Part shown: one piece after another, positions 1-64,000 of the stretch | How the letters are laid out: each line of letters starts with the position of its first letter | Position numbering within the stretch: the stretch's first letter is position 1 | IMG/VR virus record: IMGVR_UViG_3300032038_000018 | Coordinates: 1-64,000 of that record | Strand: one strand, 5' to 3' | DNA length: 64,000 nucleotides | Source: a virus | Taxonomy: Duplodnaviria; Caudoviricetes | Program-made: the position numbers and the translations under genes | Notes under the pieces: model-generated | Seen by the model: the letters and a program-made list of their open reading frames with translations, nothing else | What the model was told of the DNA's origin: nothing | The model's database searches: none

Positions 1-410
1 TCTTCAGCTAATCTGATTTCAACTAATCTTCTGATTACGTTTGCATCATATAGCTTTATGTGTGTCTTGTTAAACTCAGACTCCGAATACATTTCATTAG
101 CAGATAATATAATATACCACAATACAGTTGTACCATAGATATCATTAGACAATCTATGTGCATTGCATCTGTATTTGCGATATTCTTCGTCTGTTAAATC
201 GATTGTAACTAGATGATCTTTTAAGAAATAAGAATGTCTATCTGTCATATTCTCTTCACATAATTTGAGATAATCGAGATTCTTATTTAAAAAGATATCA
301 TCTTCTATTAGCTCATTATCATAAACCCATTCTTGGAATGACATTGAGCTTTCTTTGTTTACAGCACCATTATATACTTCTATATAGTCTTTAAGAGTTG
401 TAAATATCAT
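1..410 (-). CDS. Partial (3'-truncated) baseplate-wedge/LysM-like protein
   Basis: Hand-translated from ATG at 410 with AGGTGA RBS; contains YRCNAHRLSNDIYGTTVLWYIILSAN, resembling the LS.D.YG...W..I...N motif of T4 gp53-like/LysM baseplate proteins; open to the window edge. Confidence 0.5.
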   Translation of the reverse strand, partial: MIFTTLKDYIEVYNGAVNKESSMSFQEWVYDNELIEDDIFLNKNLDYLKLCEENMTDRHSYFLKDHLVTIDLTDEEYRKYRCNAHRLSNDIYGTTVLWYIILSANEMYSESEFNKTHIKLYDANVIRRLVEIRLAE

Positions 411-421
411 AATATCACCTC

Positions 422-889
422 TTATTGCGGTCTATATATTGCACTGTACCATGGACGTGGAGGATGCTCAGTTTGACAGTCGTCACAATAACTAGGATCT
501 TCATGATCTATAAATCTGACATGATCCATATCTTTATTGTGAATTTCAATGAGCAATCTAGCTCCTCTATCTAGCCATCTATGAAAATACCAGTCATTTG
601 CATGATGCCATACAACCAAGTAGTTTCTACCAAAAATAGTAGGATCAACTACAGGTTTGCATTCTTTATCATTGCAATAAATACTATCATTTAAATTTAT
701 TATCCATTCAATGGGAATACCCGGAATAACACCGGGTCTCTCAGGATCTGCCATTAAAGTTGGTACAAATACAGTTTTCGGATTTGTGTTAGAGTCAATG
801 CGAAGTGGTTCACACATTACATAACAATATTCGTTATCATCTAATTTATATTCGAGGCTATTGTTGTATCCTATAGACATATCGTACAC
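422..889 (-). CDS. Hypothetical phage protein
   Basis: 155-aa ORF, GTG start with AGAG RBS, co-directional with the partial gene at 1..410. Confidence 0.6.
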   Translation of the reverse strand: MYDMSIGYNNSLEYKLDDNEYCYVMCEPLRIDSNTNPKTVFVPTLMADPERPGVIPGIPIEWIINLNDSIYCNDKECKPVVDPTIFGRNYLVVWHHANDWYFHRWLDRGARLLIEIHNKDMDHVRFIDHEDPSYCDDCQTEHPPRPWYSAIYRPQ

Positions 890-956
890 CTCTATTCATT
901 AATAAACCTAACTATAAGTTTGTTAATGAGTTTATTCATAAAGGGAGCTGTTTTAA

Positions 957-2150
957 TTGACTGATTATTCAAATGCTAATCCAAATAAAGATCAGACTAC
1001 TCTGTTATTTATGTTGGACGATTTCGACTTATATAAACCAAAACCTATATTTGTGTATGCGGGCCCACCGGGAACGGGTAAAACTTGGATAATTAAATTA
1101 TTCTTTGATAAGCATGGAATAAGAGACGATGAATATATCACATGTGCATATAGCGGTAAAGCTGCTAATGTATTAGCTATGAATGGCTTACCTGCTAAGA
1201 CGATACATTCGTTGATATATAATGTAGAATATGTACCTAAGCTTGATGCCGCTACAGGCAAAATAAAAAATGTATTGACATTCGTTAAGAAAGAGCATCT
1301 TGATAAAGATTATAAATATATTGTAGTTGATGAGCTATCTATGGTGCCTGATAACATAATGGAAGATTTGTTGTCGTTTGGTATTCCTATTATTGGTATG
1401 GGCGATATAAATCAGTTGCCACCTGTATTTGGATATGGTTCATATATAGAGAAACCCGATTTTGTATTACATGAGATAATGAGACAAGCATGGGATTCTC
1501 CTATAATAAAATTATCTCAATATGTATTACAAGGTCAACATCTGAGTTATGGTTCATATGGTAATAATTGTAATGTGCTACATACAATGCCTGTTACGAC
1601 TAATCTGTTTAACTATGATTGTATTCTGTGTAATAGAAATGCAACCAGAATGTTAGTAAACGACATATTCAGACATAATCTAACCAGATACGCTAAGAAA
1701 GGCGTATTAGCTATAGGCGATAAACTAGTATGTAAACAGAATTGTTGGGATCGTAACTTAGACGGAATGTATTTGACTAATGGCACAGTTGGTTATGTGG
1801 AATACATAGATGATGAGAATACAGATGGCACAAAAATAACAATCGGGTTTAAGCCCGATTACATAATAGATGACAGATACTATGACCAATTAGCTATAAG
1901 CAGAAAATATCTGGAGAATGGTACAGAGATGATGTTTAATCATAATGTGATAAAGTTTGATTACGCATATGCATTAACTGTACATTCTGCTCAAGGTAGT
2001 CAGTATAATAGAGTGCTATATATAGATGATGGCTTTAGTGGAGATAGAGAGATAAAGAAGAAATTAAAGTATACTGCAATAACCAGAGCGATAGATAGTA
2101 TAGATATTGTAGATAGTGGCTGTTTCTATACTACACCGTTAAATGCGTGA
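957..2150 (+). CDS. Dda/RecD-like SF1B DNA helicase
   Basis: GPPGTGKT Walker A, VVDELSM Walker B, GDINQLPPV, YALTVHSAQGSQY and YTAITRA motifs. Confidence 0.88.
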   Translation: MTDYSNANPNKDQTTLLFMLDDFDLYKPKPIFVYAGPPGTGKTWIIKLFFDKHGIRDDEYITCAYSGKAANVLAMNGLPAKTIHSLIYNVEYVPKLDAATGKIKNVLTFVKKEHLDKDYKYIVVDELSMVPDNIMEDLLSFGIPIIGMGDINQLPPVFGYGSYIEKPDFVLHEIMRQAWDSPIIKLSQYVLQGQHLSYGSYGNNCNVLHTMPVTTNLFNYDCILCNRNATRMLVNDIFRHNLTRYAKKGVLAIGDKLVCKQNCWDRNLDGMYLTNGTVGYVEYIDDENTDGTKITIGFKPDYIIDDRYYDQLAISRKYLENGTEMMFNHNVIKFDYAYALTVHSAQGSQYNRVLYIDDGFSGDREIKKKLKYTAITRAIDSIDIVDSGCFYTTPLNA

Positions 2151-2157
2151 ATTTGAC

Positions 2158-2173
2158 TATATATTCTATAAGT
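2158..2173 (+). promoter_or_regulatory. Putative early promoter TATATATTCTATAAGT (one of at least 11 related copies)
   Basis: TATATATT(C/A)TA recurs in intergenic DNA at 2158, 25394, 25791, 34562, 35050, 35922, 47350, 48965, 52815, 54961 and 63395; resembles the phiKZ early TATATTAC element. Confidence 0.65.
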
Positions 2174-2174
2174 G

Positions 2175-2485
2175 TAAAGTAAACAGGAAGGGGGTGACTT
2201 GATGACTGTTTATGATACATATGATGTTATATTTACATGCGAGCGCGTAGCATGTAAATATAGCACATCCGTAGATGATGGCCACATCTGCGGCGGATCC
2301 GGTAGACTTATATCAAGTCCACCATTCCGTTTAGGCCGCTCTCTCGGATAAGAAAAGAGGTCCCGAGGGAGTATAAACTAGATTGTAATAAATCTGATAC
2401 CGCGATGTAATCCTAGCCCGTTGTGGCATTTGAGATTACTTGGTTAATCAGATTATTACAATCTAAATCCTCTTTAATTTTTTTG
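2175..2485 (+). ncRNA. Candidate structured RNA (alternatively a 49-aa ORF at 2202..2351)
   Basis: Consecutive long hairpins between a promoter motif and a U-tract, e.g. 2223-2269 and TAGATTGTAATAAATCTGAT/ATCAGATTATTACAATCTA at about 2379-2465. Confidence 0.45.
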
Positions 2486-2548
2486 TCATAATAACGCATC
2501 ATAGGATACAATCCTATAATTATTTTTTTGCTATTATGAGGTGATATC

Positions 2549-4462
2549 ATGGCAAATGAATTTAAGAATTTAATAAATAAAGATTTATTATCTTATTATA
2601 ATACTAAAGTAGACAAACGTGAAGATGACAAAATTAGTAGTTTGCCTATTACAAATAAAGCTGAATTTTTAAAATCGTATTTTGAATCTAATAGTGATGG
2701 CAAAGTATATGGTGTAAAATTTGCATATGATGCAAATGGTGTAATCCAAGCTACATCCGGAGTTAAATATGGTGCTAATAATGGATTAGTTGTAGAACCA
2801 TCTACAAGAACTGTAATTGGCAGAGATGATTATAGATCTATAAATGTATTTAGATCTATAGATGCTAATGTGCACTATGGATCAGATGGCAATATAGTTA
2901 TAGATGCTATATCTGGAGAAGATGGATTTAGTTATACTGGAAAAGTAGACGTAGTATGTATATTTGCTCCTGTATATGAAAGAATATATGATGAAGAAGA
3001 GACAGTAAATGGAGTTACTACGAAATGGTGGCATATAGAGTGGTGTGATAGACCCAAAGAAGGATTTACACTGAATATCTTATGCAAAGATATTCATGGG
3101 AAAAATCAAGGATTCTATACTATAACCAAATTCCCATCTGTATGGATAGATGGCGCTCCTTATAGTAGTGCTGGTAGATATCCATGGGTAAATGCTGCTA
3201 TATCTGGAGTAGCTGGTCCGTCATATAATAACTGTGTTGACAGATATCATGCCAGAAATGAGAATATGACAGCAATGACGCATGGACAAGTTGCTATGAT
3301 ACAACGTATATTTATGATGAAATATGGCAAAACTAGATTTGACCAATGCTTGAATGGATTAATATCTTATTATAAGAATAGACTATATATACAAACAGCT
3401 GTTACAAATAAAAATTATGTAGTACTTACTACTACAGATGCTAATAGCATCTATGCCGATACACAGATAGATATAGGTAATCCTACTGCAGATAGAGTAA
3501 TTGCAGCTCGTAGTATTGCTACCAATGTATATGTAACAGGAAAATCTGCTGATATAGTTTTATTTAAGAATATAAAAGCTGGGTTTACTATATCTGACAC
3601 TAATTATACTATAGCTAGTGCATCTGAATTTGATATCTTATGTAAAAAGCTATCTACTACTGGAGATGCTGTAGATTTAGATGGCAATAATATCACAATG
3701 CAATTTGTGTATACAGACCCCAATACATCTGAAGAAAGTACAGTAGATATTAATCTGGAACTTAATGTATCTGGTACTACATATACGCTTTATGCATATG
3801 ATAGCGGTAATAATGTAATAGGATATAGTGCTAGTGGTGAGACTACATATACGGTTATCTATATAGATACTGCAGTTACAGTAGACACAACTTGTAGCGT
3901 ACAAACTGCTATATATGAGACTGGTTATTCATTGGGCATACTTGGTAAAGATGGCTCTTATATCAATGGAGCATTTAACACAAGTGGCAGGAATCCTAGT
4001 GTAATGAGTGGCATAGAGCTATTTAATGGCGCTTGGGATATATGTGGCAACGCAGTATATAATTATGACAGCAATACTAACTTACATGTATTAGTGCAGA
4101 ATGATTTAAGAGCAGTTACTAAGACTACAAATACTATTACCGCAGAGTATACAGATGCAGGTTATTTCACACATACAACATCAGGATCTTCATATAAGTA
4201 TGGTAAAGCCGTCAGATATGATTTAGTAAATGGAGTTTACTTAATAGATTGTGATGGTGGCTCTAGTTCAAATGGGTTATGCGATGCAATTTACTATCTT
4301 GGAGATCAAAAGTCGGGGTTCTACGAGGTGCTGTTGTTTGGTTCCTTGAGCGCCGGCGGCCGCGCTGGCCCGTTTTGTTCTGATGCGAGCACTGCCCTTT
4401 CGCACGCGACCTGGGGCTTCGCCGCTCGCGCGGCGTTCGTTTGCTCGGTTCGGGCTTCCTAA
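2549..4462 (+). CDS. DGR target protein, tail-fibre/receptor-binding-like with C-terminal CLec-type variable domain
   Basis: C-terminal GIELFNGAWDICGN...VLLFGSLSAGGRAGPFCSDASTALSHATWGFAAR; its 3' end is a VR matching the downstream TR. Confidence 0.8.
   Translation: MANEFKNLINKDLLSYYNTKVDKREDDKISSLPITNKAEFLKSYFESNSDGKVYGVKFAYDANGVIQATSGVKYGANNGLVVEPSTRTVIGRDDYRSINVFRSIDANVHYGSDGNIVIDAISGEDGFSYTGKVDVVCIFAPVYERIYDEEETVNGVTTKWWHIEWCDRPKEGFTLNILCKDIHGKNQGFYTITKFPSVWIDGAPYSSAGRYPWVNAAISGVAGPSYNNCVDRYHARNENMTAMTHGQVAMIQRIFMMKYGKTRFDQCLNGLISYYKNRLYIQTAVTNKNYVVLTTTDANSIYADTQIDIGNPTADRVIAARSIATNVYVTGKSADIVLFKNIKAGFTISDTNYTIASASEFDILCKKLSTTGDAVDLDGNNITMQFVYTDPNTSEESTVDINLELNVSGTTYTLYAYDSGNNVIGYSASGETTYTVIYIDTAVTVDTTCSVQTAIYETGYSLGILGKDGSYINGAFNTSGRNPSVMSGIELFNGAWDICGNAVYNYDSNTNLHVLVQNDLRAVTKTTNTITAEYTDAGYFTHTTSGSSYKYGKAVRYDLVNGVYLIDCDGGSSSNGLCDAIYYLGDQKSGFYEVLLFGSLSAGGRAGPFCSDASTALSHATWGFAARAAFVCSVRAS
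4328..4438 (+). repeat. DGR variable repeat (VR)
   Basis: 111-nt gap-free alignment to 4652..4762; 13 of the 18 TR adenines are substituted; GC-rich island in an AT-rich gene. Confidence 0.88.
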
Positions 4463-4489
4463 AATCATCTTTACAGGGGAGAGGGTGAA

Positions 4490-4521
4490 TGCGCACGTGG
4501 TCTTAACCGACCACGTGCGCA
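4490..4521 (+). promoter_or_regulatory. GC-rich hairpin/cruciform downstream of the VR (DGR homing element)
   Basis: TGCGCACGTGGTC-ttaacc-GACCACGTGCGCA, perfect 13-bp stem about 30 nt after the target stop codon, flanked by GGGAGAGGG on both sides. Confidence 0.7.
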
Positions 4522-4651
4522 GAGGGAGAGGGGGTAGAGTTTTTTAGATTTCATATAAAACTATTAAACAATTTTATGTAGAGTAAATACAATTTATTCT
4601 ATCGGTTGATGGAGCACCAAACGACGAGCAGAATATGAAAATATTCTGTTG

Positions 4652-4762
4652 GTGCTGTTGTTTGGCAACTTGAACAACGGCGGCAATGCTGGTCCGTTTT
4701 GTTCGAATGCGAACAATGCCCTTTCGAACCCGTCCTGGAACTTTGGGTCTCGTCCTGCCTTC
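4652..4762 (+). ncRNA. DGR template repeat (TR)
   Basis: Intergenic copy of the VR in which all 18 adenines lie in nine in-frame AAC/AAT codons. Confidence 0.85.
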
Positions 4763-4883
4763 GGATACTGCATTTTATCAAATTCAGAGTAATTTTTATA
4801 AAGTATCATGATTTATTTCATGATACTTTATTTTTGTTAATATATGAGAAAAATTCTATAATTGTAGATTATTATCACGTGAG

Positions 4884-5288
4884 GTGAATACAATGATATA
4901 TTATCTCGCAGCACAAGTTAAGATAAAGAATGGAATTAATGGGAATTATCCTGTTTTATCACAAATACGAATAAAGAGATATAATTCACAAGTTGCTCCT
5001 TCTATAGTTATTGCAGATTATAATGCATCTGTAAGAACTGATGGAACTAGTCCTATTATAGTTGGTAGATGTATGATAGCATCTGACCAGCAAAGTATAA
5101 TGTTAGAACGCAGTCTGTCAATATCAGAACTTACATACGATGCACTTGCAAAATATGATAAATATTTTACAGATGGATTCGTATTATCTACTTCTGTAAT
5201 GACTTCAGATATTGTAAAGAATTACATTTCTCCTGATATTAATGCTTCTCCTGTAAATATGATGTGGAGACTCAGATATCAGGATTAA
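4884..5288 (+). CDS. Hypothetical protein
   Basis: 134-aa ORF with GAGGTGA RBS region. Confidence 0.6.
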   Translation: MNTMIYYLAAQVKIKNGINGNYPVLSQIRIKRYNSQVAPSIVIADYNASVRTDGTSPIIVGRCMIASDQQSIMLERSLSISELTYDALAKYDKYFTDGFVLSTSVMTSDIVKNYISPDINASPVNMMWRLRYQD

Positions 5289-5325
5289 TCGGAACTTTTT
5301 AATAATTTATAAATGAGGTGATCAC

Positions 5326-5646
5326 ATGGCTGGTCCGATAGCAGAGCATAGTTTGTCAAATGATGCAATTAAAGCAATAATTGCACAATATGGCAAAAAA
5401 TTAAAATTCATAAAGACCGAAAATAATACAGTTGCAGTAAACCAACAAGAAATTGGTTCTCCTGTATATATAGATGCATCTACGGATATAGAGTACAAGA
5501 ATTATGATGGATATGATTTCATAAAAGTAAGAGCATATGATCCTTTTAATAGAAAAACATATTCATCTCTAATTCGTACACATGATATTCGTACATTCGT
5601 AATAGCTGAAAAAGAAACTGATATACTAGACGGATTTAGATGTTAA
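5326..5646 (+). CDS. Hypothetical protein, tandem paralogue A
   Basis: Shares IKTENNTVA, YDGYDFIKV.AYDPF and DILDGFRC with the next ORF. Confidence 0.75.
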   Translation: MAGPIAEHSLSNDAIKAIIAQYGKKLKFIKTENNTVAVNQQEIGSPVYIDASTDIEYKNYDGYDFIKVRAYDPFNRKTYSSLIRTHDIRTFVIAEKETDILDGFRC

Positions 5647-5663
5647 TATAAGGGAGTGATGAA

Positions 5664-5978
5664 ATGGCTATATTAAATGAGCATAGCATGACATATGCGG
5701 CATTAAAAGAAATACTCGATGAATTTGGCGAACGAGTTAAATATATTAAAACCGAAAATAATACAGTTGCGCTCAATCAACAAATAATTGGTTATCCGTT
5801 CATGTTAACCAATTCTGATATTGAGCATGAGACATATGATGGATATGATTTTATAAAAGTAAAAGCATATGATCCATTTACTAGAAAAATATATTATTCT
5901 TTAATACGAACCAATGATATTAGAACAGTTGTAGTTGCTGATAAAGCAACGGATATACTAGACGGATTTAGATGCTAA
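5664..5978 (+). CDS. Hypothetical protein, tandem paralogue B
   Basis: Clear paralogue of 5326..5646. Confidence 0.75.
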   Translation: MAILNEHSMTYAALKEILDEFGERVKYIKTENNTVALNQQIIGYPFMLTNSDIEHETYDGYDFIKVKAYDPFTRKIYYSLIRTNDIRTVVVADKATDILDGFRC

Positions 5979-5999
5979 ATAAAATGGAGGTGAACGTCT

Positions 6000-8261
6000 A
6001 TGGCTTCTTCAGAGTCTTATGCATCATTGTTTAGCGGTGATGAATTAGATTTTGCGATAGCTAAAGCGCTTGGCAATAAATATAGAGGCATTACTACACC
6101 CGGATGTCATTTAGTCGGAGATACTACTGATAATGTAGTAGACTTGGACAAATTGCTCATCCCGGGTAAATATACTATTTATTTTTATATCAATGGACCT
6201 GCTAGCTTCGTATATGATGAAACTACGCAGACAAATATGAGTGAAGATGATGCTGATCCGGAATCACTTACACAGACATCTTCATTTAGTGTAAGACCTA
6301 TTTATCTTGTAATGTATACATCCGGTGGGGATCATCTGTATCAAACTATTATGGTTGGTACCAGACTCTATTGGAGAGATATGTGGTCTAACGAAAATAT
6401 TACAGGTACTCATATACCTTGGAGATGCTCAGACCTTGGTGTTGAATCATCAGTCATTACCAATAATCTCGAATATAAAGAGACTGGTATAAGCGAAGCA
6501 TTATCTCAGAGAATGGGTACTGCATTAGTTGATATGGTAAAGAGACTCCAAATAGGTAATGCAAACTTATTGAATTACACTAATGGATATTTCTCATATG
6601 GAACCAGATTTAATGATTCTCAAACTATTTCTCAGAATATGTCCAAATATTGGAATATGACTAATGGTTCAATCAATACAGTAACATATGATGCTATTAG
6701 AGATGGTCAGATTACTTATCCTACTGATGATACGACTGCACTTAATATAGATCTATTCCCTGTATTTGATGATTTGGATGCCGATATAATTTCAACGTTT
6801 AGATCAACTAGTACAAGTGCTGTATTCAAATCTTATTCAACTTCTTCTACATCCGGTGTGGAATATAATAAGATTTACATGAGTGGTAATTCTAAATATA
6901 CTGCATCTGTATATTTAGTATTCGATCCTTTATTCTTAAAGATGCAAAATGAAAATGTCGCATACATATCTATTATCTTAGATGGTAACCAAGAAGAAGT
7001 AGTTAAGACTGAAACTATTACTCTTAACAGACTTGGTACGGCTATGGAAGAAACGGATATGCATGGATATCCTATAGCAAACCCGGGTGTACCTTATTGC
7101 AGAAATAAGATATTCGAACAGACTGATTATGAATCTGAGCAATATGATGGTCAGTTCAGAGTAATGAATAAAGCTGCAAGTGAGATGGGTTATTATAGGC
7201 TTACAGTAACTATAACACCTGAAGATTTAGATAATGCAAATATAACTGATATAAAGATAGCATTTGGCTTTAATGGCACAGATGCTAAGGGATTATTTGT
7301 ATTACCTAAGGTTGAATATGGTGAATTTGCAACACAATACAATCATAGCTGGGACGATCTTTATTATTATTTCACCAACTGTGAGTCATTCTTCGGTGTT
7401 CCTATTAATATATTGCATCCTACTGAGTTTGAGAATCAGGATAGCTTTGTTTATGATGCGGCAAACAACAGATTCGAAGCTGAACCCGTTGCAATTGGTG
7501 GCGGCGGTGGATTTGTAGTTCATGACAGAGATGATCTCAATATTGAAACTGTAAGTGATAACTCACGCAGATATGCAACTAATAAGCGAAATAATTCAGA
7601 GAAGATTCCTATATCCTATAAACCTGATGGAGAAACTCTTATATTTGGGCATGATCCTAATCATGTAGATCAGAAAACTGGGTATGCTGAAGATGGATAT
7701 CAGGAACTCTATACAGCTAATCATCTGGAACATTATTATCCCAGATATAAAAACATTCTGTTCTTAAACAAACCGACTAATGAGTTATTATATTGGGATG
7801 ACTTATGTAATAGAAATAAACCCGATGGTTCTGCCGATGGATCGGATTATGAAGGTCGTGGCGGATTTGTATCTCTGAATAAATCATTTGTAATAAGAAA
7901 AGGTGTAGACGGACATGCTGGTCCTCAACCTGTTAATTATACAAACGATCAATCTTATACAGAGAGCTATGTTGGCACTAACCAATTCTGGTTACATAAA
8001 CCCGATAGTGTTGGTCAGTCGGCAGTTAGCAAAGCTGCCACTATTAAGTATTATGACCCTGAAGAAGAGATGTGGTTAACTGCTAAGGCAGATGCAGCTA
8101 GCATATATGTAGTACAGCCTACAGCACCAGGACCTGAATTCTTAGGTAAATTCTGGATAAACTCTACTACAGATGCAGTGTATTATTCCATTATGCAAAA
8201 TAATCAAGTTGTATGGAAACCTATCTTCTCTATTTGGGGAGCTAATCCTACCACTACATAA
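6000..8261 (+). CDS. Tail fibre/baseplate-associated structural protein
   Basis: IGNANLLNYT...PKVEYGEFATQY module and C-terminal VVQPTAP...GKFWINSTT...W motif, both typical of phage tail proteins. Confidence 0.6.
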   Translation: MASSESYASLFSGDELDFAIAKALGNKYRGITTPGCHLVGDTTDNVVDLDKLLIPGKYTIYFYINGPASFVYDETTQTNMSEDDADPESLTQTSSFSVRPIYLVMYTSGGDHLYQTIMVGTRLYWRDMWSNENITGTHIPWRCSDLGVESSVITNNLEYKETGISEALSQRMGTALVDMVKRLQIGNANLLNYTNGYFSYGTRFNDSQTISQNMSKYWNMTNGSINTVTYDAIRDGQITYPTDDTTALNIDLFPVFDDLDADIISTFRSTSTSAVFKSYSTSSTSGVEYNKIYMSGNSKYTASVYLVFDPLFLKMQNENVAYISIILDGNQEEVVKTETITLNRLGTAMEETDMHGYPIANPGVPYCRNKIFEQTDYESEQYDGQFRVMNKAASEMGYYRLTVTITPEDLDNANITDIKIAFGFNGTDAKGLFVLPKVEYGEFATQYNHSWDDLYYYFTNCESFFGVPINILHPTEFENQDSFVYDAANNRFEAEPVAIGGGGGFVVHDRDDLNIETVSDNSRRYATNKRNNSEKIPISYKPDGETLIFGHDPNHVDQKTGYAEDGYQELYTANHLEHYYPRYKNILFLNKPTNELLYWDDLCNRNKPDGSADGSDYEGRGGFVSLNKSFVIRKGVDGHAGPQPVNYTNDQSYTESYVGTNQFWLHKPDSVGQSAVSKAATIKYYDPEEEMWLTAKADAASIYVVQPTAPGPEFLGKFWINSTTDAVYYSIMQNNQVVWKPIFSIWGANPTTT

Positions 8262-8327
8262 AAGACCATATGTATTATCTAGAGCCAGCGAACCTCTAGA
8301 TAATACATATTTTGGTGGTGATAATAA

Positions 8328-9944
8328 ATGCCAATAAATGAAGAATATTTAGCTCATAATCCGGAAGCTTTAAATAATCATAATGCAACTAATTCAGAAG
8401 CTGATTATGATAAAGCGTTAGCTTACTGGAATCATCCAATGACGGATGAGCAAGCTAAATCATTATTAAATAGAATCAAATTTGCTTTCTTATATAGAAA
8501 TGGATTTAAATTAAATAGTGATAAATGGAGAGAAAGTACAATAGACGTACTCGATATCTCCCTAAATAATATAGAAAGAACTAAGAAAGTATCTTCTGAT
8601 GAATATAATATAGAGGCAGATGATAATCCTAAATATGGTATCGATCAAGTTGATACTATGCCTACAGCTTCTATAGATTATTTAGATATAACTGTCCAAT
8701 ACATTGGACAATCTATTTTCGATAGTTATCAACATAATGCATTCTATAAATGCATAGAAGACTCTGGAGTATATGAATGGACAGAAGTGGATCCCGTTGA
8801 TACATCAGATGCAAATATTATTAAAGCTATAGATGGTGTTGCTATAATTAACTCTCTCCTTAGAATAAATGAAATAGGAGATGATATGACAGAAATAGCA
8901 AATACATCTTATAATAAAATATTAAAAGCATTCATCAATGGATCATCTTATAAAAATCATACTAAAGAATATATTCTAAATGGAAAAACTCTAACAGATG
9001 TATTTCCGAATGAATCTACTGATGCAGATATTGCAGCAGCAAAGACCAAATATATCAATGTAATTACTATCAATACATCGACCGATGATTTTAATTTTGA
9101 ATCGGATGATGCAGCTAAGAGATTAAAACAAAAATCTTATATAGAGACTATATTACATGATATAAATGATATAATTAAATATGTAAATGCATTTACTGAT
9201 GCATATTTACGTCCATATGATGAGGGAACTCATCAAAATATAACTACAGCATTTGACTATTATGTACTCGATTATATAGTACAAATGATAGAAGCTGAAA
9301 ATGCTTTATTTGTTACTTTATTAACCAAATATGCCAGAACTATAATCGAAGATCCTACTGCTAAAGTAGATATTGATGTATCAATTCAGCATAAACAATT
9401 TAACCATGCCCCGTTTGTTGGCTCAATGTGTAATGGTGCATGTGTTGGATTATGCTTTGGCTCATGTGTTACAACATGTAACGGTTGCGGTGGTTGTACA
9501 TCATATTGTAGTTCATACTGTGGTGCTTCATGTTTTGGTGACTGTGGTAATGCTACATGCGTAGATAACTGTGCTGGTACATGCAAAGGTGAGTGTACAG
9601 GAGATTGTCAAGGTGCATGTACTAAAGATTGTGGAGATGATTGCTCATCATCATGTATAACCTCATGCGCTCATGAATGTAAAGGAAGTTGCACAGGTGG
9701 TTGTAGTATATCTTGCTCAGATAAATGCTCAACCGGATGTAATGATGGATGCTTTACATCATGTACTAGTAGCTGTGGTCATAGTTGTAGTGGTGGCGCT
9801 GCAGCTAAGAGTCCTAGCAAGTCTCCTCAGCCTGCAAATACCAAAACTATAAATACAAATACTAGGAACAATATAGGATTATATACACAAAGTGGAATAA
9901 ATACATCGAATAATGTCGATAGTAGTCCATACCATAATAGATGA
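8328..9944 (+). CDS. Structural-type N-terminal domain fused to CXXX-repeat radical SAM target domain
   Basis: About 360-aa N-terminal region including a tail-fibre-like DTMPTAS...VQYIG...FYKC...YEW segment, then 31 Cys in mostly 4-residue register starting MCNGACVGLCFGSC. Confidence 0.8.
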   Translation: MPINEEYLAHNPEALNNHNATNSEADYDKALAYWNHPMTDEQAKSLLNRIKFAFLYRNGFKLNSDKWRESTIDVLDISLNNIERTKKVSSDEYNIEADDNPKYGIDQVDTMPTASIDYLDITVQYIGQSIFDSYQHNAFYKCIEDSGVYEWTEVDPVDTSDANIIKAIDGVAIINSLLRINEIGDDMTEIANTSYNKILKAFINGSSYKNHTKEYILNGKTLTDVFPNESTDADIAAAKTKYINVITINTSTDDFNFESDDAAKRLKQKSYIETILHDINDIIKYVNAFTDAYLRPYDEGTHQNITTAFDYYVLDYIVQMIEAENALFVTLLTKYARTIIEDPTAKVDIDVSIQHKQFNHAPFVGSMCNGACVGLCFGSCVTTCNGCGGCTSYCSSYCGASCFGDCGNATCVDNCAGTCKGECTGDCQGACTKDCGDDCSSSCITSCAHECKGSCTGGCSISCSDKCSTGCNDGCFTSCTSSCGHSCSGGAAAKSPSKSPQPANTKTINTNTRNNIGLYTQSGINTSNNVDSSPYHNR

Positions 9945-9959
9945 TAGGTGGTGATAATT

Positions 9960-10604
9960 ATGGCTGGATGCGGAGTTTCTGATTGTAGTGTAGCATGTCA
10001 GAGTGAATGCATGCATATATGTGACGCAACTTGTTCCACTGCAAGTAGTACTACCAAAGCTAATAGCTGTGGTTGTGGACAATCAAATTGCGGAGTAGAA
10101 TGCGGCGGTAATGCAAGCAATGCAAGCTGTACAGGTAACTCATGTAACGGTGGCTGCTTTAAATCATGCCAAGCTTTATGCGGCGCCGGTAATGCCGGCA
10201 ATTGTCATGCAAATTGTACAGGTACTACCGGTCATAATAGTGGTAGTGGTGTAAATGGAATGAACTGCGGTGCTTCCAACTGCAGTGGTGGATGCCAAGA
10301 GAATTGTGCATATATGTGCTCAGATGGATGCTCATCATGTCATTCTACATGTAATGGCGGTTGTAGTGGTTGTACTTCCAGTTGTGGCGGTTGTGGCGAT
10401 GATTGCACAACTACATGTCACGCAACCGGAGATAGTATAAGCACTAGCGATAATTCTAACAATAGTAGCTGTAACCAAAGTGTATGTACTGCAGCATGTT
10501 CATCTATGTGTGCTTATGCATGTAATTATGGTAGTAATAGTTCTTGCACAGGTTGCGGTTCTTCATGCAAGGGAGCAACATCTTCTGTTACAGTAGACAT
10601 ATAA
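9960..10604 (+). CDS. CXXX-repeat Cys-rich protein (radical SAM target)
   Basis: ATG after AGGTGGTGA RBS; begins MAGC; 39 Cys. Confidence 0.8.
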   Translation: MAGCGVSDCSVACQSECMHICDATCSTASSTTKANSCGCGQSNCGVECGGNASNASCTGNSCNGGCFKSCQALCGAGNAGNCHANCTGTTGHNSGSGVNGMNCGASNCSGGCQENCAYMCSDGCSSCHSTCNGGCSGCTSSCGGCGDDCTTTCHATGDSISTSDNSNNSSCNQSVCTAACSSMCAYACNYGSNSSCTGCGSSCKGATSSVTVDI

Positions 10605-10695
10605 TATTAAATTTAGAATCCTTATAATGGGATTCTAAATTTATTTTGCCCAAGGACATAATGATAAATTTTAGTATATAAAGGAGGTATGCAAT

Positions 10696-11820
10696 ATGGC
10701 TGGATGTAAACAAGGTTCATGCGGTTCCAGCTGTGGACAAGGATGCGGAAGCTCTTGTGGAAGAGGTTGTGGCACAGCTTGCAGTAGTAGCTGTGGTCAA
10801 AGTTGTAGCACCGGTAACTCTGGGCAATCGCAAAGTGGCGGCAGTAGCAGTAGTAGCAGTTGCAGCGGTTGCGGTAAGAGCTGTGGCGACGCTTGTGGCG
10901 GAAGCACTTGTGGTACATCATCGGCGGCTCATGCATTACCTGCAGGCTGTGCTGGTAATACATGTACTGGCGGCTGCAGTGGCTGCAGTCATAGTGCCGT
11001 TGGTAGTAGTGGTAATTGCGGTATTACATGTTCGGCAAACTGCGGATTTAGCTGTGGAAAAAGTTGTGGATCAGATTGCACCGGATATTGTGGACCATCT
11101 TGTGGAGGCTTATGTGCAGCAGGTAGTGGTTCCGTACCAAGTGGCCCATCTGATACAGTAGATTGGACTCCTGTTCAATCTGGATGCAGCGTGTGCGATA
11201 CAACTTGTATGACAGAATGCTCAACCGGATGCAGTAGTGGATGCAAAAATGATTGTGGCGGCTGTGGTGGATGCTCCAATTCATGCACAGGCACTTGTAG
11301 TAATAACTGTAGTAAAACATGTAAAGGTTTTTGCACTGGCTCATGTGAAACAATGTGTGTTAATACATGTAGCTCATCTTGTAGCTCATGTACAAGTAGT
11401 TGTACTGGGTCATGCTCATCGTGTACCGGTAATTGTGTGCAATCATGTAATACTGGTTGCTTAGGATGCGATTCAGAATGCGATACAACATGTAAATTCG
11501 TATGTAGTCAACAATGCCAAGGTGGCTGCTCAGGACAGTGCTCAGGATGCACTAATAAATGTTCGTCGTGCTCTAATGACTGTAGTGGAACTTGTGGAGG
11601 CGATACATGTGCAACAACATGCAGAGCTTTATGCAAAAACTATTGCACAAGTTGTACAGGTTGCAATACTGCATGTGAAGATGGTTGCTTGTCATCTTGC
11701 ATAGGTTGCACTGGTACATGTGAAGGACAATGCACTGTATCTGCTACGGAAAGATCTATATCTACTCAACGAACATATCTTGAGAGTAGATACAATGAAA
11801 CATATTCCGAGGTGATTTGA
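10696..11820 (+). CDS. CXXX-repeat Cys-rich protein (radical SAM target)
   Basis: AAGGAGGT RBS; begins MAGC; 76 Cys in 374 aa. Confidence 0.85.
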   Translation: MAGCKQGSCGSSCGQGCGSSCGRGCGTACSSSCGQSCSTGNSGQSQSGGSSSSSSCSGCGKSCGDACGGSTCGTSSAAHALPAGCAGNTCTGGCSGCSHSAVGSSGNCGITCSANCGFSCGKSCGSDCTGYCGPSCGGLCAAGSGSVPSGPSDTVDWTPVQSGCSVCDTTCMTECSTGCSSGCKNDCGGCGGCSNSCTGTCSNNCSKTCKGFCTGSCETMCVNTCSSSCSSCTSSCTGSCSSCTGNCVQSCNTGCLGCDSECDTTCKFVCSQQCQGGCSGQCSGCTNKCSSCSNDCSGTCGGDTCATTCRALCKNYCTSCTGCNTACEDGCLSSCIGCTGTCEGQCTVSATERSISTQRTYLESRYNETYSEVI

Positions 11821-11821
11821 C

Positions 11822-12877
11822 GTGCATGATACAACGATAAATAAACCAATTCCTGTAAGGTCAAATCCTGCTAAGATAGAAAATAAAGCAATACCTAGCA
11901 ATTATCTTGCATTATTGAAAAGAATAATGATCGAATTTGCTAGAAGAAGTGGACTTAGAATAAATAATACAACCGGTGAATTATTAGGCGTATCATATTC
12001 TGGATTAAATGGTCCACTTAGAACTAATTTAACTTGGAATCCAAGTGAATTTTTCCCAGAAGATTTTAATGATACAGATATTGGTTCAGTAAGTGATACA
12101 AGATTAACTAAAGCACAAGCTGAATTTGTAATAAATAAATTATTAGAGATTTGTGATATAGAAGGCTATGCTAAAATACCCACTATAAACACAAATAATA
12201 CTACATCGATAACTCAAGTAAATGCAACGTTACCATTTCCTAAAGTTGCAGGAGTAATATCTCAATTATTTGAATATGGTACACTTTATGGTGTTTTGAA
12301 TACTATTTCTGCTGAATCATATACAAGCCCAACTAGTTCGTGTAGAACAGGTTGTACTGGTTTATGCTATGGCTCATGTGCAGTAAATTGTATTGAATCG
12401 TGTAGTAGTACATGCACAGGTGGTTGTTCAACAGGTTGCGATGGTACATGCTCTATTGATTGCACATCTGATTGTGCTGTAAATTGTAGCACTAATTGTA
12501 GCGGTGACTGTGAAAGTGGCTGTGACAGACTATGCATTGATGGATGCATGTCTGAATGTTTAGGCTCATGCACAACTACTTGTACGAATGCATGCAAAAC
12601 TGAATGCACGACTGAATGCGTTAGTTCATGCACAGGCGAATGCACCTTATATTGTACTGCAGAATGCTCAGTTAAATGTACTACTGAATGCGCATCAAGT
12701 TGCACGAATGCTTGCAGTGGATATTGCAAAGGAGGTTGCTATACAACATGCTCATCTACATGCTCAAGTTCATGTGGCTATAACAACTGTATGGGCGCAT
12801 GTAAATCTGGGTGTAGTACTTCGTGCACTAATGGCTGTAGTGGTAATTGTAGAGGTCATAGTAATTCAAATACGTAG
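11822..12877 (+). CDS. N-terminal domain plus CXXX-repeat target domain
   Basis: About 170-aa non-repetitive N-terminus, then SSCRTGCTGLCYGSC...; 43 Cys in the repeat, the first 37 in perfect 4-residue register. Confidence 0.85.
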   Translation: MHDTTINKPIPVRSNPAKIENKAIPSNYLALLKRIMIEFARRSGLRINNTTGELLGVSYSGLNGPLRTNLTWNPSEFFPEDFNDTDIGSVSDTRLTKAQAEFVINKLLEICDIEGYAKIPTINTNNTTSITQVNATLPFPKVAGVISQLFEYGTLYGVLNTISAESYTSPTSSCRTGCTGLCYGSCAVNCIESCSSTCTGGCSTGCDGTCSIDCTSDCAVNCSTNCSGDCESGCDRLCIDGCMSECLGSCTTTCTNACKTECTTECVSSCTGECTLYCTAECSVKCTTECASSCTNACSGYCKGGCYTTCSSTCSSSCGYNNCMGACKSGCSTSCTNGCSGNCRGHSNSNT

Positions 12878-12888
12878 GTGGTGATTTT

Positions 12889-13122
12889 ATGGCAGCGTGT
12901 TTTGGATGTGATTCAACATGTTTGGATGAATGTGTTGGAACTTGTAAGACATCGTGCTTAGGATGCAAAGATTCGTGCTCTTCATGTGGATCAAATTGTG
13001 CATCTACATGTATGCACAACTGTGGTACTGATTGTAATAAAATGTGTGGAAACACATGCTCTTTCTCATGCCAATCGTCATCATCTGATGCTAGTAGATA
13101 TAATAAGTATTTACAACTATAA
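12889..13122 (+). CDS. Short CXXX-repeat Cys-rich peptide
   Basis: 77 aa, 16 Cys, begins MAAC; RBS TAGGTGGTGATTTTATGGC. Confidence 0.8.
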   Translation: MAACFGCDSTCLDECVGTCKTSCLGCKDSCSSCGSNCASTCMHNCGTDCNKMCGNTCSFSCQSSSSDASRYNKYLQL

Positions 13123-13140
13123 TGAATAGGTGGTGATTTT

Positions 13141-13992
13141 ATGGCTGATTGTGCTAACTGTAGAAGCTCATGTACTGTAGACTGCTCTGGTACATGTCAA
13201 GGCGCTTGTTGGACTATGTGTGATAGATACTGCAGTGTCGGAAGTTCCGGAGGTAGTGCATGCACTGGCGGTTCATGCTCTGGTAGTTGTAGTGAAACCA
13301 GTACAGGCACTTGTTATAGATCGTGCACAGATGGATGCGATAACGGATGCGGAACCGGATGCATGCATAACTGCGTTGGTGGTTGTAATAGCTGCACTGG
13401 TAATTGTGACTATGCATGTTTAAAAACGTGTAATGGCTGCTCGGGTACATGCTTAGGCGCATGCAATACCAACTGCACAAGTGCATGTAGTATTAATTGT
13501 GGTAATGGTTGTGCTAGCGCGTGTACATCGTGTTATAAGACATGTCAAAATGGTTGTACTTCGTGTACAGGTGATTGTGGATCTGGTTGTGCTACTGGTT
13601 GCTCAACTGGTTGTAACAGTGGATGCAATGATGTATGCGAAAATGCATGCGATGAAACGTGCATTAATACGTGTAGAACAGGTTGTCAGTCTGGATGCGC
13701 TACAGATTGTGAATCCGGTTGTAAGACAGAATGCACAAATGCATGTGGAACAACATGCTCTGTACAATGTGGCAATATGTGTGGTGTTGGCTGTGCAGCT
13801 AATTGTCTAGAAGCTTGTGCAAATACTTGCGGCTCTGCAGCATGTACATCGTTCTGTACATCTGCATGCTCTGGTACATGTGCACGAGATTGCAAAACTA
13901 ACTGTACGAATGGTTGCTATGGCTGTGAATCAACGTGTACTCAAACATGTAGCGTAAGTTGTTCTGGTACAGCTGCCGAATATACGGCATAA
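13141..13992 (+). CDS. CXXX-repeat Cys-rich protein
   Basis: 283 aa, 67 Cys, begins MADC; same 19-nt RBS/start context as the previous gene. Confidence 0.85.
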   Translation: MADCANCRSSCTVDCSGTCQGACWTMCDRYCSVGSSGGSACTGGSCSGSCSETSTGTCYRSCTDGCDNGCGTGCMHNCVGGCNSCTGNCDYACLKTCNGCSGTCLGACNTNCTSACSINCGNGCASACTSCYKTCQNGCTSCTGDCGSGCATGCSTGCNSGCNDVCENACDETCINTCRTGCQSGCATDCESGCKTECTNACGTTCSVQCGNMCGVGCAANCLEACANTCGSAACTSFCTSACSGTCARDCKTNCTNGCYGCESTCTQTCSVSCSGTAAEYTA

Positions 13993-14046
13993 TAAAAAAC
14001 GGTGGTAAGAACGTAAATATAAATTTTTATTAAAGGAGAAATCATA

Positions 14047-14730
14047 ATGAGCATTTTTACAATGTACAAGGATATCACAGTTGATATCCCTGAAGATATT
14101 TATAATAAGCTTAATAGGTCATCTCGTGAATATGAGATGGCAACAACTGACGTATATTATTACATAATGAATGGCAACACAGTACAGTCTGCTATATTCG
14201 ATGAAATGATCAATGATGCACTTGATGCATACTTTGCACATTCTAAGAATAAAGATATCGTATCCAACGATTTCGTTATTCCTGCTATAAAGAGGGAATA
14301 TAATCTTGATGGCGATGATATAGTTATAAACAACTTCTGGAATATTACATTTGATGGAAATCATACATGTAATATTACTGACATAAAAGTATCCAAAAAT
14401 GATCAGGAAGTTGTGCATGAAGGTACTGTATCAGATGAGTGGGCAGAAAAGATAGGATATCTCCGTGCAAAAATTCAGGTGTATGATGCAATCATATCCA
14501 AGATAATGTCTTCTCTTAACTCTACAATTACTCAGAAAGTTAGAGATGAGTATGATAAGGTAAGAGATATCCGTATAAATCTTCTCATGGAAGAGGATGT
14601 TAATAAGAAAAACTTCCTCAATGAGATAGTTAAGCCTATTCTGGATGAGCATAATTGCGATCCTGAAAAGTGCACATGGAATCTCAATCCTATAGAAAAG
14701 ACATTCAATATAACCCGTACAGTTGATTGA
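14047..14730 (+). CDS. CXXX-repeat modification system accessory protein (TIGR04116-like, apparently duplicated)
   Basis: Directly upstream of the radical SAM; two helical halves ending FWNITFDGNHTCNIT and CTWNLNPIEKTFNIT. Confidence 0.55.
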   Translation: MSIFTMYKDITVDIPEDIYNKLNRSSREYEMATTDVYYYIMNGNTVQSAIFDEMINDALDAYFAHSKNKDIVSNDFVIPAIKREYNLDGDDIVINNFWNITFDGNHTCNITDIKVSKNDQEVVHEGTVSDEWAEKIGYLRAKIQVYDAIISKIMSSLNSTITQKVRDEYDKVRDIRINLLMEEDVNKKNFLNEIVKPILDEHNCDPEKCTWNLNPIEKTFNITRTVD

Positions 14731-14755
14731 TTATATAAGAGGCGGTGTAATTCTA

Positions 14756-16882
14756 ATGTATGAAAGAAAATATTCTCGTACAGAATCATTTCAAGATTTG
14801 ATTGCCCGTCTTTATCCGTTGTCAGATATCGCTCCCGATGTTCGGGAGCGTATTCTTTATGATAAAGATGGATATCCCATGCATTATGTAGCTAGAACAG
14901 TTACTTTCCAAGTTACAGATGACTGTAATCTCTGTTGTGTACCTGCTGGTACTATGATACTGATGGCAGACAAAACAGAAAAACCTATAGAAGAAATTTC
15001 TATAGGCGATAAAATTTTAACTTTTAATGAAAAACCTACACATGCATATCCAATGATGCACGAAGCAGAAGTAACTGCGACAATGTCAAGAGAGATTGAC
15101 TATGTGTATGATATAATAACAGATAGCTCAAGTTTAACTGTTACAGGTAATCATCCATTGTTATATTTAAATCCATTCGGATTTATGGAATATAAAGAAG
15201 TATCACATCTCAGAAAAGGCGATACTATATATGAATACAGTGGAAGACAAATGGTTGCCAGACATATAAGATCTATAGAAAAGCGTGCAGCTAAGACTAT
15301 AGTATATAACTTAACTACTTCGCTTAGTACATATGTGGCAAATAAAATAGCAGTGCATAACTGTTCTTATTGCTATCAGATAAATAAGAAGCACCATAGT
15401 ATGCCCTTTGAAGTAGCAAAAGAATTTGCCGATATGATACTCGAATCTACCAAAGAAAATAATGATTACATTACGGTAGAATCTTCGCCCGGTGTTGTAT
15501 TTGAGTTCATAGGTGGAGAACCGTTCTTGGAGATAGATCTTATTTCTAAAATCTCTGATTACTTAGTACAGAGAATGACTGAGATGAGACATCCATGGAG
15601 AGATAAGTTTATGTTTTCTATATGCTCTAATGGCCTTCTTTATAAGAATAAGAAAGTCCAAGCATATATGGAAAAATATAAATACAATATATCTTTCTCA
15701 GTATCTATAGATGGTAATAAAGAACTCCATGACTCATGCAGAGTTAAACCTGATGGGACCGGTTCATATGATATTGCTATAGATGCAGTTAATCATTATA
15801 GAGAGCACTTCCAAGGTAAGATGGGCTCTAAGATGACAATGGCTCCTAGTAATATTACATATGTATATGATGCAGTCAAAAATCTTATAGATCTCAAATA
15901 CGATGAGATTTATCTCAACTGTGTATATGAAAAAGGCTGGGAGCCTCATCATGCTACTGAGCTTTATAATCAATTCAAAATGTTATCTGACTATATGATA
16001 GAAAGTGGACATTTTGAAGATACATATTTATCATATCTGGACGATACAGGATTTCATCCTATGGGCGAGGAGCATCAGCAGAACTGGTGCGGTGGTACTG
16101 GCTCTATGATAGCTGTAGACTATAAGGGCGATATATATCCTTGTCTGAGATATATGGAATCTTCTATAGGCGATGATATAGAAGCTCCTGTAATTGGTAC
16201 AGTTGAAAAAGGATTCATGTATGACCAGAAGACTAAAGATCTGGTTCATGATATGAGAGCAATCTCCAGAAGATCTCAGTCTACTGATGAATGCTTCTAT
16301 TGTCCTATAGCACAATTATGCAGTTGGTGCTCTGCTTATAACTACCAAGAGTTTGGTACTATTAATAAACGTGCTACATATATCTGCATAATGCATAAGA
16401 GTAGGACACTTACCAATATCTATTATTGGAATAAAGGTTTTAAGAAATATGCACCTTGGTTTAAGTTTGCATCTTGGATTCCTAAAGAGTATGCTCTTGA
16501 AGTTATATCCGAAGAGGAATATAATATGCTCTTGAGTCTTATAGAATTTACAGATGAAGACAGAGCTCTTACTCAAAAGATGCTCGATGAAGGAAAGATA
16601 TCGGATAGATATATTAATTATGCTAGGACTGCACTTGAAACCAATAGACCTGTATTTACAAATGATATTGGTAAAGTAATGGTAGATGCACTCAACGCAG
16701 ATGGATCTCCTTGCTATGATGAAGTGATGTCTGCTAGTAAATATGGCAAAGATGTAGTCAAACTCGATGAGCCTATAGACTATACTTCTATTGCATATGC
16801 TGGAGTATTTGATTATATCAATAAACGTGGATTTGATATACATGCAGTTAAATTAATGGAGAAGTATGGTGGTTTAGAATGA
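14756..16882 (+). CDS. Radical SAM/SPASM peptide maturase, CXXX-repeat target family (TIGR04115-like), intein-containing
   Basis: TFQVTDDCNLC|CSYCYQ after splicing, EFIGGEPFL, SIDG, SPASM cysteines WCGG...YPC...CFYC...CSWC...YIC. Confidence 0.9.
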   Translation: MYERKYSRTESFQDLIARLYPLSDIAPDVRERILYDKDGYPMHYVARTVTFQVTDDCNLCCVPAGTMILMADKTEKPIEEISIGDKILTFNEKPTHAYPMMHEAEVTATMSREIDYVYDIITDSSSLTVTGNHPLLYLNPFGFMEYKEVSHLRKGDTIYEYSGRQMVARHIRSIEKRAAKTIVYNLTTSLSTYVANKIAVHNCSYCYQINKKHHSMPFEVAKEFADMILESTKENNDYITVESSPGVVFEFIGGEPFLEIDLISKISDYLVQRMTEMRHPWRDKFMFSICSNGLLYKNKKVQAYMEKYKYNISFSVSIDGNKELHDSCRVKPDGTGSYDIAIDAVNHYREHFQGKMGSKMTMAPSNITYVYDAVKNLIDLKYDEIYLNCVYEKGWEPHHATELYNQFKMLSDYMIESGHFEDTYLSYLDDTGFHPMGEEHQQNWCGGTGSMIAVDYKGDIYPCLRYMESSIGDDIEAPVIGTVEKGFMYDQKTKDLVHDMRAISRRSQSTDECFYCPIAQLCSWCSAYNYQEFGTINKRATYICIMHKSRTLTNIYYWNKGFKKYAPWFKFASWIPKEYALEVISEEEYNMLLSLIEFTDEDRALTQKMLDEGKISDRYINYARTALETNRPVFTNDIGKVMVDALNADGSPCYDEVMSASKYGKDVVKLDEPIDYTSIAYAGVFDYINKRGFDIHAVKLMEKYGGLE
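14936..15361 (+). mobile_element. Mini-intein (142 aa, no endonuclease) within the radical SAM CxxxCxxC motif
   Basis: Starts CVPAGT, block B TGNHP, block F VYNLT, ends VHN followed by Cys+1. Confidence 0.92.
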
Positions 16883-17583
16883 GAAGCTATTATAGTCCAT
16901 TAAACGATGGCTCATATCAGGTTAATGCATACTCATTATCCAGAAAATCAGGTGTACAAAGATCCGAATACACTACATATGCTGGAGCTGCAAATGAGTC
17001 TGCACAAACAGAAGATGAGCTTATTCCACCTATTAGTACAGATGTAGATGTACATAAAGTATATAATACAGTATTTAATAAAGATCGAATATCTTTATCT
17101 ATACCGTGTTATAATATGATGACTATCTATAAAGTACATCTTAGTATAGCAAATTCATTAGGTAATAAAGCTATTCTTGGAATATTTGATGACGAATACA
17201 TATTTGCATCATTTAAGCTATGCAATGATGATACAGCATATGCCGAAGGTGAATATGATTTGTTATTCTCATGGGAAGGCAGTGATTCCGATATATCGGT
17301 TGTATCTACAGCTGCATCTATCAATACAGATTTAGATGTAATTGACATAAATGGAATTCATCCATTCTTACATAATGGTATTCTATATTATAAGATAGCC
17401 AATGAGCAATCCGAAGGGAACTTTAAGTTTATACCATATATACTCAATAGATATCCTGTTATGAATGATGATAATAGTGCAAACCCATCTATGATTCATT
17501 TTAGAATATCCGGTATAGATGACGCAGGACTTGCTCAGCTTACTGTGGAGACATATCCTCTCATGTACGTGCCTAGTGAATAA
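16879..17583 (+). CDS. Hypothetical protein, overlapping the radical SAM stop codon
   Basis: ATGA overlap; 234 aa. Confidence 0.65.
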   Translation: MRSYYSPLNDGSYQVNAYSLSRKSGVQRSEYTTYAGAANESAQTEDELIPPISTDVDVHKVYNTVFNKDRISLSIPCYNMMTIYKVHLSIANSLGNKAILGIFDDEYIFASFKLCNDDTAYAEGEYDLLFSWEGSDSDISVVSTAASINTDLDVIDINGIHPFLHNGILYYKIANEQSEGNFKFIPYILNRYPVMNDDNSANPSMIHFRISGIDDAGLAQLTVETYPLMYVPSE

Positions 17584-17649
17584 TCGTATTTTTATTGTGA
17601 TATCGACATTTGATTAATGTCGATATCACATTTTGTTAGAGGTGAGACT

Positions 17650-18870
17650 ATGGCTTTTTACAAATGGGACAGGATCTTTGATTCCGGGATTAGTGATTTT
17701 GTATCTAGTGGAATAGTAGCATTAGGTAAAACCGGATTGCTGAGACCTGTCGAAAATAAACAAATGCCAATGAATGTGGAGTTACACGCATGTGTGCCAT
17801 ATTTTGATGGATATTTATTAATAATGCCCGGGTTAATGCTATATATAAACGCTGAAGGTCAAATCAGTGAGAATAAAATAGATTTAGCATTAACAGATGG
17901 CGTTTTCATAAATGGAATGATTCTGTTGGCTACTACAGATGGAAAGATCTTATTTAGCAAAGAACCTCTTGTATTTAAAGAGCATTCCAGAAAATTAAAT
18001 AAAATAACTCGAGTAAATAAATGCGAAGATAAAGCAATAATCTGTGGCGACACTACTATTGCTATAGCATGGGAAAAAGATAATCGAGTTGAATTCAAAC
18101 AATTAGCTACACATTTTCATCATATAAATGCATATCTATATGATGGAAAAATATTTTCTTTTTCAGATGATGGATTCTTAAATGTCTATTTCATAGACAA
18201 AGAATTCAATATATTACCTAATTCATTATATAGAATAGATATAAACAGCAATCTGATAGATGCAACAGTGAATTCTATATACATAGATCATGATTCAAAA
18301 ACTTGCGATATTTATTTCTTATGTAATAACGGTATAGTTGCTGTTATACCGAACTTTAAATATACTAAAGATTCTATAACCGAAATAGATAAAAATCTTA
18401 TTATGCATGAAGCTAAGTTAACAGACAATAGCTATTTTAAAGATATGACCAAATATAATGATGAATATATTATAGTTGGTTATGGAGAAGAAACAAAATC
18501 TTGCATAAAGACTAAACAGCTCAAAGATTCTATTATAGCTCATAATCTGTTAAATAGAATATCTGGGCCTGAACGTTATATGCATAATTTTGCATCAACG
18601 TATGAGTCTAAGTATAAGAAGAGCAAATCCGAAGATACTAAGATGAAAGCATTGTTGACTGTGCATCTGATAGTGTATACTAACACAGATGGATCTAAAT
18701 ATATTAAGACAACTGATATTGGTTTAATACCGAATTCATTTACAATATATGATGTACAAGATGCAATTTCTACAGAAGTATTTTCAAATATAATACCTGT
18801 GGATACCGATAAGCCTAAGTGTAAAGTTACTATAAGCATCAGTGAAGATATGATAGAGAGGTGTTATTAA
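17650..18870 (+). CDS. Hypothetical, possibly beta-propeller structural protein
   Basis: GAGGTGA RBS before ATG at 17650; beta-strand-rich repeat-like segments. Confidence 0.55.
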   Translation: MAFYKWDRIFDSGISDFVSSGIVALGKTGLLRPVENKQMPMNVELHACVPYFDGYLLIMPGLMLYINAEGQISENKIDLALTDGVFINGMILLATTDGKILFSKEPLVFKEHSRKLNKITRVNKCEDKAIICGDTTIAIAWEKDNRVEFKQLATHFHHINAYLYDGKIFSFSDDGFLNVYFIDKEFNILPNSLYRIDINSNLIDATVNSIYIDHDSKTCDIYFLCNNGIVAVIPNFKYTKDSITEIDKNLIMHEAKLTDNSYFKDMTKYNDEYIIVGYGEETKSCIKTKQLKDSIIAHNLLNRISGPERYMHNFASTYESKYKKSKSEDTKMKALLTVHLIVYTNTDGSKYIKTTDIGLIPNSFTIYDVQDAISTEVFSNIIPVDTDKPKCKVTISISEDMIERCY

Positions 18871-20258
18871 TGACAAATATACCTGTGAATACACTTGATA
18901 CAAAGTATACATCATTAGCAAAGCTGTTGGCAAAACCTAAGAATGACACCTTGAAATATGATACATACTATAGCTTCCCTGTGAAGATATCATCTATTGA
19001 TTATGGTTATATAACATTATCAGATGGATCTATCAAGAAAATGTTCGTTGCATCTAATGAAGCTGACGAACTCAAGACTAATACAATATATTTCTCGGAA
19101 GATGGAGTTAACTGGTTTAATATAGATTTCCCAGTTGTGGAATCCACATCGGTATATAATAAGATCTGTATATTCAATGGATCAATATATATGCTATATG
19201 ATGATAAATTATGCAAATTATCTAATTTCGATATTGAGAATGGTATTATGACTAAGACTGATATAGAAGGCGAAGCATATGATATCATCGTAATAAAAAA
19301 TGAATTATGGGCATTGGCTCATAATGGCATTTATAGAGTATTATCAGATGATAAATACTCTGACCTGATACAGATAACCGGAGACTTTGTATTTGAGAGA
19401 TTCATTAATTCTGCAGTGGATGATTTAGTATTAATGGGTTACGCAGATAAGTTTCCTGTATTTGTATTATTTGATGGAGAACCTCATCCTATATTTATTA
19501 CAGCAGATTTCCAGATACAGACTGCAATTAGTTATAAAGACTATATCTATTGCTATACTAAAGATGAAAGAATCATTACTATATATAAGACTCAAGATTT
19601 GAGTAAGACATCTTATAGTGTATATGCAGGATACAGATGGTCAGGAGAAGTATATTATTATCATTCATATTTCTGGATAGCATATACCGAATTCGTTAAT
19701 AATGAATTCTTTACATATGTAGCTAAATCTAATAATGGAATAGACTTCGAAGCAGATGTAAAAGTACCAAGAGAATCCGAAAATGCCGGTGCTTTTGTTA
19801 TAGCTACAACTCCTGATATGGAATCTATAGTGTGTATTGGATTAGGAGATCTATATACACTAATACCGTCTATAAATTATTTTAGTTATGGTAAAGCAAA
19901 TATACTCAATACATGTTATGACTTAACTGAATCTCGTGAAGTAACTATAACACAAACTGATTTCAGTGATGTAGATAACTTTAGCAAATATAATATCAAA
20001 GTTTCTGTAGTATATGGTAAAACTATATTGGATACTGATGTCAAATTTGACATTAGCCCAAGGGTTAAAGATCATAGCATTGTGTTTAAGCTAAAAGATA
20101 AAGAATACGATATTCCTGAAATAGAACCTGAGGAATTGGAAGTATTAGAAGATGATAGTGAAGAAGAATCCGATGAACTTCCTGATGAGGAGATCGTAGT
20201 AGAACCGGATAAACTTCAGGTTCGTGTTCTCATATACGGCATAGAGTCGGTATGCTAA
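18870..20258 (+). CDS. Hypothetical, possibly beta-propeller (BNR-like) structural protein with acidic tail
   Basis: FSEDGVNW and KSNNGIDF Asp-box-like motifs; TAATG coupling to the previous gene. Confidence 0.55.
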   Translation: MTNIPVNTLDTKYTSLAKLLAKPKNDTLKYDTYYSFPVKISSIDYGYITLSDGSIKKMFVASNEADELKTNTIYFSEDGVNWFNIDFPVVESTSVYNKICIFNGSIYMLYDDKLCKLSNFDIENGIMTKTDIEGEAYDIIVIKNELWALAHNGIYRVLSDDKYSDLIQITGDFVFERFINSAVDDLVLMGYADKFPVFVLFDGEPHPIFITADFQIQTAISYKDYIYCYTKDERIITIYKTQDLSKTSYSVYAGYRWSGEVYYYHSYFWIAYTEFVNNEFFTYVAKSNNGIDFEADVKVPRESENAGAFVIATTPDMESIVCIGLGDLYTLIPSINYFSYGKANILNTCYDLTESREVTITQTDFSDVDNFSKYNIKVSVVYGKTILDTDVKFDISPRVKDHSIVFKLKDKEYDIPEIEPEELEVLEDDSEEESDELPDEEIVVEPDKLQVRVLIYGIESVC

Positions 20259-20290
20259 CATTTTATTAAAAATAGTTAGTAGGTGATATA

Positions 20291-20665
20291 ATGGATGAAT
20301 TTTCAATAAGATCGATTGAATTTAAGAACGTCAATAATTTACCTACAGGAGATCCTGCAGTTACAACATTAGTTGGCGTCAATACAAATTTGAAAGATTT
20401 CGTAAAGATTCCAATGGATAATCTTATCACTGATAAACTTACTGCAGATCCAACTCCTGCTGTTAGTGGTATGACTTTAATATTCAATACAAGTGATAGG
20501 AAGTATCATATAGGAAAAGATTATACATCGGTGGAACTCACGCATTTAAATGCGATAGATACATATTTACAAAGAGCAACTAATAGCGGATGCCGTGAAG
20601 GTGCATGCACTAATTATTGTGTAGCAGTTGCAACTAGTGTGTCTACATTAGTTCAATCATCATAA
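20291..20665 (+). CDS. Small protein with short C-terminal CXXX motif
   Basis: Ends SGCREGACTNYC, similar to SSCRTGCTGLC at the start of the 11822..12877 repeat. Confidence 0.65.
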   Translation: MDEFSIRSIEFKNVNNLPTGDPAVTTLVGVNTNLKDFVKIPMDNLITDKLTADPTPAVSGMTLIFNTSDRKYHIGKDYTSVELTHLNAIDTYLQRATNSGCREGACTNYCVAVATSVSTLVQSS

Positions 20666-20679
20666 GGTGGTGATTACAC

Positions 20680-21498
20680 ATGCCTATCGAATACGATAAA
20701 GACGGTAGTCATTTTTATGATGCGTTTGGTGTAAGGCAAACCAAATATTTTGAGCCACATATGGCGCCCTTAATTAGAGCCAATGTACTCGCTGGCGTAA
20801 CTGATGGAAACTTTAAGCTAATGATTAGAGATGGTAATGACTATTATATAATTCAAAGAGTGCAGACAGGTGTATCTGAATTCAATGAAATTATCAACTA
20901 TGTTAATACGATTTCATATACTGTAGGTAGTGATGGATATTTGGTGTTTAGTCCATATCGTCCTCGACAATGGATAGATGCGCAGGTGTATTTTTGGAAT
21001 ACTGCGAGTACTTCTGCTACTAAAATGTATGCTATTAACCGCCCGGTATATTTAAATTTGGCGACCAGAACGATAGATGGCGTTTTATTTGACCGTCCAC
21101 GTATGATAACACAGAATTATTCTAAATATTATATAGATTTTTCATGCATATTGTGGATACGTTCAACTGCAACAGCTGTAAGTGATGCTAGTCAAGTATA
21201 TTATAATCCGGTAGTTAATGGGATTTCATTGTTAAATCACATATTCACTGATGCAAATAGTGGTACTTTACGTACAGCATACTATGATACTGACACATAC
21301 ACCAATGGCTCACATACCAATATAAAAGCAAATGGAGCATGGCAAAATTGGAATAACCAAGGTGTAACAACTGGTAATATCAATTTCTATACCAAATATG
21401 AAAATGCGATGCATCGATTTAATTATATGTGGCTAAAAGATAATAATACATGGAAATCGATTTATCGTCAAGCATCGCCAGATATCAAACAATTATAA
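20680..21498 (+). CDS. Hypothetical tail-region protein
   Basis: AAGGTGGTGA RBS; C-terminal MWLKDNNTWK motif. Confidence 0.6.
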   Translation: MPIEYDKDGSHFYDAFGVRQTKYFEPHMAPLIRANVLAGVTDGNFKLMIRDGNDYYIIQRVQTGVSEFNEIINYVNTISYTVGSDGYLVFSPYRPRQWIDAQVYFWNTASTSATKMYAINRPVYLNLATRTIDGVLFDRPRMITQNYSKYYIDFSCILWIRSTATAVSDASQVYYNPVVNGISLLNHIFTDANSGTLRTAYYDTDTYTNGSHTNIKANGAWQNWNNQGVTTGNINFYTKYENAMHRFNYMWLKDNNTWKSIYRQASPDIKQL

Positions 21499-21518
21499 CA
21501 AATTGAAGGTGAAATAAA

Positions 21519-22439
21519 ATGAGTTTTTCAATTAAATTCAAAGGCATGGATGCAATACCTGCAATAATTGTATATGCATCAAAGCAGCAAGTTACATCCT
21601 ATGCTGATATAAATAAGATAGATAATAGAGAAGTGCTACAGATACATTTCCCTGAGCTCACTGACTATAATCTTCTTATGCAAGCTTATAGCAGTGAAGA
21701 TGCATTATCTGAGATAACAATCACTGATGAAGATAATTCTCAGTATATCTATATGGATTATGTAATAAGAATATCTCTATCTCTTAATGCAGTTGAGAAT
21801 GACCAAGACGCAAACACTGCTGCTAATCATTGGATAATGACAGTAGCTCAGCTCACTGAGACTGATAAAGAGTTAAGACGCATGGTTGATACAATTACAC
21901 AATCACCATCCACACTTACTCTTCAAGAATATAAAGAAGTAAGAGTAGAGCAGTCTAAGACACTTCTCCAGAAATTCCTCAATGATAATCCTCTTATCAC
22001 AAATTGCAAGAGTGGTATATATGCACCTTATTCTGCAACTATGGATAAGCAAACTCTGTTCATGAATCAGTGTGTATGCTATTACTTCAATAAATTGAAT
22101 GGCATTGAAGATAGTATTATGTGGAATGAACGTGGTAAGCCTTGTACTGTATGGACAATGGAAGAAGCACTTCCGTTTATGAATGCAATGAAGGCATATA
22201 CTAAGCCTCTCATTTCTGCACAGCAACAGTATGAAGTTGATATACTTGCATTACCTGATAAGGCTGCAGTTGAAGCTTATGTAATAGACTATTCTCAGGT
22301 ACCTGCTCCTAATGGTAGAGCATGGTGGGTAGGATATACTGCAGATGAAGTAAGGAGACTCATTGAGCACTTCGGCGATACAGAAACTAAGCCTGATGGT
22401 GCTGATGAATATTTACATGGTAAACCAACAACTCTGTAA
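21519..22439 (+). CDS. Tail-fibre assembly/chaperone-like protein
   Basis: C-terminal WN..G..C..WT...Y.KPL...QQ.YE..I...V..Y.IDY pattern typical of tail-module accessory proteins. Confidence 0.5.
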   Translation: MSFSIKFKGMDAIPAIIVYASKQQVTSYADINKIDNREVLQIHFPELTDYNLLMQAYSSEDALSEITITDEDNSQYIYMDYVIRISLSLNAVENDQDANTAANHWIMTVAQLTETDKELRRMVDTITQSPSTLTLQEYKEVRVEQSKTLLQKFLNDNPLITNCKSGIYAPYSATMDKQTLFMNQCVCYYFNKLNGIEDSIMWNERGKPCTVWTMEEALPFMNAMKAYTKPLISAQQQYEVDILALPDKAAVEAYVIDYSQVPAPNGRAWWVGYTADEVRRLIEHFGDTETKPDGADEYLHGKPTTL

Positions 22440-22463
22440 TTTTTTATATGGAGGTAACTTATC

Positions 22464-22661
22464 ATGATGACTCGCAATGAAGTATTAGAGCTTATAGCAG
22501 ATTCTCAGGATCTCATATCCAGAATTAGAGTTGTACTTGGCACTATATGCATAGAAGCCAAATCTGCTCAAGATGTGGTATCTGTTGATAATGCTCTCGC
22601 TTCCCTCAATGGGAATTTAACTAAGATTCTTACTGAATATCCGCCTGAGGATAAAGAATAA
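22464..22661 (+). CDS. Small hypothetical protein
   Basis: GGAGGT RBS; followed by a hairpin terminator. Confidence 0.6.
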   Translation: MMTRNEVLELIADSQDLISRIRVVLGTICIEAKSAQDVVSVDNALASLNGNLTKILTEYPPEDKE

Positions 22662-22747
22662 GTTAAACAAATCTATACTAGGGTAATTCCTGGTATAGAT
22701 TTTTCTGGGTACAACTATATAATTTTTATAGAAAAGGGTGAAAACAT

Positions 22748-24760
22748 ATGTCAAAAACTAATCCATTGGTAGTACTTGACCCCGGACATGGTCCTGTTAC
22801 AAACCCGTATCCTGCAGCTAGCGGATATTATGAAGGCACTCAGATGTATAAGCTTATGCTTGTACTTAAGTCTCGCCTTGAAGAGAGTGGAATCAATGTA
22901 ATCACTACAAGGAAAAAGATTACAGATGATCCTGATCTGTCCACTCGTGGTTCGACTGCTGGTAAGAATAAAGCTGATTTATTTATATCTCTTCATTCCG
23001 ATGCAGTTGGTAACTATGTAGCATCTGCGAATGGTGTAAGTGCATACTATAGTATTCAAGACAGTGCTGCTAATAAAGTATTTGCAGCTAAAGTATCTTC
23101 TTCTATAGCAGCTCTTATAGGAACTAGAGATAGAGGTGCATTGACCAGACTTGGCAGTAATGGACTTGATTACTATGGAGTAATTAGAAGTGCTGCTGCA
23201 TCTGGATGCAGAAATGCATTCTTGGTTGAGCATGGTTTCCATACCAATTCAAACGATGTTAAATGGTTAATATCCGATAATAAATTAGCTCAGATTGCTG
23301 AAATGTGGACTAAGATATTATGCGAATATTTTGGGAAGACTTATAAACAAGCTGTCCCGATTTCTAATATCAATGTAACGACCACAACTAATCCGACAAC
23401 AACTGCTACTACAGATAAACAAATCACCATATACAAGCAACTTTATAAATATACTAATGCAGCTAATGCATTATCCGGTAATACTTCATTAGCATCCGGA
23501 CAGTTACAGCCTGGTGCATATTATATCTATAAAGAGTATAATGGTGCAACTAACTTAACTAAGACAGCAGGAACTCCAGGTTCTTGGGTAGTTATTAGTA
23601 ATGCTGCTGCATCTGTACCTGCAGATATAGAAACCCCTGTAGCTACACCTGATAAGTATACAACTACTAATAAATTCAAGATCTATATGAGTTCTGCAGA
23701 TGCTGCTGCTAAAGTAAATCCTCTTAAGAATTCAGATGGAACTTTTAAGACATACGATGCAGGCACATACTATATTTATAAGAGAATTAATGATACTGTA
23801 ATTAATATATCCACTAAATCAGGTATTGCCGGTGCATGGATAAATATCAACGACTTCCTTGAAGACGAGAAAACCGTATTCAAGAAAGGTGATATTGCAG
23901 TATTTAAGTCAGGTGTAATTCCCTATTATAGCGATGGCACACGAATTCCGTTATACGTTATTGCAGAAGTAAATGGTAAGAAGAGTTCTCCTGTAATATC
24001 TGTAGACCTCAACAACAATGTTTCAATATACAATGTAGAGAAATCCATTCCTAATAAGTATCTTCAGATTGGTATATATGCTACAGATGCAACACTTGCT
24101 AAAGCAAATGGATATTCTGATAAGCATACAACCAAAGATGAGCTCACATCTTTATTAGAGTCTAAATATGGTTCTCTTAAACTCTTAGCTAATAGCAAAG
24201 GTTATAAAGAGTTTGTAGAATACATGGATAATCTTTTAGAAGATGATGTCGTTATAGATACTGATAGCGATCTTGATCCTATTATGGGCGAATCGTATCT
24301 CACTGTAAATCAGTTAGTAAGATTCGTTAAAGCACAAAATCCCAAGTTTGATGGAAACATTGCTGCTGCATTTATAGAGAAATGTAAAAAGTATGGCATT
24401 CGTGGTGATGTCGCATTCTGTCAATCTATCTTAGAGACAGGATGGTTTAAATATGTAGGCTCTGCTGTTACAGAAGATCAACATAATTATGCAGGTCTTG
24501 GTGTAACATCTAATGGTGTTAAAGGTCTTTCATTCGGATCTGTATCTGCTGGTGTAGAAGCTCAGCTTCAACATCTGTATGCATATGCAACTAAAGCAGA
24601 TCTTCCCGAAGGAACTACATTATTAGACCCCAGATTCAAATTAGTTGCTAGAGGTTCTGCTCCCAGATGGGTAGATCTTAATCAGAAGTGGTCTTCTAGC
24701 ATTGAGTATGGTCAGAAGATATTAGCAATATATAAACAAGCGTGCAATAGTAGCTTATAA
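22748..24760 (+). CDS. Endolysin: Amidase_3 plus C-terminal glucosaminidase
   Basis: LDPGHG, ISLHSDA and LVEHGFHTN zinc-amidase motifs; QSILETGWF...HNYAGLG glucosaminidase; two internal YYIYK...G.W repeats. Confidence 0.88.
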   Translation: MSKTNPLVVLDPGHGPVTNPYPAASGYYEGTQMYKLMLVLKSRLEESGINVITTRKKITDDPDLSTRGSTAGKNKADLFISLHSDAVGNYVASANGVSAYYSIQDSAANKVFAAKVSSSIAALIGTRDRGALTRLGSNGLDYYGVIRSAAASGCRNAFLVEHGFHTNSNDVKWLISDNKLAQIAEMWTKILCEYFGKTYKQAVPISNINVTTTTNPTTTATTDKQITIYKQLYKYTNAANALSGNTSLASGQLQPGAYYIYKEYNGATNLTKTAGTPGSWVVISNAAASVPADIETPVATPDKYTTTNKFKIYMSSADAAAKVNPLKNSDGTFKTYDAGTYYIYKRINDTVINISTKSGIAGAWININDFLEDEKTVFKKGDIAVFKSGVIPYYSDGTRIPLYVIAEVNGKKSSPVISVDLNNNVSIYNVEKSIPNKYLQIGIYATDATLAKANGYSDKHTTKDELTSLLESKYGSLKLLANSKGYKEFVEYMDNLLEDDVVIDTDSDLDPIMGESYLTVNQLVRFVKAQNPKFDGNIAAAFIEKCKKYGIRGDVAFCQSILETGWFKYVGSAVTEDQHNYAGLGVTSNGVKGLSFGSVSAGVEAQLQHLYAYATKADLPEGTTLLDPRFKLVARGSAPRWVDLNQKWSSSIEYGQKILAIYKQACNSSL

Positions 24761-24859
24761 TTTGATTTATATATTTTATTATCGACGATTAAACTAAAGA
24801 ATAACACTTTAGTTTAATCGTCACATTTTATATTTAATATATCTAAGGAGGACAATAAA

Positions 24860-25321
24860 ATGAATGGCAGAATAAAGAAGATCAGTGCGTCAAGAGATGC
24901 ACTGGAGAAGCATCAAAATGATGCGGGCAAGGGCTTAATTAAGATCCAACATGGATGCCCGCATAATATTGACGGTGACACAGGCAGATGCCTGAGGCTT
25001 ATTAAGAAAGACGGTAAAGCATACTTTAGATGCACCGTGTGCAACAAGATCATCACGATCACACCGCCTAAGCCCGAAGAATTTAAGAAAGCTGTAGAAG
25101 TAATTGAGAATGGTCTCGATTATTTCAAGATGCAGCTTATTGACACCAATTCCAAAGAGGATAAGGTTCTCGACAAGACCGCAACCACACTTGACCTGTT
25201 AACAGATTGCTCTAAAATGTATGACAATCTTGCAGCAATGGATGGCAGACGTAAGAAGAATAATAACAATGATCGCAGGAGAACTTCTTGCGTAATCTCG
25301 AACAAATCTGTTCTTGACTAA
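24860..25321 (+). CDS. Hypothetical protein with putative Zn-binding motif
   Basis: CPH...CTVC; AAGGAGG RBS. Confidence 0.65.
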   Translation: MNGRIKKISASRDALEKHQNDAGKGLIKIQHGCPHNIDGDTGRCLRLIKKDGKAYFRCTVCNKIITITPPKPEEFKKAVEVIENGLDYFKMQLIDTNSKEDKVLDKTATTLDLLTDCSKMYDNLAAMDGRRKKNNNNDRRRTSCVISNKSVLD

Positions 25322-25459
25322 AATGAATATCGGTATACCATATGGTATACCGATTATTTTTTATATGAGCCCCGCAAATTTCGTATACTCCTTTATATAT
25401 TCTATAAATAATAGAATAAACAATTGCCCAAGATCGGGCAAGACTTTAGGAGGTATATT

Positions 25460-25732
25460 ATGCTAGAACTTACTACCAACGTTGCATCCACCGATATCAC
25501 TGCACAGCTTAAGGCACTTGAAGGACTTAAGCTTGGCCCAAGTGAACTCCACACAATCGGCAGCAAGATAGCCGAAATGGTACTGTCAACAGTACCAGAG
25601 GGATACACGCTGCGGTCATGGATCTATGAAAATGAGGCTGAAATCGATAGCCTTATTTTCAAGAACTTTGACAATCACAATCTAGTTCATGCTCTGCAGT
25701 TCGCAGAGATTGAACTAAGAAAACATCTATAA
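25460..25732 (+). CDS. Early-cassette hypothetical protein
   Basis: AGGAGGT RBS before ATG at 25460; flanked by promoter motif and terminator. Confidence 0.65.
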   Translation: MLELTTNVASTDITAQLKALEGLKLGPSELHTIGSKIAEMVLSTVPEGYTLRSWIYENEAEIDSLIFKNFDNHNLVHALQFAEIELRKHL

Positions 25733-25734
25733 AA

Positions 25735-25766
25735 TATAAGCCGCCTTCGGGTGGCTTATATTTTTT
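25735..25766 (+). terminator. Intrinsic terminator, GCC(A/G)CC-TTCG-GGTGGC family
   Basis: UUCG-loop hairpin plus U-tract; near-identical copies at 26490, 35861 and 36397. Confidence 0.85.
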
Positions 25767-25843
25767 GCAATTTTCAATTCTTTTTTGTTTTATATATTCT
25801 ATATGTGTATGAATAAACCTTTTTAGTACACAGGAGGTATTTT

Positions 25844-26227
25844 ATGAGTGATTTCATGAACTATTCAGCAACAACTTTATCTTTTGAGGATCTCAATGCT
25901 TTATATTATAAGGCAACTCATGACGCAACATTTAAACTTCGGAATAATCTCACTAAGGTTAAAGAATTCTTTGACCGTAATCAGGTAGAACTTGCCGGCA
26001 TCCTCGGATGCATTATTGGCGCAACTGCGCAGAATGTCGTGACAACAAAATGGAATTTTGACAAGCACAGCGATGTTGTAAATTTTGTATTTACTATGGG
26101 AACAAACAGAGAGCAGGCGGATAAGTACCGCAAGTTTATAACTATCATGAAGATAGTTTCAATTGGTGCCAAAGTTGGAAGCATTATCGACAACGAAATG
26201 AACAAGAACAAGGGGGAAATAGCATGA
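25844..26227 (+). CDS. Early-cassette hypothetical protein
   Basis: AGGAGGT RBS; upstream promoter motif at 25791. Confidence 0.65.
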   Translation: MSDFMNYSATTLSFEDLNALYYKATHDATFKLRNNLTKVKEFFDRNQVELAGILGCIIGATAQNVVTTKWNFDKHSDVVNFVFTMGTNREQADKYRKFITIMKIVSIGAKVGSIIDNEMNKNKGEIA

Positions 26228-26484
26228 CCAGATATGTAAAAGTAGTAAGCGATCCACTGAGAACTGCCGATTACATTAATGCCGAGATGATAACCGAAAT
26301 ATCTCCAGTATATGACAGTTATAGAGACGAGTTGAAATGCATAAACATTTCAACTATACATGAGACCTATGCTCATTATATAGGTCGCAGTATGTCTGTA
26401 GATGAAGCTAACAGCCTCGTCGAGAAAATCATTTACTGTATGTTAGACCCACGCGACATAGGCAACATTATTCACATCGACTGA
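26224..26484 (+). CDS. Hypothetical protein
   Basis: Overlapping start/stop with the previous gene. Confidence 0.6.
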   Translation: MTRYVKVVSDPLRTADYINAEMITEISPVYDSYRDELKCINISTIHETYAHYIGRSMSVDEANSLVEKIIYCMLDPRDIGNIIHID

Positions 26485-26489
26485 AATAT

Positions 26490-26517
26490 AAGCCACCTTC
26501 GGGTGGCTTTATTTTTT
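26490..26517 (+). terminator. Intrinsic terminator (repeat family)
   Basis: AAGCCACC-TTCG-GGTGGCTT plus U-tract. Confidence 0.85.
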
Positions 26518-26616
26518 GTACGAATTATATTTTTTTGATTTATGCTAAACAATTATATATCATATACCCGAGTAAGTACTCGGATTATCATATGATATGA
26601 AAGGAATGAGAATTTA

Positions 26617-29016
26617 ATGAGTTCTAGTACCAAGCAAAATATGGCATTTAAGGATGACACATATCAAGAAATTACAAACGAATTCAAACAAATACAAGAA
26701 TGTATAGGAATGTACATTTCGTCTAAAGGACACGATGGCGCATTTCATCTATTCAAAGAGATATTTAACAATGCTCTTGATGAATGTGCTAACAAGAACT
26801 CTCCTGCTAATAAGATATCAATTCAATTATTTGAAGAAGATGGATTAATATCTGTAGCTGATAATGGTAGAGGAATGCCATTTGATGAGATGGTTGCTTC
26901 ATGCAGTAAGAAGCATACATCTACCAAATTTGGCAATAACAGAGATGCTAATAAGTTCTCTGCAGGAATGCATGGTGTAGGTCTTGTAGTAACGACAGCA
27001 TTATCTGACATTATGACTGCAACTTCTTATAGAGAATTTGCAGATGGTTCATCTAAGGAAAAGACGATAAGTTTTATCGCATGTAATCTTACTGAAGAAA
27101 AGCCTAAGACTTGTAAGAAGTCTAAGCATGGTTTTGTAGTAAGATTTATCCCAAGTAGAAAATACTTGGGAGACTTCACAATTACATCTGATGATGTAAT
27201 CACATGGCTCAGACACATGAGCTATATCATTCCTAAGGGAATAACTATGGAATTTGACTTTGTTCCTAAGGATAAGTCAAGTGTATTCAGAACTAGGACA
27301 TTTGAAGCAGTTGGTCTTAAGGATAATGTAACCTTCTTAAGTAGCAATGCTGAATTTGATCCTATATATGTACATGATGAGACAGAAACTGTAGAAATAG
27401 AATTTGCATTTACATATGATAAAACTGTTGATGATTATGTAGTAGACTCTTATTGTAACTATGTAATCACTAAAGATGGTGGTTATCATGAAGATGCATG
27501 TCTGTCTGCAGTAACAGACTACTTTGTTAAAGCAGCTAGGAAAGCTGACCCAGATGCGAAATATGAAGTAATTAGGTCAGATGTACGTAAAGGTTTAGTA
27601 TGTGCCGTGAACTTGAGAGCTATGAATGTAACTCTTGCAGGACAGCATAAATCCAAGGTAGAGTCTAAAGAGATTTACGATTATGTAAAACCTGCAGTAG
27701 TTAAAAAGCTCGACAAATATTTCTCATCTAACCAATCTATCTTAGAGAAGATAATTACATATCTCAGACAGATTGCTAAGATAAGAATAGAGTCTTATAA
27801 GATCAAAGACATTAAACCGCCTAAGGCAATGACACTTTATGATGAAGCAGACATCAAGAAATATGCTCCTATATCTGAAAGAAATAAGAAAGATTATTGT
27901 GAGCTTATTATCACAGAAGGAGACTCTGCATCTGGTGCTATAAAGCAAACCAGACATCCATATTATCAAGCACTGTATACTACAGGTGGTGTATTTACTA
28001 ATGTAATGGAAATGCCATTACAAGAAATAGTAAAGAAAGCTGTACCTGCAGATCTTATTAAGATTATCGGTTGTGGAATTGGGCCTCAATTCAATATAAA
28101 CAATCTCAGATGGAATAAGATCATACTTGCTATGGATGCTGACCCAGATGGAAACTTCATCAAGTCTCTCACATCCGCATTCATTATTATAACAATGCCC
28201 GAACTTATAGAAGATGGCAGATTGTATTCTGCTAGACCGCCTCTGTATACAATCAGTGATAGGTCTATCAAGAAGTATAAGCCATCTAAATCTTATCTCT
28301 ATGATAAGAGGGAATACAACAACTTTGAGAATTCTATTATAGCTAAGAATGTAGATCTCGCTATTAATGGAGCAATTCTTACCAATAGTGAGAAAATAGC
28401 ATGGCTTAATATGAATGCTAACTATATTCAGGAGTTAACACATCTTGAGAATGCAACTGCTTGTGATCCTGTCATTCTTGAATATCTCTGTGGCACAATG
28501 TTAGAATTACCATGTAGATATAATAAGAACGGTAAGAAGTTTGCTGATATTGAAAAGAAGATATTCCCTGAGATGAAGTATGATGAAAAGACGCATTCAC
28601 TATCAGGTGTATATAACAATAAGAAATATGCACTTATAGTAGATGAGGCATTTACATCTGCAGCTTCTGGTTTCTTAAAAGCAATGGCGCTTAATGACAG
28701 CATAGAAGTTGAATATAAGAATAAGCATAGTGACGATAAACCTGAAATAGTCACTATTGGTCAATTCTTAAAATCGGTAAGAAGTGAATACAATGTAGAA
28801 GTATCAGCAAGGTTTAAAGGACTTGGCGAAGTAAGTCCTCAGTTGTTATTCACATCTGCTATTAATCCCAAGACTAGGAAACTAGTCAGACTCACAATGG
28901 AAGATAGAGACAGAGTTATCCAAACTATGTTGAATCTTCATGGAATGAAAAATGTCGATATTAGAAAGAGTATGTTGATCGAGGCTAATGTAGACAAAGA
29001 CGACATAGATACTTGA
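26617..29016 (+). CDS. gyrB: Type IIA topoisomerase/gyrase subunit B
   Basis: EIFNNALDE, DNGRGMP, GMHGVG (GHKL ATPase); TEGDSA and DADPDG (TOPRIM); RFKGLGE. Confidence 0.92.
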   Translation: MSSSTKQNMAFKDDTYQEITNEFKQIQECIGMYISSKGHDGAFHLFKEIFNNALDECANKNSPANKISIQLFEEDGLISVADNGRGMPFDEMVASCSKKHTSTKFGNNRDANKFSAGMHGVGLVVTTALSDIMTATSYREFADGSSKEKTISFIACNLTEEKPKTCKKSKHGFVVRFIPSRKYLGDFTITSDDVITWLRHMSYIIPKGITMEFDFVPKDKSSVFRTRTFEAVGLKDNVTFLSSNAEFDPIYVHDETETVEIEFAFTYDKTVDDYVVDSYCNYVITKDGGYHEDACLSAVTDYFVKAARKADPDAKYEVIRSDVRKGLVCAVNLRAMNVTLAGQHKSKVESKEIYDYVKPAVVKKLDKYFSSNQSILEKIITYLRQIAKIRIESYKIKDIKPPKAMTLYDEADIKKYAPISERNKKDYCELIITEGDSASGAIKQTRHPYYQALYTTGGVFTNVMEMPLQEIVKKAVPADLIKIIGCGIGPQFNINNLRWNKIILAMDADPDGNFIKSLTSAFIIITMPELIEDGRLYSARPPLYTISDRSIKKYKPSKSYLYDKREYNNFENSIIAKNVDLAINGAILTNSEKIAWLNMNANYIQELTHLENATACDPVILEYLCGTMLELPCRYNKNGKKFADIEKKIFPEMKYDEKTHSLSGVYNNKKYALIVDEAFTSAASGFLKAMALNDSIEVEYKNKHSDDKPEIVTIGQFLKSVRSEYNVEVSARFKGLGEVSPQLLFTSAINPKTRKLVRLTMEDRDRVIQTMLNLHGMKNVDIRKSMLIEANVDKDDIDT

Positions 29017-29027
29017 GAGGTTTTATT

Positions 29028-29222
29028 ATGGATAAGAAAGAAGAAATTAAACGTATATTCAATAGATATACACAGAGCAATCCTATATTTATTAAGAGTC
29101 TCGACGATCATGATGACCATAAATTAGAGAACTCTATGAAAGAGTCTCTGAATAGGATAGGTGATTCTGATGAAGCCCCGAAATCTGAAACCCCTGACAA
29201 TGAAGATGACAGAAATAAATGA
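29028..29222 (+). CDS. Small hypothetical protein
   Basis: GAGG RBS before ATG at 29028. Confidence 0.45.
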   Translation: MDKKEEIKRIFNRYTQSNPIFIKSLDDHDDHKLENSMKESLNRIGDSDEAPKSETPDNEDDRNK

Positions 29223-29341
29223 ATTACTTATAGAGAAAAATGCCCTTGAAACCAAGGGCATTGACATATTAAATGACGAAGAACTTGACAGATATTATAT
29301 GATAAAAGATAGAATAACTGAATTAGTAGGAGGAAACAAAG

Positions 29342-31882
29342 ATGTCCAAATCAGTGTCGAACAGTATCTGGAAAGACGTTACGGCAGATGACTTTAGAGC
29401 TGATAACTTAGTAGATGATTCTGATATAGCAGAGTTTAATAAGAATGGTATGATTATATATCAGGCTAATGTAAACTATGCTAGACAGATAGCTAGAGCA
29501 GAAGACTCATTGAAACCTATAGAGAGAAGAGCACTGTATGTATTCTTCAATCTTGGTGCATATGGTAATACCAATATCAAAGCTACTAAGATACTTGGTT
29601 CTCTTATGGCTATACATAATCATAGTGACGCATCTGCATATTCATCTATAATAGATATGGCACAGTATTGGAAGAATAATGTGCCTATGGTAACAGGTAA
29701 CTGTAATCTTGGTGTTATTACATCACCTGATGAATATGCAGCACAAAGATATGCAGATCTTCGTTTGACTAAATATGCATATGAATGTTTCTTTGAAGAC
29801 TATGATAAGAAGATAATCAATACGAATAGTTTATTGATTGGTGAGAAAGAACCTGATTTATTGCCTAGTAAATTTCCTAATTTACTCGTTAATGGTAATG
29901 CAGGTATAGGCAATGGTTTTGCATCTAGTATGCCGCCATTCAATATAAATGACATAATTGCAGTATGCAAGAAAGTAATAATGGATCCTGATGTGGATGT
30001 AAATGAATTAGTCATTGCACCGGACTTTCCTACAGAATGTGATATAATAGACAATAAATCTGAGATAAAAGAATATTGTACTACAGGTAAAGGAAAAGTT
30101 ACTGTAAGATCTAAGATAGATATAGAAGAAACTAAGAATAGTTATATCCTCGTGATAAAATCTATCCCTTATACAGTTCCATTCCCTACTATAAAGAATA
30201 AGATAATTGAATTGGGTAAGGCTGGAGTAATTCAGCTTAAAGCAATTCATGAAGAGTCTGATGCATATATAGACAAAGATGGTTCTACTAAGAAAGAGTT
30301 ATACTTCGATGTAGAGATACCCAAAGCAGCAGATCCTATTAAGGTAATGAATATTCTCTATAAGAATTGTAATCTTGAAAAGACTATCAGCTTACAAGCA
30401 ACTGTAGTCGTTAATGATTATAAGACTACAATAGAGACAATGAATATCAAACAGCTTATTCTGTCATGGCTTAATAATAGGCGTATGTATAAGAGATCAT
30501 CTTATAATCATAAGATAAATCAACTTATGTCGATTATATCTATAGATAGAGCTATGGTAGTTCTCCTTACAGGAAAGAATTTGGATAAGACTGTCAATAT
30601 CATTAGGAACTCTACTACAGAGAATATTGTAAAGAGACTTATGACCGAGTATGGCGGTGAAGTTAAATTTGATTCATATCAAGCTAATCTCATTGCACAG
30701 AAACCTCTTAGTGCATTTACTAAAGACTCTCTTGTAAGATACAAAGAAGAGATAAAGCGTCTCGAAAAGCAATTAGATGAAATAACTAAAATTGCTTATG
30801 ACCCTGAAAAGATTGACGAGATTATTCTCAATGAGTTGGATGACCTTAAGAAATATGCACCTGCTACAAGAAGAAGTAAAATCATTAAGGTTGACAATGA
30901 GCGAGAGTTTATGACTACCAATCATAGACTGATTGTAACATCTAAAGGCTATATAAAGAAATTACCAGAGATTGTAGATTCAGCTCATCAGAAACAGCCA
31001 TATGGTTCATTTGTACCTAATGACAGAATACTCTTCATTGATATGGTTAACAATGTAGATGCGATCATGATGTTTAATGATAGAGGAAAATATAGTATAG
31101 TGCCTATAAGAAATATTGAGAATACTCTGTATAATCAATATGGCGAGTCTATATACAATCTCAGTAAGTTAGACGGTAAGATAGTAGCTACATATAACAT
31201 TAGTGGTGAGAGATACAAGCCTAAGAAGTTTAAGAACGATTTCGTATTGTCTTTATCACAGCAAGGCTTTATGAAGCGTACTCCTCTGACAGAGTTTGTA
31301 TCTACAGACATAATTAAACCTGTAAGAAATAGTACAGCAGCTAAACTTAGAGAGAATGACAAGATGCAAGAATATATTGTCATACCTAAGTCAACATGCG
31401 ACAATCTCGAACTTGGTGTATTAGTGTATACTAAATACGGTGAATATGTATTTATGTCAAGTTATGAAAGTATACTCGAACTTGGTAAAAATGCATCTGG
31501 CTTACAAGTATTATCGCCTAAAGTTGGAGATTCTTGTGTAGGATTTCAATTAGTATCAGCCAAATTCCAGAAGTATGCAATCGTCATAACTAAGAAAGGC
31601 TGTATGAAGAGAATAGAGCTTGAGTATCTTGGCGAGTCTAAGAAACGTAAAGACTCTTCTTACATAGCAACTATTAGAGAAGATGATGAGATAGTAGCTG
31701 TCATAGCTTATACTACAGAAGAAGGCGTAGAAGATACGACATTGCGTGTTTCTACTAAAAATGGAGACAAAGACATTAATATAGAAGACATTCCTATACT
31801 TGGCAGAAAGGCTAAACCTGTAAAGATGCCCGGTATAGAGAACGTTGATGTTGCTTTAATAGTACATGACGAAATTGAATAA
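29342..31882 (+). CDS. gyrA: Type IIA topoisomerase/gyrase subunit A
   Basis: DSLKPIERR, AAQRY catalytic Tyr, PNLLVNG, PDFPT, C-terminal pinwheel repeats. Confidence 0.92.
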   Translation: MSKSVSNSIWKDVTADDFRADNLVDDSDIAEFNKNGMIIYQANVNYARQIARAEDSLKPIERRALYVFFNLGAYGNTNIKATKILGSLMAIHNHSDASAYSSIIDMAQYWKNNVPMVTGNCNLGVITSPDEYAAQRYADLRLTKYAYECFFEDYDKKIINTNSLLIGEKEPDLLPSKFPNLLVNGNAGIGNGFASSMPPFNINDIIAVCKKVIMDPDVDVNELVIAPDFPTECDIIDNKSEIKEYCTTGKGKVTVRSKIDIEETKNSYILVIKSIPYTVPFPTIKNKIIELGKAGVIQLKAIHEESDAYIDKDGSTKKELYFDVEIPKAADPIKVMNILYKNCNLEKTISLQATVVVNDYKTTIETMNIKQLILSWLNNRRMYKRSSYNHKINQLMSIISIDRAMVVLLTGKNLDKTVNIIRNSTTENIVKRLMTEYGGEVKFDSYQANLIAQKPLSAFTKDSLVRYKEEIKRLEKQLDEITKIAYDPEKIDEIILNELDDLKKYAPATRRSKIIKVDNEREFMTTNHRLIVTSKGYIKKLPEIVDSAHQKQPYGSFVPNDRILFIDMVNNVDAIMMFNDRGKYSIVPIRNIENTLYNQYGESIYNLSKLDGKIVATYNISGERYKPKKFKNDFVLSLSQQGFMKRTPLTEFVSTDIIKPVRNSTAAKLRENDKMQEYIVIPKSTCDNLELGVLVYTKYGEYVFMSSYESILELGKNASGLQVLSPKVGDSCVGFQLVSAKFQKYAIVITKKGCMKRIELEYLGESKKRKDSSYIATIREDDEIVAVIAYTTEEGVEDTTLRVSTKNGDKDINIEDIPILGRKAKPVKMPGIENVDVALIVHDEIE

Positions 31883-31888
31883 TGAGGA

Positions 31889-32188
31889 GTGAATAAGATG
31901 TCTGTAGACGAAGCTATTAACATAGCAAGAGTTGCTATTCATAAATACTTCCTTGCAGCACAAGCATTACCCAAGCATTCTAAGTTTTCTGATATAGAAG
32001 CTGATCGTAATGCTGCTATAGCTGCCATACATCAATTCTCTCAGGTGAAGAGAGACCATGGCGAACATGGTCTTTCTCCATATGAAGAGCGATCATTACA
32101 AACATTCGATGCAGCCGAAGTTGTAATGATGACTAAGTTAGAAATAACTGAAGAAAAGTTATATGGAGGTGCTTGTCATGCCCACTGA
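31889..32188 (+). CDS. Hypothetical protein
   Basis: 99-aa ORF between gyrA and the next gene. Confidence 0.55.
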   Translation: MNKMSVDEAINIARVAIHKYFLAAQALPKHSKFSDIEADRNAAIAAIHQFSQVKRDHGEHGLSPYEERSLQTFDAAEVVMMTKLEITEEKLYGGACHAH

Positions 32189-33029
32189 TTGTGTAGACAC
32201 TTGTGGTGCTGGTTGTGGTGCAGCATGTAGCCTTGAATGTGCTGACATATGTTCGAGTTCATGTAGAGGTGAATGCGCAAGTGAATGTGGATCAGGTTGT
32301 GCTGCATCTGCTACAACTCCCAGCAAGTTTATAGACCCAGATCATATTACCAATGATTTCATGCTTGAAATAATTCGCAATGTAATGCGATATATTATTC
32401 TGCTAGGTAATAAGTCTGATATAATTACTTCGGCTGAATCACTGTTTAGCGTAATCGTTGAGCCAATGTATTATGTCGTTATAGTGACATGTACCAATAC
32501 AGATACAAATCCTTCAGAAGCATATCCGAATGCAGTAGTTGATGATAATGGTGGAGTTCTTCATAAATACGAGAATGTATTTAGAATAAACCGAGTTAAT
32601 AATGAAACTACTGTAACCAATCATGACTATATCAAATTCTATTCGCTATATGAATCAACTGTAGAAGAAACCGTTGGTAATGTAACTATAACCCATTATC
32701 AAGGTAGCAGAGTAGTTAAGCAATATACTGTATATGCTGAGCCTACTATAGATTATGTAAATTTCTATTATAATGGAATTCGTACAGAGAGAGCAGAGAT
32801 ACATCATGCTATAGGAGATCCATGTGTTCGTTATAAGTATTATGACCATAAAGAATATGACGAACATGCTAATCTTACCAATGACATAGGCGACATATAT
32901 GTTGATGAGAATGGTCAACCTGTAATAGAAGGTTATGATGTAACTGAATATGATACGCATTGGGTAAAGCTCGATTCACGTACATATAGAAAAGATAAAG
33001 ATACCGATTCTTGGGTACCTGTTAACTAA
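32178..33029 (+). CDS. Protein with N-terminal CXXX repeat (remote radical SAM target candidate)
   Basis: GGAGGTG RBS; MPTDCVDTCGAGCGAACSLECADICSSSCRGECASECGSGC (10 Cys in perfect register) fused to an unrelated domain of about 240 aa. Confidence 0.75.
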   Translation: MPTDCVDTCGAGCGAACSLECADICSSSCRGECASECGSGCAASATTPSKFIDPDHITNDFMLEIIRNVMRYIILLGNKSDIITSAESLFSVIVEPMYYVVIVTCTNTDTNPSEAYPNAVVDDNGGVLHKYENVFRINRVNNETTVTNHDYIKFYSLYESTVEETVGNVTITHYQGSRVVKQYTVYAEPTIDYVNFYYNGIRTERAEIHHAIGDPCVRYKYYDHKEYDEHANLTNDIGDIYVDENGQPVIEGYDVTEYDTHWVKLDSRTYRKDKDTDSWVPVN

Positions 33030-33253
33030 CACGAAAATATACACTATGCGTCAAGCATAGTGTATATTTAACGGAGGTAACAGAAAAGGAGAAACCAAAA
33101 ATGTCTACAAAGAGAGTAACCTTTTGATTTTTCTGTATTATTTTAGTGTTTAAAAAATAATGCATTTTATACATATAGAGAACATATAATACATTAATGC
33201 CATCTGGGACATTTGGTTAATTTATATTTGATAGGTAAAGAGGTGACATTCAA

Positions 33254-34513
33254 ATGAATCTTTATAATCCAGAGATATTCTATGATGCCGCTATGGAGAA
33301 TTTTTTTTATGGTGAAGCTATAGAAGCTGTCGATAGAGAAAAGAATACAAAGATTCTAAAGAATGCTTTATATAAACTCATAGCAGATAATATTGCTATA
33401 GAGAAAAATAAGAAAGAATTATTTAGATACATAGCTCAATTTAGAAATAGATATATCAATGTCTTATCTAGTCCTGCTATAACTACAATTATACCATTCA
33501 ATCATTCAGGTGAAGATGCTAAAGTGGTCTATAGGTGCTGTGGTATAGACGAGAAGCTGGTTAATACTGCTATAGATACTGCTAAGAAAGCTATAAAGCT
33601 TGATGCTGTTGGTAAGAACGTGACTCCATTTAATGTAGTTATGATATTCTTAATTAGTATCTTCTATAATGATAAACAGAAACTAAATGCATTATTATTA
33701 TACTATGCATGCGGAATGTATTATCTCATATATTCCGGAATGTTTAAGAAGTTTGCACCAGATCCTGATTGTATGCAATATACTATAGATAATCTTTCTA
33801 ATAAGTTTATCTTAAAGAAAGAAGGCTCATTAGAAAAGGCAATGGTTGCATCTTTATGGACAGGTGCAGATCACTATAAAGGAATATTAAAGTCATTATC
33901 TGACTATGATATATGCTGTACATTAATCCCCGGATTTAGAACCAGAGTTGCATCCATGTTACAGTCTGTGGCTAGTGAATACTTTGCTAACTATGAGAAA
34001 GGCAATAAAGTATTTGATCAGAAAGAATATAATGATGAAGGTGAATTCATCATAGATAGAGAATCTGATATAGCTAGAGTACAAAGAGCAGCATCTTCTG
34101 CAACTATATCATTCTATTCTAATCCAATAGATCTTAATGTAATACGAACTATAGCTAAGATGCATACAGACGCATCTGCTAATGAGATAAGAGCTTGTGT
34201 TGAATATATACATGATGATTCATCTTCTAAATCTGTATTGAAATTCTATGAGTGCATATTCTCATCGTTCTTTAATGAGAATCCTAATGCAACAGGTGAA
34301 GATCTTCATAGTATGAAATTCTTAGCATCTGCTAATGCTATATACAAGAAAGGTAATTCAAAAGACGATAATATTACAAATATAAAGAATATTACGCATG
34401 AATGGCTTTCTAAAGGATCTCCTGTATATGCAAGAACTCAAAGAGTTGCTACAATGAATACATATAGAAAATGTATCTTCTTATACTTCGTAATGATAGT
34501 ATCATCTAAATAA
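33254..34513 (+). CDS. Putative virion protein
   Basis: N-terminal acidic AME/AIE motifs resembling prohead-protease sites; upstream late-type motif. Confidence 0.5.
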   Translation: MNLYNPEIFYDAAMENFFYGEAIEAVDREKNTKILKNALYKLIADNIAIEKNKKELFRYIAQFRNRYINVLSSPAITTIIPFNHSGEDAKVVYRCCGIDEKLVNTAIDTAKKAIKLDAVGKNVTPFNVVMIFLISIFYNDKQKLNALLLYYACGMYYLIYSGMFKKFAPDPDCMQYTIDNLSNKFILKKEGSLEKAMVASLWTGADHYKGILKSLSDYDICCTLIPGFRTRVASMLQSVASEYFANYEKGNKVFDQKEYNDEGEFIIDRESDIARVQRAASSATISFYSNPIDLNVIRTIAKMHTDASANEIRACVEYIHDDSSSKSVLKFYECIFSSFFNENPNATGEDLHSMKFLASANAIYKKGNSKDDNITNIKNITHEWLSKGSPVYARTQRVATMNTYRKCIFLYFVMIVSSK

Positions 34514-34633
34514 TATATACGGTATACCAATAGGTATACCGTAATTTGTTTCTTTTTGTATTATATATTCTATAAGTAGTAGAATAAATGATCGCCCGCA
34601 AAATCGCGGGCATGTCTTATGGAGGTAACAATT

Positions 34634-34975
34634 ATGACTACTAATACACTCACAAAGATAATAATACCTAATTCGCCAATCGATATTACACATACATCAT
34701 CCGAGGTGTATATAAAAATACCGATTACGGCTGGATTGGAATCTTGGTCAGATCTGACCGGGATTCTGACCAAGCTTTTTGGTGACAGGCTCACCAAAAA
34801 GATAGTTGTTCGCGTTCTCAATCAGATGGGTACAGTTATATCGATGGAGAACAAAGTGGCATCTTCCACAAGAATATCCATAGAAGGTCATGGCAACGCG
34901 CATATTGACGTGTGTGCAAATAGAACCTTCGTAAGCATCAATGCTTACGGATTTCAGGTCAAGCCTATGACTTGA
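34634..34975 (+). CDS. Early-cassette hypothetical protein
   Basis: GGAGGT RBS; promoter at 34562; terminator at 34981. Confidence 0.65.
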   Translation: MTTNTLTKIIIPNSPIDITHTSSEVYIKIPITAGLESWSDLTGILTKLFGDRLTKKIVVRVLNQMGTVISMENKVASSTRISIEGHGNAHIDVCANRTFVSINAYGFQVKPMT

Positions 34976-34980
34976 CCTGA

Positions 34981-35014
34981 ATAAACCCTAACTTCGGTTA
35001 GGGTTTATTTTTTT
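34981..35014 (+). terminator. Intrinsic terminator
   Basis: ATAAACCCTAAC-TTCG-GTTAGGGTTTAT plus U-tract. Confidence 0.85.
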
Positions 35015-35101
35015 GTATGCACCCTTGGTATTTTCTTTTATTTTGTATTTATATATTCTATTATAGTAATAAAATGTCTTTTATAGTGAAAGGAGCTCAT
35101 T

Positions 35102-35437
35102 ATGAAGCAGTACTCAACCGCAACTAGGATCAAGGCATATTCGAACAAGTTCGCATTATACCGTGTCGATAATATGGAAGGTTTAAATATTATCGATACA
35201 AACGGAAAGCCGACAACCACTGATAGAAATATCATTGGTGTCAGCCACATCAATTTTACTGGTTGGGCTAAAGGCAAAACTGGTAAGCATGCATTAAATG
35301 CTGACAACACTGAAAAGATTGTTGTTGGCACTATCCGTGTACTGTCGGATGGAAAGTTAATCGCAAATGATTGGCATTTAGTCAATCAGGATGAAGTCAA
35401 CAAGCTGTATTCACAGCGTGTTGAATTCAACATATAA
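35102..35437 (+). CDS. Early-cassette hypothetical protein
   Basis: AAGGAG RBS; promoter at 35050. Confidence 0.65.
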   Translation: MKQYSTATRIKAYSNKFALYRVDNMEGLNIIDTNGKPTTTDRNIIGVSHINFTGWAKGKTGKHALNADNTEKIVVGTIRVLSDGKLIANDWHLVNQDEVNKLYSQRVEFNI

Positions 35438-35449
35438 GGAGGAAAAATT

Positions 35450-35848
35450 ATGGCAGTAAACAAATTTGGATTTGATCCCGACTACAAAATTTCAGTTACT
35501 CTGCTTCGTGCAGATGCAGAAGAAGCTAGACATGCACAGGAAGCGAAGGATGCAGAGAAAGCTGCTATCAAAGCAGAATATGACGAAGCTTTGGAATCTG
35601 TAATCACAATGATTAGAGATTCAATCGACTATCTAATAGAAGATAGAGCCACAGCAAAATATGTTGACGGTGATAAAGCTGCTCAACATATTGTGCGTTG
35701 TTTATTAAAACATAATGTACCATTAAGAATGATACATGAAGCATCCGAATGCTGCCGCGTAAGATATGTAAATGCGAGAAATAATCTCGGAAGAGATTTC
35801 GCACATTGCGTTGATGTTGCATCGAGATCGGATGAGGATTTCGTGTAA
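35450..35848 (+). CDS. Hypothetical protein, paralogue of 35994..36380
   Basis: Begins MAVNKFGFDPDY. Confidence 0.7.
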   Translation: MAVNKFGFDPDYKISVTLLRADAEEARHAQEAKDAEKAAIKAEYDEALESVITMIRDSIDYLIEDRATAKYVDGDKAAQHIVRCLLKHNVPLRMIHEASECCRVRYVNARNNLGRDFAHCVDVASRSDEDFV

Positions 35849-35860
35849 TACCCGAAATCA

Positions 35861-35890
35861 TAAAGCCACCTTCGGGTGGCTTTATTTTTT
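35861..35890 (+). terminator. Intrinsic terminator (repeat family)
   Basis: TAAAGCCACC-TTCG-GGTGGCTTTA plus U-tract. Confidence 0.85.
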
Positions 35891-35993
35891 ATATGAGCCC
35901 CGTAATTTTCGTATGTTTCTTTATATATTCTATAAGTAATAAATAAAATAATTAGCTCGCAAAATCGCGGGCACGTCTTAATGGAGGTACATT

Positions 35994-36380
35994 ATGTCTA
36001 TTAACAAGTTCGGATTTGATGAGGATTATTCTATCTACTGTATGTCTCTTGCCGCTATAGCAAGAGATAGACGGGAGGCTGCAGAGGCTGAGGCTAAGGC
36101 AGCTGCAGAAAAGGCCGAAGCTGTCAATGCGGTATTTACCATGCTGGTGGATGCGATAAAATATCTCGAAAGAGATATTCCTTATCTTAAGCCAGATGAG
36201 ATAGCTGAGCAGTTCATGCACAGCTTATCTGTCAATAATGTCCCTGTTGACATTATTGAATCTGCAGTCAGGGACTACCTTAATTGCAGAGAGTATAATG
36301 ATACAATCGAACTGGCATTGCAACTCATGATAAAGCAGTGCACAGTCAAGCCGACAGACGATGTCGGATTCGGACTGTAA
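35994..36380 (+). CDS. Hypothetical protein, paralogue of 35450..35848
   Basis: Begins MSINKFGFDEDY; shared Ala/Glu helix and I.YL, NVP motifs. Confidence 0.7.
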   Translation: MSINKFGFDEDYSIYCMSLAAIARDRREAAEAEAKAAAEKAEAVNAVFTMLVDAIKYLERDIPYLKPDEIAEQFMHSLSVNNVPVDIIESAVRDYLNCREYNDTIELALQLMIKQCTVKPTDDVGFGL

Positions 36381-36396
36381 TGTCCGAAGAAATAAT

Positions 36397-36423
36397 AGCC
36401 ACCTTCGGGTGGCTTTATTTTTT
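36397..36423 (+). terminator. Intrinsic terminator (repeat family)
   Basis: AGCCACC-TTCG-GGTGGCT plus U-tract. Confidence 0.85.
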
Positions 36424-36431
36424 GCTCTGAA

Positions 36432-36443
36432 AACATTTTTTTA
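36432..36443 (+). promoter_or_regulatory. Putative late promoter AACA-N6-TA (representative copy)
   Basis: (A/G/T)ACA-N6-TA at 2507, 10655, 17605, 20257, 22710, 26548, 33208 and 36432 (+) and 913-924, 52775-52786, 58571-58582 (-), each just upstream of a gene block. Confidence 0.5.
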
Positions 36444-36471
36444 ATCAAGACTCTAAGGTAGGTGAAATATC

Positions 36472-37251
36472 ATGGCTGATATATCTGCTAAAAGAAAACA
36501 GTTTATGAAAACTCTTTTAGATACAATGAAACTATTAGACCCTAGTGGTAATAATGTTGATTTATATAAACGTAAATTTGAGAAAATGACAGACGCTCAA
36601 TTCGATAAATGGATGAAAGATTTCAGAGATGATGATAGAGCTAACTTCTATTTAGAGATAATTGAATTTGAAAGAGAATTAACTCTGGAGAATATTGAAG
36701 CGGCAGCTAATTATCTGAAGATCCCTCTATATGAATATGTGTGCGTTCCTTATATCAATGAAGTAAATACAGACGATCCTTCTAAGAGTAAAGATCCAAC
36801 AGCAGAAATTGTAGTTACTCCTACAAGATGCCCTGTTGGATATATACATATTAAGAGAATGCCACAGTCTGTTCACCATAAGAATTCTACAACGACATCT
36901 AATACTAAGAGAAATACTAAGACCGGACAAGTTACAGGAGATGACAAGAACGGTCGTACTACAGATGTAGAGACATATGCTCTTACAGTATACGGTGCAG
37001 AGAATTCTCTTAAAGAACTCATGGGTTTCCGTGCAGATGACCAAGCTGCTAAACAGCAAGCATATGCATCTATTGAAAGAGATGGATATGTACAACTTAG
37101 TGATCTGCAATCTTCTCAACAAGATAAAGTTGCAGTTAATACGCTTAATGCATATTATTGGGCACAAGGATTTGCAACTAATATGGTCAATGGCGGCTAT
37201 ATGTTAACATCCGCTACGCCTCCTGAGTGGAAAGTTAAAAACGATATATAA
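36472..37251 (+). CDS. Multisubunit RNA polymerase beta C-terminal fragment (probably virion RNAP)
   Basis: PVGYIHIKRM...HHK...TGQVTG...DVETYALTVYGAENSLKELMGFRADD parallels the RpoB C-terminal GYMY.LKL.H...EVWAL.AYGAA..L.E....SDD. Confidence 0.8.
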   Translation: MADISAKRKQFMKTLLDTMKLLDPSGNNVDLYKRKFEKMTDAQFDKWMKDFRDDDRANFYLEIIEFERELTLENIEAAANYLKIPLYEYVCVPYINEVNTDDPSKSKDPTAEIVVTPTRCPVGYIHIKRMPQSVHHKNSTTTSNTKRNTKTGQVTGDDKNGRTTDVETYALTVYGAENSLKELMGFRADDQAAKQQAYASIERDGYVQLSDLQSSQQDKVAVNTLNAYYWAQGFATNMVNGGYMLTSATPPEWKVKNDI

Positions 37252-37322
37252 TTATATATAATATAAGTGTAAATGCTACACTGGGTAGCATTATAACCAT
37301 TTATATTATAGGAGGCAAATTT

Positions 37323-37658
37323 ATGATGGACGAAAAAGACGTCATCGGTTTGATGGCGGGTACAATCGAGAGCACAAATGGGGCCGTTGACAACAGTGTA
37401 TGCGACAACGGTAATGCGGCAGTTAGCAAAGAAACTTTTGAGACTATGATGAACTCAATTGACAGCAGACTTTCCACCCTCAGTAAAAGAGTGTACAATT
37501 TAGAGTACACCGAGCAATGCGCTAGTTCACCTTCATTGTATATGAAAGAATTGCGCAAAGATCTCAATTCTCTCATGCACAAGGTTGATCAAATTGAGGC
37601 TGCACTAAGCATGTCAAAGAAGTATAGAAAAAGACGTGCTAAACTCAGCAGAGACTAA
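37323..37658 (+). CDS. Coiled-coil hypothetical protein
   Basis: AGGAGG RBS; heptad-like pattern. Confidence 0.65.
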   Translation: MMDEKDVIGLMAGTIESTNGAVDNSVCDNGNAAVSKETFETMMNSIDSRLSTLSKRVYNLEYTEQCASSPSLYMKELRKDLNSLMHKVDQIEAALSMSKKYRKRRAKLSRD

Positions 37659-37723
37659 ATGTATTTATGGGATAATTAATATTATCCCTTATTTTCCCTT
37701 TTTAATATATGGAGGTAACAATT

Positions 37724-38572
37724 ATGGCAAACACAAGCAAAATTTCGGAAACAATCAAAAACATCAATGACCGTCTTAACAAGATAGTAGATGGCTTCAA
37801 TTCAGATGATGCAATGGTTGCACTCACACATATATTGAATATATGTGAACCAATCGCATACGATACATCGTTTGTATCGGTATACAAAATTAACGATGCC
37901 GGCATAGAATGTGCGATTAAGATAGTTGATCCCGCTGATGACAAAATTCCATTACTGAAAGAACTGACCGATTATGTCAGCACGTTAAAGGATAACGATT
38001 TTTGGCGTTACGTCAGAACTAAAAAGACTGACGAAGAACCCGCTCCGATTAAATTGGATTCCGATGAAGCAAAAACTTTGGATGCAATGATGGATAGACT
38101 CTCTGACAGAATAAATTCTGTCGACTGCGAAGTCGAAGCCATCAAGGATCATCTTACCGAACTTGGTCTCGGTCTTGATGAGACATGTGATAACTCTATT
38201 GAAGATGACGATGATGGATTTGACTGCAGAGAGGATGTCATTACGATCTATGACAAACTTGAGCACATAGATGATCAAATCATCAATCTTTCTGCAAACG
38301 ATGACAACCTCGAAGTTGATGTCGAAGAACATGGCGAACGACTTGATAGGCTTTCATCCACAATAGAAGAGCTGAGCAATCGACTCACTAGCATTGAGAT
38401 TTTCAATGCACAGCTTTGCGCAACTCTCGTTCAGGACAAGAGATTCAGGAAGAATTTCGACAGAACCGCAAAGAAAATCAGAAAATCTGTAAAGGCAATA
38501 AAGCACGTCGATAATAGCATCAACACTGATAAGCTCGTTCCTGAGAAGGAGATAAAGCCCAGTGAAGAATAA
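37724..38572 (+). CDS. Acidic coiled-coil hypothetical protein
   Basis: GGAGGTAACAATTATG start context identical to that at 34634. Confidence 0.65.
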   Translation: MANTSKISETIKNINDRLNKIVDGFNSDDAMVALTHILNICEPIAYDTSFVSVYKINDAGIECAIKIVDPADDKIPLLKELTDYVSTLKDNDFWRYVRTKKTDEEPAPIKLDSDEAKTLDAMMDRLSDRINSVDCEVEAIKDHLTELGLGLDETCDNSIEDDDDGFDCREDVITIYDKLEHIDDQIINLSANDDNLEVDVEEHGERLDRLSSTIEELSNRLTSIEIFNAQLCATLVQDKRFRKNFDRTAKKIRKSVKAIKHVDNSINTDKLVPEKEIKPSEE

Positions 38573-38861
38573 AGACTATAAGAAGTCTATAGAGAAATCT
38601 ATAGATAATTACGGTCAAACTCAATTACTTATAGCCTGTGAAGAAATGGGCGAACTTATACAGGCTATAAGTAAAATGGAAAGAGCTATTAGCTCTAAAG
38701 AAGACCGCAAGAAATGTAAAGAACACATAACAGAAGAAATAGCTGATGTTATGATAGTTCTTGACGAACTTATGTTATACTATAATATAAGTGAGTCAGC
38801 TGTAAAGAAAGTCAAAAATGAGAAAAAGGTGCGCTTGCAAAAGCGCACCAAACATATGTGA
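38562..38861 (+). CDS. MazG-like nucleotide pyrophosphohydrolase
   Basis: EEMGELIQAISK...EEIADV motif. Confidence 0.8.
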   Translation: MKNKDYKKSIEKSIDNYGQTQLLIACEEMGELIQAISKMERAISSKEDRKKCKEHITEEIADVMIVLDELMLYYNISESAVKKVKNEKKVRLQKRTKHM

Positions 38862-38879
38862 AAGGAATGGATAATTTTT

Positions 38880-40085
38880 ATGGAATTACAGAAGACACTC
38901 ACCAACACAACACTCAAAATTGGTTATGTTGGCATAGGCAATGCTGGTTCTCAGGTAGGTGTTGAACTCAGCAAGAATGGCATTGAAACCATTCTCATCA
39001 ATACATCTACAAAAGATCTCGATGCTTCTATCATCAAGGAAGACATCAAGTGTTATCTTATTGGCGACTCTAATGAGACAGCTAGAGGTGCTGGGCACTC
39101 TAGAGATAATGCCAAGAAGATATATAACAACTCAACTGATAAGGTTATCAAGGATGGTCAGTTCATTGACTTCATCAATGAAAATGATATAACCGTTATC
39201 GGATGCTCTACAGCTGGTGGTACGGGCTCAGGCATAACGCCTACACTCACTTATCAGCTGAAGAATATATTCCCAAATAAGGTATTCATTATTCTGGGAA
39301 TACTTCCTAGGCTGACAGAATCTCCTAATGCGCACTTTAACACTTCTACATTCGTAGATGAGGTTAACAACCTTTCCAAGAATGGTTGTGAACTCACCTA
39401 CATGATGTATGATCTTGAGAAGTATAAGGATTATGCTTCTGATGATGCTTACAAGAAACTTGCTAAAGAAATATCAAAAGCATTTGGAATTATGCGTGGC
39501 GATATGTCTTATATCTCCAATCATGGCATGGTTGACGAACGCGATATGCTAACCATACTCTCCACACCCGGTCTTATCAATATCTATTATAAGACAGATA
39601 TTGATCTGAATAAAGTTCCCGAAGGTGGAGTACAGAAGATACTCACCGACCAGATAAAAGTATCTCCTTGTGTAACTCAGCAGAAAGATAAACTCGTTAA
39701 GTGGTTTGGTATCTTCCTTCTTCTTCCTGAAGACATTGATGATGATGTAAGAAGGAATGACTTCAGACAACTTGAGACAGCTATAGGTAAACCTTGGGAT
39801 ACATTTGTTAATCATGCTGTTACAGATAAGCCTAAGGGTGAAATAGCTGTAATAGCTTCGGGTATGTCTTTCCCATTTGACAGAATAGATACTTCGCTTG
39901 ATATAGTGAAGACATATACCGATGGCGTTAAGACAAAAACATTTGATATTCATGGCGAACTGGATGGCGCAAAGCTCTTTGCTAAGAATGATTCAGTTAA
40001 CATGATTATGTCTTCTAAGAATAAAGTTTCTGCTGAAGACATTAAGGATGTCACTATCCCTTCATTCCTTGATAGTGATTTCTAA
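38880..40085 (+). CDS. Tubulin/FtsZ-family GTPase (PhuZ/TubZ-like)
   Basis: GIGNAGSQV, INTS, GAG, AGGTGSG signature, DERD T7-like loop. Confidence 0.88.
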   Translation: MELQKTLTNTTLKIGYVGIGNAGSQVGVELSKNGIETILINTSTKDLDASIIKEDIKCYLIGDSNETARGAGHSRDNAKKIYNNSTDKVIKDGQFIDFINENDITVIGCSTAGGTGSGITPTLTYQLKNIFPNKVFIILGILPRLTESPNAHFNTSTFVDEVNNLSKNGCELTYMMYDLEKYKDYASDDAYKKLAKEISKAFGIMRGDMSYISNHGMVDERDMLTILSTPGLINIYYKTDIDLNKVPEGGVQKILTDQIKVSPCVTQQKDKLVKWFGIFLLLPEDIDDDVRRNDFRQLETAIGKPWDTFVNHAVTDKPKGEIAVIASGMSFPFDRIDTSLDIVKTYTDGVKTKTFDIHGELDGAKLFAKNDSVNMIMSSKNKVSAEDIKDVTIPSFLDSDF

Positions 40086-40164
40086 TTTTAAATATATATT
40101 GTATTATCAACAGATGTGGTAACAACATCTGTTGATAAATATTTTTTAAATGGAGGTATGGAGC

Positions 40165-41226
40165 ATGTTTTTAGACTTGTATCCGGAAAAGGATAGAGAA
40201 CGACCTTTCTCTATCAATGAAGCCATCGATACTTTCTCAGATATGGATCTCAAGATGTCCAAGAAAGAGAAATATCTCGATAAGCTTTTGTCTTCAAAGA
40301 ACTTCTATGGCTATATATTCATCTGCAAAGATGATGATGGACCGAAGAAAGAAAAACTCAAGAAGTTCTATAAGACGATGACTCACATCGACAATCTCAA
40401 GTGCATTCTCAATACACTTGAGGACTTTAGGATAGATGACTATCCTAGATCTTCTGCTGCATTCATATTTACAGTATGCCAGTATGTTCTGGCTGAATGT
40501 AATGACAGTGCAGCAAAGGTAGATGATGACTACAGAAATGGGGCCATCAGACGTGGCGAGAAAGAAGATCGCTACGATTCGATTGAAGAAAAGTTCGCAT
40601 ATATTAAGAGGATTAATGAATACATCAACGACTTCATTAAGCCTTTTGCGAAGAAGATCTACAGAAAGTCTGGCGTTCCTAAGGACGTTGCGATGACTGT
40701 AATTAAGAACGTTCCCGAGAAGCAGTACATCACCAAGTGGCAGCTTGGTGGATTCATGAATATCATTACCGATGCACTGTATCAGGGTATTGATGATTGT
40801 GAAGAAATTGACAGAATTGATTGGGAACCTTTCTTCGAATCAATAGTTGGTAAGGATCTTCTTAAGGATGTAGCTGTATACCTTACAGTAGAGGGAACTT
40901 CCAGAATTAAGAGAAACTGGAAGAATGCAGCTAGAATTCAGGAAATATGGGACTCTCTGACAACATTCGCATTGGATACTCTTGAAGAATCACCTTCCGA
41001 TGATATCGATCATATGGTCGGTATATATAAGAAGATGGTTGCAGGAATGTCCGGCGATGAGAAGAATGATCTCAGAGTTGATCTGACCAAACTTAAGGAG
41101 GAAGTCTTTCCTAACATTTGCAAGAGTGTTGAAAAGTGTTATAACACTATCAAAGACGCTATTAAGGTAGCAAAGGGAAAGAAAGACAGATTCAAGAGTG
41201 ACGACGAAATCGAAACTCTTAACTAA
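40165..41226 (+). CDS. Hypothetical helical protein
   Basis: GGAGGT RBS; about 350-aa ORF. Confidence 0.7.
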   Translation: MFLDLYPEKDRERPFSINEAIDTFSDMDLKMSKKEKYLDKLLSSKNFYGYIFICKDDDGPKKEKLKKFYKTMTHIDNLKCILNTLEDFRIDDYPRSSAAFIFTVCQYVLAECNDSAAKVDDDYRNGAIRRGEKEDRYDSIEEKFAYIKRINEYINDFIKPFAKKIYRKSGVPKDVAMTVIKNVPEKQYITKWQLGGFMNIITDALYQGIDDCEEIDRIDWEPFFESIVGKDLLKDVAVYLTVEGTSRIKRNWKNAARIQEIWDSLTTFALDTLEESPSDDIDHMVGIYKKMVAGMSGDEKNDLRVDLTKLKEEVFPNICKSVEKCYNTIKDAIKVAKGKKDRFKSDDEIETLN

Positions 41227-41369
41227 GACCATCAACAATGGGAATGATTAAGTTCGTTCCCATTGTTATTTTTTTGCTTAAAATAATAACGATATTAAAC
41301 ACTGATATTAATATATCTGTGGGATCAGATGTTCTCATAGAGTGTGTGACACGTTATGGAGGAAATAAC

Positions 41370-42332
41370 ATGAAAACCTGTAATATTAAAATTATTAATC
41401 CTGTATTTTGGAAAGCCGATGGTACTTCTATCGATTCAGTTTCATATGAGACTTCTGAGTTTGTAGCTAAGGATAATATCAATCTTGTATCCGAAACTAT
41501 CAACACTATTGCCGATAGCAAGAAGAATAAGAAGGTATCATTAGCTAAGTTAATCACAAGAAAAGACGACGATAGCGATATCATTTTATATTCTCATTCA
41601 AATAAATACATTGAGAAATATAGAACCATCAATACTACATTCAATACAGTTAAGGCTGATGCATTTAAAGCTGGCGAGAGTGAAGAGTCTGTCGATAGCG
41701 TATATGTGATTGCTGTCATTCCGTATAATGGCGCATTCACATCTATAATAATTGATAAAGTTGACGAAGGATGCTCAGCTGAGATAATTGCAGCTAAGAC
41801 TGTTTCTGCTGATGCACTTAAGATTAATCTGCAAGATAAAGTTTTATATAGTAAAGTATGTTATCTTATAATAAAGGTAGATCCTGTTAAGGGTACTAAA
41901 GACTATAGCGGCTTTGATATAAACTTCACAACATCATCTTTCAGATGGAATGAAGATCATTCTTCTTGCACAAAGGTTGCAAGAGATATTGTTTTTACCG
42001 TTACCAGCGGCATGATTTCTGATACATCTGCTATGTCATATGATAACATAAAGCCAGATGTTAAGAAAACTAGTATGTTTGCGGTAGAACTTACTAAGGA
42101 TGGAAAGATAGCTGAGCCAGCAGTTAAGTTTAATTCTCTCTTTAAGATCAATATAGACAAGACTGTTAAGAATGGATCAGATTTCATTCCTAAGAAGAAT
42201 TTCAAGAAAAACAACGATGTAGTTAAAAGTTATTTTATGACAAATAAAGACAATAATGCAAACCAGCAGAGTCGCAGGAACAAGCGTTTTGAAGATGCTA
42301 AAAGGCGTTATGCTGAAGACGACTATGAGTAA
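41370..42332 (+). CDS. Hypothetical protein
   Basis: GGAGG RBS before ATG at 41370. Confidence 0.7.
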   Translation: MKTCNIKIINPVFWKADGTSIDSVSYETSEFVAKDNINLVSETINTIADSKKNKKVSLAKLITRKDDDSDIILYSHSNKYIEKYRTINTTFNTVKADAFKAGESEESVDSVYVIAVIPYNGAFTSIIIDKVDEGCSAEIIAAKTVSADALKINLQDKVLYSKVCYLIIKVDPVKGTKDYSGFDINFTTSSFRWNEDHSSCTKVARDIVFTVTSGMISDTSAMSYDNIKPDVKKTSMFAVELTKDGKIAEPAVKFNSLFKINIDKTVKNGSDFIPKKNFKKNNDVVKSYFMTNKDNNANQQSRRNKRFEDAKRRYAEDDYE

Positions 42333-42653
42333 TTAACATAAGCCCTATCTGAAATATGATAGGGTAATTTTTATTCTTTTGATTCAATTGTATATGATAA
42401 TTATGTATTCAACGGATTCGGAGGGTTTAAAATTGAATATTTATATGGTAAAGCGCGGCGAAGAGAAAGTACTCGAAACCGTAAGTTATAGTCATGCATT
42501 ATCAGTATGTGAGAGTATTGATAAAACGCATGGCAATGGATCTGCCACATTGTGGCATATGAATACGGATAAAGATAAGACGTATTCAAGACTTAATCGA
42601 TCTTATGGAACCAGTGTTGGTATTCATGATAATTCAATTTGGAGGTAAACAGA

Positions 42654-43892
42654 ATGAGTACACCATTACTAAATTCACTTAAATCGGGTAAGCACAAGAA
42701 CTTATTTGAGTCTAACAATGAGTTCGCTGTGTATTCCACAGGTTTTGCTGCAATAGATGCAATCAATGCATTTGCAGTACCCTATAATCTTCCCGATGGT
42801 ACAATTGCTACAGATATAGCAAGAGGTATTATCGGTGGTAGATTTATGACACTCGTAGGAATGGCAGGTACAGGCAAATCTACATTAGCAGATCAGATAG
42901 GATGGAATATAGTGAAAAACTATCCTAATGGTCTTCTTATTCATGCAGATATAGAGGGAACTGTAATAAGACCCAGACTTCTTGAGATACTTGGAATATC
43001 TGCTAGTAGTCCTGATAATGAAAGAATCATTGTTAAGAAAGAGAATGTCTATATAGAAGATATGCTCACTCTTATAGATGATATCTGTGTAACAAAAGAG
43101 CTTCTTGGTGATGAAGCTAAGTATGAGACAGATGGCACTTGGTTTGGTAAAAAGAAGATAAAAGTCTATGAGCCGACGGTGGTAATTGTAGACTCTTTAC
43201 CTGCATTTACTACATCTTCAGTGGATACCACATCTATAGATGGTCAGATGACCACAAATAGAGATGTTGCTATGGTATCTCAGTTCTATACTAAGCTTAT
43301 TTCTAAGATAAGCAAGTACAATATTACTGTGATTGCAACAAATCACATAAAACCTAAAATCGTAATTGATCCATATAATCAGCCGCCATCTCAGCTTATG
43401 TTACTTAGTAAGACTGAGTCATTACCTAGAGGCCAAGCTCCTATATTCTATGCAACGAATATAATCAGACTGTATGCTTCCGGTAAGAGTGCGCTTCTTA
43501 AGAAAGAAGAATATGGATTTGACGGATTTGAAGTTACAGCAGTTGCAGCTAAGTCTAAGACTGCTTTCGTTGGTGCAAGTTGTAAGTTGATATTCAGAGA
43601 AGATAAAGGTTTCGATGAAGCTTATACATTACTTGCTACCGCATATGATAACGATATTGTATGTGGCAGAAATCCTTATCTGTATATGAAAGGTGCAGAG
43701 AATTATAAATTCTCTAAATCGACATTTGGTGAAAAATACAATACAGATGAAGAATTCAGGAAAGCTATATACGATGCAATGGAACCATTTATTCTCGCTA
43801 AGGTATATGAGAGAATAAATAACTTAGAGAAGCTCAAAGATAAGAAAGATGTTAAAATCGATCAAGACGGAAATATAGTAGGTGACGCGTAA
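42654..43892 (+). CDS. RecA/UvsX-like recombinase
   Basis: YSTGFAAID, GMAGTGKST, VIVDSL, ATNH, PRGQAPIFYA. Confidence 0.85.
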   Translation: MSTPLLNSLKSGKHKNLFESNNEFAVYSTGFAAIDAINAFAVPYNLPDGTIATDIARGIIGGRFMTLVGMAGTGKSTLADQIGWNIVKNYPNGLLIHADIEGTVIRPRLLEILGISASSPDNERIIVKKENVYIEDMLTLIDDICVTKELLGDEAKYETDGTWFGKKKIKVYEPTVVIVDSLPAFTTSSVDTTSIDGQMTTNRDVAMVSQFYTKLISKISKYNITVIATNHIKPKIVIDPYNQPPSQLMLLSKTESLPRGQAPIFYATNIIRLYASGKSALLKKEEYGFDGFEVTAVAAKSKTAFVGASCKLIFREDKGFDEAYTLLATAYDNDIVCGRNPYLYMKGAENYKFSKSTFGEKYNTDEEFRKAIYDAMEPFILAKVYERINNLEKLKDKKDVKIDQDGNIVGDA

Positions 43893-44086
43893 TGACTGTA
43901 GATATTAATGAATTCGAAGCTAAGAAAGCTCCTGAGATAAAGACTTGTGAGACATGCAAATGTCTCACCTGTCAATCTGGAAAGTTATGCATTTCCAATG
44001 TATCATGCCCGCATGGAGTTAATTGTTCTATGTGTAATGGTAAGAAACCATTGAGTGAATGCACTTATTATAAATCAAGCTTTTAA
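43892..44086 (+). CDS. Small Cys-rich putative Zn-binding protein
   Basis: CxxCxCxxC...C...C...CxxC...C; TAATG coupling to the previous gene. Confidence 0.55.
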   Translation: MTVDINEFEAKKAPEIKTCETCKCLTCQSGKLCISNVSCPHGVNCSMCNGKKPLSECTYYKSSF

Positions 44087-44109
44087 TATGTAAGATATGG
44101 AGGTACACA

Positions 44110-46581
44110 ATGCAAAGGGCCGATTTGATAAAGAAGCTAGATACCGAAATAGCTGATATTGGGTATTGTCATTCAATAACTTCAATATCACCCGGAACTG
44201 AATGTAATGCGTCAAGAGCACAGATGCTTGCCAATAACTTGAAGCAGACACAGGTTATGGAAAATCCTGATTTCCCTAGAGTATTCTCTGGTATGGAGAA
44301 CTCTTTTGGTAAATTCTGTAGAGGATATAAACGTATAGAAGGCGATTGGCGAGTTATAAAGAGAATACAGAAATACACTAATGGTAAAATATTCTCAGTC
44401 GTACTCTTCAATGACAAGACAAATACACTAGACATAATAGAGAATCCATTTGCTGAAGATGGACCTGAAAGATTCGGATACAAATATAACTATGACGAAC
44501 TTGATAAACTTCATGATGGAGATGTAGTTAAGGATGGCACTGTAGTTTATAAATCTAATTCATATGATGACCATATGAATTATTGCATGGGCTTCTCTGC
44601 TAGAGTTGCTTACAATACATCTGTATCTACTCTTGAAGATGGTATTATCATTAGAAAGAGTTTCGCTGATAGTAAGTTTACTAATGAAGTAAGTAGCTTT
44701 GTTGTATCTATAAACGACAATGAGATTCCCTTGTTAATTCATGAATATGATGGTGGATTTCATTCAATACCTAAGATAGGTGATCCCGTAAAGGGAACAG
44801 ATCTCGTAGCTATCAAGAAGATCAATAAGAGAAAGATAGCATTTGACTTTACCAACGATGCAGTTACTAAGCCTGATAAAAACTGTGCTATGTATACTGT
44901 AGGTAAGAATAGTGTAATCTATGATATAGATATATACTATAACGATAGCAATGAATTCCCTGATAATTCATTCTATAAAGAGCTCGCTGTATATTACAAA
45001 GAGCAATACAATTACTATTCTCAGATATTTGATATCTGTGAAGAGTTTAAACATAAAGGATGCAATAGAACTTCCAATGCAGATCTTATGCACAAGAAAG
45101 CTAAGGATTTTGTCAATGTGCATGATAGCGATTTCAAATGGAAGAATAAAGAAAGAGCATTCTCATACATCAACATAGTATTTCATTGCATAAAGACATT
45201 ATCACTTCATGAAGGATATAAGATCGTTGGTAGATATGGAGACAAAGGTGTTATATCTGAGAGACGTGATGATGCATCTGAGATACTGACTAAGAGATTT
45301 GATCCTACTAATCCGAGAGATAAAGCTATAGCTAAATATCTTGGTATAGAAGGATCTCCTGAAATGAATATTAGCATTGTACCCGATGCATGTATGTATT
45401 ATGACGAAGATGGCAGATATGTAGATATATGCCAGAATGCAGCAGCTGCATACAGACGCGAGGATACAGGACAGCTTACAGAAGTAGAAATCAATTTCAT
45501 ATCTGAAGAGATAGTCAAAGAGGCTAAGAAGAGATATGAAAAAGATGGATTAGATGCTGCATTTGAACTTCTTATGAGCTATGCTGAGCAATTCCCTGAT
45601 AGTGAAATGAGAGCAATAGCTAAAGAATTCGATTTGGTATATGTCGTATCTAAGAAACTCTGGAAGACTAGTAAGAAAAATAAGCAGAGATTTGTAGAAG
45701 ATATCTTTAGAGATGGATTCTATCTGCAGAAACTTCCTACTGCAGATTGGAGATTCGATAGGATATGCAAACTGTACGATATGTATCCTTTCATTAAGAG
45801 AAAGACAATGTATATCAATAACTTTGGTATAAAGCATAAAGTAGTTAATCCTATGATAGTAGGAGAGAAATACTTCTTTATACTTAAGCAGAACTCTAAT
45901 AAGAATTTCTCTGCTAGAAGTGTATCTAAAGTAAATAAGTTAGGTTTACCATCTAAGAGTGCTGATAAGAAAGAGTCAAGAACTAATATATCAGATACTC
46001 CTATCAACAGAGGTGAGACTTATAACTTACTTGCTGCAGTAGATGCTGCAACACTTATGACAAGCGATATATTCACTAAGAATTCTCCTGTAGCTAGGAA
46101 GGATTTCAAGAATATTATTACATCACCATTGGATCCATTCAAGTATAGACAGATGAAGATTAAGCAGTCTTATACCAATGTGAATGTACTTAATCTTAAA
46201 GCTAGACTTAAGACTATGGGTATCGGGTTTGATATCATAACTAATAAGTCTCTGGGTCTTGCTATAATAGATCAGTATAAGACGTTTATGAAGTTTAATG
46301 AGATAACTTTCTTTGATTATGGTTATAATAGAAAGTATTATGCTTTCATTATCAATAACTATAATAAGCTCAAAGATCCTAAGAAATCGTTTGATGATAC
46401 TTGGGAAGAGCTTATATCAATGGAAGAATTTAAACTTCTGGAAATTGATGACGAAATAGTAAAGACTGCACATGACATTATGGAAAAGTATTATTACGTG
46501 GAGCCATCTGCTGCAGATGCACTTATTGAAGATGATATCCACGAGATAATAACAGTCGACAATATTCCCGATAAAGACTAA
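44110..46581 (+). CDS. Multisubunit RNA polymerase beta subunit, C-terminal part (probably non-virion RNAP)
   Basis: SRAQM...Q, LEDGIII, KIVGRYGDKGVIS, VGEKYFFILKQ...FSARS. Confidence 0.88.
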   Translation: MQRADLIKKLDTEIADIGYCHSITSISPGTECNASRAQMLANNLKQTQVMENPDFPRVFSGMENSFGKFCRGYKRIEGDWRVIKRIQKYTNGKIFSVVLFNDKTNTLDIIENPFAEDGPERFGYKYNYDELDKLHDGDVVKDGTVVYKSNSYDDHMNYCMGFSARVAYNTSVSTLEDGIIIRKSFADSKFTNEVSSFVVSINDNEIPLLIHEYDGGFHSIPKIGDPVKGTDLVAIKKINKRKIAFDFTNDAVTKPDKNCAMYTVGKNSVIYDIDIYYNDSNEFPDNSFYKELAVYYKEQYNYYSQIFDICEEFKHKGCNRTSNADLMHKKAKDFVNVHDSDFKWKNKERAFSYINIVFHCIKTLSLHEGYKIVGRYGDKGVISERRDDASEILTKRFDPTNPRDKAIAKYLGIEGSPEMNISIVPDACMYYDEDGRYVDICQNAAAAYRREDTGQLTEVEINFISEEIVKEAKKRYEKDGLDAAFELLMSYAEQFPDSEMRAIAKEFDLVYVVSKKLWKTSKKNKQRFVEDIFRDGFYLQKLPTADWRFDRICKLYDMYPFIKRKTMYINNFGIKHKVVNPMIVGEKYFFILKQNSNKNFSARSVSKVNKLGLPSKSADKKESRTNISDTPINRGETYNLLAAVDAATLMTSDIFTKNSPVARKDFKNIITSPLDPFKYRQMKIKQSYTNVNVLNLKARLKTMGIGFDIITNKSLGLAIIDQYKTFMKFNEITFFDYGYNRKYYAFIINNYNKLKDPKKSFDDTWEELISMEEFKLLEIDDEIVKTAHDIMEKYYYVEPSAADALIEDDIHEIITVDNIPDKD

Positions 46582-46644
46582 TCAATATTAACGACTAATA
46601 GATTATTTCTATTAGTCGTTAATAAACTAAAGGAGGAAAATGAT

Positions 46645-47307
46645 ATGAAAAAGTTTCTCGCTATCTGTGAATATGGTAGCTTTATGAAGATATTGTTTAC
46701 TAATGACAGTAATTCTAAAGACCTTATTTCTGAGGTACAGAATGCTATCACAGAATGCCCTTATGAGACATTTGAAACACCCATGGGTATTTGTAAGATA
46801 TATAAAGAGAATAATACTTGGGTAGCAGTTACAGATGACATGTGCGTAGAGATACTTGAGAACGAAACAGATGTTGAAGTACATCTTGACTTTGAAGATG
46901 AAATTAATGACCTTAGTGACTTTAAGGATATAATATATCTTAAGATATGCTACATACTCGGATATATTATCTATAGAGATCCGAAGATATATACGGACTT
47001 ACTTATACCTTATATGTCTAAGGTAATTGGTGGAGTTGAAGGAAGTTCTATTAATTTTAATGAATATAAGATATTCACTGATCTTGAAGAGAAGGTCAAC
47101 AATATAACTGATCACATTTCTATGCAGGATATCATATTCCACAATAACATGAGGAATTATGTTGGCTCTGATGAAATAATTGCAGTTACAGTTATAGATA
47201 TGACATTTGCTACCAATATATTTAAAATAAAGGATATATTCTGTATAGGAGAAGAGCTTTACGAATACAAAAAGGAGATGGACAAAGGACTCGTTACAGA
47301 GCAATAA
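46645..47307 (+). CDS. Hypothetical protein
   Basis: AAGGAGG RBS; 220 aa. Confidence 0.65.
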   Translation: MKKFLAICEYGSFMKILFTNDSNSKDLISEVQNAITECPYETFETPMGICKIYKENNTWVAVTDDMCVEILENETDVEVHLDFEDEINDLSDFKDIIYLKICYILGYIIYRDPKIYTDLLIPYMSKVIGGVEGSSINFNEYKIFTDLEEKVNNITDHISMQDIIFHNNMRNYVGSDEIIAVTVIDMTFATNIFKIKDIFCIGEELYEYKKEMDKGLVTEQ

Positions 47308-47367
47308 GAATTATAGCATATGCTACCCGCATATGCTATATTTTTTGTTTATATATTATATTATTGA

Positions 47368-47960
47368 TGAGGATAGGTAATAGCCCGGGATGATGCCCCC
47401 GGACCTATCCACTTACAGATGCGTGGTCAACTGTAAGCGGTATGGGCGCTTGGGTTTGGGAACCCCTGGGTCGGCGCCAATGCCATCGTTTCCAGAGGAA
47501 ACTCAATATCTGGTTCAGCCTTGTGCGTCAATAAAAGGCGCATGACGAGCAAATTGGATTAGAGTATCTCTCTTGCTACCACTTTGGAGACGATGAAACA
47601 AAACATGATTAACAGCGAGGCTTATGCACACTTCACATACATTATTCGGAAACGGATACATTATGTTGGTGGCCTCACCGCTTACAGGGTGAACTGATAT
47701 AGAAGATCATTAAGAAACTCATTACTATATAGAGATGGTTGCATCGTCTCTATAGAACTAACGATTCTTTAGCATAGCTAATCCACTAGCGTGCTTTAGA
47801 TATACAATGATCCGATATAACTACGTATCAATATCTTAAATGGATTTATATGCAAAGGTGCATCACGCCAGATGCAATCGGAGGATATAATGAAGTATAA
47901 GAAATTGATATGTACACAATAGTCATCTGTATAAGTACATGCTTGCATGTACTTCTTTTT
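47368..47960 (+). ncRNA. Candidate large structured non-coding RNA (about 580 nt)
   Basis: No ORF of 60 aa or more, GC-elevated, many helices, own promoter motif (47350) and terminator (47933-47960). Confidence 0.6.
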
Positions 47961-48012
47961 TTTGTTTATTTTTTGTATTTACTGGATACATATTTATAAA
48001 GGAGTGATAACT

Positions 48013-48930
48013 ATGAAGCCTAAAGACTTAACGGAATCATTCTATGATAAAATGATAAATATATTATATTCATATATTAAAGATTGCATAGATTGGAAAA
48101 AGATAAATGACATTGCACCTAGAAAAATACATTGGTATACAGGTAAAAAGAGATGCCAATTACTATTAGCAATCACTGATACAAAATCACCATATACTGC
48201 AAAATACTTTGGTGATGATGTATCTGCCGCTCAAGCTATGAGCCATTCTATATATTGCACTCAATCGTATATAGATAATTTCAGACCAACCAGATCTCTA
48301 ATGTACATGAAAGCATTTAGAAAAAGTTATATGGTAGATATATTTGATATGTGCACATGTAACTATGATAATATACTAAAACATGCTGATTATTCACATG
48401 ATAAAGCGTTGGCTGTGGTTAAATCATCCGGTGCAGATATGTTAATACAAACGGCCAATCAACTTAAGGCTGAATGTAGAACTAATCAGCTCAATCCTAC
48501 TGCTGAAAATTTTGAAACTGTCATAGAGCAAAATGAATTAATAATTGATATGTGCAATGAGCTAAGTCAAGTTACTAATCTATTTAGCTTAAATTGCAAA
48601 AGAGTTACAAGCAATGTACTTTTTACAATGTTTGATATTCAATCTCTATATAATATAGCATTCGATCCTGCATTTTCTGCTCTACAAAGATCTGATATAG
48701 ATGGATTCGAAATAGCTAGAAGACAAAAGATAGCCGGAGAAATTATATCTGCTATTGTAGATGCTATACATTCTAATGTAACAAGCTCTTACAAAGTAGA
48801 GATGGAATATGACAAAGAATATCAATGTGCAATGAAAGTACATAGACTAGCTATTCCTATAGAAGAAGACGAAAGTACATTATATGAAGTAAGAATATCG
48901 CATGCTGATCCATTAATAATATCGACTTAA
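48013..48930 (+). CDS. Hypothetical protein
   Basis: AAGGAGTGA RBS before ATG at 48013. Confidence 0.65.
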   Translation: MKPKDLTESFYDKMINILYSYIKDCIDWKKINDIAPRKIHWYTGKKRCQLLLAITDTKSPYTAKYFGDDVSAAQAMSHSIYCTQSYIDNFRPTRSLMYMKAFRKSYMVDIFDMCTCNYDNILKHADYSHDKALAVVKSSGADMLIQTANQLKAECRTNQLNPTAENFETVIEQNELIIDMCNELSQVTNLFSLNCKRVTSNVLFTMFDIQSLYNIAFDPAFSALQRSDIDGFEIARRQKIAGEIISAIVDAIHSNVTSSYKVEMEYDKEYQCAMKVHRLAIPIEEDESTLYEVRISHADPLIIST

Positions 48931-49012
48931 ATAGAGGCGTCAATTAAGACGCCTCTATTTAATTTATATATTATAATATTGATAATGACTGACAATTTAA
49001 GGAGGATTGCTT

Positions 49013-49156
49013 ATGCTATTAGTAATAATATGTATTATATTAGGATTTTCATTGTTTGTTGAAAAAGGAAAAAGAATCGCCGCTGAGATGGCAAATTCAT
49101 TTTTCAAATTTATAATTGTAATTCTTATTATAGTCATTATCATTATAATAAAGTAG
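49013..49156 (+). CDS. 47-aa two-helix membrane protein (below the ORF-track length cut-off)
   Basis: MLLVIICIILGFSLFVEKGKRIAAEMANSFFKFIIVILIIVIIIIIK; AAGGAGG RBS, promoter at 48965, hairpin terminator. Confidence 0.6.
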   Translation: MLLVIICIILGFSLFVEKGKRIAAEMANSFFKFIIVILIIVIIIIIK

Positions 49157-49180
49157 GCCTCGGCCTACTTTATTTTTTTG

Positions 49181-51418
49181 TTATAGGTAATTAGAAAATC
49201 TGTTATTCTCTCCAGCTTCTAACTCAACGCCATATTTTTTTGCATATTTCTTGATATTCTTAGCTAATTCAGCTTCATGTTCTTTATCAACATAATTAAA
49301 GAATTTGATAGCTAATTTAACATGCTTAGCATCTGGCATTGGATATTTCTTTAAAGAAGGAATACCAAAGTCGGTCCTATCTTCTGCAGGTAATGATCCT
49401 TCTTTAGCTACTTCTTTATCAAATTCTTGTAGTCTCTTATCATTACCTATAGTATACTTAAGTCTTCTAAATGATGGATCTTGATCGGCATTCTTTTTAT
49501 CTCTTATTGTACCTTGTATATAAGATTTAGCTACAGATGTGCCTTTAATGATAAGAGGTTGACCAGATACATATTTCTTATATGCAAATCCAATCTCTTT
49601 ATCTTTATCAGCTAACTGTATGCCTTCTATTATATACAGATTCTTACTGTCTTCATGGCATATTCTGATGATTTCATCTATTACTGCATCATACAGTTTA
49701 ACATTGAAATGCCCAGAAGGATTAAATTGCTCTCTATCTTTTGCTTCTGGATATTTCTTATATACTTTAGCTAATATTCCTTTACCAGAAGAATCATAGC
49801 CATGTTCTATACCATCTATTTCAAACATATGTGCATTATACTTCTTCTCATATTCTTCAGCTAAAGTAGTTTTACCAGAACCAGACAAACCAGTTACAAA
49901 TAATATGTTATTTGGACCTGGTTCCCATTTCTCAATGTTTCTAATAGTATCTTTCTTAGATACTATCAAATTTTCAGTAGCAGGTTCTGCTTCTTCTGTA
50001 GCCGCTTTTTCGAATCCATCCAAGTGCTTTTGCATACGCATATTACATTTAATACTGCGTTTATATTCTTTAATACTATTATCAGCATCGCCATTGTTAA
50101 TATTTCTTTTAGCCGCACGTATGCTGGAAGTTAACATTGACGTGCCTTTAACTATTAAAGGTTGTCCTTTTATCAAATCAACGTACTTATATGTTGCACC
50201 ATTTTGATCAACATCCGCTCCAGCCATTTGAATGCCTTCTATTACATACAGATTATTTTTGTCTTCATGACATATTTTGACAACATATGCCATTATATCG
50301 TTATACATATCCATCGGAAAACTTGTTTTCTTAGCTTTGTAATCTGCAAATTTCTGTTTCCATGTAGGAAACTTTTTATAAATTTTTTCGAGTATACCCA
50401 TACCTGAAGAGTCATAGCCATACTCGATATTATCCAATTCAAACTTATATGCATTGTATTTTTTCGCATACTCTTCCGCAAGAGTGGTTTTACCGGATCC
50501 AGAAAATCCTGTAACAAACAAAATGTTATTAGGACCGGGTTTCCATTTTTCAAGATTGTATACGCCATCTTTCTTAGGAATAATTACATTTTCAGTAGCA
50601 GGTTCTACTTCTTCTAATGCAGCATCTATTCTAGGACTTCTACTCTGGATATATGCATTCATATTCTCCATAGCTGCATCATCTATTTCAAACTTCTTAT
50701 CGGTAAGATACTTAAAGAATTCAGTATAATCTTTATCAAGAATCTTGAAATAGTTTACACTAGGATTCTTACTCATTACTTCATCTTTAAGTTTCTCTTT
50801 TACTTTATCTACAGCTTGTATCTTATGATGCATATTCTCATCTGTCTTGATTTCTATTTCCAGATTATAGTTAGGAATATAGAAGTCTGGTATATATACA
50901 TGAGCTTTACCTTCATACATGTAGATATAATTATGAGGAGATGGTCCCATTATATCTTTAGCACTAAAGCCCATGATATGATCCATTGTATACAGGAAGT
51001 CTTTCTCATAAGAACCAACATAGTCAACATAACCGGATTTATTACTAAATTTGTAAGAGCCTGAGATGGATTTATTCTTAAGCATCTTTCTCTGCATATT
51101 GGGATCATTTAACAGATGTGCTTTACCATATTTATCAATCATTCTCTGTTTAGCTATCTTAGTATATTCTTGCTTACATTTGGGATTATTGCAAAATCTA
51201 TTATATTTACCATTAGCTTCATTCCATGTAGTATCTTTACCACATTGAATACATTTGCCATGAGTCTTACCAGTTATGCAATAATATAAGAACTGCATAT
51301 CTGTATATCCTTTAGGCTTTAATCCGGGATGGTGTACCTTAATATGTTTTGACCATCCTGGCATCGAAGAAAATTTCATGCCACATTCAGGGCATTTAAA
51401 TGTAGTTATCTTTCTCAT
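49181..51418 (-). CDS. Multidomain protein: Zn finger + PD-(D/E)XK nuclease-like + two P-loop kinase-like domains + small C-terminal domain
   Basis: CPEC..H...H; YIPDFY...EIEIK; GFSGSGKTT and GLSGSGKTT; linkers EPATEN. Confidence 0.75.
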   Translation of the reverse strand: MRKITTFKCPECGMKFSSMPGWSKHIKVHHPGLKPKGYTDMQFLYYCITGKTHGKCIQCGKDTTWNEANGKYNRFCNNPKCKQEYTKIAKQRMIDKYGKAHLLNDPNMQRKMLKNKSISGSYKFSNKSGYVDYVGSYEKDFLYTMDHIMGFSAKDIMGPSPHNYIYMYEGKAHVYIPDFYIPNYNLEIEIKTDENMHHKIQAVDKVKEKLKDEVMSKNPSVNYFKILDKDYTEFFKYLTDKKFEIDDAAMENMNAYIQSRSPRIDAALEEVEPATENVIIPKKDGVYNLEKWKPGPNNILFVTGFSGSGKTTLAEEYAKKYNAYKFELDNIEYGYDSSGMGILEKIYKKFPTWKQKFADYKAKKTSFPMDMYNDIMAYVVKICHEDKNNLYVIEGIQMAGADVDQNGATYKYVDLIKGQPLIVKGTSMLTSSIRAAKRNINNGDADNSIKEYKRSIKCNMRMQKHLDGFEKAATEEAEPATENLIVSKKDTIRNIEKWEPGPNNILFVTGLSGSGKTTLAEEYEKKYNAHMFEIDGIEHGYDSSGKGILAKVYKKYPEAKDREQFNPSGHFNVKLYDAVIDEIIRICHEDSKNLYIIEGIQLADKDKEIGFAYKKYVSGQPLIIKGTSVAKSYIQGTIRDKKNADQDPSFRRLKYTIGNDKRLQEFDKEVAKEGSLPAEDRTDFGIPSLKKYPMPDAKHVKLAIKFFNYVDKEHEAELAKNIKKYAKKYGVELEAGENNRFSNYL

Positions 51419-52740
51419 GTTGCATTACCTTGTCCTTCTTGGGTTTGATTGTTTTTCTGATTTGCATTTTTACCTTTATCGGCAGTTAATGCCTTAGGAG
51501 CATTGTATGCATATCTAATCAATAATTCACAAGATATAGCTCTTTCTTTGAGAATAGTTATATAGAAATCTATAAATGCTGTGCATTCATTCAGACCCTT
51601 AGATGTACCAACGAATACTTTATTTATAGATTTCTGTAATTCTTCATTTACGTTCTGAATACCTTCAACCTTTTTACAAATATCTTCAAATGATGTAAAT
51701 GCATTCTTTATTCCATCTCTTGCAGTATTTGCAAATTTTAAATAATTCTTATAATCTCTAATAAACGATTTTGCATTATCGAGCATTGCCATATTATTCT
51801 TGAGTAATACTTTCTTAGGTTTATTGTCATCTGCACTTGTGCCCTTTATCTGTGCATAACAATATTTCTTAACGCTAGTTGCATTAGCATCTCCTATATT
51901 CTTAGCATCAATATGAAGTTTACCCATCATTATTTCGGCAGGAGATGTTATCTTAATTGCATTAACGTCATTTGTGCTACTATCTGCAGGAGGATTTTCT
52001 GTAGTAGCATCCTCTGCGGCTTCATTGACGTTTGTTGTTTTTGTTGTTGATTCGGGATTACCATTAGCATCAACTTCTACTGTGGTTGCAGTCTTAGTAG
52101 CTTCATTCATATTGCCTTCAGATGCAAGTTTAATTGCTTCATCAATCTTGGCTTTATTAGCATTACATGCATTTGCATAATCTGTAACAGTTGCAGTTAA
52201 TGCTTTAGAGAAATCAGATATAAAGTTATCATTATATTGATAATCTGTAACTACTATATTATCATCTAACTTTCGAGTTCTCATGATACGGTCAAGCTCA
52301 GCTGCAGTATCAGCATTATCATTTAACATCTGAGACATTGATGCACCTAGATTAGCTAAATGCTCTCTGATAAACTGAGTTACTTTAGCTGCAATCTGTT
52401 TTGCAGTATTAACAACTTCTTCTTTTAATTTAGGATTGTCTTTACCTGCAGCTTGATTCTGTGTCTTCTGTTGGTCAGCAGCTTGCGCATTATTTTCAAC
52501 TCGATTTACATTATTTTCAGCACCATCTAACTGGTTTGTAACTTTTTTTACTGTTGCATTACCACCGCCACCAGTGGAAGAAGTTCCACCAGTAGTTCCG
52601 CCAGTAGAACCAGATGGTGACGATGGTGGATCACCTTCCAGTGCAAATGTATATCTTAAATCGCTTTCGTAGAATATCTCTTCGATAGCAAGGTCTCTAT
52701 CCTGATATTCTTCGTCAAGTCTTTCATAATATTTTTCCAT
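51415..52740 (-). CDS. Putative internal head (ejection) protein
   Basis: Acidic N-terminal propeptide ending in ALE; low-complexity linkers; late-type motif upstream. Confidence 0.55.
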   Translation of the reverse strand: MEKYYERLDEEYQDRDLAIEEIFYESDLRYTFALEGDPPSSPSGSTGGTTGGTSSTGGGGNATVKKVTNQLDGAENNVNRVENNAQAADQQKTQNQAAGKDNPKLKEEVVNTAKQIAAKVTQFIREHLANLGASMSQMLNDNADTAAELDRIMRTRKLDDNIVVTDYQYNDNFISDFSKALTATVTDYANACNANKAKIDEAIKLASEGNMNEATKTATTVEVDANGNPESTTKTTNVNEAAEDATTENPPADSSTNDVNAIKITSPAEIMMGKLHIDAKNIGDANATSVKKYCYAQIKGTSADDNKPKKVLLKNNMAMLDNAKSFIRDYKNYLKFANTARDGIKNAFTSFEDICKKVEGIQNVNEELQKSINKVFVGTSKGLNECTAFIDFYITILKERAISCELLIRYAYNAPKALTADKGKNANQKNNQTQEGQGNAT

Positions 52741-52849
52741 TTTATATAAACACCACGCTTTGTATTAATATAATTATATCGATGTTTTTGGGCATTTTGG
52801 ATTAGAATGATAACTATATATTATAGACACAAGAAAGGAGTGATTCTCT

Positions 52850-54958
52850 ATGATAGAGATCGAAAAGTATTTTTGTAATGTATATGACAAACTCGAAACT
52901 GGTGAATATGGAATTGAGTCTCTGGAAGAATATGAACCTGATATGGAGTTAAAGTCAAAATCGTATGTCAACTATGTTAAGACAAGTACGAAAATTTCAA
53001 CCACTGCATTGTTAAAGTTTCTGATAATCCAATTGGATTATTATACATTCTCTCTTACAGGAAATGTATTCATATCCGATAGCGATTATGATGAATGTAT
53101 GCAAGCATATTTGACATTAAATCCGGGTGCGAAATTGATTACCGAGAACCATTTTCAGCCTAAGGTAAACACTTGGCAAATCAAACAACATAGTGCTCCA
53201 CAGATGGTTGGTTCTGTAGAGAAAGTATTCAGTAAGGAAGACGTAATTAAGTTTATCCACAGTGAATGTGACAATGCATTTGGTAAATCTAATATATTCT
53301 TCTCGCCAAAGTATGATGGTGTTGGAGTATGTCTTCAGTACGATCCAGTTAAGGTAGATATTGTATCTGCATTAACTAGGAAGGACGGAACGTATGGACA
53401 AGAATTAATCAAACTAGTTAAGCGTACTAAGAATTATGATGACATTGTAAATCATGCAAGAGAAGAATTTGGCAGTAATGAAGGTTTTATCAAATGTGAG
53501 ATCGTAATGTCTCAGAAAGACTTTGAAGAACTCATAAAAGAGAAACCTTATAAGAATAGACGTAATGGTACTTCTGGAATAATTAATACTCCAGCAAATA
53601 TAGAGTATGCTAAATATCTAACGATTATTCCTCTTATATTTGGTATAAAGGGTAAGACTAAGTTTACTTATAAGTATTTGCCAAATATGGAAGAATATTC
53701 TGCATTTACATTTACCTATCCAAAATCTAATGAAGAATTTGAAGATATGGTAAGCGATTATATTCAGAATGTGCTTGATAAAACACATACATCTGAATAT
53801 GAATATAGGACAGATGGTGTAGTTATCTTTATAGACAATTGCCATTTTCAGTATCCTAATGTAATGGATCATGCAATTGCTTATAAGACAAATTCTAATG
53901 CTGCAATAACTAAGATAGTCAATGGTTATATCTCTATAGGAAGAACTGGTAAAGCAACTCCTATGGTAAAGGTAGAACCATGCGACTTGAATGAGACAGT
54001 TGTAACAGACGTTTCATTATCAAACTTTGCTAAGGTAAAGAAGCTTGGTTTAAGAGAAGGCGATACAATCCAGATAGTGTCATCCGGTGATGTTATCCCT
54101 ATGGTAAATAATATCATCAAGCATAATACTATATCTGATTTATACTTCGAGCTCAAATGTCCAATATGTGGATTTGATTTAGTGCCTTATACAACTAATG
54201 ACGGCATCACAGAATATGAATGTGACAATCCAAACTGTCCTAGACTCATAGCAGGTAAAGTAACCAATTTCCTAGAGAAGTTAGGAGCCAATGGAATCAG
54301 TGACCAAACTATTCTTAATATCTATGAAGCTCTTAACATTAGAGATATTATAGAATTCTTAGATACTAAAAAGTATAAGAGTAAGCTCAGTGAGCTTCCT
54401 GATTGGGGAGTTCAATCTGCGAATAATTTCTGTAATGAAATAGAGCGTATTAAGAGTAAGCCAATCACTCATGGTGAATTCTTAGGAGCTATGGGTATAC
54501 CCGGTATAAGTACTAAGAAGTGTAAATCATTATTCACATATGTGGATTATGATGAGTTCATGGAGTATTGTCATGCCGGAAAATATGATATAGCTGATAG
54601 AGGCCTATATGAAGTCAAAGGTTTCTCTGTTAAATCAGTAGAAACATTCATGGATTTCATAAAGCATAATATCACTATAATTGATCGACTCTCTAAGATC
54701 CTTACATTAGTAAAGGATAAGAGAAGTGAAGCTAACATAGTATTCACAGGGTTTAGAGATAAAGAAGCAGAGGAATATGTCTCTAAGAAAGGTATAGATG
54801 TTAGCGAAAATATAAACGGTCAAACTATAGCTGTAATTAGTGCCAACAAAAATAGTGGCAAAACTAAGAAAGCTATAGAAAGGAATATTCCTATATTCGA
54901 TGCGTACAGTGCACCGATAATAGAAATATGTGATTATATAATCGCCAATCTAAAGTAG
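52850..54958 (+). CDS. ligA: NAD-dependent DNA ligase
   Basis: PKYDG adenylation motif, RTDGVVI, GRTGK, GDVIP, CxxC...CxxxxC Zn finger, BRCT (VFTGFRD). Confidence 0.92.
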   Translation: MIEIEKYFCNVYDKLETGEYGIESLEEYEPDMELKSKSYVNYVKTSTKISTTALLKFLIIQLDYYTFSLTGNVFISDSDYDECMQAYLTLNPGAKLITENHFQPKVNTWQIKQHSAPQMVGSVEKVFSKEDVIKFIHSECDNAFGKSNIFFSPKYDGVGVCLQYDPVKVDIVSALTRKDGTYGQELIKLVKRTKNYDDIVNHAREEFGSNEGFIKCEIVMSQKDFEELIKEKPYKNRRNGTSGIINTPANIEYAKYLTIIPLIFGIKGKTKFTYKYLPNMEEYSAFTFTYPKSNEEFEDMVSDYIQNVLDKTHTSEYEYRTDGVVIFIDNCHFQYPNVMDHAIAYKTNSNAAITKIVNGYISIGRTGKATPMVKVEPCDLNETVVTDVSLSNFAKVKKLGLREGDTIQIVSSGDVIPMVNNIIKHNTISDLYFELKCPICGFDLVPYTTNDGITEYECDNPNCPRLIAGKVTNFLEKLGANGISDQTILNIYEALNIRDIIEFLDTKKYKSKLSELPDWGVQSANNFCNEIERIKSKPITHGEFLGAMGIPGISTKKCKSLFTYVDYDEFMEYCHAGKYDIADRGLYEVKGFSVKSVETFMDFIKHNITIIDRLSKILTLVKDKRSEANIVFTGFRDKEAEEYVSKKGIDVSENINGQTIAVISANKNSGKTKKAIERNIPIFDAYSAPIIEICDYIIANLK

Positions 54959-55038
54959 ATTATATATTATATATGTGGAGTGAATGACAAGATTTGCTCC
55001 ACATATAATAAATTTATTAACCGAAAGGAGACAATGCA

Positions 55039-56070
55039 ATGGCAGAAAACAGCAACGTTTTTCAGAAATTTGCACCCGGACAGATTTGGAACCTCAGACT
55101 GCAGCAGTGCGCTGCAACAGACGAGAAGCTTAGACCCTATTTAATACTAGGCGCCGTAAAGAGGAGATTGATCCTCATTAGGCTGACGCACGAAGGCGAA
55201 TTCAGTTCAAACTGGATATATACTATCAAGAATGATGATGGAACTTCAAGTAATTTCATCATCGATTGTCCTATAGTTGTGAATCCATGGGATATAAAAG
55301 ACCAGATAAATGCCGATGATCTCAGGATATTAAAGCGACAGGAATTTCTGGCAATAATGAAAATGTTTATTGCAATGATAATATACAATAGCACATATGA
55401 AGACATGCTGCTTACTGAATCAGCAATAGACGACATTAAAGAAGAAATATCTAGGCATGAAGAAACAATGTACAGTTTCTCGAGATATGGAACTTATAAT
55501 GACGTGACGAAAATTTCATCACCGTTTAAGATTAAAACACCAATAATGGAGGCACCGCCTATCGAAGTAAAAGAAGAAGAATCCACTGAGAATGATATCG
55601 ATAATGCAGACGTATGGGAGTGCGACAAAGAAAACAATGAAGAAATTGACACTACAGACGAAGATACTGATGACGATGATGATATAGTAAGACGTCGTTG
55701 TTATCATAGCATAAAGACAACCATGGCGTCTCTCAAAATTGAAGACATCGTCATCTTTGGTGAGGGGTCAACCACACTTGAAGATGTATACAAAGCATGC
55801 GACCAATTTGGGATCAAAAATCCCAAGTTTGAACTTAGCACTTTATGCCAGCGTAAGCGTTGTGCATATGTTGGTGGTAAGTACAATTTCACATTGAAGA
55901 TGTACTTCAATAAAGACAAGAATGCTGACAAGAGAAAGGCAAGGAACTTCAAGAAAGTTAAGAGGAACTTGATTGAAGATGTTGATAATTTTGGTGCAGC
56001 TGTAACTGCATCTATTTGGGGTACATCACCAGCTACCGTATATTATTATGCCAAAAACAGGACTAGGTAA
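55039..56070 (+). CDS. Hypothetical protein with PemK/MazF-like N-terminus and possible C-terminal HTH
   Basis: PGQIW...KLRPYLIL; C-terminal TASIWGTSPATVYYY. Confidence 0.45.
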   Translation: MAENSNVFQKFAPGQIWNLRLQQCAATDEKLRPYLILGAVKRRLILIRLTHEGEFSSNWIYTIKNDDGTSSNFIIDCPIVVNPWDIKDQINADDLRILKRQEFLAIMKMFIAMIIYNSTYEDMLLTESAIDDIKEEISRHEETMYSFSRYGTYNDVTKISSPFKIKTPIMEAPPIEVKEEESTENDIDNADVWECDKENNEEIDTTDEDTDDDDDIVRRRCYHSIKTTMASLKIEDIVIFGEGSTTLEDVYKACDQFGIKNPKFELSTLCQRKRCAYVGGKYNFTLKMYFNKDKNADKRKARNFKKVKRNLIEDVDNFGAAVTASIWGTSPATVYYYAKNRTR

Positions 56071-56081
56071 GGAGAAAAAAT

Positions 56082-56705
56082 ATGAATATAGCAATTTGCG
56101 ATAATTGCAAATCAGTTCACCCGATAGGCGACGATCACAAACCAATAAGAACATGCAATTGCGATGCAGATATTTGGGAATGCGATGAAGAAATATATCC
56201 TCTTCTCAGAATGCTTTGGGATAAAGGATACACTACCAAATTTTCATGCGCCGGACATTCTTTTTCTGAGAAATATGAAGAGGATGAATTAGCTGGTGTA
56301 TCGGATTACCCCAACTGCGATGTATACATAATGCTTGATGCTAGTAAAATCAAGATTAATGACATAACGAAATACAAATATGGAAGCGCGTTCATAGAGC
56401 GTAATTCCATAGAGAAGATATATGTAGACGCAATGAAAATGCGTGGTATCGAGTTGCCAGAAGAGTATGTATTCGATGTCGATGAACCGATATTCGTAAG
56501 CTACATTTACGATTTATATGACTCAAAGGAGGAAGCTGATAAAGAACTCGACTGGCTCAGAACAGCGCCCCCATTCGATTATCGCATAAGCGTATTATAC
56601 GAAGGGCATAACAAATGCCGTAACTATATCCAGCGCTTCATGAAACTTCTTGAAATGAGAAGTGACATGGCAAAACTGGTAGATTTGTTACCGATTAACA
56701 AGTGA
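56082..56705 (+). CDS. Hypothetical protein with CxxC and T..SC.GH motif
   Basis: DEEIYPLLRMLWDKGYTTKFSCAGH. Confidence 0.6.
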   Translation: MNIAICDNCKSVHPIGDDHKPIRTCNCDADIWECDEEIYPLLRMLWDKGYTTKFSCAGHSFSEKYEEDELAGVSDYPNCDVYIMLDASKIKINDITKYKYGSAFIERNSIEKIYVDAMKMRGIELPEEYVFDVDEPIFVSYIYDLYDSKEEADKELDWLRTAPPFDYRISVLYEGHNKCRNYIQRFMKLLEMRSDMAKLVDLLPINK

Positions 56706-56745
56706 GAAAATATCCACTCTCTTAGAGAGTGGATATTAATTTTTT

Positions 56746-56821
56746 TGGCTCCCACAGCTGGACTCGAACCAGCGACCCTTTGATTAACAGTCAAATGCTC
56801 TACCGACTGAGCTATATGGGA
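56746..56821 (-). tRNA. tRNA-Asn(GUU)
   Basis: Full cloverleaf, anticodon loop CT GTT AA, TTCGA T-loop, encoded CCA. Confidence 0.95.
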
Positions 56822-56964
56822 TTATAATGACAGTTTTTAATGTGTTTCATGATATCTCGGATAACTGTCAACCTCAACCACCTAATTTTTTAATTGGTAA
56901 GCTACCCAATATAGTGGTGCCGGTGACGGGATTCGAACCCGTAAGGATTTCTCCGAGGGATTTT

Positions 56965-57646
56965 CGTACCACTATATCTTTCGATACCTAATATAATAAA
57001 TATATTAGTTTGTGGTCTGGAATCAATCTTCGTCTGTTCTAGACGGGACATGTATATTCTCTACGCACTCACCCTAAGGTGATTGGCACGGTATTGCCAT
57101 TGGGAAAGGTTTCACCGTTTAGTGTCCATTCATCGTAAGTATCCCTACTTACATGCTCGCGCCCACCGAATTTTTCCAAAGTTTCTTCACTTCTTTTAAT
57201 CTATCTTCTAATTCATAGTAAAAGATATAATCACCACCAGCTTTAGCTGAACATGATTTGGAACAGGTTAAATACCGCGGTCTGTTTCTATTAAGATCAG
57301 CATAAAACCTAGCCCACATGTGATACGTTATTGTAAATGGCTTACCACAAATCATGCATATTTCTTCAGTGGTTTGATATCTAAGTGCATGCTCTCTTTG
57401 GTGTTCACCATGTTTAACTACTTCCAGATTTGATAAGTCATTATTAGATGGATCACCATCTATATGATGAACATCTTCATTCGGCTCTAATAGTCTGCCC
57501 AATTTCTCTTCCATTAGAATTCGAGGATATGAACCAAAATGATTTTTGCCATTTTCGTCTTTATAATAATAACGAACACGGCCGTCTTTACAATTATAAG
57601 TTCTAATATTTTTCATATTTATTATCCTCTCTGGATTTTTATTCTC
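56965..57646 (-). mobile_element. Group I intron (682 nt) in the tRNA-Leu anticodon
   Basis: 5' splice after U34, terminal G; core elements AAACGGTGAAACC, GGCAATACCGTGCCAA, GCGTAGAGAATATAC and GAAGATTGATTCC in canonical order. Confidence 0.88.
57149..57616 (-). CDS. Intron-encoded HNH homing endonuclease
   Basis: RILMEEKLGR...VHHIDGDPSNNDLSNL...H, plus CxxC...CxxxC. Confidence 0.88.
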   Translation of the reverse strand: MKNIRTYNCKDGRVRYYYKDENGKNHFGSYPRILMEEKLGRLLEPNEDVHHIDGDPSNNDLSNLEVVKHGEHQREHALRYQTTEEICMICGKPFTITYHMWARFYADLNRNRPRYLTCSKSCSAKAGGDYIFYYELEDRLKEVKKLWKNSVGASM

Positions 57647-57783
57647 AAGTCCCTTTTGTATTCCAATTCCAACACACCGGCTTATTACGCGAGTTTTGTT
57701 TCATAACATGAATGGAGTCGAACCACACAATGATGGATTTTTACCATCTTACTCGCGGGACATCCGATGCCCTCATTTTTTAA

Positions 57784-58362
57784 TTATTCATCTGTCATAG
57801 GAATTGCCCTAGTGCAAGGTCTTACTGTAGCAGATGATTTAGTAACATCTCTTACTATATCAGCAACGATCTTGTGAGCATTGCCACAGTAATCTGATGT
57901 ATCATCATTGAAGAATGTGATGATTTCTCTCTCAAATACTGCAAAATCAATCTCGGGAAGACCGGGAAGAGGCTCCTCAGATACGATTGTTGAGAACAGA
58001 GGATTACCCTCAAATGCAGTAGTCCAATCTTCTGCAGTTGCAGGAGTATCATCTGCTTCATAGTTAACGTTTATCTTAAGAGTTATGTTACCCATAGGAA
58101 CTACAGTCTTAAGAATCTTGTTAAGAGCTGCAACTTTAGCAACATCATTGGAAGTAACATTGAAAGAGTAAACACCGTTACCCTCTTCTGTGATATGATC
58201 GTCAACTGTTACGTTGGCATCATCCTTGAACAGATTCCATACTTCCTTATGATAGGTTTCCCAAGGTGCAGAAAGACCAACGGTCTCTTTCTTGTCAACC
58301 TTCTTCTTAAGGTTTCTTGCTACTGACATATTAATGCCAGTATATGACTTTCTAGTTGCCAT
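57784..58362 (-). CDS. Hypothetical protein within the tRNA cluster
   Basis: AAGGAGG RBS before ATG at 58362 (MATRKSY). Confidence 0.7.
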   Translation of the reverse strand: MATRKSYTGINMSVARNLKKKVDKKETVGLSAPWETYHKEVWNLFKDDANVTVDDHITEEGNGVYSFNVTSNDVAKVAALNKILKTVVPMGNITLKINVNYEADDTPATAEDWTTAFEGNPLFSTIVSEEPLPGLPEIDFAVFEREIITFFNDDTSDYCGNAHKIVADIVRDVTKSSATVRPCTRAIPMTDE

Positions 58363-58403
58363 GATTGTATTCCTCCTTAATAATAAATTTGTTTTTAAGG
58401 GAA

Positions 58404-58479
58404 TGGTTTCGATAGTAGGACTCGAACCTACATTACGGGTGTCAAAGGCCCGGATCCTGACCAATTGGATGATATCGAA
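58404..58479 (-). tRNA. tRNA-Gln(UUG)
   Basis: Cloverleaf, loop CT TTG AC, encoded CCA; C31:A39 mismatch. Confidence 0.85.
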
Positions 58480-58486
58480 ATCTATC

Positions 58487-58562
58487 TGGTGCGCTAGACG
58501 GGACTCGAACCCACGACCACCGGATTAAAAGTCAGGTGCTCTACCGACTGAGCTACTAGCGC
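58487..58562 (-). tRNA. tRNA-Lys(UUU)
   Basis: Cloverleaf, loop CT TTT AA, encoded CCA; U29:C41 mismatch. Confidence 0.92.
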
Positions 58563-58657
58563 ACAGGTAATAAAGAAATGTTTATGACTATATAAAAATA
58601 AATTATATATACTAAAAATGTATCAAACCACAAACAATCCCAAAAGGAGGAATTTTT

Positions 58658-59332
58658 ATGGGAGCAACCAAGCGTAACTTTATTCCTGTAAATCAACAGG
58701 AACGTGATCTTATCTTAAAGATCCAAAAATCAGTGTGTGATTCTGAATTTATGGATAAATTCAGAATTAACTTAATTCCCGAGACCTTTGATATTTACAC
58801 AACGGTCATTGCATTTATGGATGGCATTCATAAAGTATTCGGCAATGCGGATGTTGACATCGTTAATATATGTGATCTCTTCATTATAGAGAAAACATAT
58901 AGAGATGTACAGAAGGCTGAGAAGTCTGGCAATATCAACTGCAACATGTATCTTGGTGATGTTGGTAACGATATCGTTGCTAATGGTATCTCTGGATATA
59001 GAGATACACTACCGGATGATGAAGAAATGCTGACTCAAATGCGTGCTGCAGCTGCACATGCAATTATGTATTTACAAGATTATGCAATCGGTGGACTCAA
59101 ACCCGATGATGTAATACATATTGCAGTATCATTCTTTGTATATCTGATACTTACTGTAGATGAATATTCTAAGAATGAAAATGTTAAGCCTGAAGAGTTT
59201 GGTATTGAGATTGGTTCGCATCTGGCATATTTCAAGATCAGATTTGTTAGAAAGAATAATGCACCAATCGTAGTAATTAATGTAGGTCCCGCATTAAAGC
59301 TGACTGTAAAATCGGATGCGATAACCGAATAA
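58658..59332 (+). CDS. Hypothetical protein upstream of the RNAP genes
   Basis: AAGGAGG RBS; 224 aa. Confidence 0.7.
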   Translation: MGATKRNFIPVNQQERDLILKIQKSVCDSEFMDKFRINLIPETFDIYTTVIAFMDGIHKVFGNADVDIVNICDLFIIEKTYRDVQKAEKSGNINCNMYLGDVGNDIVANGISGYRDTLPDDEEMLTQMRAAAAHAIMYLQDYAIGGLKPDDVIHIAVSFFVYLILTVDEYSKNENVKPEEFGIEIGSHLAYFKIRFVRKNNAPIVVINVGPALKLTVKSDAITE

Positions 59333-59412
59333 TAATTAATATCGCACAGAAAAATATGGATAAGACAGTGAAAATATCTGCCTTATCCATAAATTTTTTG
59401 GGAGGGAATTAA

Positions 59413-61164
59413 ATGAAGGACATAATTCACACCATTGAGAATCCTTATGAAAAGGATTTCAATATGGAATTTTTGACATCATCTAATGATTATCCGTTGG
59501 AAGATCTCGTTATCATGGTAATGAAAGATACTGAGATAATTAAGAATATCACGGTAGAGTCATACGAGATTGACAATAATTATGACGAGATCGATTACCG
59601 TTGGCATGACGTTAACATTAACTTCAAAAGGAAAGATCCTTATAACATAAACATACCCAACCATAAGTACATGATAGAGTCTTATTACTCTAAGATAACA
59701 TTTACCATTAGAATTGAGACTAACATCAATTCCAGAGTGATAAAGAAGTCTATCATAGTTCCCAAGCTTACTGATGATGGATATTTCATAATCAGTAATA
59801 AGAAAGCCAAAGCTATATGGCAGCTTGTTGAAGCATCAGTATATGTACAGAGAGGTAAAATTACTCTCAAGAGTAGAATGCCTATTATAATGTACAAGAC
59901 TGTTACTAAAGAGATGACAGATACTGAAGGAAATACATATTCATTCAAGCCGTATTCATATGCTATGGATGCGTTTGCTAAGAAAAAGTCACCGACTGCA
60001 TCAAGCAGAAGAGTGAATAATAAATTCATAAATCCTTTTGTAATATTTGCATCTAAGATGGGATTGAATCAGGCAATAAAGTTCATGTGTGTAGATGAAC
60101 TTATATCTATCGTAAAGGTAGATGTACTCGAAGAACATGACTGTTACTCGTTTATACCATTTAACGATTTATATATAAGATGTCCCAAGGTAGCTCTTGA
60201 GAATGATCTCATCTGTAGTCTGGTAGGAATGCTATTCTTACTTCAGACTAATGAATTCCCTGTTTCGTATGAAGACCTCGACAATAGGGATTACTGGATA
60301 GCACGTATAGGTGTAGTTGGTTCTAAACATGATAAGCCTCTGAATGAATTCAGAAATAAAGGCTATACTACACTTATGATGATAGAAAGACTTCTTGATA
60401 ATATGACTATCAGAAATCTTAGACTTCCCGATGGATATAAAGGCAATATCTACGAGATACTCAGATGGATGATAGCAGACTTTGACGAACTTAAGATAAA
60501 AGACAATATAGACATCAATAACAAGCGTATACGTAAGAACGAATACATTGTTAAGTCAACTCTTGGCAGAAAACTCAATGAGAATATCAATAGAGTTATC
60601 ACGCATAGGAGTGACTCAAGGCAGAATACTATAGACGCACTTCTGGAAATATTTAATTTCCCTGATAATATTATTCTCAACGGAATGAGGATAATCAATG
60701 ACCTTATTAAGTCAGAAGACATCACAAATGATTTCACAATCATAGAAGACCTCGCGTATTCATCTAAAGGACCTGAGTCTCTTGGAGATGGAACTACTAA
60801 GAATGTAATGGTTAAACTTCGTGATGTTCATCCATCCTTTATGGGTAAGATAGACTGCGAAGTTATATCTCAATCAGATATAGGTATGACTGGTTCATTT
60901 GTACCATATCTGAAACTTTACGATGGATTCTTCTTTGACCCCAATAGAGAACCTGATGGCAGACTGTATGAAACAGTTGTAGAATTCAAAGATCTCTATG
61001 ATAGAACTAAAGGAGAAACCATTATCAATATGGCAACGGGTGAAGTATTAGAACTTCCATATACTGATCTCTCTGATAAAGATGCATTTAATGAATCTAT
61101 TAAAACCAGAGATGAAAAGTTTGGAATTACGTATGAGCCCATTGAGATAGTTGAATACACTTAA
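59413..61164 (+). CDS. Multisubunit RNA polymerase beta subunit, N-terminal part
   Basis: VPKLTDDGYFII...WQL, KRIR, KGPESLG, RDVHPSFMGKID (RpoB RDVH..HYGR.C equivalent). Confidence 0.85.
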   Translation: MKDIIHTIENPYEKDFNMEFLTSSNDYPLEDLVIMVMKDTEIIKNITVESYEIDNNYDEIDYRWHDVNINFKRKDPYNINIPNHKYMIESYYSKITFTIRIETNINSRVIKKSIIVPKLTDDGYFIISNKKAKAIWQLVEASVYVQRGKITLKSRMPIIMYKTVTKEMTDTEGNTYSFKPYSYAMDAFAKKKSPTASSRRVNNKFINPFVIFASKMGLNQAIKFMCVDELISIVKVDVLEEHDCYSFIPFNDLYIRCPKVALENDLICSLVGMLFLLQTNEFPVSYEDLDNRDYWIARIGVVGSKHDKPLNEFRNKGYTTLMMIERLLDNMTIRNLRLPDGYKGNIYEILRWMIADFDELKIKDNIDINNKRIRKNEYIVKSTLGRKLNENINRVITHRSDSRQNTIDALLEIFNFPDNIILNGMRIINDLIKSEDITNDFTIIEDLAYSSKGPESLGDGTTKNVMVKLRDVHPSFMGKIDCEVISQSDIGMTGSFVPYLKLYDGFFFDPNREPDGRLYETVVEFKDLYDRTKGETIINMATGEVLELPYTDLSDKDAFNESIKTRDEKFGITYEPIEIVEYT

Positions 61165-61188
61165 TCGTGTATAGCGGAGGTACCGATA

Positions 61189-63333
61189 ATGTCACTATTA
61201 AACAATGCGAGAGAAATCTCGGAAACGAAAATTGATAAACACGTTAGACGACCAATAGTAACAAACATTTTGGACAATGACAGCGTTAATGATATCAACT
61301 ACACGACAATTCGTGTTGATATGAATACCATTGATAGTTTCTTTGCACAGTCTAAGAAATTTGACTTAGATGAGATCCTCAAGAATCTCAAATCATGGAA
61401 AGACTTCTATCAGTGCTGTGTGTATTATATGATGTATGGTGTTTCTGATGAAGTTATGAGATATAGAACCGTCATCATATATAGGAGCACTGATCCTAAC
61501 TTTAAACCAATGTGCATATCTGTTATAAAGCTTGCTTGTAACATGGTATTATTCTATGCATTGGTTAAGCTTGACTGTACTGATATCATATCAAATGATA
61601 TGATAGTAATTAAGCCATATGCTTTAACAGCTAATTATATCCAGAGCTTTATTAACAAGTACATCATATATGCTGATGGTGTTAATAAGTATGACAAATG
61701 TAAGATTATAGATGACATATGCTTCCATTATGTATCACTTGCAAAGGCATTCGGCGATATCATAGGCATAGGTCTTTCTATAAGAACATTCTATGATGTA
61801 ATGAAACGCTCCGATGATCTTCGTGATGCGTTTAATGCGCAAATCGATCCTACAAAACAGCCTAAGGAAATAGAGGAAGCTATAACTGCTCAGGTAAAGA
61901 AAATAGCTGGTGCATTATCTGAGTCTAATAATGAAATCCAGACACTATTTAGGTCAGGTAGCATTATTACTCCCGGACAGGTTGGCGAAGTTTCTGTAGC
62001 AGTTGGATTTAAATCTGACCTTGATAATAATACTATTCCTATAGCATGTATGAATAATATTATGATAACAGGTCTGACCAATCCTTCCGATAAATATATA
62101 GACTCAGTTGGTGGTAGAAAAGCTGCTATCAACTCAAAGCTTGGCATATCCAAACCCGGCGCCATTTCTAAGATGATGAATGCCAATGCTGGAGACTTTA
62201 CTTTAAGACACAATATGGAAATGTGTAACACGGACACATTTATCAATTTTGAAGTAAAGAATGATGCATATCTCAGAGGTATCGAAGGACATTGGTATTA
62301 CGATGATAATAATGAGCTTCAGTATGTAAGACCAACAGATGTTCATCTTATAGGTAAAACTATAAAGAAAAGATCTGCTATAACATGTATGTGTGGTGAT
62401 ACTGAAACTTGCAGATATTGTTATCCCAAGATACTGACAGAATGTAATGAAATGTATGCATCTATCGGTTCTATTGCAGCACTTGTAATGGGTGAACCTT
62501 TAGGACAGATGATGCTTTCAACTAAACACTTCAATGGCACGAATTCATCATATATTAAATTCTCTGATGATTTCTATAATGACTTTGAGATGAATCTCTC
62601 AGATGTACACTTAAAAGAAATTGATTCAGATATGATGTACATAGCAATCCCTGAAATCATTAAAGGCGATCCTGAAGATGATTTAGCTGAATACAGATGC
62701 ACGTATTTTAATGTGCTTGATAAGCATAGCAATTTACTGTATACTGTAGAAGAAGAATCGGGTGCTAATATATACATAGTAGGTATCATGGAATCTATCC
62801 TTAAGACATATAAGCCCAAGGATAGAACTTCTATGCTAGTCAATATCTACAATGATGGCATAATGGAATCAGATGAACCATTATTCATGATAGAGGTTGC
62901 ATCTGCTCAAGCTAACGATGCAGCTAATAAAGTTAGCAAACTTCTTAAGACTAAAGATAAATGTGGATGTCAAACATATGAGGATCTCTTATATGCTCTC
63001 ATTGATACTTATCTTGGTTCCGGTCTTGAGATGAACTTTGCTCACTTTGAAGTAATGATAAGAACTCTTCTTAGAAAAGCTTCTAATGAATATGATTATC
63101 CTGACTTCACTGCTAATGGAAATAAAGATGACTATGTAATACTGTCTCTTAGTGATTCACTGTATAAATCTCCATCTCCTACAATTTCTCTTAGATCTTC
63201 CAATCTTAAGAAACAATTTATAGATGCTGGTTTGTATAGTAGTGATAAGATGAAACCGTCTCATCTGGATGTATTCTTTGCAGAGAATCCATATGATGTA
63301 TTACCGGCAATAATGCTGTCGGATGAAGACTAA
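61189..63333 (+). CDS. Multisubunit RNA polymerase beta' subunit, C-terminal part
   Basis: Bridge helix GGRKAAINSK...PG, RSAITC...CRYCY Zn site, trigger loop IGSIAA..GEPLGQMMLSTKH, HFEVMIR. Confidence 0.88.
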   Translation: MSLLNNAREISETKIDKHVRRPIVTNILDNDSVNDINYTTIRVDMNTIDSFFAQSKKFDLDEILKNLKSWKDFYQCCVYYMMYGVSDEVMRYRTVIIYRSTDPNFKPMCISVIKLACNMVLFYALVKLDCTDIISNDMIVIKPYALTANYIQSFINKYIIYADGVNKYDKCKIIDDICFHYVSLAKAFGDIIGIGLSIRTFYDVMKRSDDLRDAFNAQIDPTKQPKEIEEAITAQVKKIAGALSESNNEIQTLFRSGSIITPGQVGEVSVAVGFKSDLDNNTIPIACMNNIMITGLTNPSDKYIDSVGGRKAAINSKLGISKPGAISKMMNANAGDFTLRHNMEMCNTDTFINFEVKNDAYLRGIEGHWYYDDNNELQYVRPTDVHLIGKTIKKRSAITCMCGDTETCRYCYPKILTECNEMYASIGSIAALVMGEPLGQMMLSTKHFNGTNSSYIKFSDDFYNDFEMNLSDVHLKEIDSDMMYIAIPEIIKGDPEDDLAEYRCTYFNVLDKHSNLLYTVEEESGANIYIVGIMESILKTYKPKDRTSMLVNIYNDGIMESDEPLFMIEVASAQANDAANKVSKLLKTKDKCGCQTYEDLLYALIDTYLGSGLEMNFAHFEVMIRTLLRKASNEYDYPDFTANGNKDDYVILSLSDSLYKSPSPTISLRSSNLKKQFIDAGLYSSDKMKPSHLDVFFAENPYDVLPAIMLSDED

Positions 63334-63434
63334 TCAAATACGCATGCAGGTAAATCTGCATGCGTATTATTTTAAACATCATCGAGTACATTTATATATA
63401 TTATAGTCGAAATAATATAAAGGAGGACATTACC

Positions 63435-63626
63435 ATGCCCGTAACAGCTATATCCCATGAGTTCTATGTCATTAATGAGGATGACGTTAAGAAGATGATA
63501 CGTGTTGTATTCCCCCAGATGAAAAAGAATGAACAGATCTGGGCAACATGCAACATTTCTAGTCATAAGTATCATCTGGATAAACCTTTGGACTCCAGAA
63601 GGAGGAGAGTATTCAATGCCGAATAG
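63435..63626 (+). CDS. Small hypothetical protein
   Basis: AAGGAGG RBS before ATG at 63435. Confidence 0.5.
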   Translation: MPVTAISHEFYVINEDDVKKMIRVVFPQMKKNEQIWATCNISSHKYHLDKPLDSRRRRVFNAE

Positions 63627-64000
63627 AGTTATCCGTAAAACGATAACCGGAATGGTACTTGAAAACTATCAAGCTGGAGATTTACTCCAGCTTGAGAGAC
63701 AAACTTCGGTTTATGATAAATTATATCATAAACATGTACCAACATCTGGTTTTATACTAGACAATGAATTTGCGACATATAAGTTTGACGAGAATTATCT
63801 AAGATCTATAACATATAATTCGCCATATAAAGATTTTGTAATCGAGAATATACCTCTTGAATTAGGTGAACCAACTTTACCTTATAAGAGTAATATCAGA
63901 TTACAAAAAAATCAACGCGTGATATTTGATAAGATGCTTTCATCTACTAAAAATCAAATATTCTTAAACATTCCTACCGCAACAGGAAAGACAGTATTAG
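63616..64000 (+). CDS. Partial SF2 (DEAD/UvsW-like) helicase
   Basis: Hand-translated open frame to the window end; Q-motif-like LQKNQ and IPTATGKTV Walker A; follows beta/beta' genes as in phiKZ-like phages. Confidence 0.7.
   Translation, partial: MPNRVIRKTITGMVLENYQAGDLLQLERQTSVYDKLYHKHVPTSGFILDNEFATYKFDENYLRSITYNSPYKDFVIENIPLELGEPTLPYKSNIRLQKNQRVIFDKMLSSTKNQIFLNIPTATGKTVL

Follow-up and report, generated by a model that had tools for sequence, protein, structure and literature searches.

A phage-borne CXXX-repeat radical SAM cassette with an expanded set of Cys-ladder proteins and a probable role in cross-linking a tail appendage

The CXXX-repeat radical SAM system of NCBIfam comprises a maturase (TIGR04115), targets (TIGR04114/PF27846, TIGR04117 and TIGR04118) and an associated protein (TIGR04116). 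Our literature search found no publications on this system, which is defined bioinformatically only, and its family names are silent on a setting in the tail region of phages or prophages. Thioether formation on a protein that is retained in a larger assembly is known from QhpD, a SPASM radical SAM enzyme which forms Cys-to-Asp/Glu thioethers within the gamma subunit of quinohemoprotein amine dehydrogenase. The closest experimental precedent is CrpC/CrpA of Methanococcus voltae, where a SPASM radical SAM enzyme introduces ranthionine links into a Cys-rich protein of 28.8 kDa (Dieter et al. 2026, PMC13692751). CrpA is engaged with the help of its N-terminal domain and remains a protein after modification, and processing improves when a paralogous partner protein is present (PMC13692751).

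Our analysis of the window (the whole stretch of 64,000 nucleotides) revealed an expanded system of this kind, with six adjacent substrate genes and two remote CXXX-tagged proteins, on a roughly 250-kb, gut-type giant phage (Table 1). The six consecutive ORFs between 8328 and 13992 encode 274 cysteines in total, close to the hand count of the first-pass annotation (31, 39, 76, 43, 16 and 67), and are followed, as described there, by an accessory gene and a SPASM radical SAM gene. A spacing of four residues is dominant in each ORF, exact C-x3-C units number 242 over the six ORFs and the two remote tags, and the Cys content of 6-24% compares with a background of 1.4% in the remaining ORFs of this genome. 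Strong Shine-Dalgarno sites lie ahead of all six; the frame of substrate 2 is open from 9948, and its likely start is the ATG listed in Table 1, with the ribosome-binding site GGTGGTGA.

Table 1. Features of the cassette and its surroundings in the window.
Feature	Position	Strand	Remarks
phrog_17147 protein	2549..4462	+	637 aa; paralog of two genes beside tail sheath; DGR-like VR at 3' end
Upstream neighbour	6000..8261	+	753 aa; conserved; weak fibre-like leads only
Substrate 1	8328..9944	+	538 aa, 32 Cys; N-region, junction, ladder and C-tail
Substrate 2	9960..10604	+	leaderless (MAGC... start), 39 Cys
Substrate 3	10696..11820	+	leaderless (MAGC...), 374 aa, 76 Cys
Substrate 4	11822..12877	+	351 aa, 44 Cys; N-domain, junction and ladder
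Substrate 5	12889..13122	+	leaderless, 77 aa, 16 Cys; smallest of the six
Substrate 6	13141..13992	+	leaderless (MADC...), 283 aa, 67 Cys
Helper protein	14047..14730	+	tandem duplication of ~100-aa module; conserved partner family
Radical SAM/SPASM maturase precursor	14756..16882	+	TIGR04115 class
Mini-intein	14936..15361	+	142 aa; Cys1...His-Asn, +1 Cys; between Cys ligands 1 and 2 of CX3CX2C
SPASM cysteines	16088..16387	+	C456, C474, C524, C527, C533, C536, C555; two auxiliary 4Fe-4S clusters
Possible minimal substrate	20291..20665	+	124 aa; ends ...GCREGACTNYC...; weak lead
Endolysin	22748..24760	+	amidase + glucosaminidase type; orthologs with Amidase_3 and Glucosaminidase
CXXX-tagged protein	32178..33029	+	10 Cys in exact 4-residue register at N-terminus (DNA 32190-32300)

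A leader is absent from four of the six substrates, and the other two carry a conserved N-domain with a C-x3-C-x-G-x-C-x3-C junction at its end. In substrate 1 a Cys-free N-region of 365 aa leads into the junction motif (CNGACVGLCFGSC), after which come the CXXX ladder (aa 368-487, DNA 9429-9788) and a Cys-free C-tail. Substrate 4 has the N-domain family at aa ~25-173 and a ladder that extends to aa 343, separated by the junction C174-x3-C178-x-G180-x-C182-x3-C186, which is invariant in an alignment of 59 sequences (A3). The AF2 model of substrate 4 reached a pLDDT of 62 with low confidence in the ladder region; the conserved N-domain (~105 aa) was modelled as helices and strands, unlike a leader, and structure comparison found no known fold relatives of either this domain or the helper. 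The ladder spacers x1-x3 consist mostly of S/T/G/A/D/N without an invariant position, and since this composition survey found no conserved acceptor residue, the ring topology is not predictable. The Cys register itself is evidently under selection: in L010, a relative with a maturase of 72% identity, all six ladder ORFs are retained as open frames, and among aligned cysteines 15/16 (substrate 5), 44/44 and 67/67 are conserved at a non-Cys identity of only 26-39%, so that the orthologs hold their cysteines while the spacers drift. The L010 ortholog of substrate 6 has 433 aa and 97 Cys, and in another relative (L011) the slot of the possible minimal substrate is occupied by a 101-aa ORF with 19 Cys.

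The claim that a TIGR04115-class system is present on a phage was borne out, as the maturase scored 401.1 bits against this family (cut-off 350), with PapB, QhpD and SCIFF maturase as runner-up families; the other models of the proposed HMM check were not reached, neither TIGR04114 by the substrates nor TIGR04116 by the helper, and substrate 5 matched TIGR04118 weakly (18.6 bits). The maturase frame is open from TTG 14723, and the ATG listed in Table 1 agrees with a 708-aa homolog (P0001) of 98% identity over the region searched. The SPASM domain was recognised by TIGR04085 (34.2 bits, cut-off 27), all seven SPASM cysteines are present, with the equivalent columns invariant in alignment A1, and a C-terminal extension of ~150 aa was found. 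Membership in the TIGR04115 family and the presence of an intein are both clear at the level of sequence. Against the intein-less homologs P0017, P0025 and P0080 the intein stands out as a precise indel of 142 aa, with Pfam matches to Intein_splicing and Hint just under threshold, and its removal by splicing would yield CNLCCSYC. Sixteen homologs have an intein at the same site as the window maturase, and the homologs show four insertion sites, each directly before a Fe-S ligand Cys that serves as +1 nucleophile. The precursor would be inactive because the mini-intein separates the cluster ligands, and splicing would restore CX3CX2C.

An HMM derived from the helpers of 50 prophages matched the window helper with two domains (E=7e-8), and in nearly all loci a module of this type is encoded ahead of the maturase. 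The module was modelled as a helical hairpin plus a small beta sheet (AF2 pLDDT 93, pTM 0.85; alignment A4), and the helper might take part in the modification. An assignment to TIGR04116 was considered and ruled out, as the helper gave no match to that model.

The first-pass annotation had placed the cassette within the tail module, which holds only in part for this genome: the cluster is outside that module, with sheath, virion proteins and head protease encoded at 83-116 kb of the contig and over 60 kb between the cluster and the main structural block. The cluster is flanked by a helicase, a fibre paralog of DGR type, genes without assignment, the endolysin and a topoisomerase. Of the two flanking genes that had been called fibre-like, only the phrog_17147 protein kept this description, one of its paralogs (genome 93242-95146) also matching the 'tail protein' phrog_5302, and its DGR-like pair consisting of VR 4327-4439 and TR 4651-4763 with 13 of 18 TR adenines changed. 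The second, directly upstream of the ladders, had no match in Pfam, PHROG, PDB or GenBank phages; its ortholog is retained in L010 with 58% identity over non-Cys residues, and its atlas feature matches, all below 0.9, are to tail-fibre-type clusters. Further tail-type genes had been proposed downstream, and family scans gave no match for the genes at 16879-22439. CXXX tags occur on two more proteins of the genome. One (32178..33029) has its N-terminal Cys tag fused to an unrelated domain for which no Pfam family was found. The other is a tail-fibre-like protein of 1379 aa, located between tail sheath and head protease about 87 kb from the cluster, in which a CXXX tract at aa ~37-157 is followed by fibre-type sequence (Pfam Phage_tail_C 31.6, cut-off 23.7; atlas Hep_Hag/PTR cluster 0.91).

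The enzyme is encoded on 318 IMG/VR stretches. The triad of substrate, helper and enzyme is conserved: among 80 IMG/VR loci a Cys-ladder ORF was found in 76 and a helper in 79, and a ladder ORF, its Cys run beginning at about aa 103-115, is present at nearly all of the 80 bacterial loci. Judged by gene order, the cassette occupies the tail-fibre slot in prophages. The prophage of the bacterial homolog P0080 encodes tape measure, sheath initiator, Baseplate_J, Mu Gp48, ladder protein, helper, radical SAM enzyme and lysin in this order, Baseplate_J lies 1.8-8.3 kb upstream on the same strand in 35/36 cases from bacterial genomes, and the lysin starts 1.7-2.7 kb past the radical SAM start in 9/12 cases. 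Top neighbour Pfams (114 proteins, 29 loci) were Baseplate_J, Mu_Gp48, Collagen, amidases, BppU_N, Phage_tail_fib, Tail_P2_I, Prophage_tail and Mtd_N. The earlier description of the CXXX families as bacterial therefore needs correction, since many bacterial loci are prophage tail modules. The proposed context survey thus supported the tail setting for prophages but less so for dereplicated IMG/VR contigs, where tail genes are only some of the neighbours; in jumbo-phage relatives the cassette lies amid metabolic genes, e.g. anaerobic RNR. A place beside tail-fibre genes is equally typical of morons and fibre chaperones.

We consider it reasonably probable that the window cassette is a phage-borne CXXX-repeat radical SAM system whose ladders are thioether-linked and whose products likely reside in a tail appendage. 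It probably cross-links such an appendage, because many phages and prophages carry the same kit in their tail-fibre slot; this link, already suggested from the window, gains from the CXXX tract on the fibre-like 1379-aa protein of the structural block. The same tract, the strict and repeated position of prophage cassettes between baseplate genes and lysin, and the constant pairing of ladders with a peptide-modifying SPASM enzyme rather than with metal-handling genes argue against ladders that act outside the particle as intracellular, metallothionein-like sinks (metal, Fe-S or redox) while the phage infects an anaerobe. We regard such sinks as rather improbable, even though extreme Cys content and small polar spacers would suit them, jumbo-phage cassettes have metabolic neighbours, and CrpA, the only characterised analogue, is a suspected metal binder (PMC13692751). 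It also seems unlikely that the ladders, held by disulfides or metal ions, serve as tail-fibre chaperones or as the tips of adhesins, with the enzyme performing a different reaction such as Cys-to-formylglycine conversion or a single junction modification. Fibre chaperones do sit in the slot after the fibre gene, the junction is the only invariant sequence, and a relationship to anaerobic sulfatase maturase can be detected (56 bits), but orthologs conserve every ladder Cys beyond the junction, leaderless ladders without a junction are still retained, and the best-scoring characterised relatives all form thioethers.

A classical RiPP or bacteriocin, whose ladder precursors would be cleaved so that Cys-rich peptides are freed at lysis against competitors or the host, appears very unlikely. 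In line with the first-pass annotation, no peptidase, transporter (exporter) or immunity gene was found among the neighbours scanned by family search, and its proposal that large proteins rather than a secreted peptide are acted on agrees with the leaderless majority of the substrates, with lengths that reach 538 aa in the window and 968 aa among relatives, with the fold modelled for the N-domain and with the tail-module slot. These points stand against the NCBIfam label 'rSAM-modified Cys-rich RiPP' on related targets (TIGR04118) and the peptide substrates of the enzyme clade (PapB, SCIFF, CcpM). In the cross-linking model, maturase and helper would work along the Cys ladders, most likely joining Cys sulfur to carbon of neighbouring spacer residues through thioethers, in the manner of the nearest characterised relatives. 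Each ladder would thereby turn into a chain of very small rings, and the stiff, protease- and reduction-resistant products would remain protein-sized, would not be exported and would most likely be incorporated into the virion as part of the tail appendage. The conserved N-domain and junction could provide the element for docking or entry, with the leaderless ladders joining in as co-assembling units.

Compared with the NCBIfam system, the window shares an enzyme above the TIGR04115 equivalog cut-off, adjoining proteins in which every fourth residue is a Cys, and a small partner gene directly upstream of the enzyme. It differs in its six substrates with 274 Cys, four of them leaderless and all below the TIGR04114 model, in the duplicated helper without TIGR04116 match, and in the intein-split enzyme with its C-terminal extension. 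Intein-bearing radical SAM proteins (NF038136, Rv2578c family) weakly match the intein part (28.9 bits), whereas the maturase belongs to a different enzyme family. QhpD (TIGR03906; 95 bits) acts on a single small subunit with few links and no repeat ladder, in periplasmic enzyme maturation. The SCIFF maturase CteB (PDB 5WGG/5WHY; TIGR03974), with 5WGG being the nearest solved structure (E 1.7e-15), has the same radical SAM plus SPASM layout and forms thioethers, but its identity to the window enzyme is low, it has an N-terminal RRE-type domain and it acts on a peptide of about 45 aa with six Cys. The PapB/freyrasin maturase (NF047865) is the second-best family match (154.7 bits, E 3.5e-45, far under the cut-off of 340) and iteratively forms thioether links on Cys motifs repeated four apart (C-X3-D), though on a short, leader-bearing peptide and with Asp as acceptor at +4, the position of the next Cys in the window ladders. 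CrpC belongs to a different family (TIGR04463; the window enzyme scores only 57 bits, cut-off 525) and has a fused RRE, none being evident in the window system, while the repeat of CrpA spans 17 residues with C-X-X-Q/D acceptors, in place of the 4-residue ladder; the pair is encoded on an archaeal chromosome, is suspected of a role with metals and has no phage link. Like the window cassette, however, CrpC/CrpA joins a SPASM radical SAM enzyme to a protein-sized, repeat-containing Cys-rich substrate.

Translation confirmed the six consecutive Cys-ladder ORFs between 8328 and 13992 that the first-pass annotation had described, with 274 Cys in total and a predominance of the 4-residue Cys spacing in all of them. 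Together with two remote proteins of the same genome they hold 242 exact C-x3-C units, most of which lie in the six adjacent ORFs. None of the spacer positions is invariant, and the residues there are mainly S, T, G, A, D and N. Cys accounts for 1.4% of residues in the genome's other ORFs. A strong Shine-Dalgarno site precedes each of the six ORFs. The second one starts at ATG 9960, so that four of the six substrates begin with MA(G/A/D)C and are leaderless. The relative L010, with a maturase 72% identical to that of the window, has all six ORFs in unchanged order. Between orthologs Cys were retained in 15/16, 44/44 and 67/67 cases, with just 26-39% identity among non-Cys residues and with varying lengths (e.g. 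283 vs 433 aa). Since the Cys are kept while spacers and lengths diverge, there is selection for the Cys register, and on this comparative evidence we regard the six ORFs as genuine genes. An origin as chance frames in a GC-rich repeat was ruled out by the ribosome-binding sites, the conserved orthologs and the conserved Cys. The G+C content at 10000-14000 is 0.41-0.43 compared to ~0.34 in the rest of the window, and as this rise coincides with ladder genes rich in Cys, Gly, Ser and Thr, codon content is a likelier cause than foreign origin.

Features of the cassette, its surroundings and related genes (positions in the source record unless another locus is named)
Feature	Position	Strand	Remarks
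Dda-like helicase			upstream of cassette
phrog_17147 protein	2549-4462	+	637 aa; paralog of two genes beside tail sheath
DGR-like variable repeat	4327-4439		3′ end of 2549-4462
DGR-like template repeat	4651-4763
Upstream neighbour	6000-8261		753 aa; small ORFs between it and 2549-4462
Ladder ORF 1	8328-9944	+	32 Cys; non-Cys N-region
Ladder ORF 2	9960-10604	+	39 Cys
Ladder ORF 3	10696-11820	+	76 Cys
Ladder ORF 4	11822-12877	+	44 Cys; non-Cys N-region
Ladder ORF 5	12889-13122	+	16 Cys
Ladder ORF 6	13141-13992	+	67 Cys
Helper	14047-14730	+	227 aa
Maturase precursor	14756-16882	+	radical SAM/SPASM; ORF 14723-16882
Mini-intein	14936-15361	+	142 aa
Maturase C-terminal extension	16430-16882	+	aa ~570-719, past the TIGR04115 model
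Six genes, endolysin, type II topoisomerase			in this order downstream of maturase; the six without family match
Small ORF	20291-20665		124 aa
ORF in equivalent slot	L011:8703-9008		101 aa; 19 Cys
CXXX-tagged protein	32178-33029		283 aa; ten N-terminal Cys, each exactly 4 residues from the next; directly past topoisomerase genes
Small Cys-rich ORF	43892-44086		64 aa; 9 Cys out of CXXX register (CETCKC..C..C..C..C..C)
Virion structural proteins, tail sheath	82.9-89.2 kb	-	late block
Two phrog_17147 paralogs	91195-95146	-	late block; adjoin tail sheath; one with C-terminal 'tail protein' match
CXXX-tagged fibre-like protein	101077-105216 (= L008:1077-5216)	-	1379 aa; CXXX tract at residues ~37-157
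Further virion protein, head maturation protease	112-116 kb	-	late block

Only two of the substrates carry an N-terminal region without Cys. That of 11822 belongs to an N-domain family of ~105 aa which stands ahead of the ladder in the majority of bacterial and viral loci; in these the run of Cys begins at about residue 103-115. A junction motif, C-x3-C-x-G-x-C-x3-C (consensus SSCRGACTGLCxGxC), is invariant across 59 aligned sequences and is contained in both window proteins. Some bacterial loci resemble the window in encoding an N-domain protein with few Cys and a separate leaderless ladder. The N-domain was modelled with middling confidence (pLDDT 62) and this model had no informative Foldseek match (best E-value 0.43); the ladder was predicted at pLDDT below 50. 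A PDB sequence search with the 8328 N-region was empty, and a profile search for fusions of the N-domain to fibre domains yielded longer ladder proteins only. The small protein at 20291-20665 ends in GCREGACTNYC, a sequence similar to the junction motif but longer by one residue, and an ORF with many Cys occupies the equivalent slot in the relative L011.

The maturase ORF scored 401.1 bits (396.4 in a second run) against TIGR04115 with the intein present, exceeding the curated equivalog cut-off of 350, and the family proposed in the first-pass annotation thus holds. The next-best families were PapB (154.7 bits), QhpD, HxsB and the SCIFF maturase, TIGR04463 (the CrpC family) reached 57 bits, and CteB is the closest solved structure. 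Seven SPASM Cys for two auxiliary clusters (C456, C474, C524, C527, C533, C536, C555) fall in columns that are invariant in the maturase alignment, and the TIGR04085 SPASM score was 34.2 (cut-off 27). The probable start is ATG 14756, in agreement with P0001, a 708-aa homolog that shares 98% identity across the region searched. The ~150-aa C-terminal extension is confined to a close jumbo-phage clade (homologs at 100% query coverage) and missing in the ~440-aa prophage enzymes.

Within the gene the CX3CX2C motif is broken by an exact 142-aa insertion, running from C72 to H212-N213 with C214 at +1, as revealed when it is aligned to P0017, P0025 and P0080, homologs that lack the intein; in-silico removal of the insertion restores CNLCCSYC, matching these homologs. 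Pfam Intein_splicing scored 31.6 (threshold 35.8), Hint families were also slightly short of threshold, and no endonuclease domain was found in the insertion. Based on its Cys N-terminus, His-Asn, +1 Cys and precise indel we classify it as an intein, which is predicted to splice. Inteins occur in 39 of the best 120 maturase homologs and at four different sites, every one of them directly before an Fe-S ligand Cys. In CX3CX2C this ligand is the 2nd or the 3rd Cys; in the SPASM domain it is either the first Cys or the final one of CX2CX5CX2-3C. Some of these inteins have inserts of 310-362 aa, the size of homing endonucleases.

The helper had no match to a Pfam or NCBIfam family. TIGR04116 (CXXX repeat associated protein), one of the models named in the first-pass annotation, matched no protein of the genome at a permissive E≤10 and none of four prophage or phage helpers, which leaves the helper outside that family. 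A gene of ~100 aa is found directly upstream of the maturase in nearly every related locus, and an HMM built from 50 such genes matched the window helper at E=7e-8 with two domains (next genome protein E=0.028). By this profile evidence the helper belongs to a conserved ~100-aa family defined in the present analysis. According to the alignment it is a tandem duplicate of the ~100-aa module; L010 and L011 share the duplication, and nearly all other loci have one copy. Its AlphaFold model (pLDDT 93, pTM 0.85) comprises two units that both combine a long helical hairpin with a small sheet; fold searches with Foldseek and VIA-align (Z up to 7.9) matched generic helical hairpins only, and therefore the helper is not a recognisable RRE. 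A complex prediction of helper with N-domain and junction scored 0.00, which counts neither for nor against binding.

The source record is a viral contig of 128,376 bp, with the window as its first 64 kb, and from its CheckV completeness of 52% the whole phage is estimated at about 250 kb; related maturase genes were found on viral contigs of 98-254 kb. The first-pass annotation had the cassette embedded in the tail module. This could not be upheld for the window, since the flanks consist mostly of genes without family and the cluster is located outside the block of sheath and virion genes, which spans 83-116 kb of the contig. The product of 6000-8261 had no protein match among GenBank phages and none in a PDB sequence search, the cassette DNA was unmatched among GenBank phages, and a PHROG scan of 16879-22439 found nothing. 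At most, the cluster would form part of a satellite block in which fibre-type genes are grouped with lysis genes. In the DGR-like repeat pair 13/18 template adenines are altered, with 14 further mismatches at non-adenines, and no reverse transcriptase (PF00078) was detected in the 128-kb record. The phrog_17147 paralogs of the late block may be further diversified receptor-binding proteins. The Cys-rich ORF at 43892-44086 may encode a small zinc-ribbon-type protein.

A six-frame scan of the genome revealed CXXX tracts in two further proteins. The remainder of the 32178-33029 product showed no family. The 1379-aa protein has 34 Cys in all and is encoded in the minus-strand structural block; it hit Pfam Phage_tail_C above threshold (31.6 vs 23.7), contains Hep_Hag-like repeats, has an atlas match of 0.91 to a Hep_Hag/PTR cluster, and shows two or three ~120-aa repeats near its C-terminus with Gly/Ser linkers between them. 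Judged by these features its non-ladder part looks like a fibre. The protein was unmatched among GenBank phage proteins and in a PDB sequence search, and 7/10 structural-block genes scanned around it had no PHROG match.

A tail context of the cassette is evident in prophages. In a Caproicibacterium chromosome the maturase homolog P0080 is located in a prophage with the order tape measure, sheath initiator, Baseplate_J, Mu Gp48, two small fibre-like genes, N-domain ladder, helper, maturase, small gene and GH25 lysin. Our bacterial survey, in which each species was represented by a single genome, yielded 80 loci; gut Bacillota account for most of them, spirochaetes and actinobacteria for a few. 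Among 114 neighbour proteins from 29 loci, the most frequent Pfam families were Baseplate_J (8), Mu_Gp48 (5), Collagen (4), Amidase_3, Amidase_2 and BppU_N (3 each) as well as Phage_tail_fib, Tail_P2_I, Prophage_tail and Mtd_N (2 each). With profiles seeded from the Caproicibacterium prophage, a Baseplate_J homolog was found in 33/81 loci; it lies on the maturase strand and ends 1.8-8.3 kb upstream in 35/36 cases, and a lysin starts 1.7-2.7 kb past the maturase start in 9/12. Baseplate_J upstream and lysin downstream place the cassette in the last slot of the tail module, that of fibres and accessories. Several cultured isolates have the cassette, in some of them plainly inside the tail module of a prophage; examples are Caproicibacterium, Neglectibacter timonensis, Eubacterium pyruvativorans, Anaerolentibacter hominis, Desnuesiella massiliensis and Anaerobacterium chartisolvens.

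A relative of the maturase is encoded by 318 IMG/VR stretches, and out of 80 loci fetched a ladder ORF was present in 76 and the helper in 79. A 141-kb contig among them carries five ladder ORFs with 317 Cys, so that the window array is large and not unique. In the dereplicated viral contigs the neighbours are more mixed: besides some tail genes (Baseplate_J, Sipho_Gp37, SPP1_Dit) there are genes for anaerobic RNR, HNH endonucleases and tubulin-like proteins. Tubulin/TubZ-like and anaerobic RNR neighbours were observed in some large viral contigs, in the neighbour-gene sets A5 (from L002, L003, L005) and A6 (from 13 dereplicated IMG/VR loci); the RNR fits an anaerobic host, and the tubulin-like genes may indicate PhuZ-like jumbo-phage biology.

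With moderate confidence we favour the interpretation that the spliced maturase, together with the helper, would install thioether links along the ladders, and that the protein-sized products would become part of a tail appendage. A role of the ladders inside the cell, in metal binding or redox processes, is a less likely rival to this; the mixed neighbours of the viral contigs have to be read beside the prophage slot between baseplate and lysin genes. Less probably still, the ladders might be cleaved to release a peptide product. A dedicated radical SAM enzyme accompanies them, and family scans of neighbour genes found neither peptidase nor transporter families near the cassette.

A third alternative, likewise less likely, would accept the placement among fibres and their accessories and regard the ladders as fibre accessories without stapling; the retention of Cys all along the ladders is the evidence to be set against it. 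Extending the favoured interpretation of thioether-linked ladders, we tentatively suggest that many phages of gut anaerobes, from 30-60-kb temperate to ~250-kb jumbo phages, might employ a dedicated radical SAM enzyme to staple Cys ladders into covalent rods forming or tipping a tail appendage. In the present phage an intein that has an Fe-S ligand as its +1 nucleophile would additionally gate this enzyme.

If true, a structural protein of the virion would for the first time be seen to undergo RiPP-type cross-linking, a class of post-translational modification not known in virions, and the fibre architecture would be of a new kind. Ladders that are stapled tail parts would mean that phages have borrowed natural-product chemistry for host-recognition hardware; particle stability in protease-rich, reducing gut habitats could be explained and the orphan TIGR04115 family would gain a function. 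Furthermore, four independent intein sites, each before a cluster-ligating Cys, represent an unusual natural case in which splicing coupled to Fe-S assembly could be studied. Anaerobic co-expression is within reach for the 77-aa substrate, the helper and a homolog without intein, given their small size.

Concerning known families, no window protein matched the 18-position model TIGR04114/PF27846 at E≤0.01, a leaderless ladder from a prophage reached 32.4 bits (cut-off 20), and the L010 ortholog of 8328-9944 has a weak precomputed PF27846 match; the CXXX periodicity is plain in the window ladders. TIGR04119 (CXXX_matur domain) had no candidate in the genome at E≤10, and full-text searches found no literature on TIGR04115, CXXX-repeat targets or a phage link. 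Unlike a classical RiPP cluster, the window has mostly leaderless substrates (4/6), no peptidase or transporter nearby and a helper without RRE-like match. The maturase differs from the PapB ranthipeptide family NF047865 in score (154.7 bits, with 340 needed), and whereas PapB acts on a C-X3-D/E motif, the +4 residue in the window is the next Cys, with D/E at x3 in 37/242 units. CrpC, a SPASM radical SAM enzyme of TIGR04463, installs ranthionine links on CrpA, a 28.8-kDa Cys-rich repeat protein; the substrate is engaged with the aid of its N-terminal domain, and processing is improved by a paralog. The paper assigns the pair no established biological role and makes no mention of phage (PMC13692751, Dieter et al. 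2026). For protein-sized substrates such as those of TIGR04115, with up to about 100 Cys each, CrpC/CrpA (2026) is the one published precedent, and it is the nearest experimental counterpart of the window system.

Follow-up and report, generated by a model that had tools for sequence, protein, structure and literature searches.

The six proteins of a giant rumen phage that carry cysteine at each fourth residue, and whose genes lie beside a radical-SAM enzyme, look like parts of a tail appendage stapled by an enzyme and not like a peptide antibiotic. The stretch analysed here, called the window, comprises positions 1 to 64,000 of the viral record IMGVR_UViG_3300032038_000018. On balance we consider it probable, if only somewhat so, that the six genes are modules of a cysteine-ladder structural set of the tail, and that a leader-independent TIGR04115 enzyme and a helper protein mature them, probably by thioether cross-links. 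Two kinds of module would be involved: T, a bare Cxxx tract, and D, a domain of ~105 aa running straight into a tract. These may be combined freely, as D-T (common), as T alone, as T-D-T-X in the closest relative (L006) or, by weak match, as T-D in two distant relatives (L112, L113). The features of the window are compiled in Table 1.

Table 1. Positions of the cysteine-ladder genes, the enzyme, the helper and the upstream gene in the window
Feature	Position	Strand	Remarks
753-aa protein directly upstream of p538	6000..8261	+	fibre-like in position alone; without family match
p538, anchored Cys-ladder protein, 538 aa	8328..9944	+	Shine-Dalgarno ttGGTGGTGATaataaATG
p214, bare Cys-ladder protein (MAGC..., 39 Cys)	9960..10604	+	no D-domain HMM match
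p374, bare Cys-ladder protein (MAGC..., 76 Cys)	10696..11820	+	matches first tract of the 968-aa protein of L006
p351, anchored Cys-ladder protein, 351 aa	11822..12877	+	D = aa 1-173; 41 CxxxC units
p77, bare Cys-ladder protein (MAAC..., 16 Cys)	12889..13122	+	weak TIGR04118 match
p283, bare Cys-ladder protein (MADC..., 67 Cys)	13141..13992	+	phrog_6085, E 1.9e-9
Accessory (helper) protein, 227 aa	14047..14730	+	tandem duplication of a ~100-aa unit, seen in alignment
Radical SAM/SPASM maturase, TIGR04115	14756..16882	+	likely ATG 14756; ORF open from TTG 14723
Mini-intein, 142 aa	14936..15361	+	inside maturase CX3CX2C motif (CNLC / C...HN / CSYC)

Together, the six proteins hold 212 CxxxC units, with 12-56 intervals of spacing 4 per protein. 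The three residues between the cysteines are mostly S, G or T and include no fixed Asp/Glu acceptor. In p538, aa 1-367 form a D domain that holds two insertions; after it come the junction motif CNGACVGLCFGSC (aa 368-380; nt 9429-9467), a tract with ~31 Cys and a final ~50 aa free of Cys. The corresponding motif of p351 is CRTGCTGLCYGSC (aa 174-186; nt 12341-12379). Both read exactly as quoted in the first-pass annotation and form the first CxxxC run of their protein. The other four ORFs start directly with the tract, cysteine being residue 4, as had also been noticed, and carry neither D nor the signature at its edge. A Cys-free linker separates two tract blocks in p374, and the GTG start of p351 lies 1 nt past the p374 stop. 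No Cys protein of the window exceeds the cut-offs of the NCBIfam target models TIGR04114/04117/04118; p77 alone matches one of them, TIGR04118, at 18.6 bits (cut-off 35), and the remaining five match none at E<=0.01.

The long N-termini of p538 and p351 had been described as non-repetitive. They are long, but they are not idiosyncratic domains: both are copies of the single conserved family D, here with insertions, and the junction motif is its invariant C-terminal edge, the fixed signature [ST][SG]-C-R-x-x-C-[TS]-G-L-C. D is present at 108 of the ~118 related loci in phages or prophages and forms a family of 601 protein clusters (E<=1e-3). The best 150 of these comprise 95 with motif and tract, 6 with the motif but short, 2 with a tract and without the exact motif, 39 short fragments and 8 long, tract-free and apparently frameshifted or chimeric members; among the same 150, none shows D clearly fused to a partner other than a Cys tract. 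D and its signature gave no NCBIfam match (E<=0.01-1, by protein) and no Pfam match (E<=10). No recognisable fold was obtained for D (AF2 pLDDT 64.7; best structural Z 3.6), and the Cys tract is modelled at low confidence. A segment of p538, MPTAS...W, had been taken for tail-fibre-like. This assignment was not borne out, since Pfam gave nothing for the segment at E<=10 and BLAST showed no similarity between it and the 753-aa neighbour; it lies between conserved D blocks and is missing in the closest relative, P0019. No Pfam or PHROG tail family matched D or the p538 insert.

The proposed motif CxGLCxGSC is shared by the tract starts of p538 and p351, but its conserved core is the D-edge signature and the later G-S is variable. 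In 98 D-bearing representatives (clusters at 50% identity, all carrying the same N-domain), the first tract opens as C-R(45)-G/A/S-A/S-C-T/S-G-L(91)-C. Anchoring the comparison without assuming the motif gave xGL or xGM in 99 of 103. Across the proteins surveyed, only 115 of 4226 CxxxC units read C.G[LM]C, close to one for each anchored protein. The motif is common to the anchored proteins beyond chance.

Judged by where its copies lie, D is not a leader. In L006, D and motif are internal in a 968-aa protein, flanked by two Cys tracts; in L112 and L113 a weak D-like match (E 1e-4) is situated past the tract; in P0099 and P0133 other N-terminal domains precede D. There is also no N-terminal leader before every core, given the four substrates with Cys at residue 4 and the internal D of L006. 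The view of the motif as an N-terminal entry device thus needs revision. Because of its internal and, by weak match, C-terminal positions, D with its motif appears as a module of structural proteins. It may serve as a folded anchor or nucleation point (attachment, oligomerisation, register-setting) instead of a cleavable leader. The lack of any clear partner of D other than Cys tracts in the best 150 clusters fits a modification-linked role, as protein-like leader or docking domain, equally well as an anchor.

By sequence criteria, the bare ORFs are genuine genes, each of them preceded by a strong, correctly spaced Shine-Dalgarno site (GGTGGTGAT or AGGAGG, 4-8 nt upstream of ATG). In a sheep-gut contig of ~5-8% divergence their frames are kept, the indels listed being divisible by 3 in length or, in a +1/-1 pair, offsetting each other at a distance of 4 nt. 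The division into anchored and bare architectures, recognised at first pass, recurs in many gut Clostridia phages, with a bare partner in 12 of 44 clades, and the 12-nt Cys period exists in one frame only. Against these observations, the idea that the bare ORFs are non-genes, open through biased repeat composition, in favour of which each of the six frames is partly open over the tract regions, has a negligible probability.

Where a bare partner exists, the anchored tract is short: it holds 11-18 Cys in five such clades versus a median of 60 in solo proteins (Mann-Whitney p = 0.001), and the split totals of the same five clades, 55-114 Cys, are close to solo tract sizes. The gene pair p374/p351 of the window is one single gene in L006. 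In the clades of L023 and L026 the bare tract lies downstream of the anchored ORF and in frame with it, with one stop between. Because of the short partnered tracts and the single gene in L006, the bare chains resemble modules split off from a single fibre-like protein, and this evolutionary evidence fits the earlier suggestion that they work together with the anchored ones. The leaderless proteins of the window would be T modules which became separate genes via splitting and duplication. Alternatively, the anchored proteins could be the only substrates, and the bare chains would be unmodified Cys-rich proteins (metal-binding, disulfide or thiol-rich filler) related to them by descent and composition alone. 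The missing D and signature agree with this, as do the 32 of 44 clades without bare chains. We regard it as unlikely, since the bare chains keep the strict period of 4 of the anchored tracts, their genes are placed inside the operon between substrates and enzyme, in L006 one of them forms a single chain with an anchored partner, and in the L023 and L026 clades only a single stop interrupts the frame.

The enzyme scores 401.1 bits against TIGR04115 (E 5.7e-120, model positions 11-359; cut-off 350; 396 bits in the genome search) and 34.2 bits against the SPASM domain TIGR04085 (cut-off 27). Its cluster motif is interrupted by the intein, which matches Pfam Intein_splicing, Hint and Hom_end_hint, all below gathering scores, and whose boundaries were read by comparison with the intein-free L003. 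After removal of these 142 aa, the motif reads C-NLC-C-SY-C (CX3CX2C). Models of other maturases match at 154.7 bits (PapB, cut-off 340), 95 bits (QhpD) and 92 bits (SCIFF maturase), each far short of its own cut-off. All of these closest characterised enzymes form thioethers, and we infer the same chemistry for the phage enzyme. No PqqD/RRE family was matched on the enzyme or the accessory protein by these profile searches, which could miss a divergent RRE; only ~60 maturase residues stand ahead of the cluster motif. The accessory protein resembles no solved structure clearly, and altogether recognition probably does not use a classical leader/RRE pair, in line with the earlier suggestion that no classical RiPP leader is involved. 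As the T modules of the window have neither D nor signature, the enzyme may act on the repeat itself. In L097 and L118, however, the signature stands at the start of a bare chain; it may thus matter to the enzyme, and the case for the repeat alone is weakened.

The accessory family is present at 114 loci. Its unit is predicted as a strand, two long helices and a beta hairpin (AF2 pLDDT 90.7), and among solved structures there was no outstanding match to the model of two helical hairpins plus a small sheet. TIGR04116 (cut-off 50 bits) did not hit the phage record at E<=10 or three accessory proteins at E<=1; five cassette-bearing host genomes were without match at E<=0.01, and so were control genomes. 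A possible, though in our view not the leading, explanation is that the CxGLC signature is the entry site of the enzyme, with bare chains modified only in complex with an anchored chain or once the accessory protein has passed them on. The signature is indeed the most conserved feature of the family, placed at the tract start even with an internal D, and it opens the bare chains of L097 and L118. The accessory protein is universal and duplicated in both jumbo phages with four bare chains each (the window and L006), and the split-gene evidence implies joint working of both chain types. On the other hand, the four bare chains of the window are devoid of the signature, and L100, for which an anchored chain is the only one found, has a duplicated accessory protein as well, while the nine other clades with a bare partner have a single one.

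The cassette has the order Cys protein, ~100-aa helper and TIGR04115 radical-SAM/SPASM enzyme. Relatives of the enzyme were found on 230 viral contigs, and orthologues in Clostridia genomes and MAGs; prophages with the cassette occur, for example, in Neglectibacter timonensis and Eubacterium pyruvativorans. In three prophage types (L090, L026, L112), the cassette is immediately preceded by baseplate wedge genes (phrog_6, phrog_120, phrog_521) and followed by a tail-fibre or endolysin gene. The flanks of the window gave no baseplate matches to PHROGs, and the only recognisable neighbour is an endolysin (22748-24760); the tail context is drawn from the relatives. The constant post-baseplate position also bears on a classical RiPP pathway, with D as a large cleaved leader, tracts freed as secreted or lytic-cycle peptides, and bare ORFs as extra cores or decayed copies. 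Such a pathway could refer to D being seen exclusively with Cys tracts (best 150 of 601 clusters), to the NCBIfam name of the enzyme, "peptide maturase", and to protein-like leaders in other RiPP classes, according to work cited in PMC13692751. It is nevertheless very improbable in the light of that position, of the internal D in L006 and the C-terminal one by weak match in L112 and L113, of tracts with up to 145 Cys in 650 aa, and of the lack of protease or exporter families among the scanned cassette neighbours.

The closest known arrangement is the CXXX-repeat radical SAM system of NCBIfam, catalogued from comparative genomics with TIGR04115 as maturase, TIGR04114/04117/04118 as targets and TIGR04116 as associated protein; no biochemical study of it was found in the literature. 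The phage cassette shares the enzyme above cut-off, cysteine at every fourth residue and a ~100-aa protein between substrate and enzyme. It differs in that the substrates are not short peptides but proteins of 77-538 aa in the window (650 and 968 aa in relatives) under the target cut-offs, the helper has no TIGR04116 match (E<=10), D and signature are without NCBIfam match, and the cassette is located in phage tail modules. PapB/PapA (freyrasin), CteB/SCIFF and QhpD join Cys by thioethers to a residue few positions off, in repeated CxxxD motifs. These maturases share the SPASM architecture and are the closest characterised enzymes by HMM score (PapB 155 bits). However, the phage enzyme stays under the PapB cut-off and gave no RRE match, there is no fixed Asp/Glu acceptor, and its substrates are 10-100 times longer and in part entirely leaderless. 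In Methanococcus voltae, the TIGR04463 radical SAM/SPASM enzyme CrpC introduces ranthionine cross-links into the Cys-rich protein CrpA, and removal of the N-terminal domain of CrpA does not abolish processing (PMC13692751). Here, too, a SPASM radical-SAM enzyme is paired with a whole Cys-rich repeat protein bearing an N-terminal domain, although modification of the phage protein is inferred. The enzyme family is different (TIGR04463 gives 57 bits on the phage maturase, cut-off 525), CrpC has an RRE, for which the phage enzyme gave no match, CrpA is built of 17-residue repeats containing C-x-x-Q/D in contrast to the phage period of 4, and the system is archaeal and cellular. With phage structural proteins that are cross-linked by enzymes or autocatalytically, such as the isopeptide chainmail of the HK97 capsid, the phage set would share the concept of a covalently reinforced virion part, by other chemistry, with a dedicated radical-SAM enzyme and in the tail instead of the capsid.

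To our knowledge, radical-SAM thioether enzymes are known almost exclusively from short peptides guided by a leader. The first case of protein size is archaeal and was published in 2026. Our analysis probably extends the same chemistry to proteins of up to 538 aa, some of them leaderless, in tail modules of gut and rumen Clostridia phages and prophages. A more daring version, which we think rather improbable, is an enzyme without leader-recognition device that runs along virion proteins and sets thioethers between and within chains, so splicing bare tracts onto a D-anchored chain. If true, this would yield a protease-proof, "vulcanised" tail appendage made from gene-sized modules, with the CRxxCxGLC edge as nucleation or register point. 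The two modules, D ending in the fixed CRxxCxGLC edge and the bare T, form a concrete, testable grammar. It opens the questions of how the enzyme recognises its substrates, whether cross-links join separate chains and what role a cysteine-ladder rod on the virion may have in a protease-rich anaerobic habitat. A leader-independent cross-linking enzyme might also become a tool.

The cysteine-rich proteins studied here are encoded together with a 227-aa accessory protein and a radical SAM/SPASM enzyme in one operon (see table). The window covers the first half of an IMG/VR virus record of 128 kb which is estimated to be 52% complete, so the source is a jumbo phage. Near-identical DNA is contained in two bovine-gut metagenome studies, and a sheep-gut metagenome holds a contig that differs from the window at about 5-8% of positions and has the same gene set across 8328-14730. 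Two of the six Cys proteins (p538 and p351, 538 and 351 aa) are anchored, that is, a conserved domain termed D precedes a tract with a cysteine at every fourth residue; their tracts open with CNGACVGLCFGSC (aa 368-380) and CRTGCTGLCYGSC (aa 174-186), respectively. The other four are bare tracts starting with MAGC, MAGC, MAAC and MADC. This division, a shared motif in the two long proteins and MAxC starts in the rest, had been drawn in the first-pass annotation and holds.

All six genes are preceded by a Shine-Dalgarno sequence of the GGTGGTGAT or AGGAGG type, 4-8 nt ahead of the start codon. Between the sheep-gut contig and the window, every indel listed within the bare ORFs either has a length divisible by three or belongs to a +1/-1 pair whose members are separated by 4 nt; since the frame is kept in this diverged contig, the bare ORFs are genes selected for frame. 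Within the p351 tract (between window positions 12631 and 12746), a short piece of the same contig is rearranged, which may reflect repeat-number variation. Together, the six proteins comprise 212 units with a Cys-to-Cys spacing of 4, where the intervening residues are mainly S, G and T and a fixed acidic acceptor is absent. Searches of Pfam, NCBIfam and PHROGs with the six proteins, with D and with an insert of p538 gave no match other than phrog_6085 (unknown function), which falls on the tracts, and TIGR04118 with a score below threshold. Two adjacent paralogous ORFs without any family match sit just upstream of a 753-aa protein.

The enzyme matches TIGR04115 ('radical SAM peptide maturase, CXXX-repeat target family') with 401 bits at a cut-off of 350, and the next-best models are those of PapB, QhpD and the SCIFF maturase, enzymes that form thioethers; each scores far under its own cut-off. 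Only about 60 residues precede the cluster motif and family searches found no RRE match on the enzyme, so that a classical leader/RRE mechanism is probably not available; this agrees with the earlier proposal that recognition does not proceed via a classical leader. The CX3CX2C cluster motif itself harbors a mini-intein. As the second ligand of the cluster is the extein Cys at +1, the enzyme is unable to bind the cluster before splicing. The element is absent from the related cassette loci L003 and L026, and long matches suggest that four others (L004, L005, L106 and L119) carry inserts of their own.

IMG/VR was scanned with an alignment of the enzyme, which gave 230 contigs, 80 of them retrieved, and bacterial genomes were scanned for orthologues as well. 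Orthologues with 37-58% identity occur in Clostridia genomes and MAGs, mostly of Oscillospiraceae and Lachnospiraceae, and further carriers are Neglectibacter, Eubacterium pyruvativorans, Anaerolentibacter and Vallitalea. Cultured hosts with a cassette-bearing prophage include Neglectibacter timonensis SN17, Eubacterium pyruvativorans i6 and Anaerolentibacter hominis. The phage collection contained no close relative, the best matches being unannotated faecal contigs with 34-35% identity; the enzymes of cultured phages (Erwinia, Salmonella and others, SPN3US included) are 23-26% identical to that of the window.

In almost every locus, the first approximately 105 residues of the Cys-ladder protein can be aligned as D, with the hallmarks LTAxELxxLKxKIKAEMxRR near the start and I-AEHG-K-ID-LL-I-D in mid-domain, and the tract opens with SSSCRGAC(T/S)GLC. 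A profile of D built without cysteines matches 108 of about 118 orthologous loci, and those without a match are mostly cut short upstream of the enzyme. In a library of 1.8 billion proteins, clustered at 50% identity, the profile matched 601 clusters (363 at E<=1e-10). The best 150 of these comprise 95 with motif and tract, 6 with the motif but short, 2 with a tract but without the exact motif, 39 short fragments and 8 long, tract-free proteins of frameshifted or chimeric appearance. The consensus over 98 representatives is [ST][SG]-C-R(45%)-[GAS]-[AS]-C-[TS]-G-L(93%)-C, followed by an only loosely kept 'xGxC', and of the 4226 CxxxC units 115 read C.G[LM]C, which corresponds to roughly one in each anchored protein. 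We therefore restate the motif, first given as CxGLCxGSC, as CRxxC[TS]GLC at the C-terminal edge of D: the core CxGLC stands, whereas the trailing part is variable.

The N-termini of p538 and p351 had been described as long and non-repetitive, in front of a shared motif. The motif is indeed shared, and the alignment places both N-termini in one D family, each with insertions. One insertion between conserved D blocks is the MPTAS...W segment of p538, which is missing from the closest relative (P0019). Its earlier label as tail-fibre-like is rejected, as it has no Pfam match and aligns with the neighboring 753-aa protein only at a BLAST E-value of 0.29. No fold could be assigned to D by a fold search with its model (pLDDT 64.7, best structural Z 3.6).

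The positions in which D is found argue that it is a module rather than a leader. The closest relative is L006 (enzyme 56% identical); there, a copy of D ending in ...VSH-CRGACTGLC lies inside a 968-aa Cys protein, between two tracts. The Cys-free C-terminal domain of this protein is possibly a receptor-binding part; tblastn found no counterpart of it in the window. In the window, the genes of the bare p374 and the anchored p351 are separated by one stop codon plus one base and together match the first three parts of the single L006 gene. In L112 and L113 (enzymes 38-40% identical), where the Cys protein is encoded downstream of the enzyme, a D-like region with the hallmark helix follows the tract, and this weak match (E 1e-4) suggests a permuted architecture. 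Other N-terminal domains precede D in two relatives (P0099 and P0133). D and tract are found on separate ORFs in L118, the tract ORF opening with the signature, and one bare chain of L097 opens with MASCEGSCSGLC.

The bare chains are best read as detached tract modules. Bare partners occur in 12 of 44 clade representatives and are lacking in 32. Anchored proteins with a bare partner have fewer cysteines than those that occur alone (Mann-Whitney p = 0.001). In five clades (L017, L023, L026, L095 and L097), the anchored tract has 11-18 and the bare partner 44-96 cysteines, and their sum of 55-114 is near the median of 60 for solo proteins; the anchored chain of the L026 type is 168 aa long. The most extreme cases are the window and L006: each has four bare chains, and their cysteines total 273 and 212, respectively. 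The bare tract of the L023 and L026 clades comes after the anchored ORF in an unchanged frame, with one stop codon (TAA/TAG) between them. ATG, GTG and TTG are all absent from the head of this bare-tract ORF; a conserved AGG-GCT-TGT (R-A-C), with a strong AAGGAGG 7-8 nt ahead of it, occupies exactly the position of ATG-GCT-...-TGT (M-A-x-C) in relatives. Its translation could proceed by stop read-through or from a non-canonical initiation codon.

In 114 loci, the genes for substrate and enzyme flank that of an accessory protein of about 100 aa; the 227-aa protein of the window is a tandem duplication. Its AlphaFold2 model is confident (pLDDT 90.7) and has two units, each of a strand, two long helices and a beta hairpin. 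Foldseek against the PDB gave nothing at E<=0.001, and VIA-align gave generic helical hairpins only (Z<=8.0; prefoldin subunit Z 7.0). TIGR04116 matched neither the accessory protein nor the phage record, TIGR04119 had no match in the phage record, and a TIGR04116 search of five host genomes was blank, as it was in every control genome. The duplication was considered as a marker of bare substrates and rejected: L100 has the duplicated form but no bare chains, and in nine clades that do have them the accessory protein is single. The predicted complex of the accessory protein with the D domain of p351 including the signature scored 0.01, a value that speaks neither for nor against an interaction.

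In three prophage or phage types, L090 (Neglectibacter), the approximately 40-kb L026 clade and L112 (Desulfosporosinus), the cassette lies directly after baseplate wedge genes and before a tail-fibre or endolysin gene. Apart from an endolysin, little in the flanks of the window can be annotated. A protein of phrog_17147 (a family of unknown function) is encoded near the cassette both in the window and in L026, where the gene follows it. No protease or exporter family was seen among the scanned cassette neighbors.

Coordinates of cassette features in the window and in related loci
Feature	Locus	Coordinates	Strand	Remarks
phrog_17147 protein	window	2549-4462		
phrog_17147 protein	L026	11843-14263		
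Paralogous ORFs	window	5326-5646, 5664-5978		about 105 aa each; both end ...DILDGFRC
Operon	window	8328-16882	+	six Cys-rich proteins, 227-aa protein, radical SAM/SPASM enzyme
Duplicated accessory	window	14047-14730		these three loci only
Duplicated accessory	L006	8721-9365		
Duplicated accessory	L100	7181-7846		
Mini-intein	window	14936-15361		142 aa, in CX3CX2C motif; C...HN/C; no endonuclease domain
Endolysin	window	22748-24760		
968-aa Cys protein	L006	4628-7534		tract (~280 aa), D copy, second tract, Cys-free C-terminal domain (~440 aa)
In-frame Cys-tract ORF	L026	8508-9185		~215-225 aa; two clades, >30 contigs
In-frame Cys-tract ORF	L023	8538-9182		
In-frame Cys-tract ORF	L063	near 4873		
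Cys protein with D-like region after tract	L112	9112-9852		
Cys protein with D-like region after tract	L113	7014-8003		

Anatomy, conservation and gene context of the cassette are observed here. From family membership and the chemistry of its nearest relatives, the enzyme would form thioether rings along the tracts. A precedent is CrpC, which modifies the whole protein CrpA; processing still took place once the N-terminal domain had been removed (PMC13692751). The phage enzyme would recognize the repeat itself, because the bare tracts have neither D nor the signature. D and its signature may then serve as a folded anchor or nucleation point of an assembly which bare chains would join, possibly covalently. 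The family and its targets are catalogued in NCBIfam, and our literature search found no paper on a CXXX-repeat/TIGR04115 system. New findings are that the edge of D carries a fixed signature, that bare modules recur and appear to derive from split genes, that the helper is duplicated, and that D can be placed internally and, with weak support, C-terminally.

Follow-up and report, generated by a model that had tools for sequence, protein, structure and literature searches.

A likely undescribed class of large phage RNA with an invariant core and 5' hairpin among freely varying arms behind a candidate early jumbo-phage promoter

What is encoded between two complete genes of an uncultivated virus, where about 600 nt hold no credible reading frame and fold strongly? 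The interval lies in a 64,000-nt stretch of DNA (the window), which makes up half of an IMG/VR virus record of 128 kb with an estimated completeness of ~52%. The window is AT-rich (GC ~34%) and carries genes for a PhuZ-like tubulin, a UvsX/RecA-like recombinase, an RNA polymerase beta subunit (RNAP beta) and an NAD-dependent ligase, as well as three tRNAs. Its RNAP beta is ~25% identical to the AR9, PBS1, phiR1-37, and staphylococcal jumbo phage counterparts; this resemblance, together with the gene content, points to an uncultivated AR9/phiKZ-like jumbo phage as the source. The two ORFs that flank the interval, of 220 and 305 aa, are both complete, with a stop or a start and RBS of their own. 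Their products matched no Pfam and no PHROG family, and Foldseek searches of the PDB with their AlphaFold models (pLDDT 68 and 79) gave no match at E <= 0.001. The intervening unit is single-copy in the 128-kb record, interrupts no host gene, and has no flanking repeats.

The ORF search with translation table 11 revealed no ORF of 60 aa or more in the unit, and the alternative code TAG=Q opened no frame. With TGA=W, a 107-aa frame with four TGA codons opens, but the neighbour genes are intact under table 11, and this reading was rejected. The GC content of the unit is 47–58%, compared with ~30% around it. The plus strand folds with a minimum free energy (MFE) of −197.3 kcal/mol (z = −6.3) and the minus strand with z = −5.0; the shortest homologue (L077, 260 nt) also folds well (z = −5.2). 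An earlier note on this DNA had described the region as an ORF-free, highly paired transcription unit, and this is confirmed by the folding score and the lack of such an ORF, together with the promoter motif and the terminator (Table 1). All helices listed in that note are present on direct reading.

On its 5' side, the unit is bounded by the intrinsic terminator that ends the 220-aa gene upstream. All homologues have a terminator at this place, and the T-run of the one in the window doubles as a T-rich stretch upstream of the promoter motif. Seven copies of the phage-specific motif TTATATATTATAWTAKTGA are present in the window (1.55 expected), each of them on the plus strand and intergenic, and the motif is kept in front of every homologous RNA, with T-runs upstream. 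No match to the sigma-70 consensus was found at 47350 in a consensus scan, so that the promoter motif claimed there stands as a phage-specific motif and not as a sigma-70 promoter. A perfect copy at 48964 is followed by a leader of ~30 nt, an RBS, a hydrophobic ORF of ~47 aa, and a terminator; as it heads such a mini-cassette, the motif behaves as a real promoter. Other copies lie 50–95 nt before start codons.

In phiKZ/AR9-type phages, the early promoters of the virion RNA polymerase have an AT-rich extended −10 element and a T-rich stretch upstream (PMC7598289, PMC8244752). The same combination was found here: an AT-rich motif of ~10 nt near −10, the upstream T-rich stretch, and repetition before several units. 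By this likeness, the promoter at 47349 would belong to the early, virion RNA polymerase class, transcription would start at ~47366–47368, and the RNA would probably be made soon after infection. The 3' end is set by an intrinsic terminator, which the earlier note had named with its U-tract and which the terminator scan recovered. Strong hairpins (stems of 9–17 bp) followed by 7–8 T end the RNA in every homologue, and most transcripts would probably stop there and yield a discrete stable RNA.

Table 1. Positions of the RNA unit, its parts, and the neighbouring genes in the window. Strand and basis are given where available.
Feature	Position	Strand	Basis
RNAP beta subunit of split multisubunit RNA polymerase	44110-46581		
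220-aa ORF, upstream neighbour of the RNA unit	46645-47307		
Intrinsic terminator of the upstream 220-aa gene	47312-47340	+	terminator scan; 12-bp stem and T-run
Whole RNA unit	47349-47963	+	promoter motif, ~600 nt without credible ORF, intrinsic terminator
Phage promoter motif TTATATATTATATTATTGA	47349-47367	+	motif count and conservation before homologous RNAs
Hairpin A; outer stem 47371-78 GGATAGGT / 47403-10 ACCTATCC	47371-47410	+	folds, MAFFT alignment
Local stem CTTACAG/CTGTAAG	47412-18 / 47431-37	+	direct reading
End-to-end closing helix, 5' strand UACAGAUG	47414-47421	+	MFE fold; pairs with 47924-47931
5'-domain closing helix, 5' strand CUGUAAGCGGU	47431-47441	+	MFE and centroid folds; pairs with 47677-47687
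10-nt long-range complement CTGTAAGCGG / CCGCTTACAG	47431-40 / 47678-87	+	direct reading
Arm 1, GC-rich hairpin, variable among homologues; stem GGCGC/GCGCC 47445-49/47474-78	47445-47478	+	folds
Conserved core domain: P2, A-rich joint, P3, hairpin B, unpaired strand	47484-47595	+	covariance models
Helix P2, 13 bp with 2 G-U	47484-96 / 47583-95	+	direct reading
Hairpin B, loop AAUAAAA	47521-47545	+	
Unpaired strand CUCUUGCUACCA	47570-47581	+	
A-rich linker AAACAAAACAUGAUUAACAGC with recurring word UUAACAG	47596-47616	+	kept in comparison with L009 and L076
Arm 3, hairpin; stem GAGGC/GCCUC kept in L009	47617-47676	+	folds and L009 comparison
5'-domain closing helix, 3' strand ACCGCUUACAG	47677-47687	+	folds and L009 comparison
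Variable AT-richer 3' domain of hairpins	47688-47923	+	folds; not alignable with any homologue
3'-domain helix GATCATT/AATGATC	47705-11 / 47806-12	+	direct reading
3'-domain helix, 11 bp with 2 G-U	47728-38 / 47744-54	+	direct reading
End-to-end closing helix, 3' strand CAUCUGUA	47924-47931	+	MFE fold and L009 counterpart
Intrinsic terminator AAGTACATGC/GCATGTACTT and T-run, RNA 3' end	47933-47963 (hairpin 47933-47954)	+	terminator scan
305-aa ORF, downstream neighbour of the RNA unit	48013-48930		

Catalogued RNA families were searched with Rfam 15. At the gathering score, only the three tRNAs were found in the whole window; positions 47200–48100 searched at E <= 10 gave noise only, with no match to ROOL or GOLLD, and six homologous loci searched at E <= 1 gave nothing. 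The unit was not detected as tmRNA, RNase P RNA, 6S, SRP, OLE, or HEARO by Rfam or ARAGORN, the latter finding no tmRNA in the window, and the group I and group II intron models had no match in the unit or the six homologous loci. An RNase P-like reading of GAGGAAAC with ACAG..GGCUUAU was dropped, because the homologues do not keep its motifs and no RNase P model matches. As no Rfam family matches, ROOL and GOLLD included, the earlier statement that no family could be assigned was correct.

Comparison of the DNA with 50,697 GenBank phages gave no match, and IMG/VR returned nothing when searched with single proteins, namely the products of the two flanking ORFs and RNAP beta. Homologues were recovered with RNAP beta as an anchor, whose relatives in metagenome assemblies range from 90% down to 22% identity; the contigs were fetched and a metagenome scan was added. 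When the RNAs were compared with the metagenome loci by blastn, only L028 was recovered. The conserved order is tubulin, recombinase, RNAP beta, an ORF of ~200 aa, a gene-free gap of 360–820 nt, and an ORF of ~300 aa. It holds in all phages with 82–90% RNAP beta identity as well as in a clade with 48% identity (L007/L008), and the part from RNAP beta through the ~200-aa ORF and the RNA to the ~300-aa ORF was seen in L002–L005, L007, L009–L011, L028, and L075–L079. Within the gap, a terminator is followed by the promoter motif, a well-folding RNA of 260–692 nt, and a strong terminator with 7–8 T.

Twelve distinct RNAs were obtained in this way (window, L009, L002, L010, L028, L011, L003, L007, L075, L076, L077, and L079). 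Overall sequence identity between most pairs of them is at background level. This is expected, because the flanking ORFs also diverge at this distance, with identities of 26–52% and 28–82% where RNAP beta identity is 82–90%. Despite the drift, hairpin A, a core of ~110 nt, the promoter and terminator, and the word UUAACAG are kept. The word stands directly after hairpin B in L010, L011, L028, L077, and L079, and otherwise in the linker behind the core. The 260-nt L077 is a minimal form consisting of hairpin A, the core, and the terminator, and it lacks the whole 3' domain of the window RNA (47688–47923). In L002 and L009, a plain hairpin replaces hairpin B, and L007 has no hairpin A, a core 480 nt from the 5' end, and a changed order of domains.

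The core consists of the long helix P2, an A-rich joint, P3, and hairpin B; past P3, an unpaired YUUGCUACCA strand returns to P2. In hairpin B, the closing pairs (YUGU/AYGR) are fixed and five others vary freely; its loop reads RAUAAAG or ACUAAAA. The motif of the core can thus be written as YUGU-N5-RAUAAAG-N5-AYGR with the unpaired strand YUUGCUACCA, while P2 and P3 are variable in sequence. From four sequences of a single subgroup, RNAalifold predicted 34 pairs, of which 13 were compensatory, and the covariance model R1 was built from the same four sequences and extended in two further rounds (R2 and R3). R1 found matches at the expected places in L077 (3e-11), L003 (2e-5), L076 (6e-4), and L075 (0.03), and the later rounds added L002, L009, and L007. 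In the window, positions 47486–47593 were matched with E ~1e-5 to 5e-5 by R1, 1.4e-18 by R2, and 1.2e-19 (81.6 bits) by R3. These E-values are rough owing to the shortened calibration, and one false match inside an ORF had E = 0.002. The R3 core was found in the window RNA and eleven further members.

Homologues and covariation had been proposed earlier as the check on the RNA. In alignment A9, 95.9% of the cells are paired, compared with 66.8% after shuffling and 26–42% after sliding, and 29 of the 34 pairs changed on both sides; in A13, the values are 94.4% against 59.0% and 27–40%, with both sides changed in all 34 pairs. The pairing percentages of both alignments are inflated because the alignments were fitted to the model structure, and the sequences in them are few and related. 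MFE folding of each sequence on its own predicted the architecture of P2, P3, and hairpin B independently. An artefact is disfavoured, since the structure derived from one subgroup holds in the other, the sequences fold alone, and the slid controls collapse. The compensatory changes at 34 of 34 core pairs and the invariant unpaired letters argue for selection on the RNA fold. The earlier proposal of a large non-coding RNA is supported by twelve RNAs that share promoter, terminator, and co-varying core, and we regard it as very likely that the unit is a real, selected, and uncatalogued structured RNA family.

Hairpin A was aligned with plain MAFFT and no structure fitting. It is built of the outer stem, a 6-nt bulge on the 5' side (AAUAGC), an inner stem of 5 bp, and an 8-nt loop (AUGAUGCC), for which the family consensus is NNGAURCC with an invariant GG/CC closure. 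In this alignment, 89% of the cells are paired (54% after shuffling) and all eight pairs of the outer stem changed on both sides; the inner stem is paired to 100% in ten sequences, and three of its five pairs changed on both sides.

The 5' domain as a whole could be aligned only with L009, the closest relative. In folding models, arm 1, the core arm, and arm 3 meet in a multiway junction, and the long-range helix closes the domain. In the comparison with L009, four of the 11 pairs of this closing helix changed on both sides and none was broken; P2 showed six compensatory changes and the hairpin A stem one. The helix that joins the two ends of the RNA has its counterpart in L009 at the same two places (UGUAAUCG/CGAUUACA), with five of eight pairs changed on both sides, the support coming from two sequences (window and L009). 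A competing local stem exists because the word CTTACAG/CTGTAAG is common to both closing helices; this stem is also formable in L009 (six of seven pairs), and a folding switch is conceivable. The perfect 10-nt complement reported earlier is real, being in the MFE and centroid folds the helix that closes the 5' domain and carries compensatory changes in L009, and the pseudoknot suggested for it found no support.

The RNA family is narrow and confined to one clade of uncultivated jumbo phages with tubulin and split RNA polymerase from ruminant and pig gut assemblies, the origin being judged from sample names only. The R3 model gave no matches in 42 and 48 more distant RNAP beta loci (25–47% identity, ~1 Mb), and none within the fetched stretches of L006, L012, and L029 (RNAP beta identity 47–52%). 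The strict core pattern was absent from IMG/VR and from 185,579 prokaryote genomes. A scan of IMG/VR with the hairpin A motif gave 14 matches, all of which lacked both the promoter and a complementary stem and were discarded as chance.

Of the known large RNAs, ROOL is the closest in setting: a structured RNA of rumen and gut encoded by phages and prophages, with a mean length of 581 nt (Weinberg et al. 2017, PMC5737381). Similarly, the window RNA is ~600 nt long, phage-encoded, from rumen/gut, and has few conserved nucleotides amid covarying helices. ROOL has three conserved pseudoknots and six multistem junctions (PMC5737381); for the window RNA, at least one multiway junction is predicted (the 5' domain), conservation was seen only in the core and hairpin A, and no pseudoknot gained support. 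ROOL is spread over three phyla; the window RNA is confined to one jumbo-phage clade. GOLLD, another phage-associated large RNA (Weinberg et al. 2010, PMC2864571; cryo-EM, bioRxiv 10.1101/2024.12.08.627333), resembles it as a stand-alone gene with one conserved and one less conserved part, but the window RNA is smaller, has no tRNAs inside or beside it, and has an unrelated secondary structure without a model match. Both ROOL and GOLLD are frequently adjacent to tRNAs, unlike the window RNA and the inspected homologous loci, where no tRNA adjoins; in the window, the tRNAs lie at 56.7–58.6 kb on the strand opposite to the unit, the nearest ~9 kb away.

The early units of phiKZ and AR9 are alike in promoter architecture, in the repeats on one strand, and in the intrinsic terminators between units (PMC7598289, PMC8244752), but they encode proteins behind leaders of 30–40 nt, whereas here the product would be a 600-nt ORF-free RNA. 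For phiKZ, one unconfirmed sRNA of 75 nt has been predicted and no more (PMC8244752). The window RNA also differs from the small stable RNAs of other phages in being much larger, unrelated in sequence, and placed in another setting, and the Rfam model of phi29 pRNA did not match it. T4 species 1 and 2 (rnaC/rnaD) and phi29 pRNA are stand-alone stable structured phage RNAs of ~120–175 nt, the former encoded in the tRNA cluster and without known function, the latter structural and encoded at the genome end. As a kind, large stand-alone phage RNAs are already known; what is new is the uncatalogued family. It is likely that the family represents an undescribed class of large phage RNA, with an invariant core and 5' hairpin set in free arms behind a putative early promoter of a nucleus-type jumbo phage, one with genes for tubulin and RNA polymerase.

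The best overall explanation, to which we give a probability of roughly 0.55, is a stand-alone gene for an early, trans-acting, protein-binding RNA of ~600 nt. The early promoter would have the RNA transcribed soon after infection, and the strong terminator would release it as a discrete stable molecule. The invariant unpaired segments NNGAURCC, RAUAAAG, and YUUGCUACCA could form a surface to which a protein of the phage or the host binds, the RNA acting in trans as an RNP scaffold or decoy, and the variable arms would only hold and stabilise the core. That the RNA stands alone and acts in trans rather than as a leader is somewhat favoured, because it has its own promoter and strong terminator, an invariant core amid free arms, and a variable distance from core to terminator (from ~20 nt in L077 to ~330 nt in the window). 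Protein binding as the specific mode is proposed tentatively.

Pairing partners of the conserved single strands were also considered. A pairing of loop A with a downstream GUAUCAU was no better than in random windows drawn from these AT-rich phage genomes themselves (control fractions 0.12–0.92; only L077 at 0.04) and was rejected. A pseudoknot between YUUGCUACCA and GGUGG can be drawn in the window, L009, and L075 and is missing in the L010 group, and base pairs between the loop of hairpin B and the strand preceding UUGC were, by eye, not universal. No antisense target of these strands with fewer than two mismatches was found in the 128-kb record, except for the RNA gene itself.

Large intricate RNAs of bacteria and phages are rare and have repeatedly been found to do unusual biochemistry, as in ribozymes and the RNA cages of ROOL and GOLLD, and to our knowledge essentially nothing is known of non-coding RNAs in phages with their own RNA polymerases. 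The present family is a well-supported large structured RNA from such phages, with an RNA gene that would be driven by the phage's candidate early promoter class. If, early in infection, it formed an RNP with a factor of host or phage or served as its decoy, or if it assembled with itself as ROOL and GOLLD do, it would be a new RNA player in jumbo-phage takeover. The defined promoter and terminator, the 260-nt minimal form, and the covariance model allow direct experimental access.

The main alternative is a giant cis-acting 5' leader, that is, an attenuator or riboregulator in which sensing or protein binding sets the read-through at 47933–54 into the ORF at 48013. The same fast-evolving ORF follows 40–60 nt past the terminator in the 11 distinct RNAs of the clade with 82–90% RNAP beta identity, and the other copies of the motif precede start codons by the distances given above; as the ~300-aa gene begins ~50 nt past the terminator and has no motif copy of its own, it may depend on read-through. 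We nevertheless consider such a leader unlikely. The sequence between core and terminator is unalignable and its length changes from one RNA to the next, no conserved antiterminator pairing with the terminator was found on inspection of the homologues by eye, and L007 keeps the core though its flanking ORFs are not detectably homologous. The terminators are strong in every homologue, and 260–690 nt far exceeds the length of any leader sensor known from bacteria. An RNA-only particle that assembles itself in the way of ROOL and GOLLD, its conserved loops building a multimer or cage, is more doubtful than a leader: sequence and structure match neither RNA, no palindromic or self-complementary loop was found among the conserved ones, and a 2.7-fold range of lengths together with the changed domain order of L007 is awkward for a fixed cage geometry. 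It is nonetheless a reading that suits the common niche of large ornate phage RNAs in rumen and gut (PMC5737381; bioRxiv 10.1101/2024.12.08.627333), the conserved core among freely varying arms, and the conserved loops for which no intramolecular partner was identified.

Two further readings were weighed. The surroundings include replication and recombination genes (the UvsX-like recombinase, RNA polymerase, and NAD ligase), and a structured transcript with its own promoter could act at a replication origin, as an origin transcript or a primer, like RNA II of ColE1 or the R-loop origins of T4. This is very improbable, as the RNA is single-copy in the 128-kb record and no skew signal is seen at the unit: the cumulative GC skew peaks at ~80–84 kb, and its dip at 48–52 kb follows two minus-strand genes. 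Moreover, the RNA is ended by a strong terminator, and no DNA hairpin or repeat block comes after it. Least probable of all is a decaying mobile element, an intron remnant, or a functionless structured spacer, which the very fast evolution, the variable length, and the fast-evolving neighbour genes without assigned function might suggest. It is largely refuted by the covariation, with compensatory changes throughout the core and invariant unpaired letters, and it also disagrees with the absence of group I/II intron matches and flanking repeats. The unit interrupts no gene and has a promoter and terminator of its own, and the same slot is filled in 12 diverged phages.

The structured non-coding RNA gene of the window was found in related phages in both shorter and longer forms (see table). 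The minimal form, from locus L077 of a rumen assembly, comprised the conserved 5' hairpin (hairpin A), the conserved domain of about 110 nt (core) and the terminator, and would be the most suitable construct for experiments. The long form, at locus L007, had no hairpin A and carried the core in its 3' part. The RNAP beta of the L007 phage was merely 48% identical to that of the window, and no homology was detectable between the ORFs flanking the RNA in the two phages.

Another relative (L029, 47% identity) had a gap of approximately 380 nt in the same slot, behind an ORF of about 200 aa (L029:7600-7990). The gap was rich in hairpins and ended in a terminator, and neither the core model nor the promoter motif matched within it; it may hold an unrelated RNA or a very diverged one. 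The second-round covariance model of the core (R2) also scored a site within the RNAP beta ORF of a further locus (L009:2428-2534) at E = 0.002, and E-values near 1e-2 to 1e-3 obtained with its shortened calibration are therefore unreliable when taken alone.

Amino acid identities were 26-52% for the upstream and 28-82% for the downstream ORF flanking the RNA, versus 82-90% for the neighbouring RNAP beta, and by this sequence comparison both ORFs evolve far faster than RNAP beta. Pfam, PHROG, and PDB-fold searches gave no match for either. The downstream product was predicted to form a long helical bundle with a beta-sheet at its C-terminal end.

Features in the window and in related loci
Feature	Position	Strand	Description
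ORFs on either side of the RNA	46645-47307 and 48013-48930		
Minimal RNA form	L077:4902-5161		260 nt; hairpin A, core, terminator
Long RNA form	L007:11272-11963		692 nt; core at 11749-11857
TTATATATTATAWTAKTGA copies	24767, 35049, 35921, 37252, 47349, 48964, 54960	+ (7/7)	intergenic (7/7)
Self-contained mini-cassette	48964-49180	+	promoter motif, RBS, ORF, terminator
Perfect promoter motif copy	48964-82	+	start of mini-cassette
Three tRNA genes	56746-58562	-	Asn-GTT, Gln-TTG, Lys-TTT

Copies of the promoter motif TTATATATTATAWTAKTGA were counted within the window, with up to three mismatches tolerated. These sites are candidates for the early (virion-RNAP) promoter class of the phage, and could serve for a genome-wide promoter logo. 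In the mini-cassette, the motif was followed by the RBS and an ATG at 49014, opening a very hydrophobic ORF of about 47 aa; the terminator (GTAGGCCTCGGCCTAC plus T8) abutted a convergent minus-strand gene (49181-51418). The tRNA genes were located about 9 kb away from the RNA.
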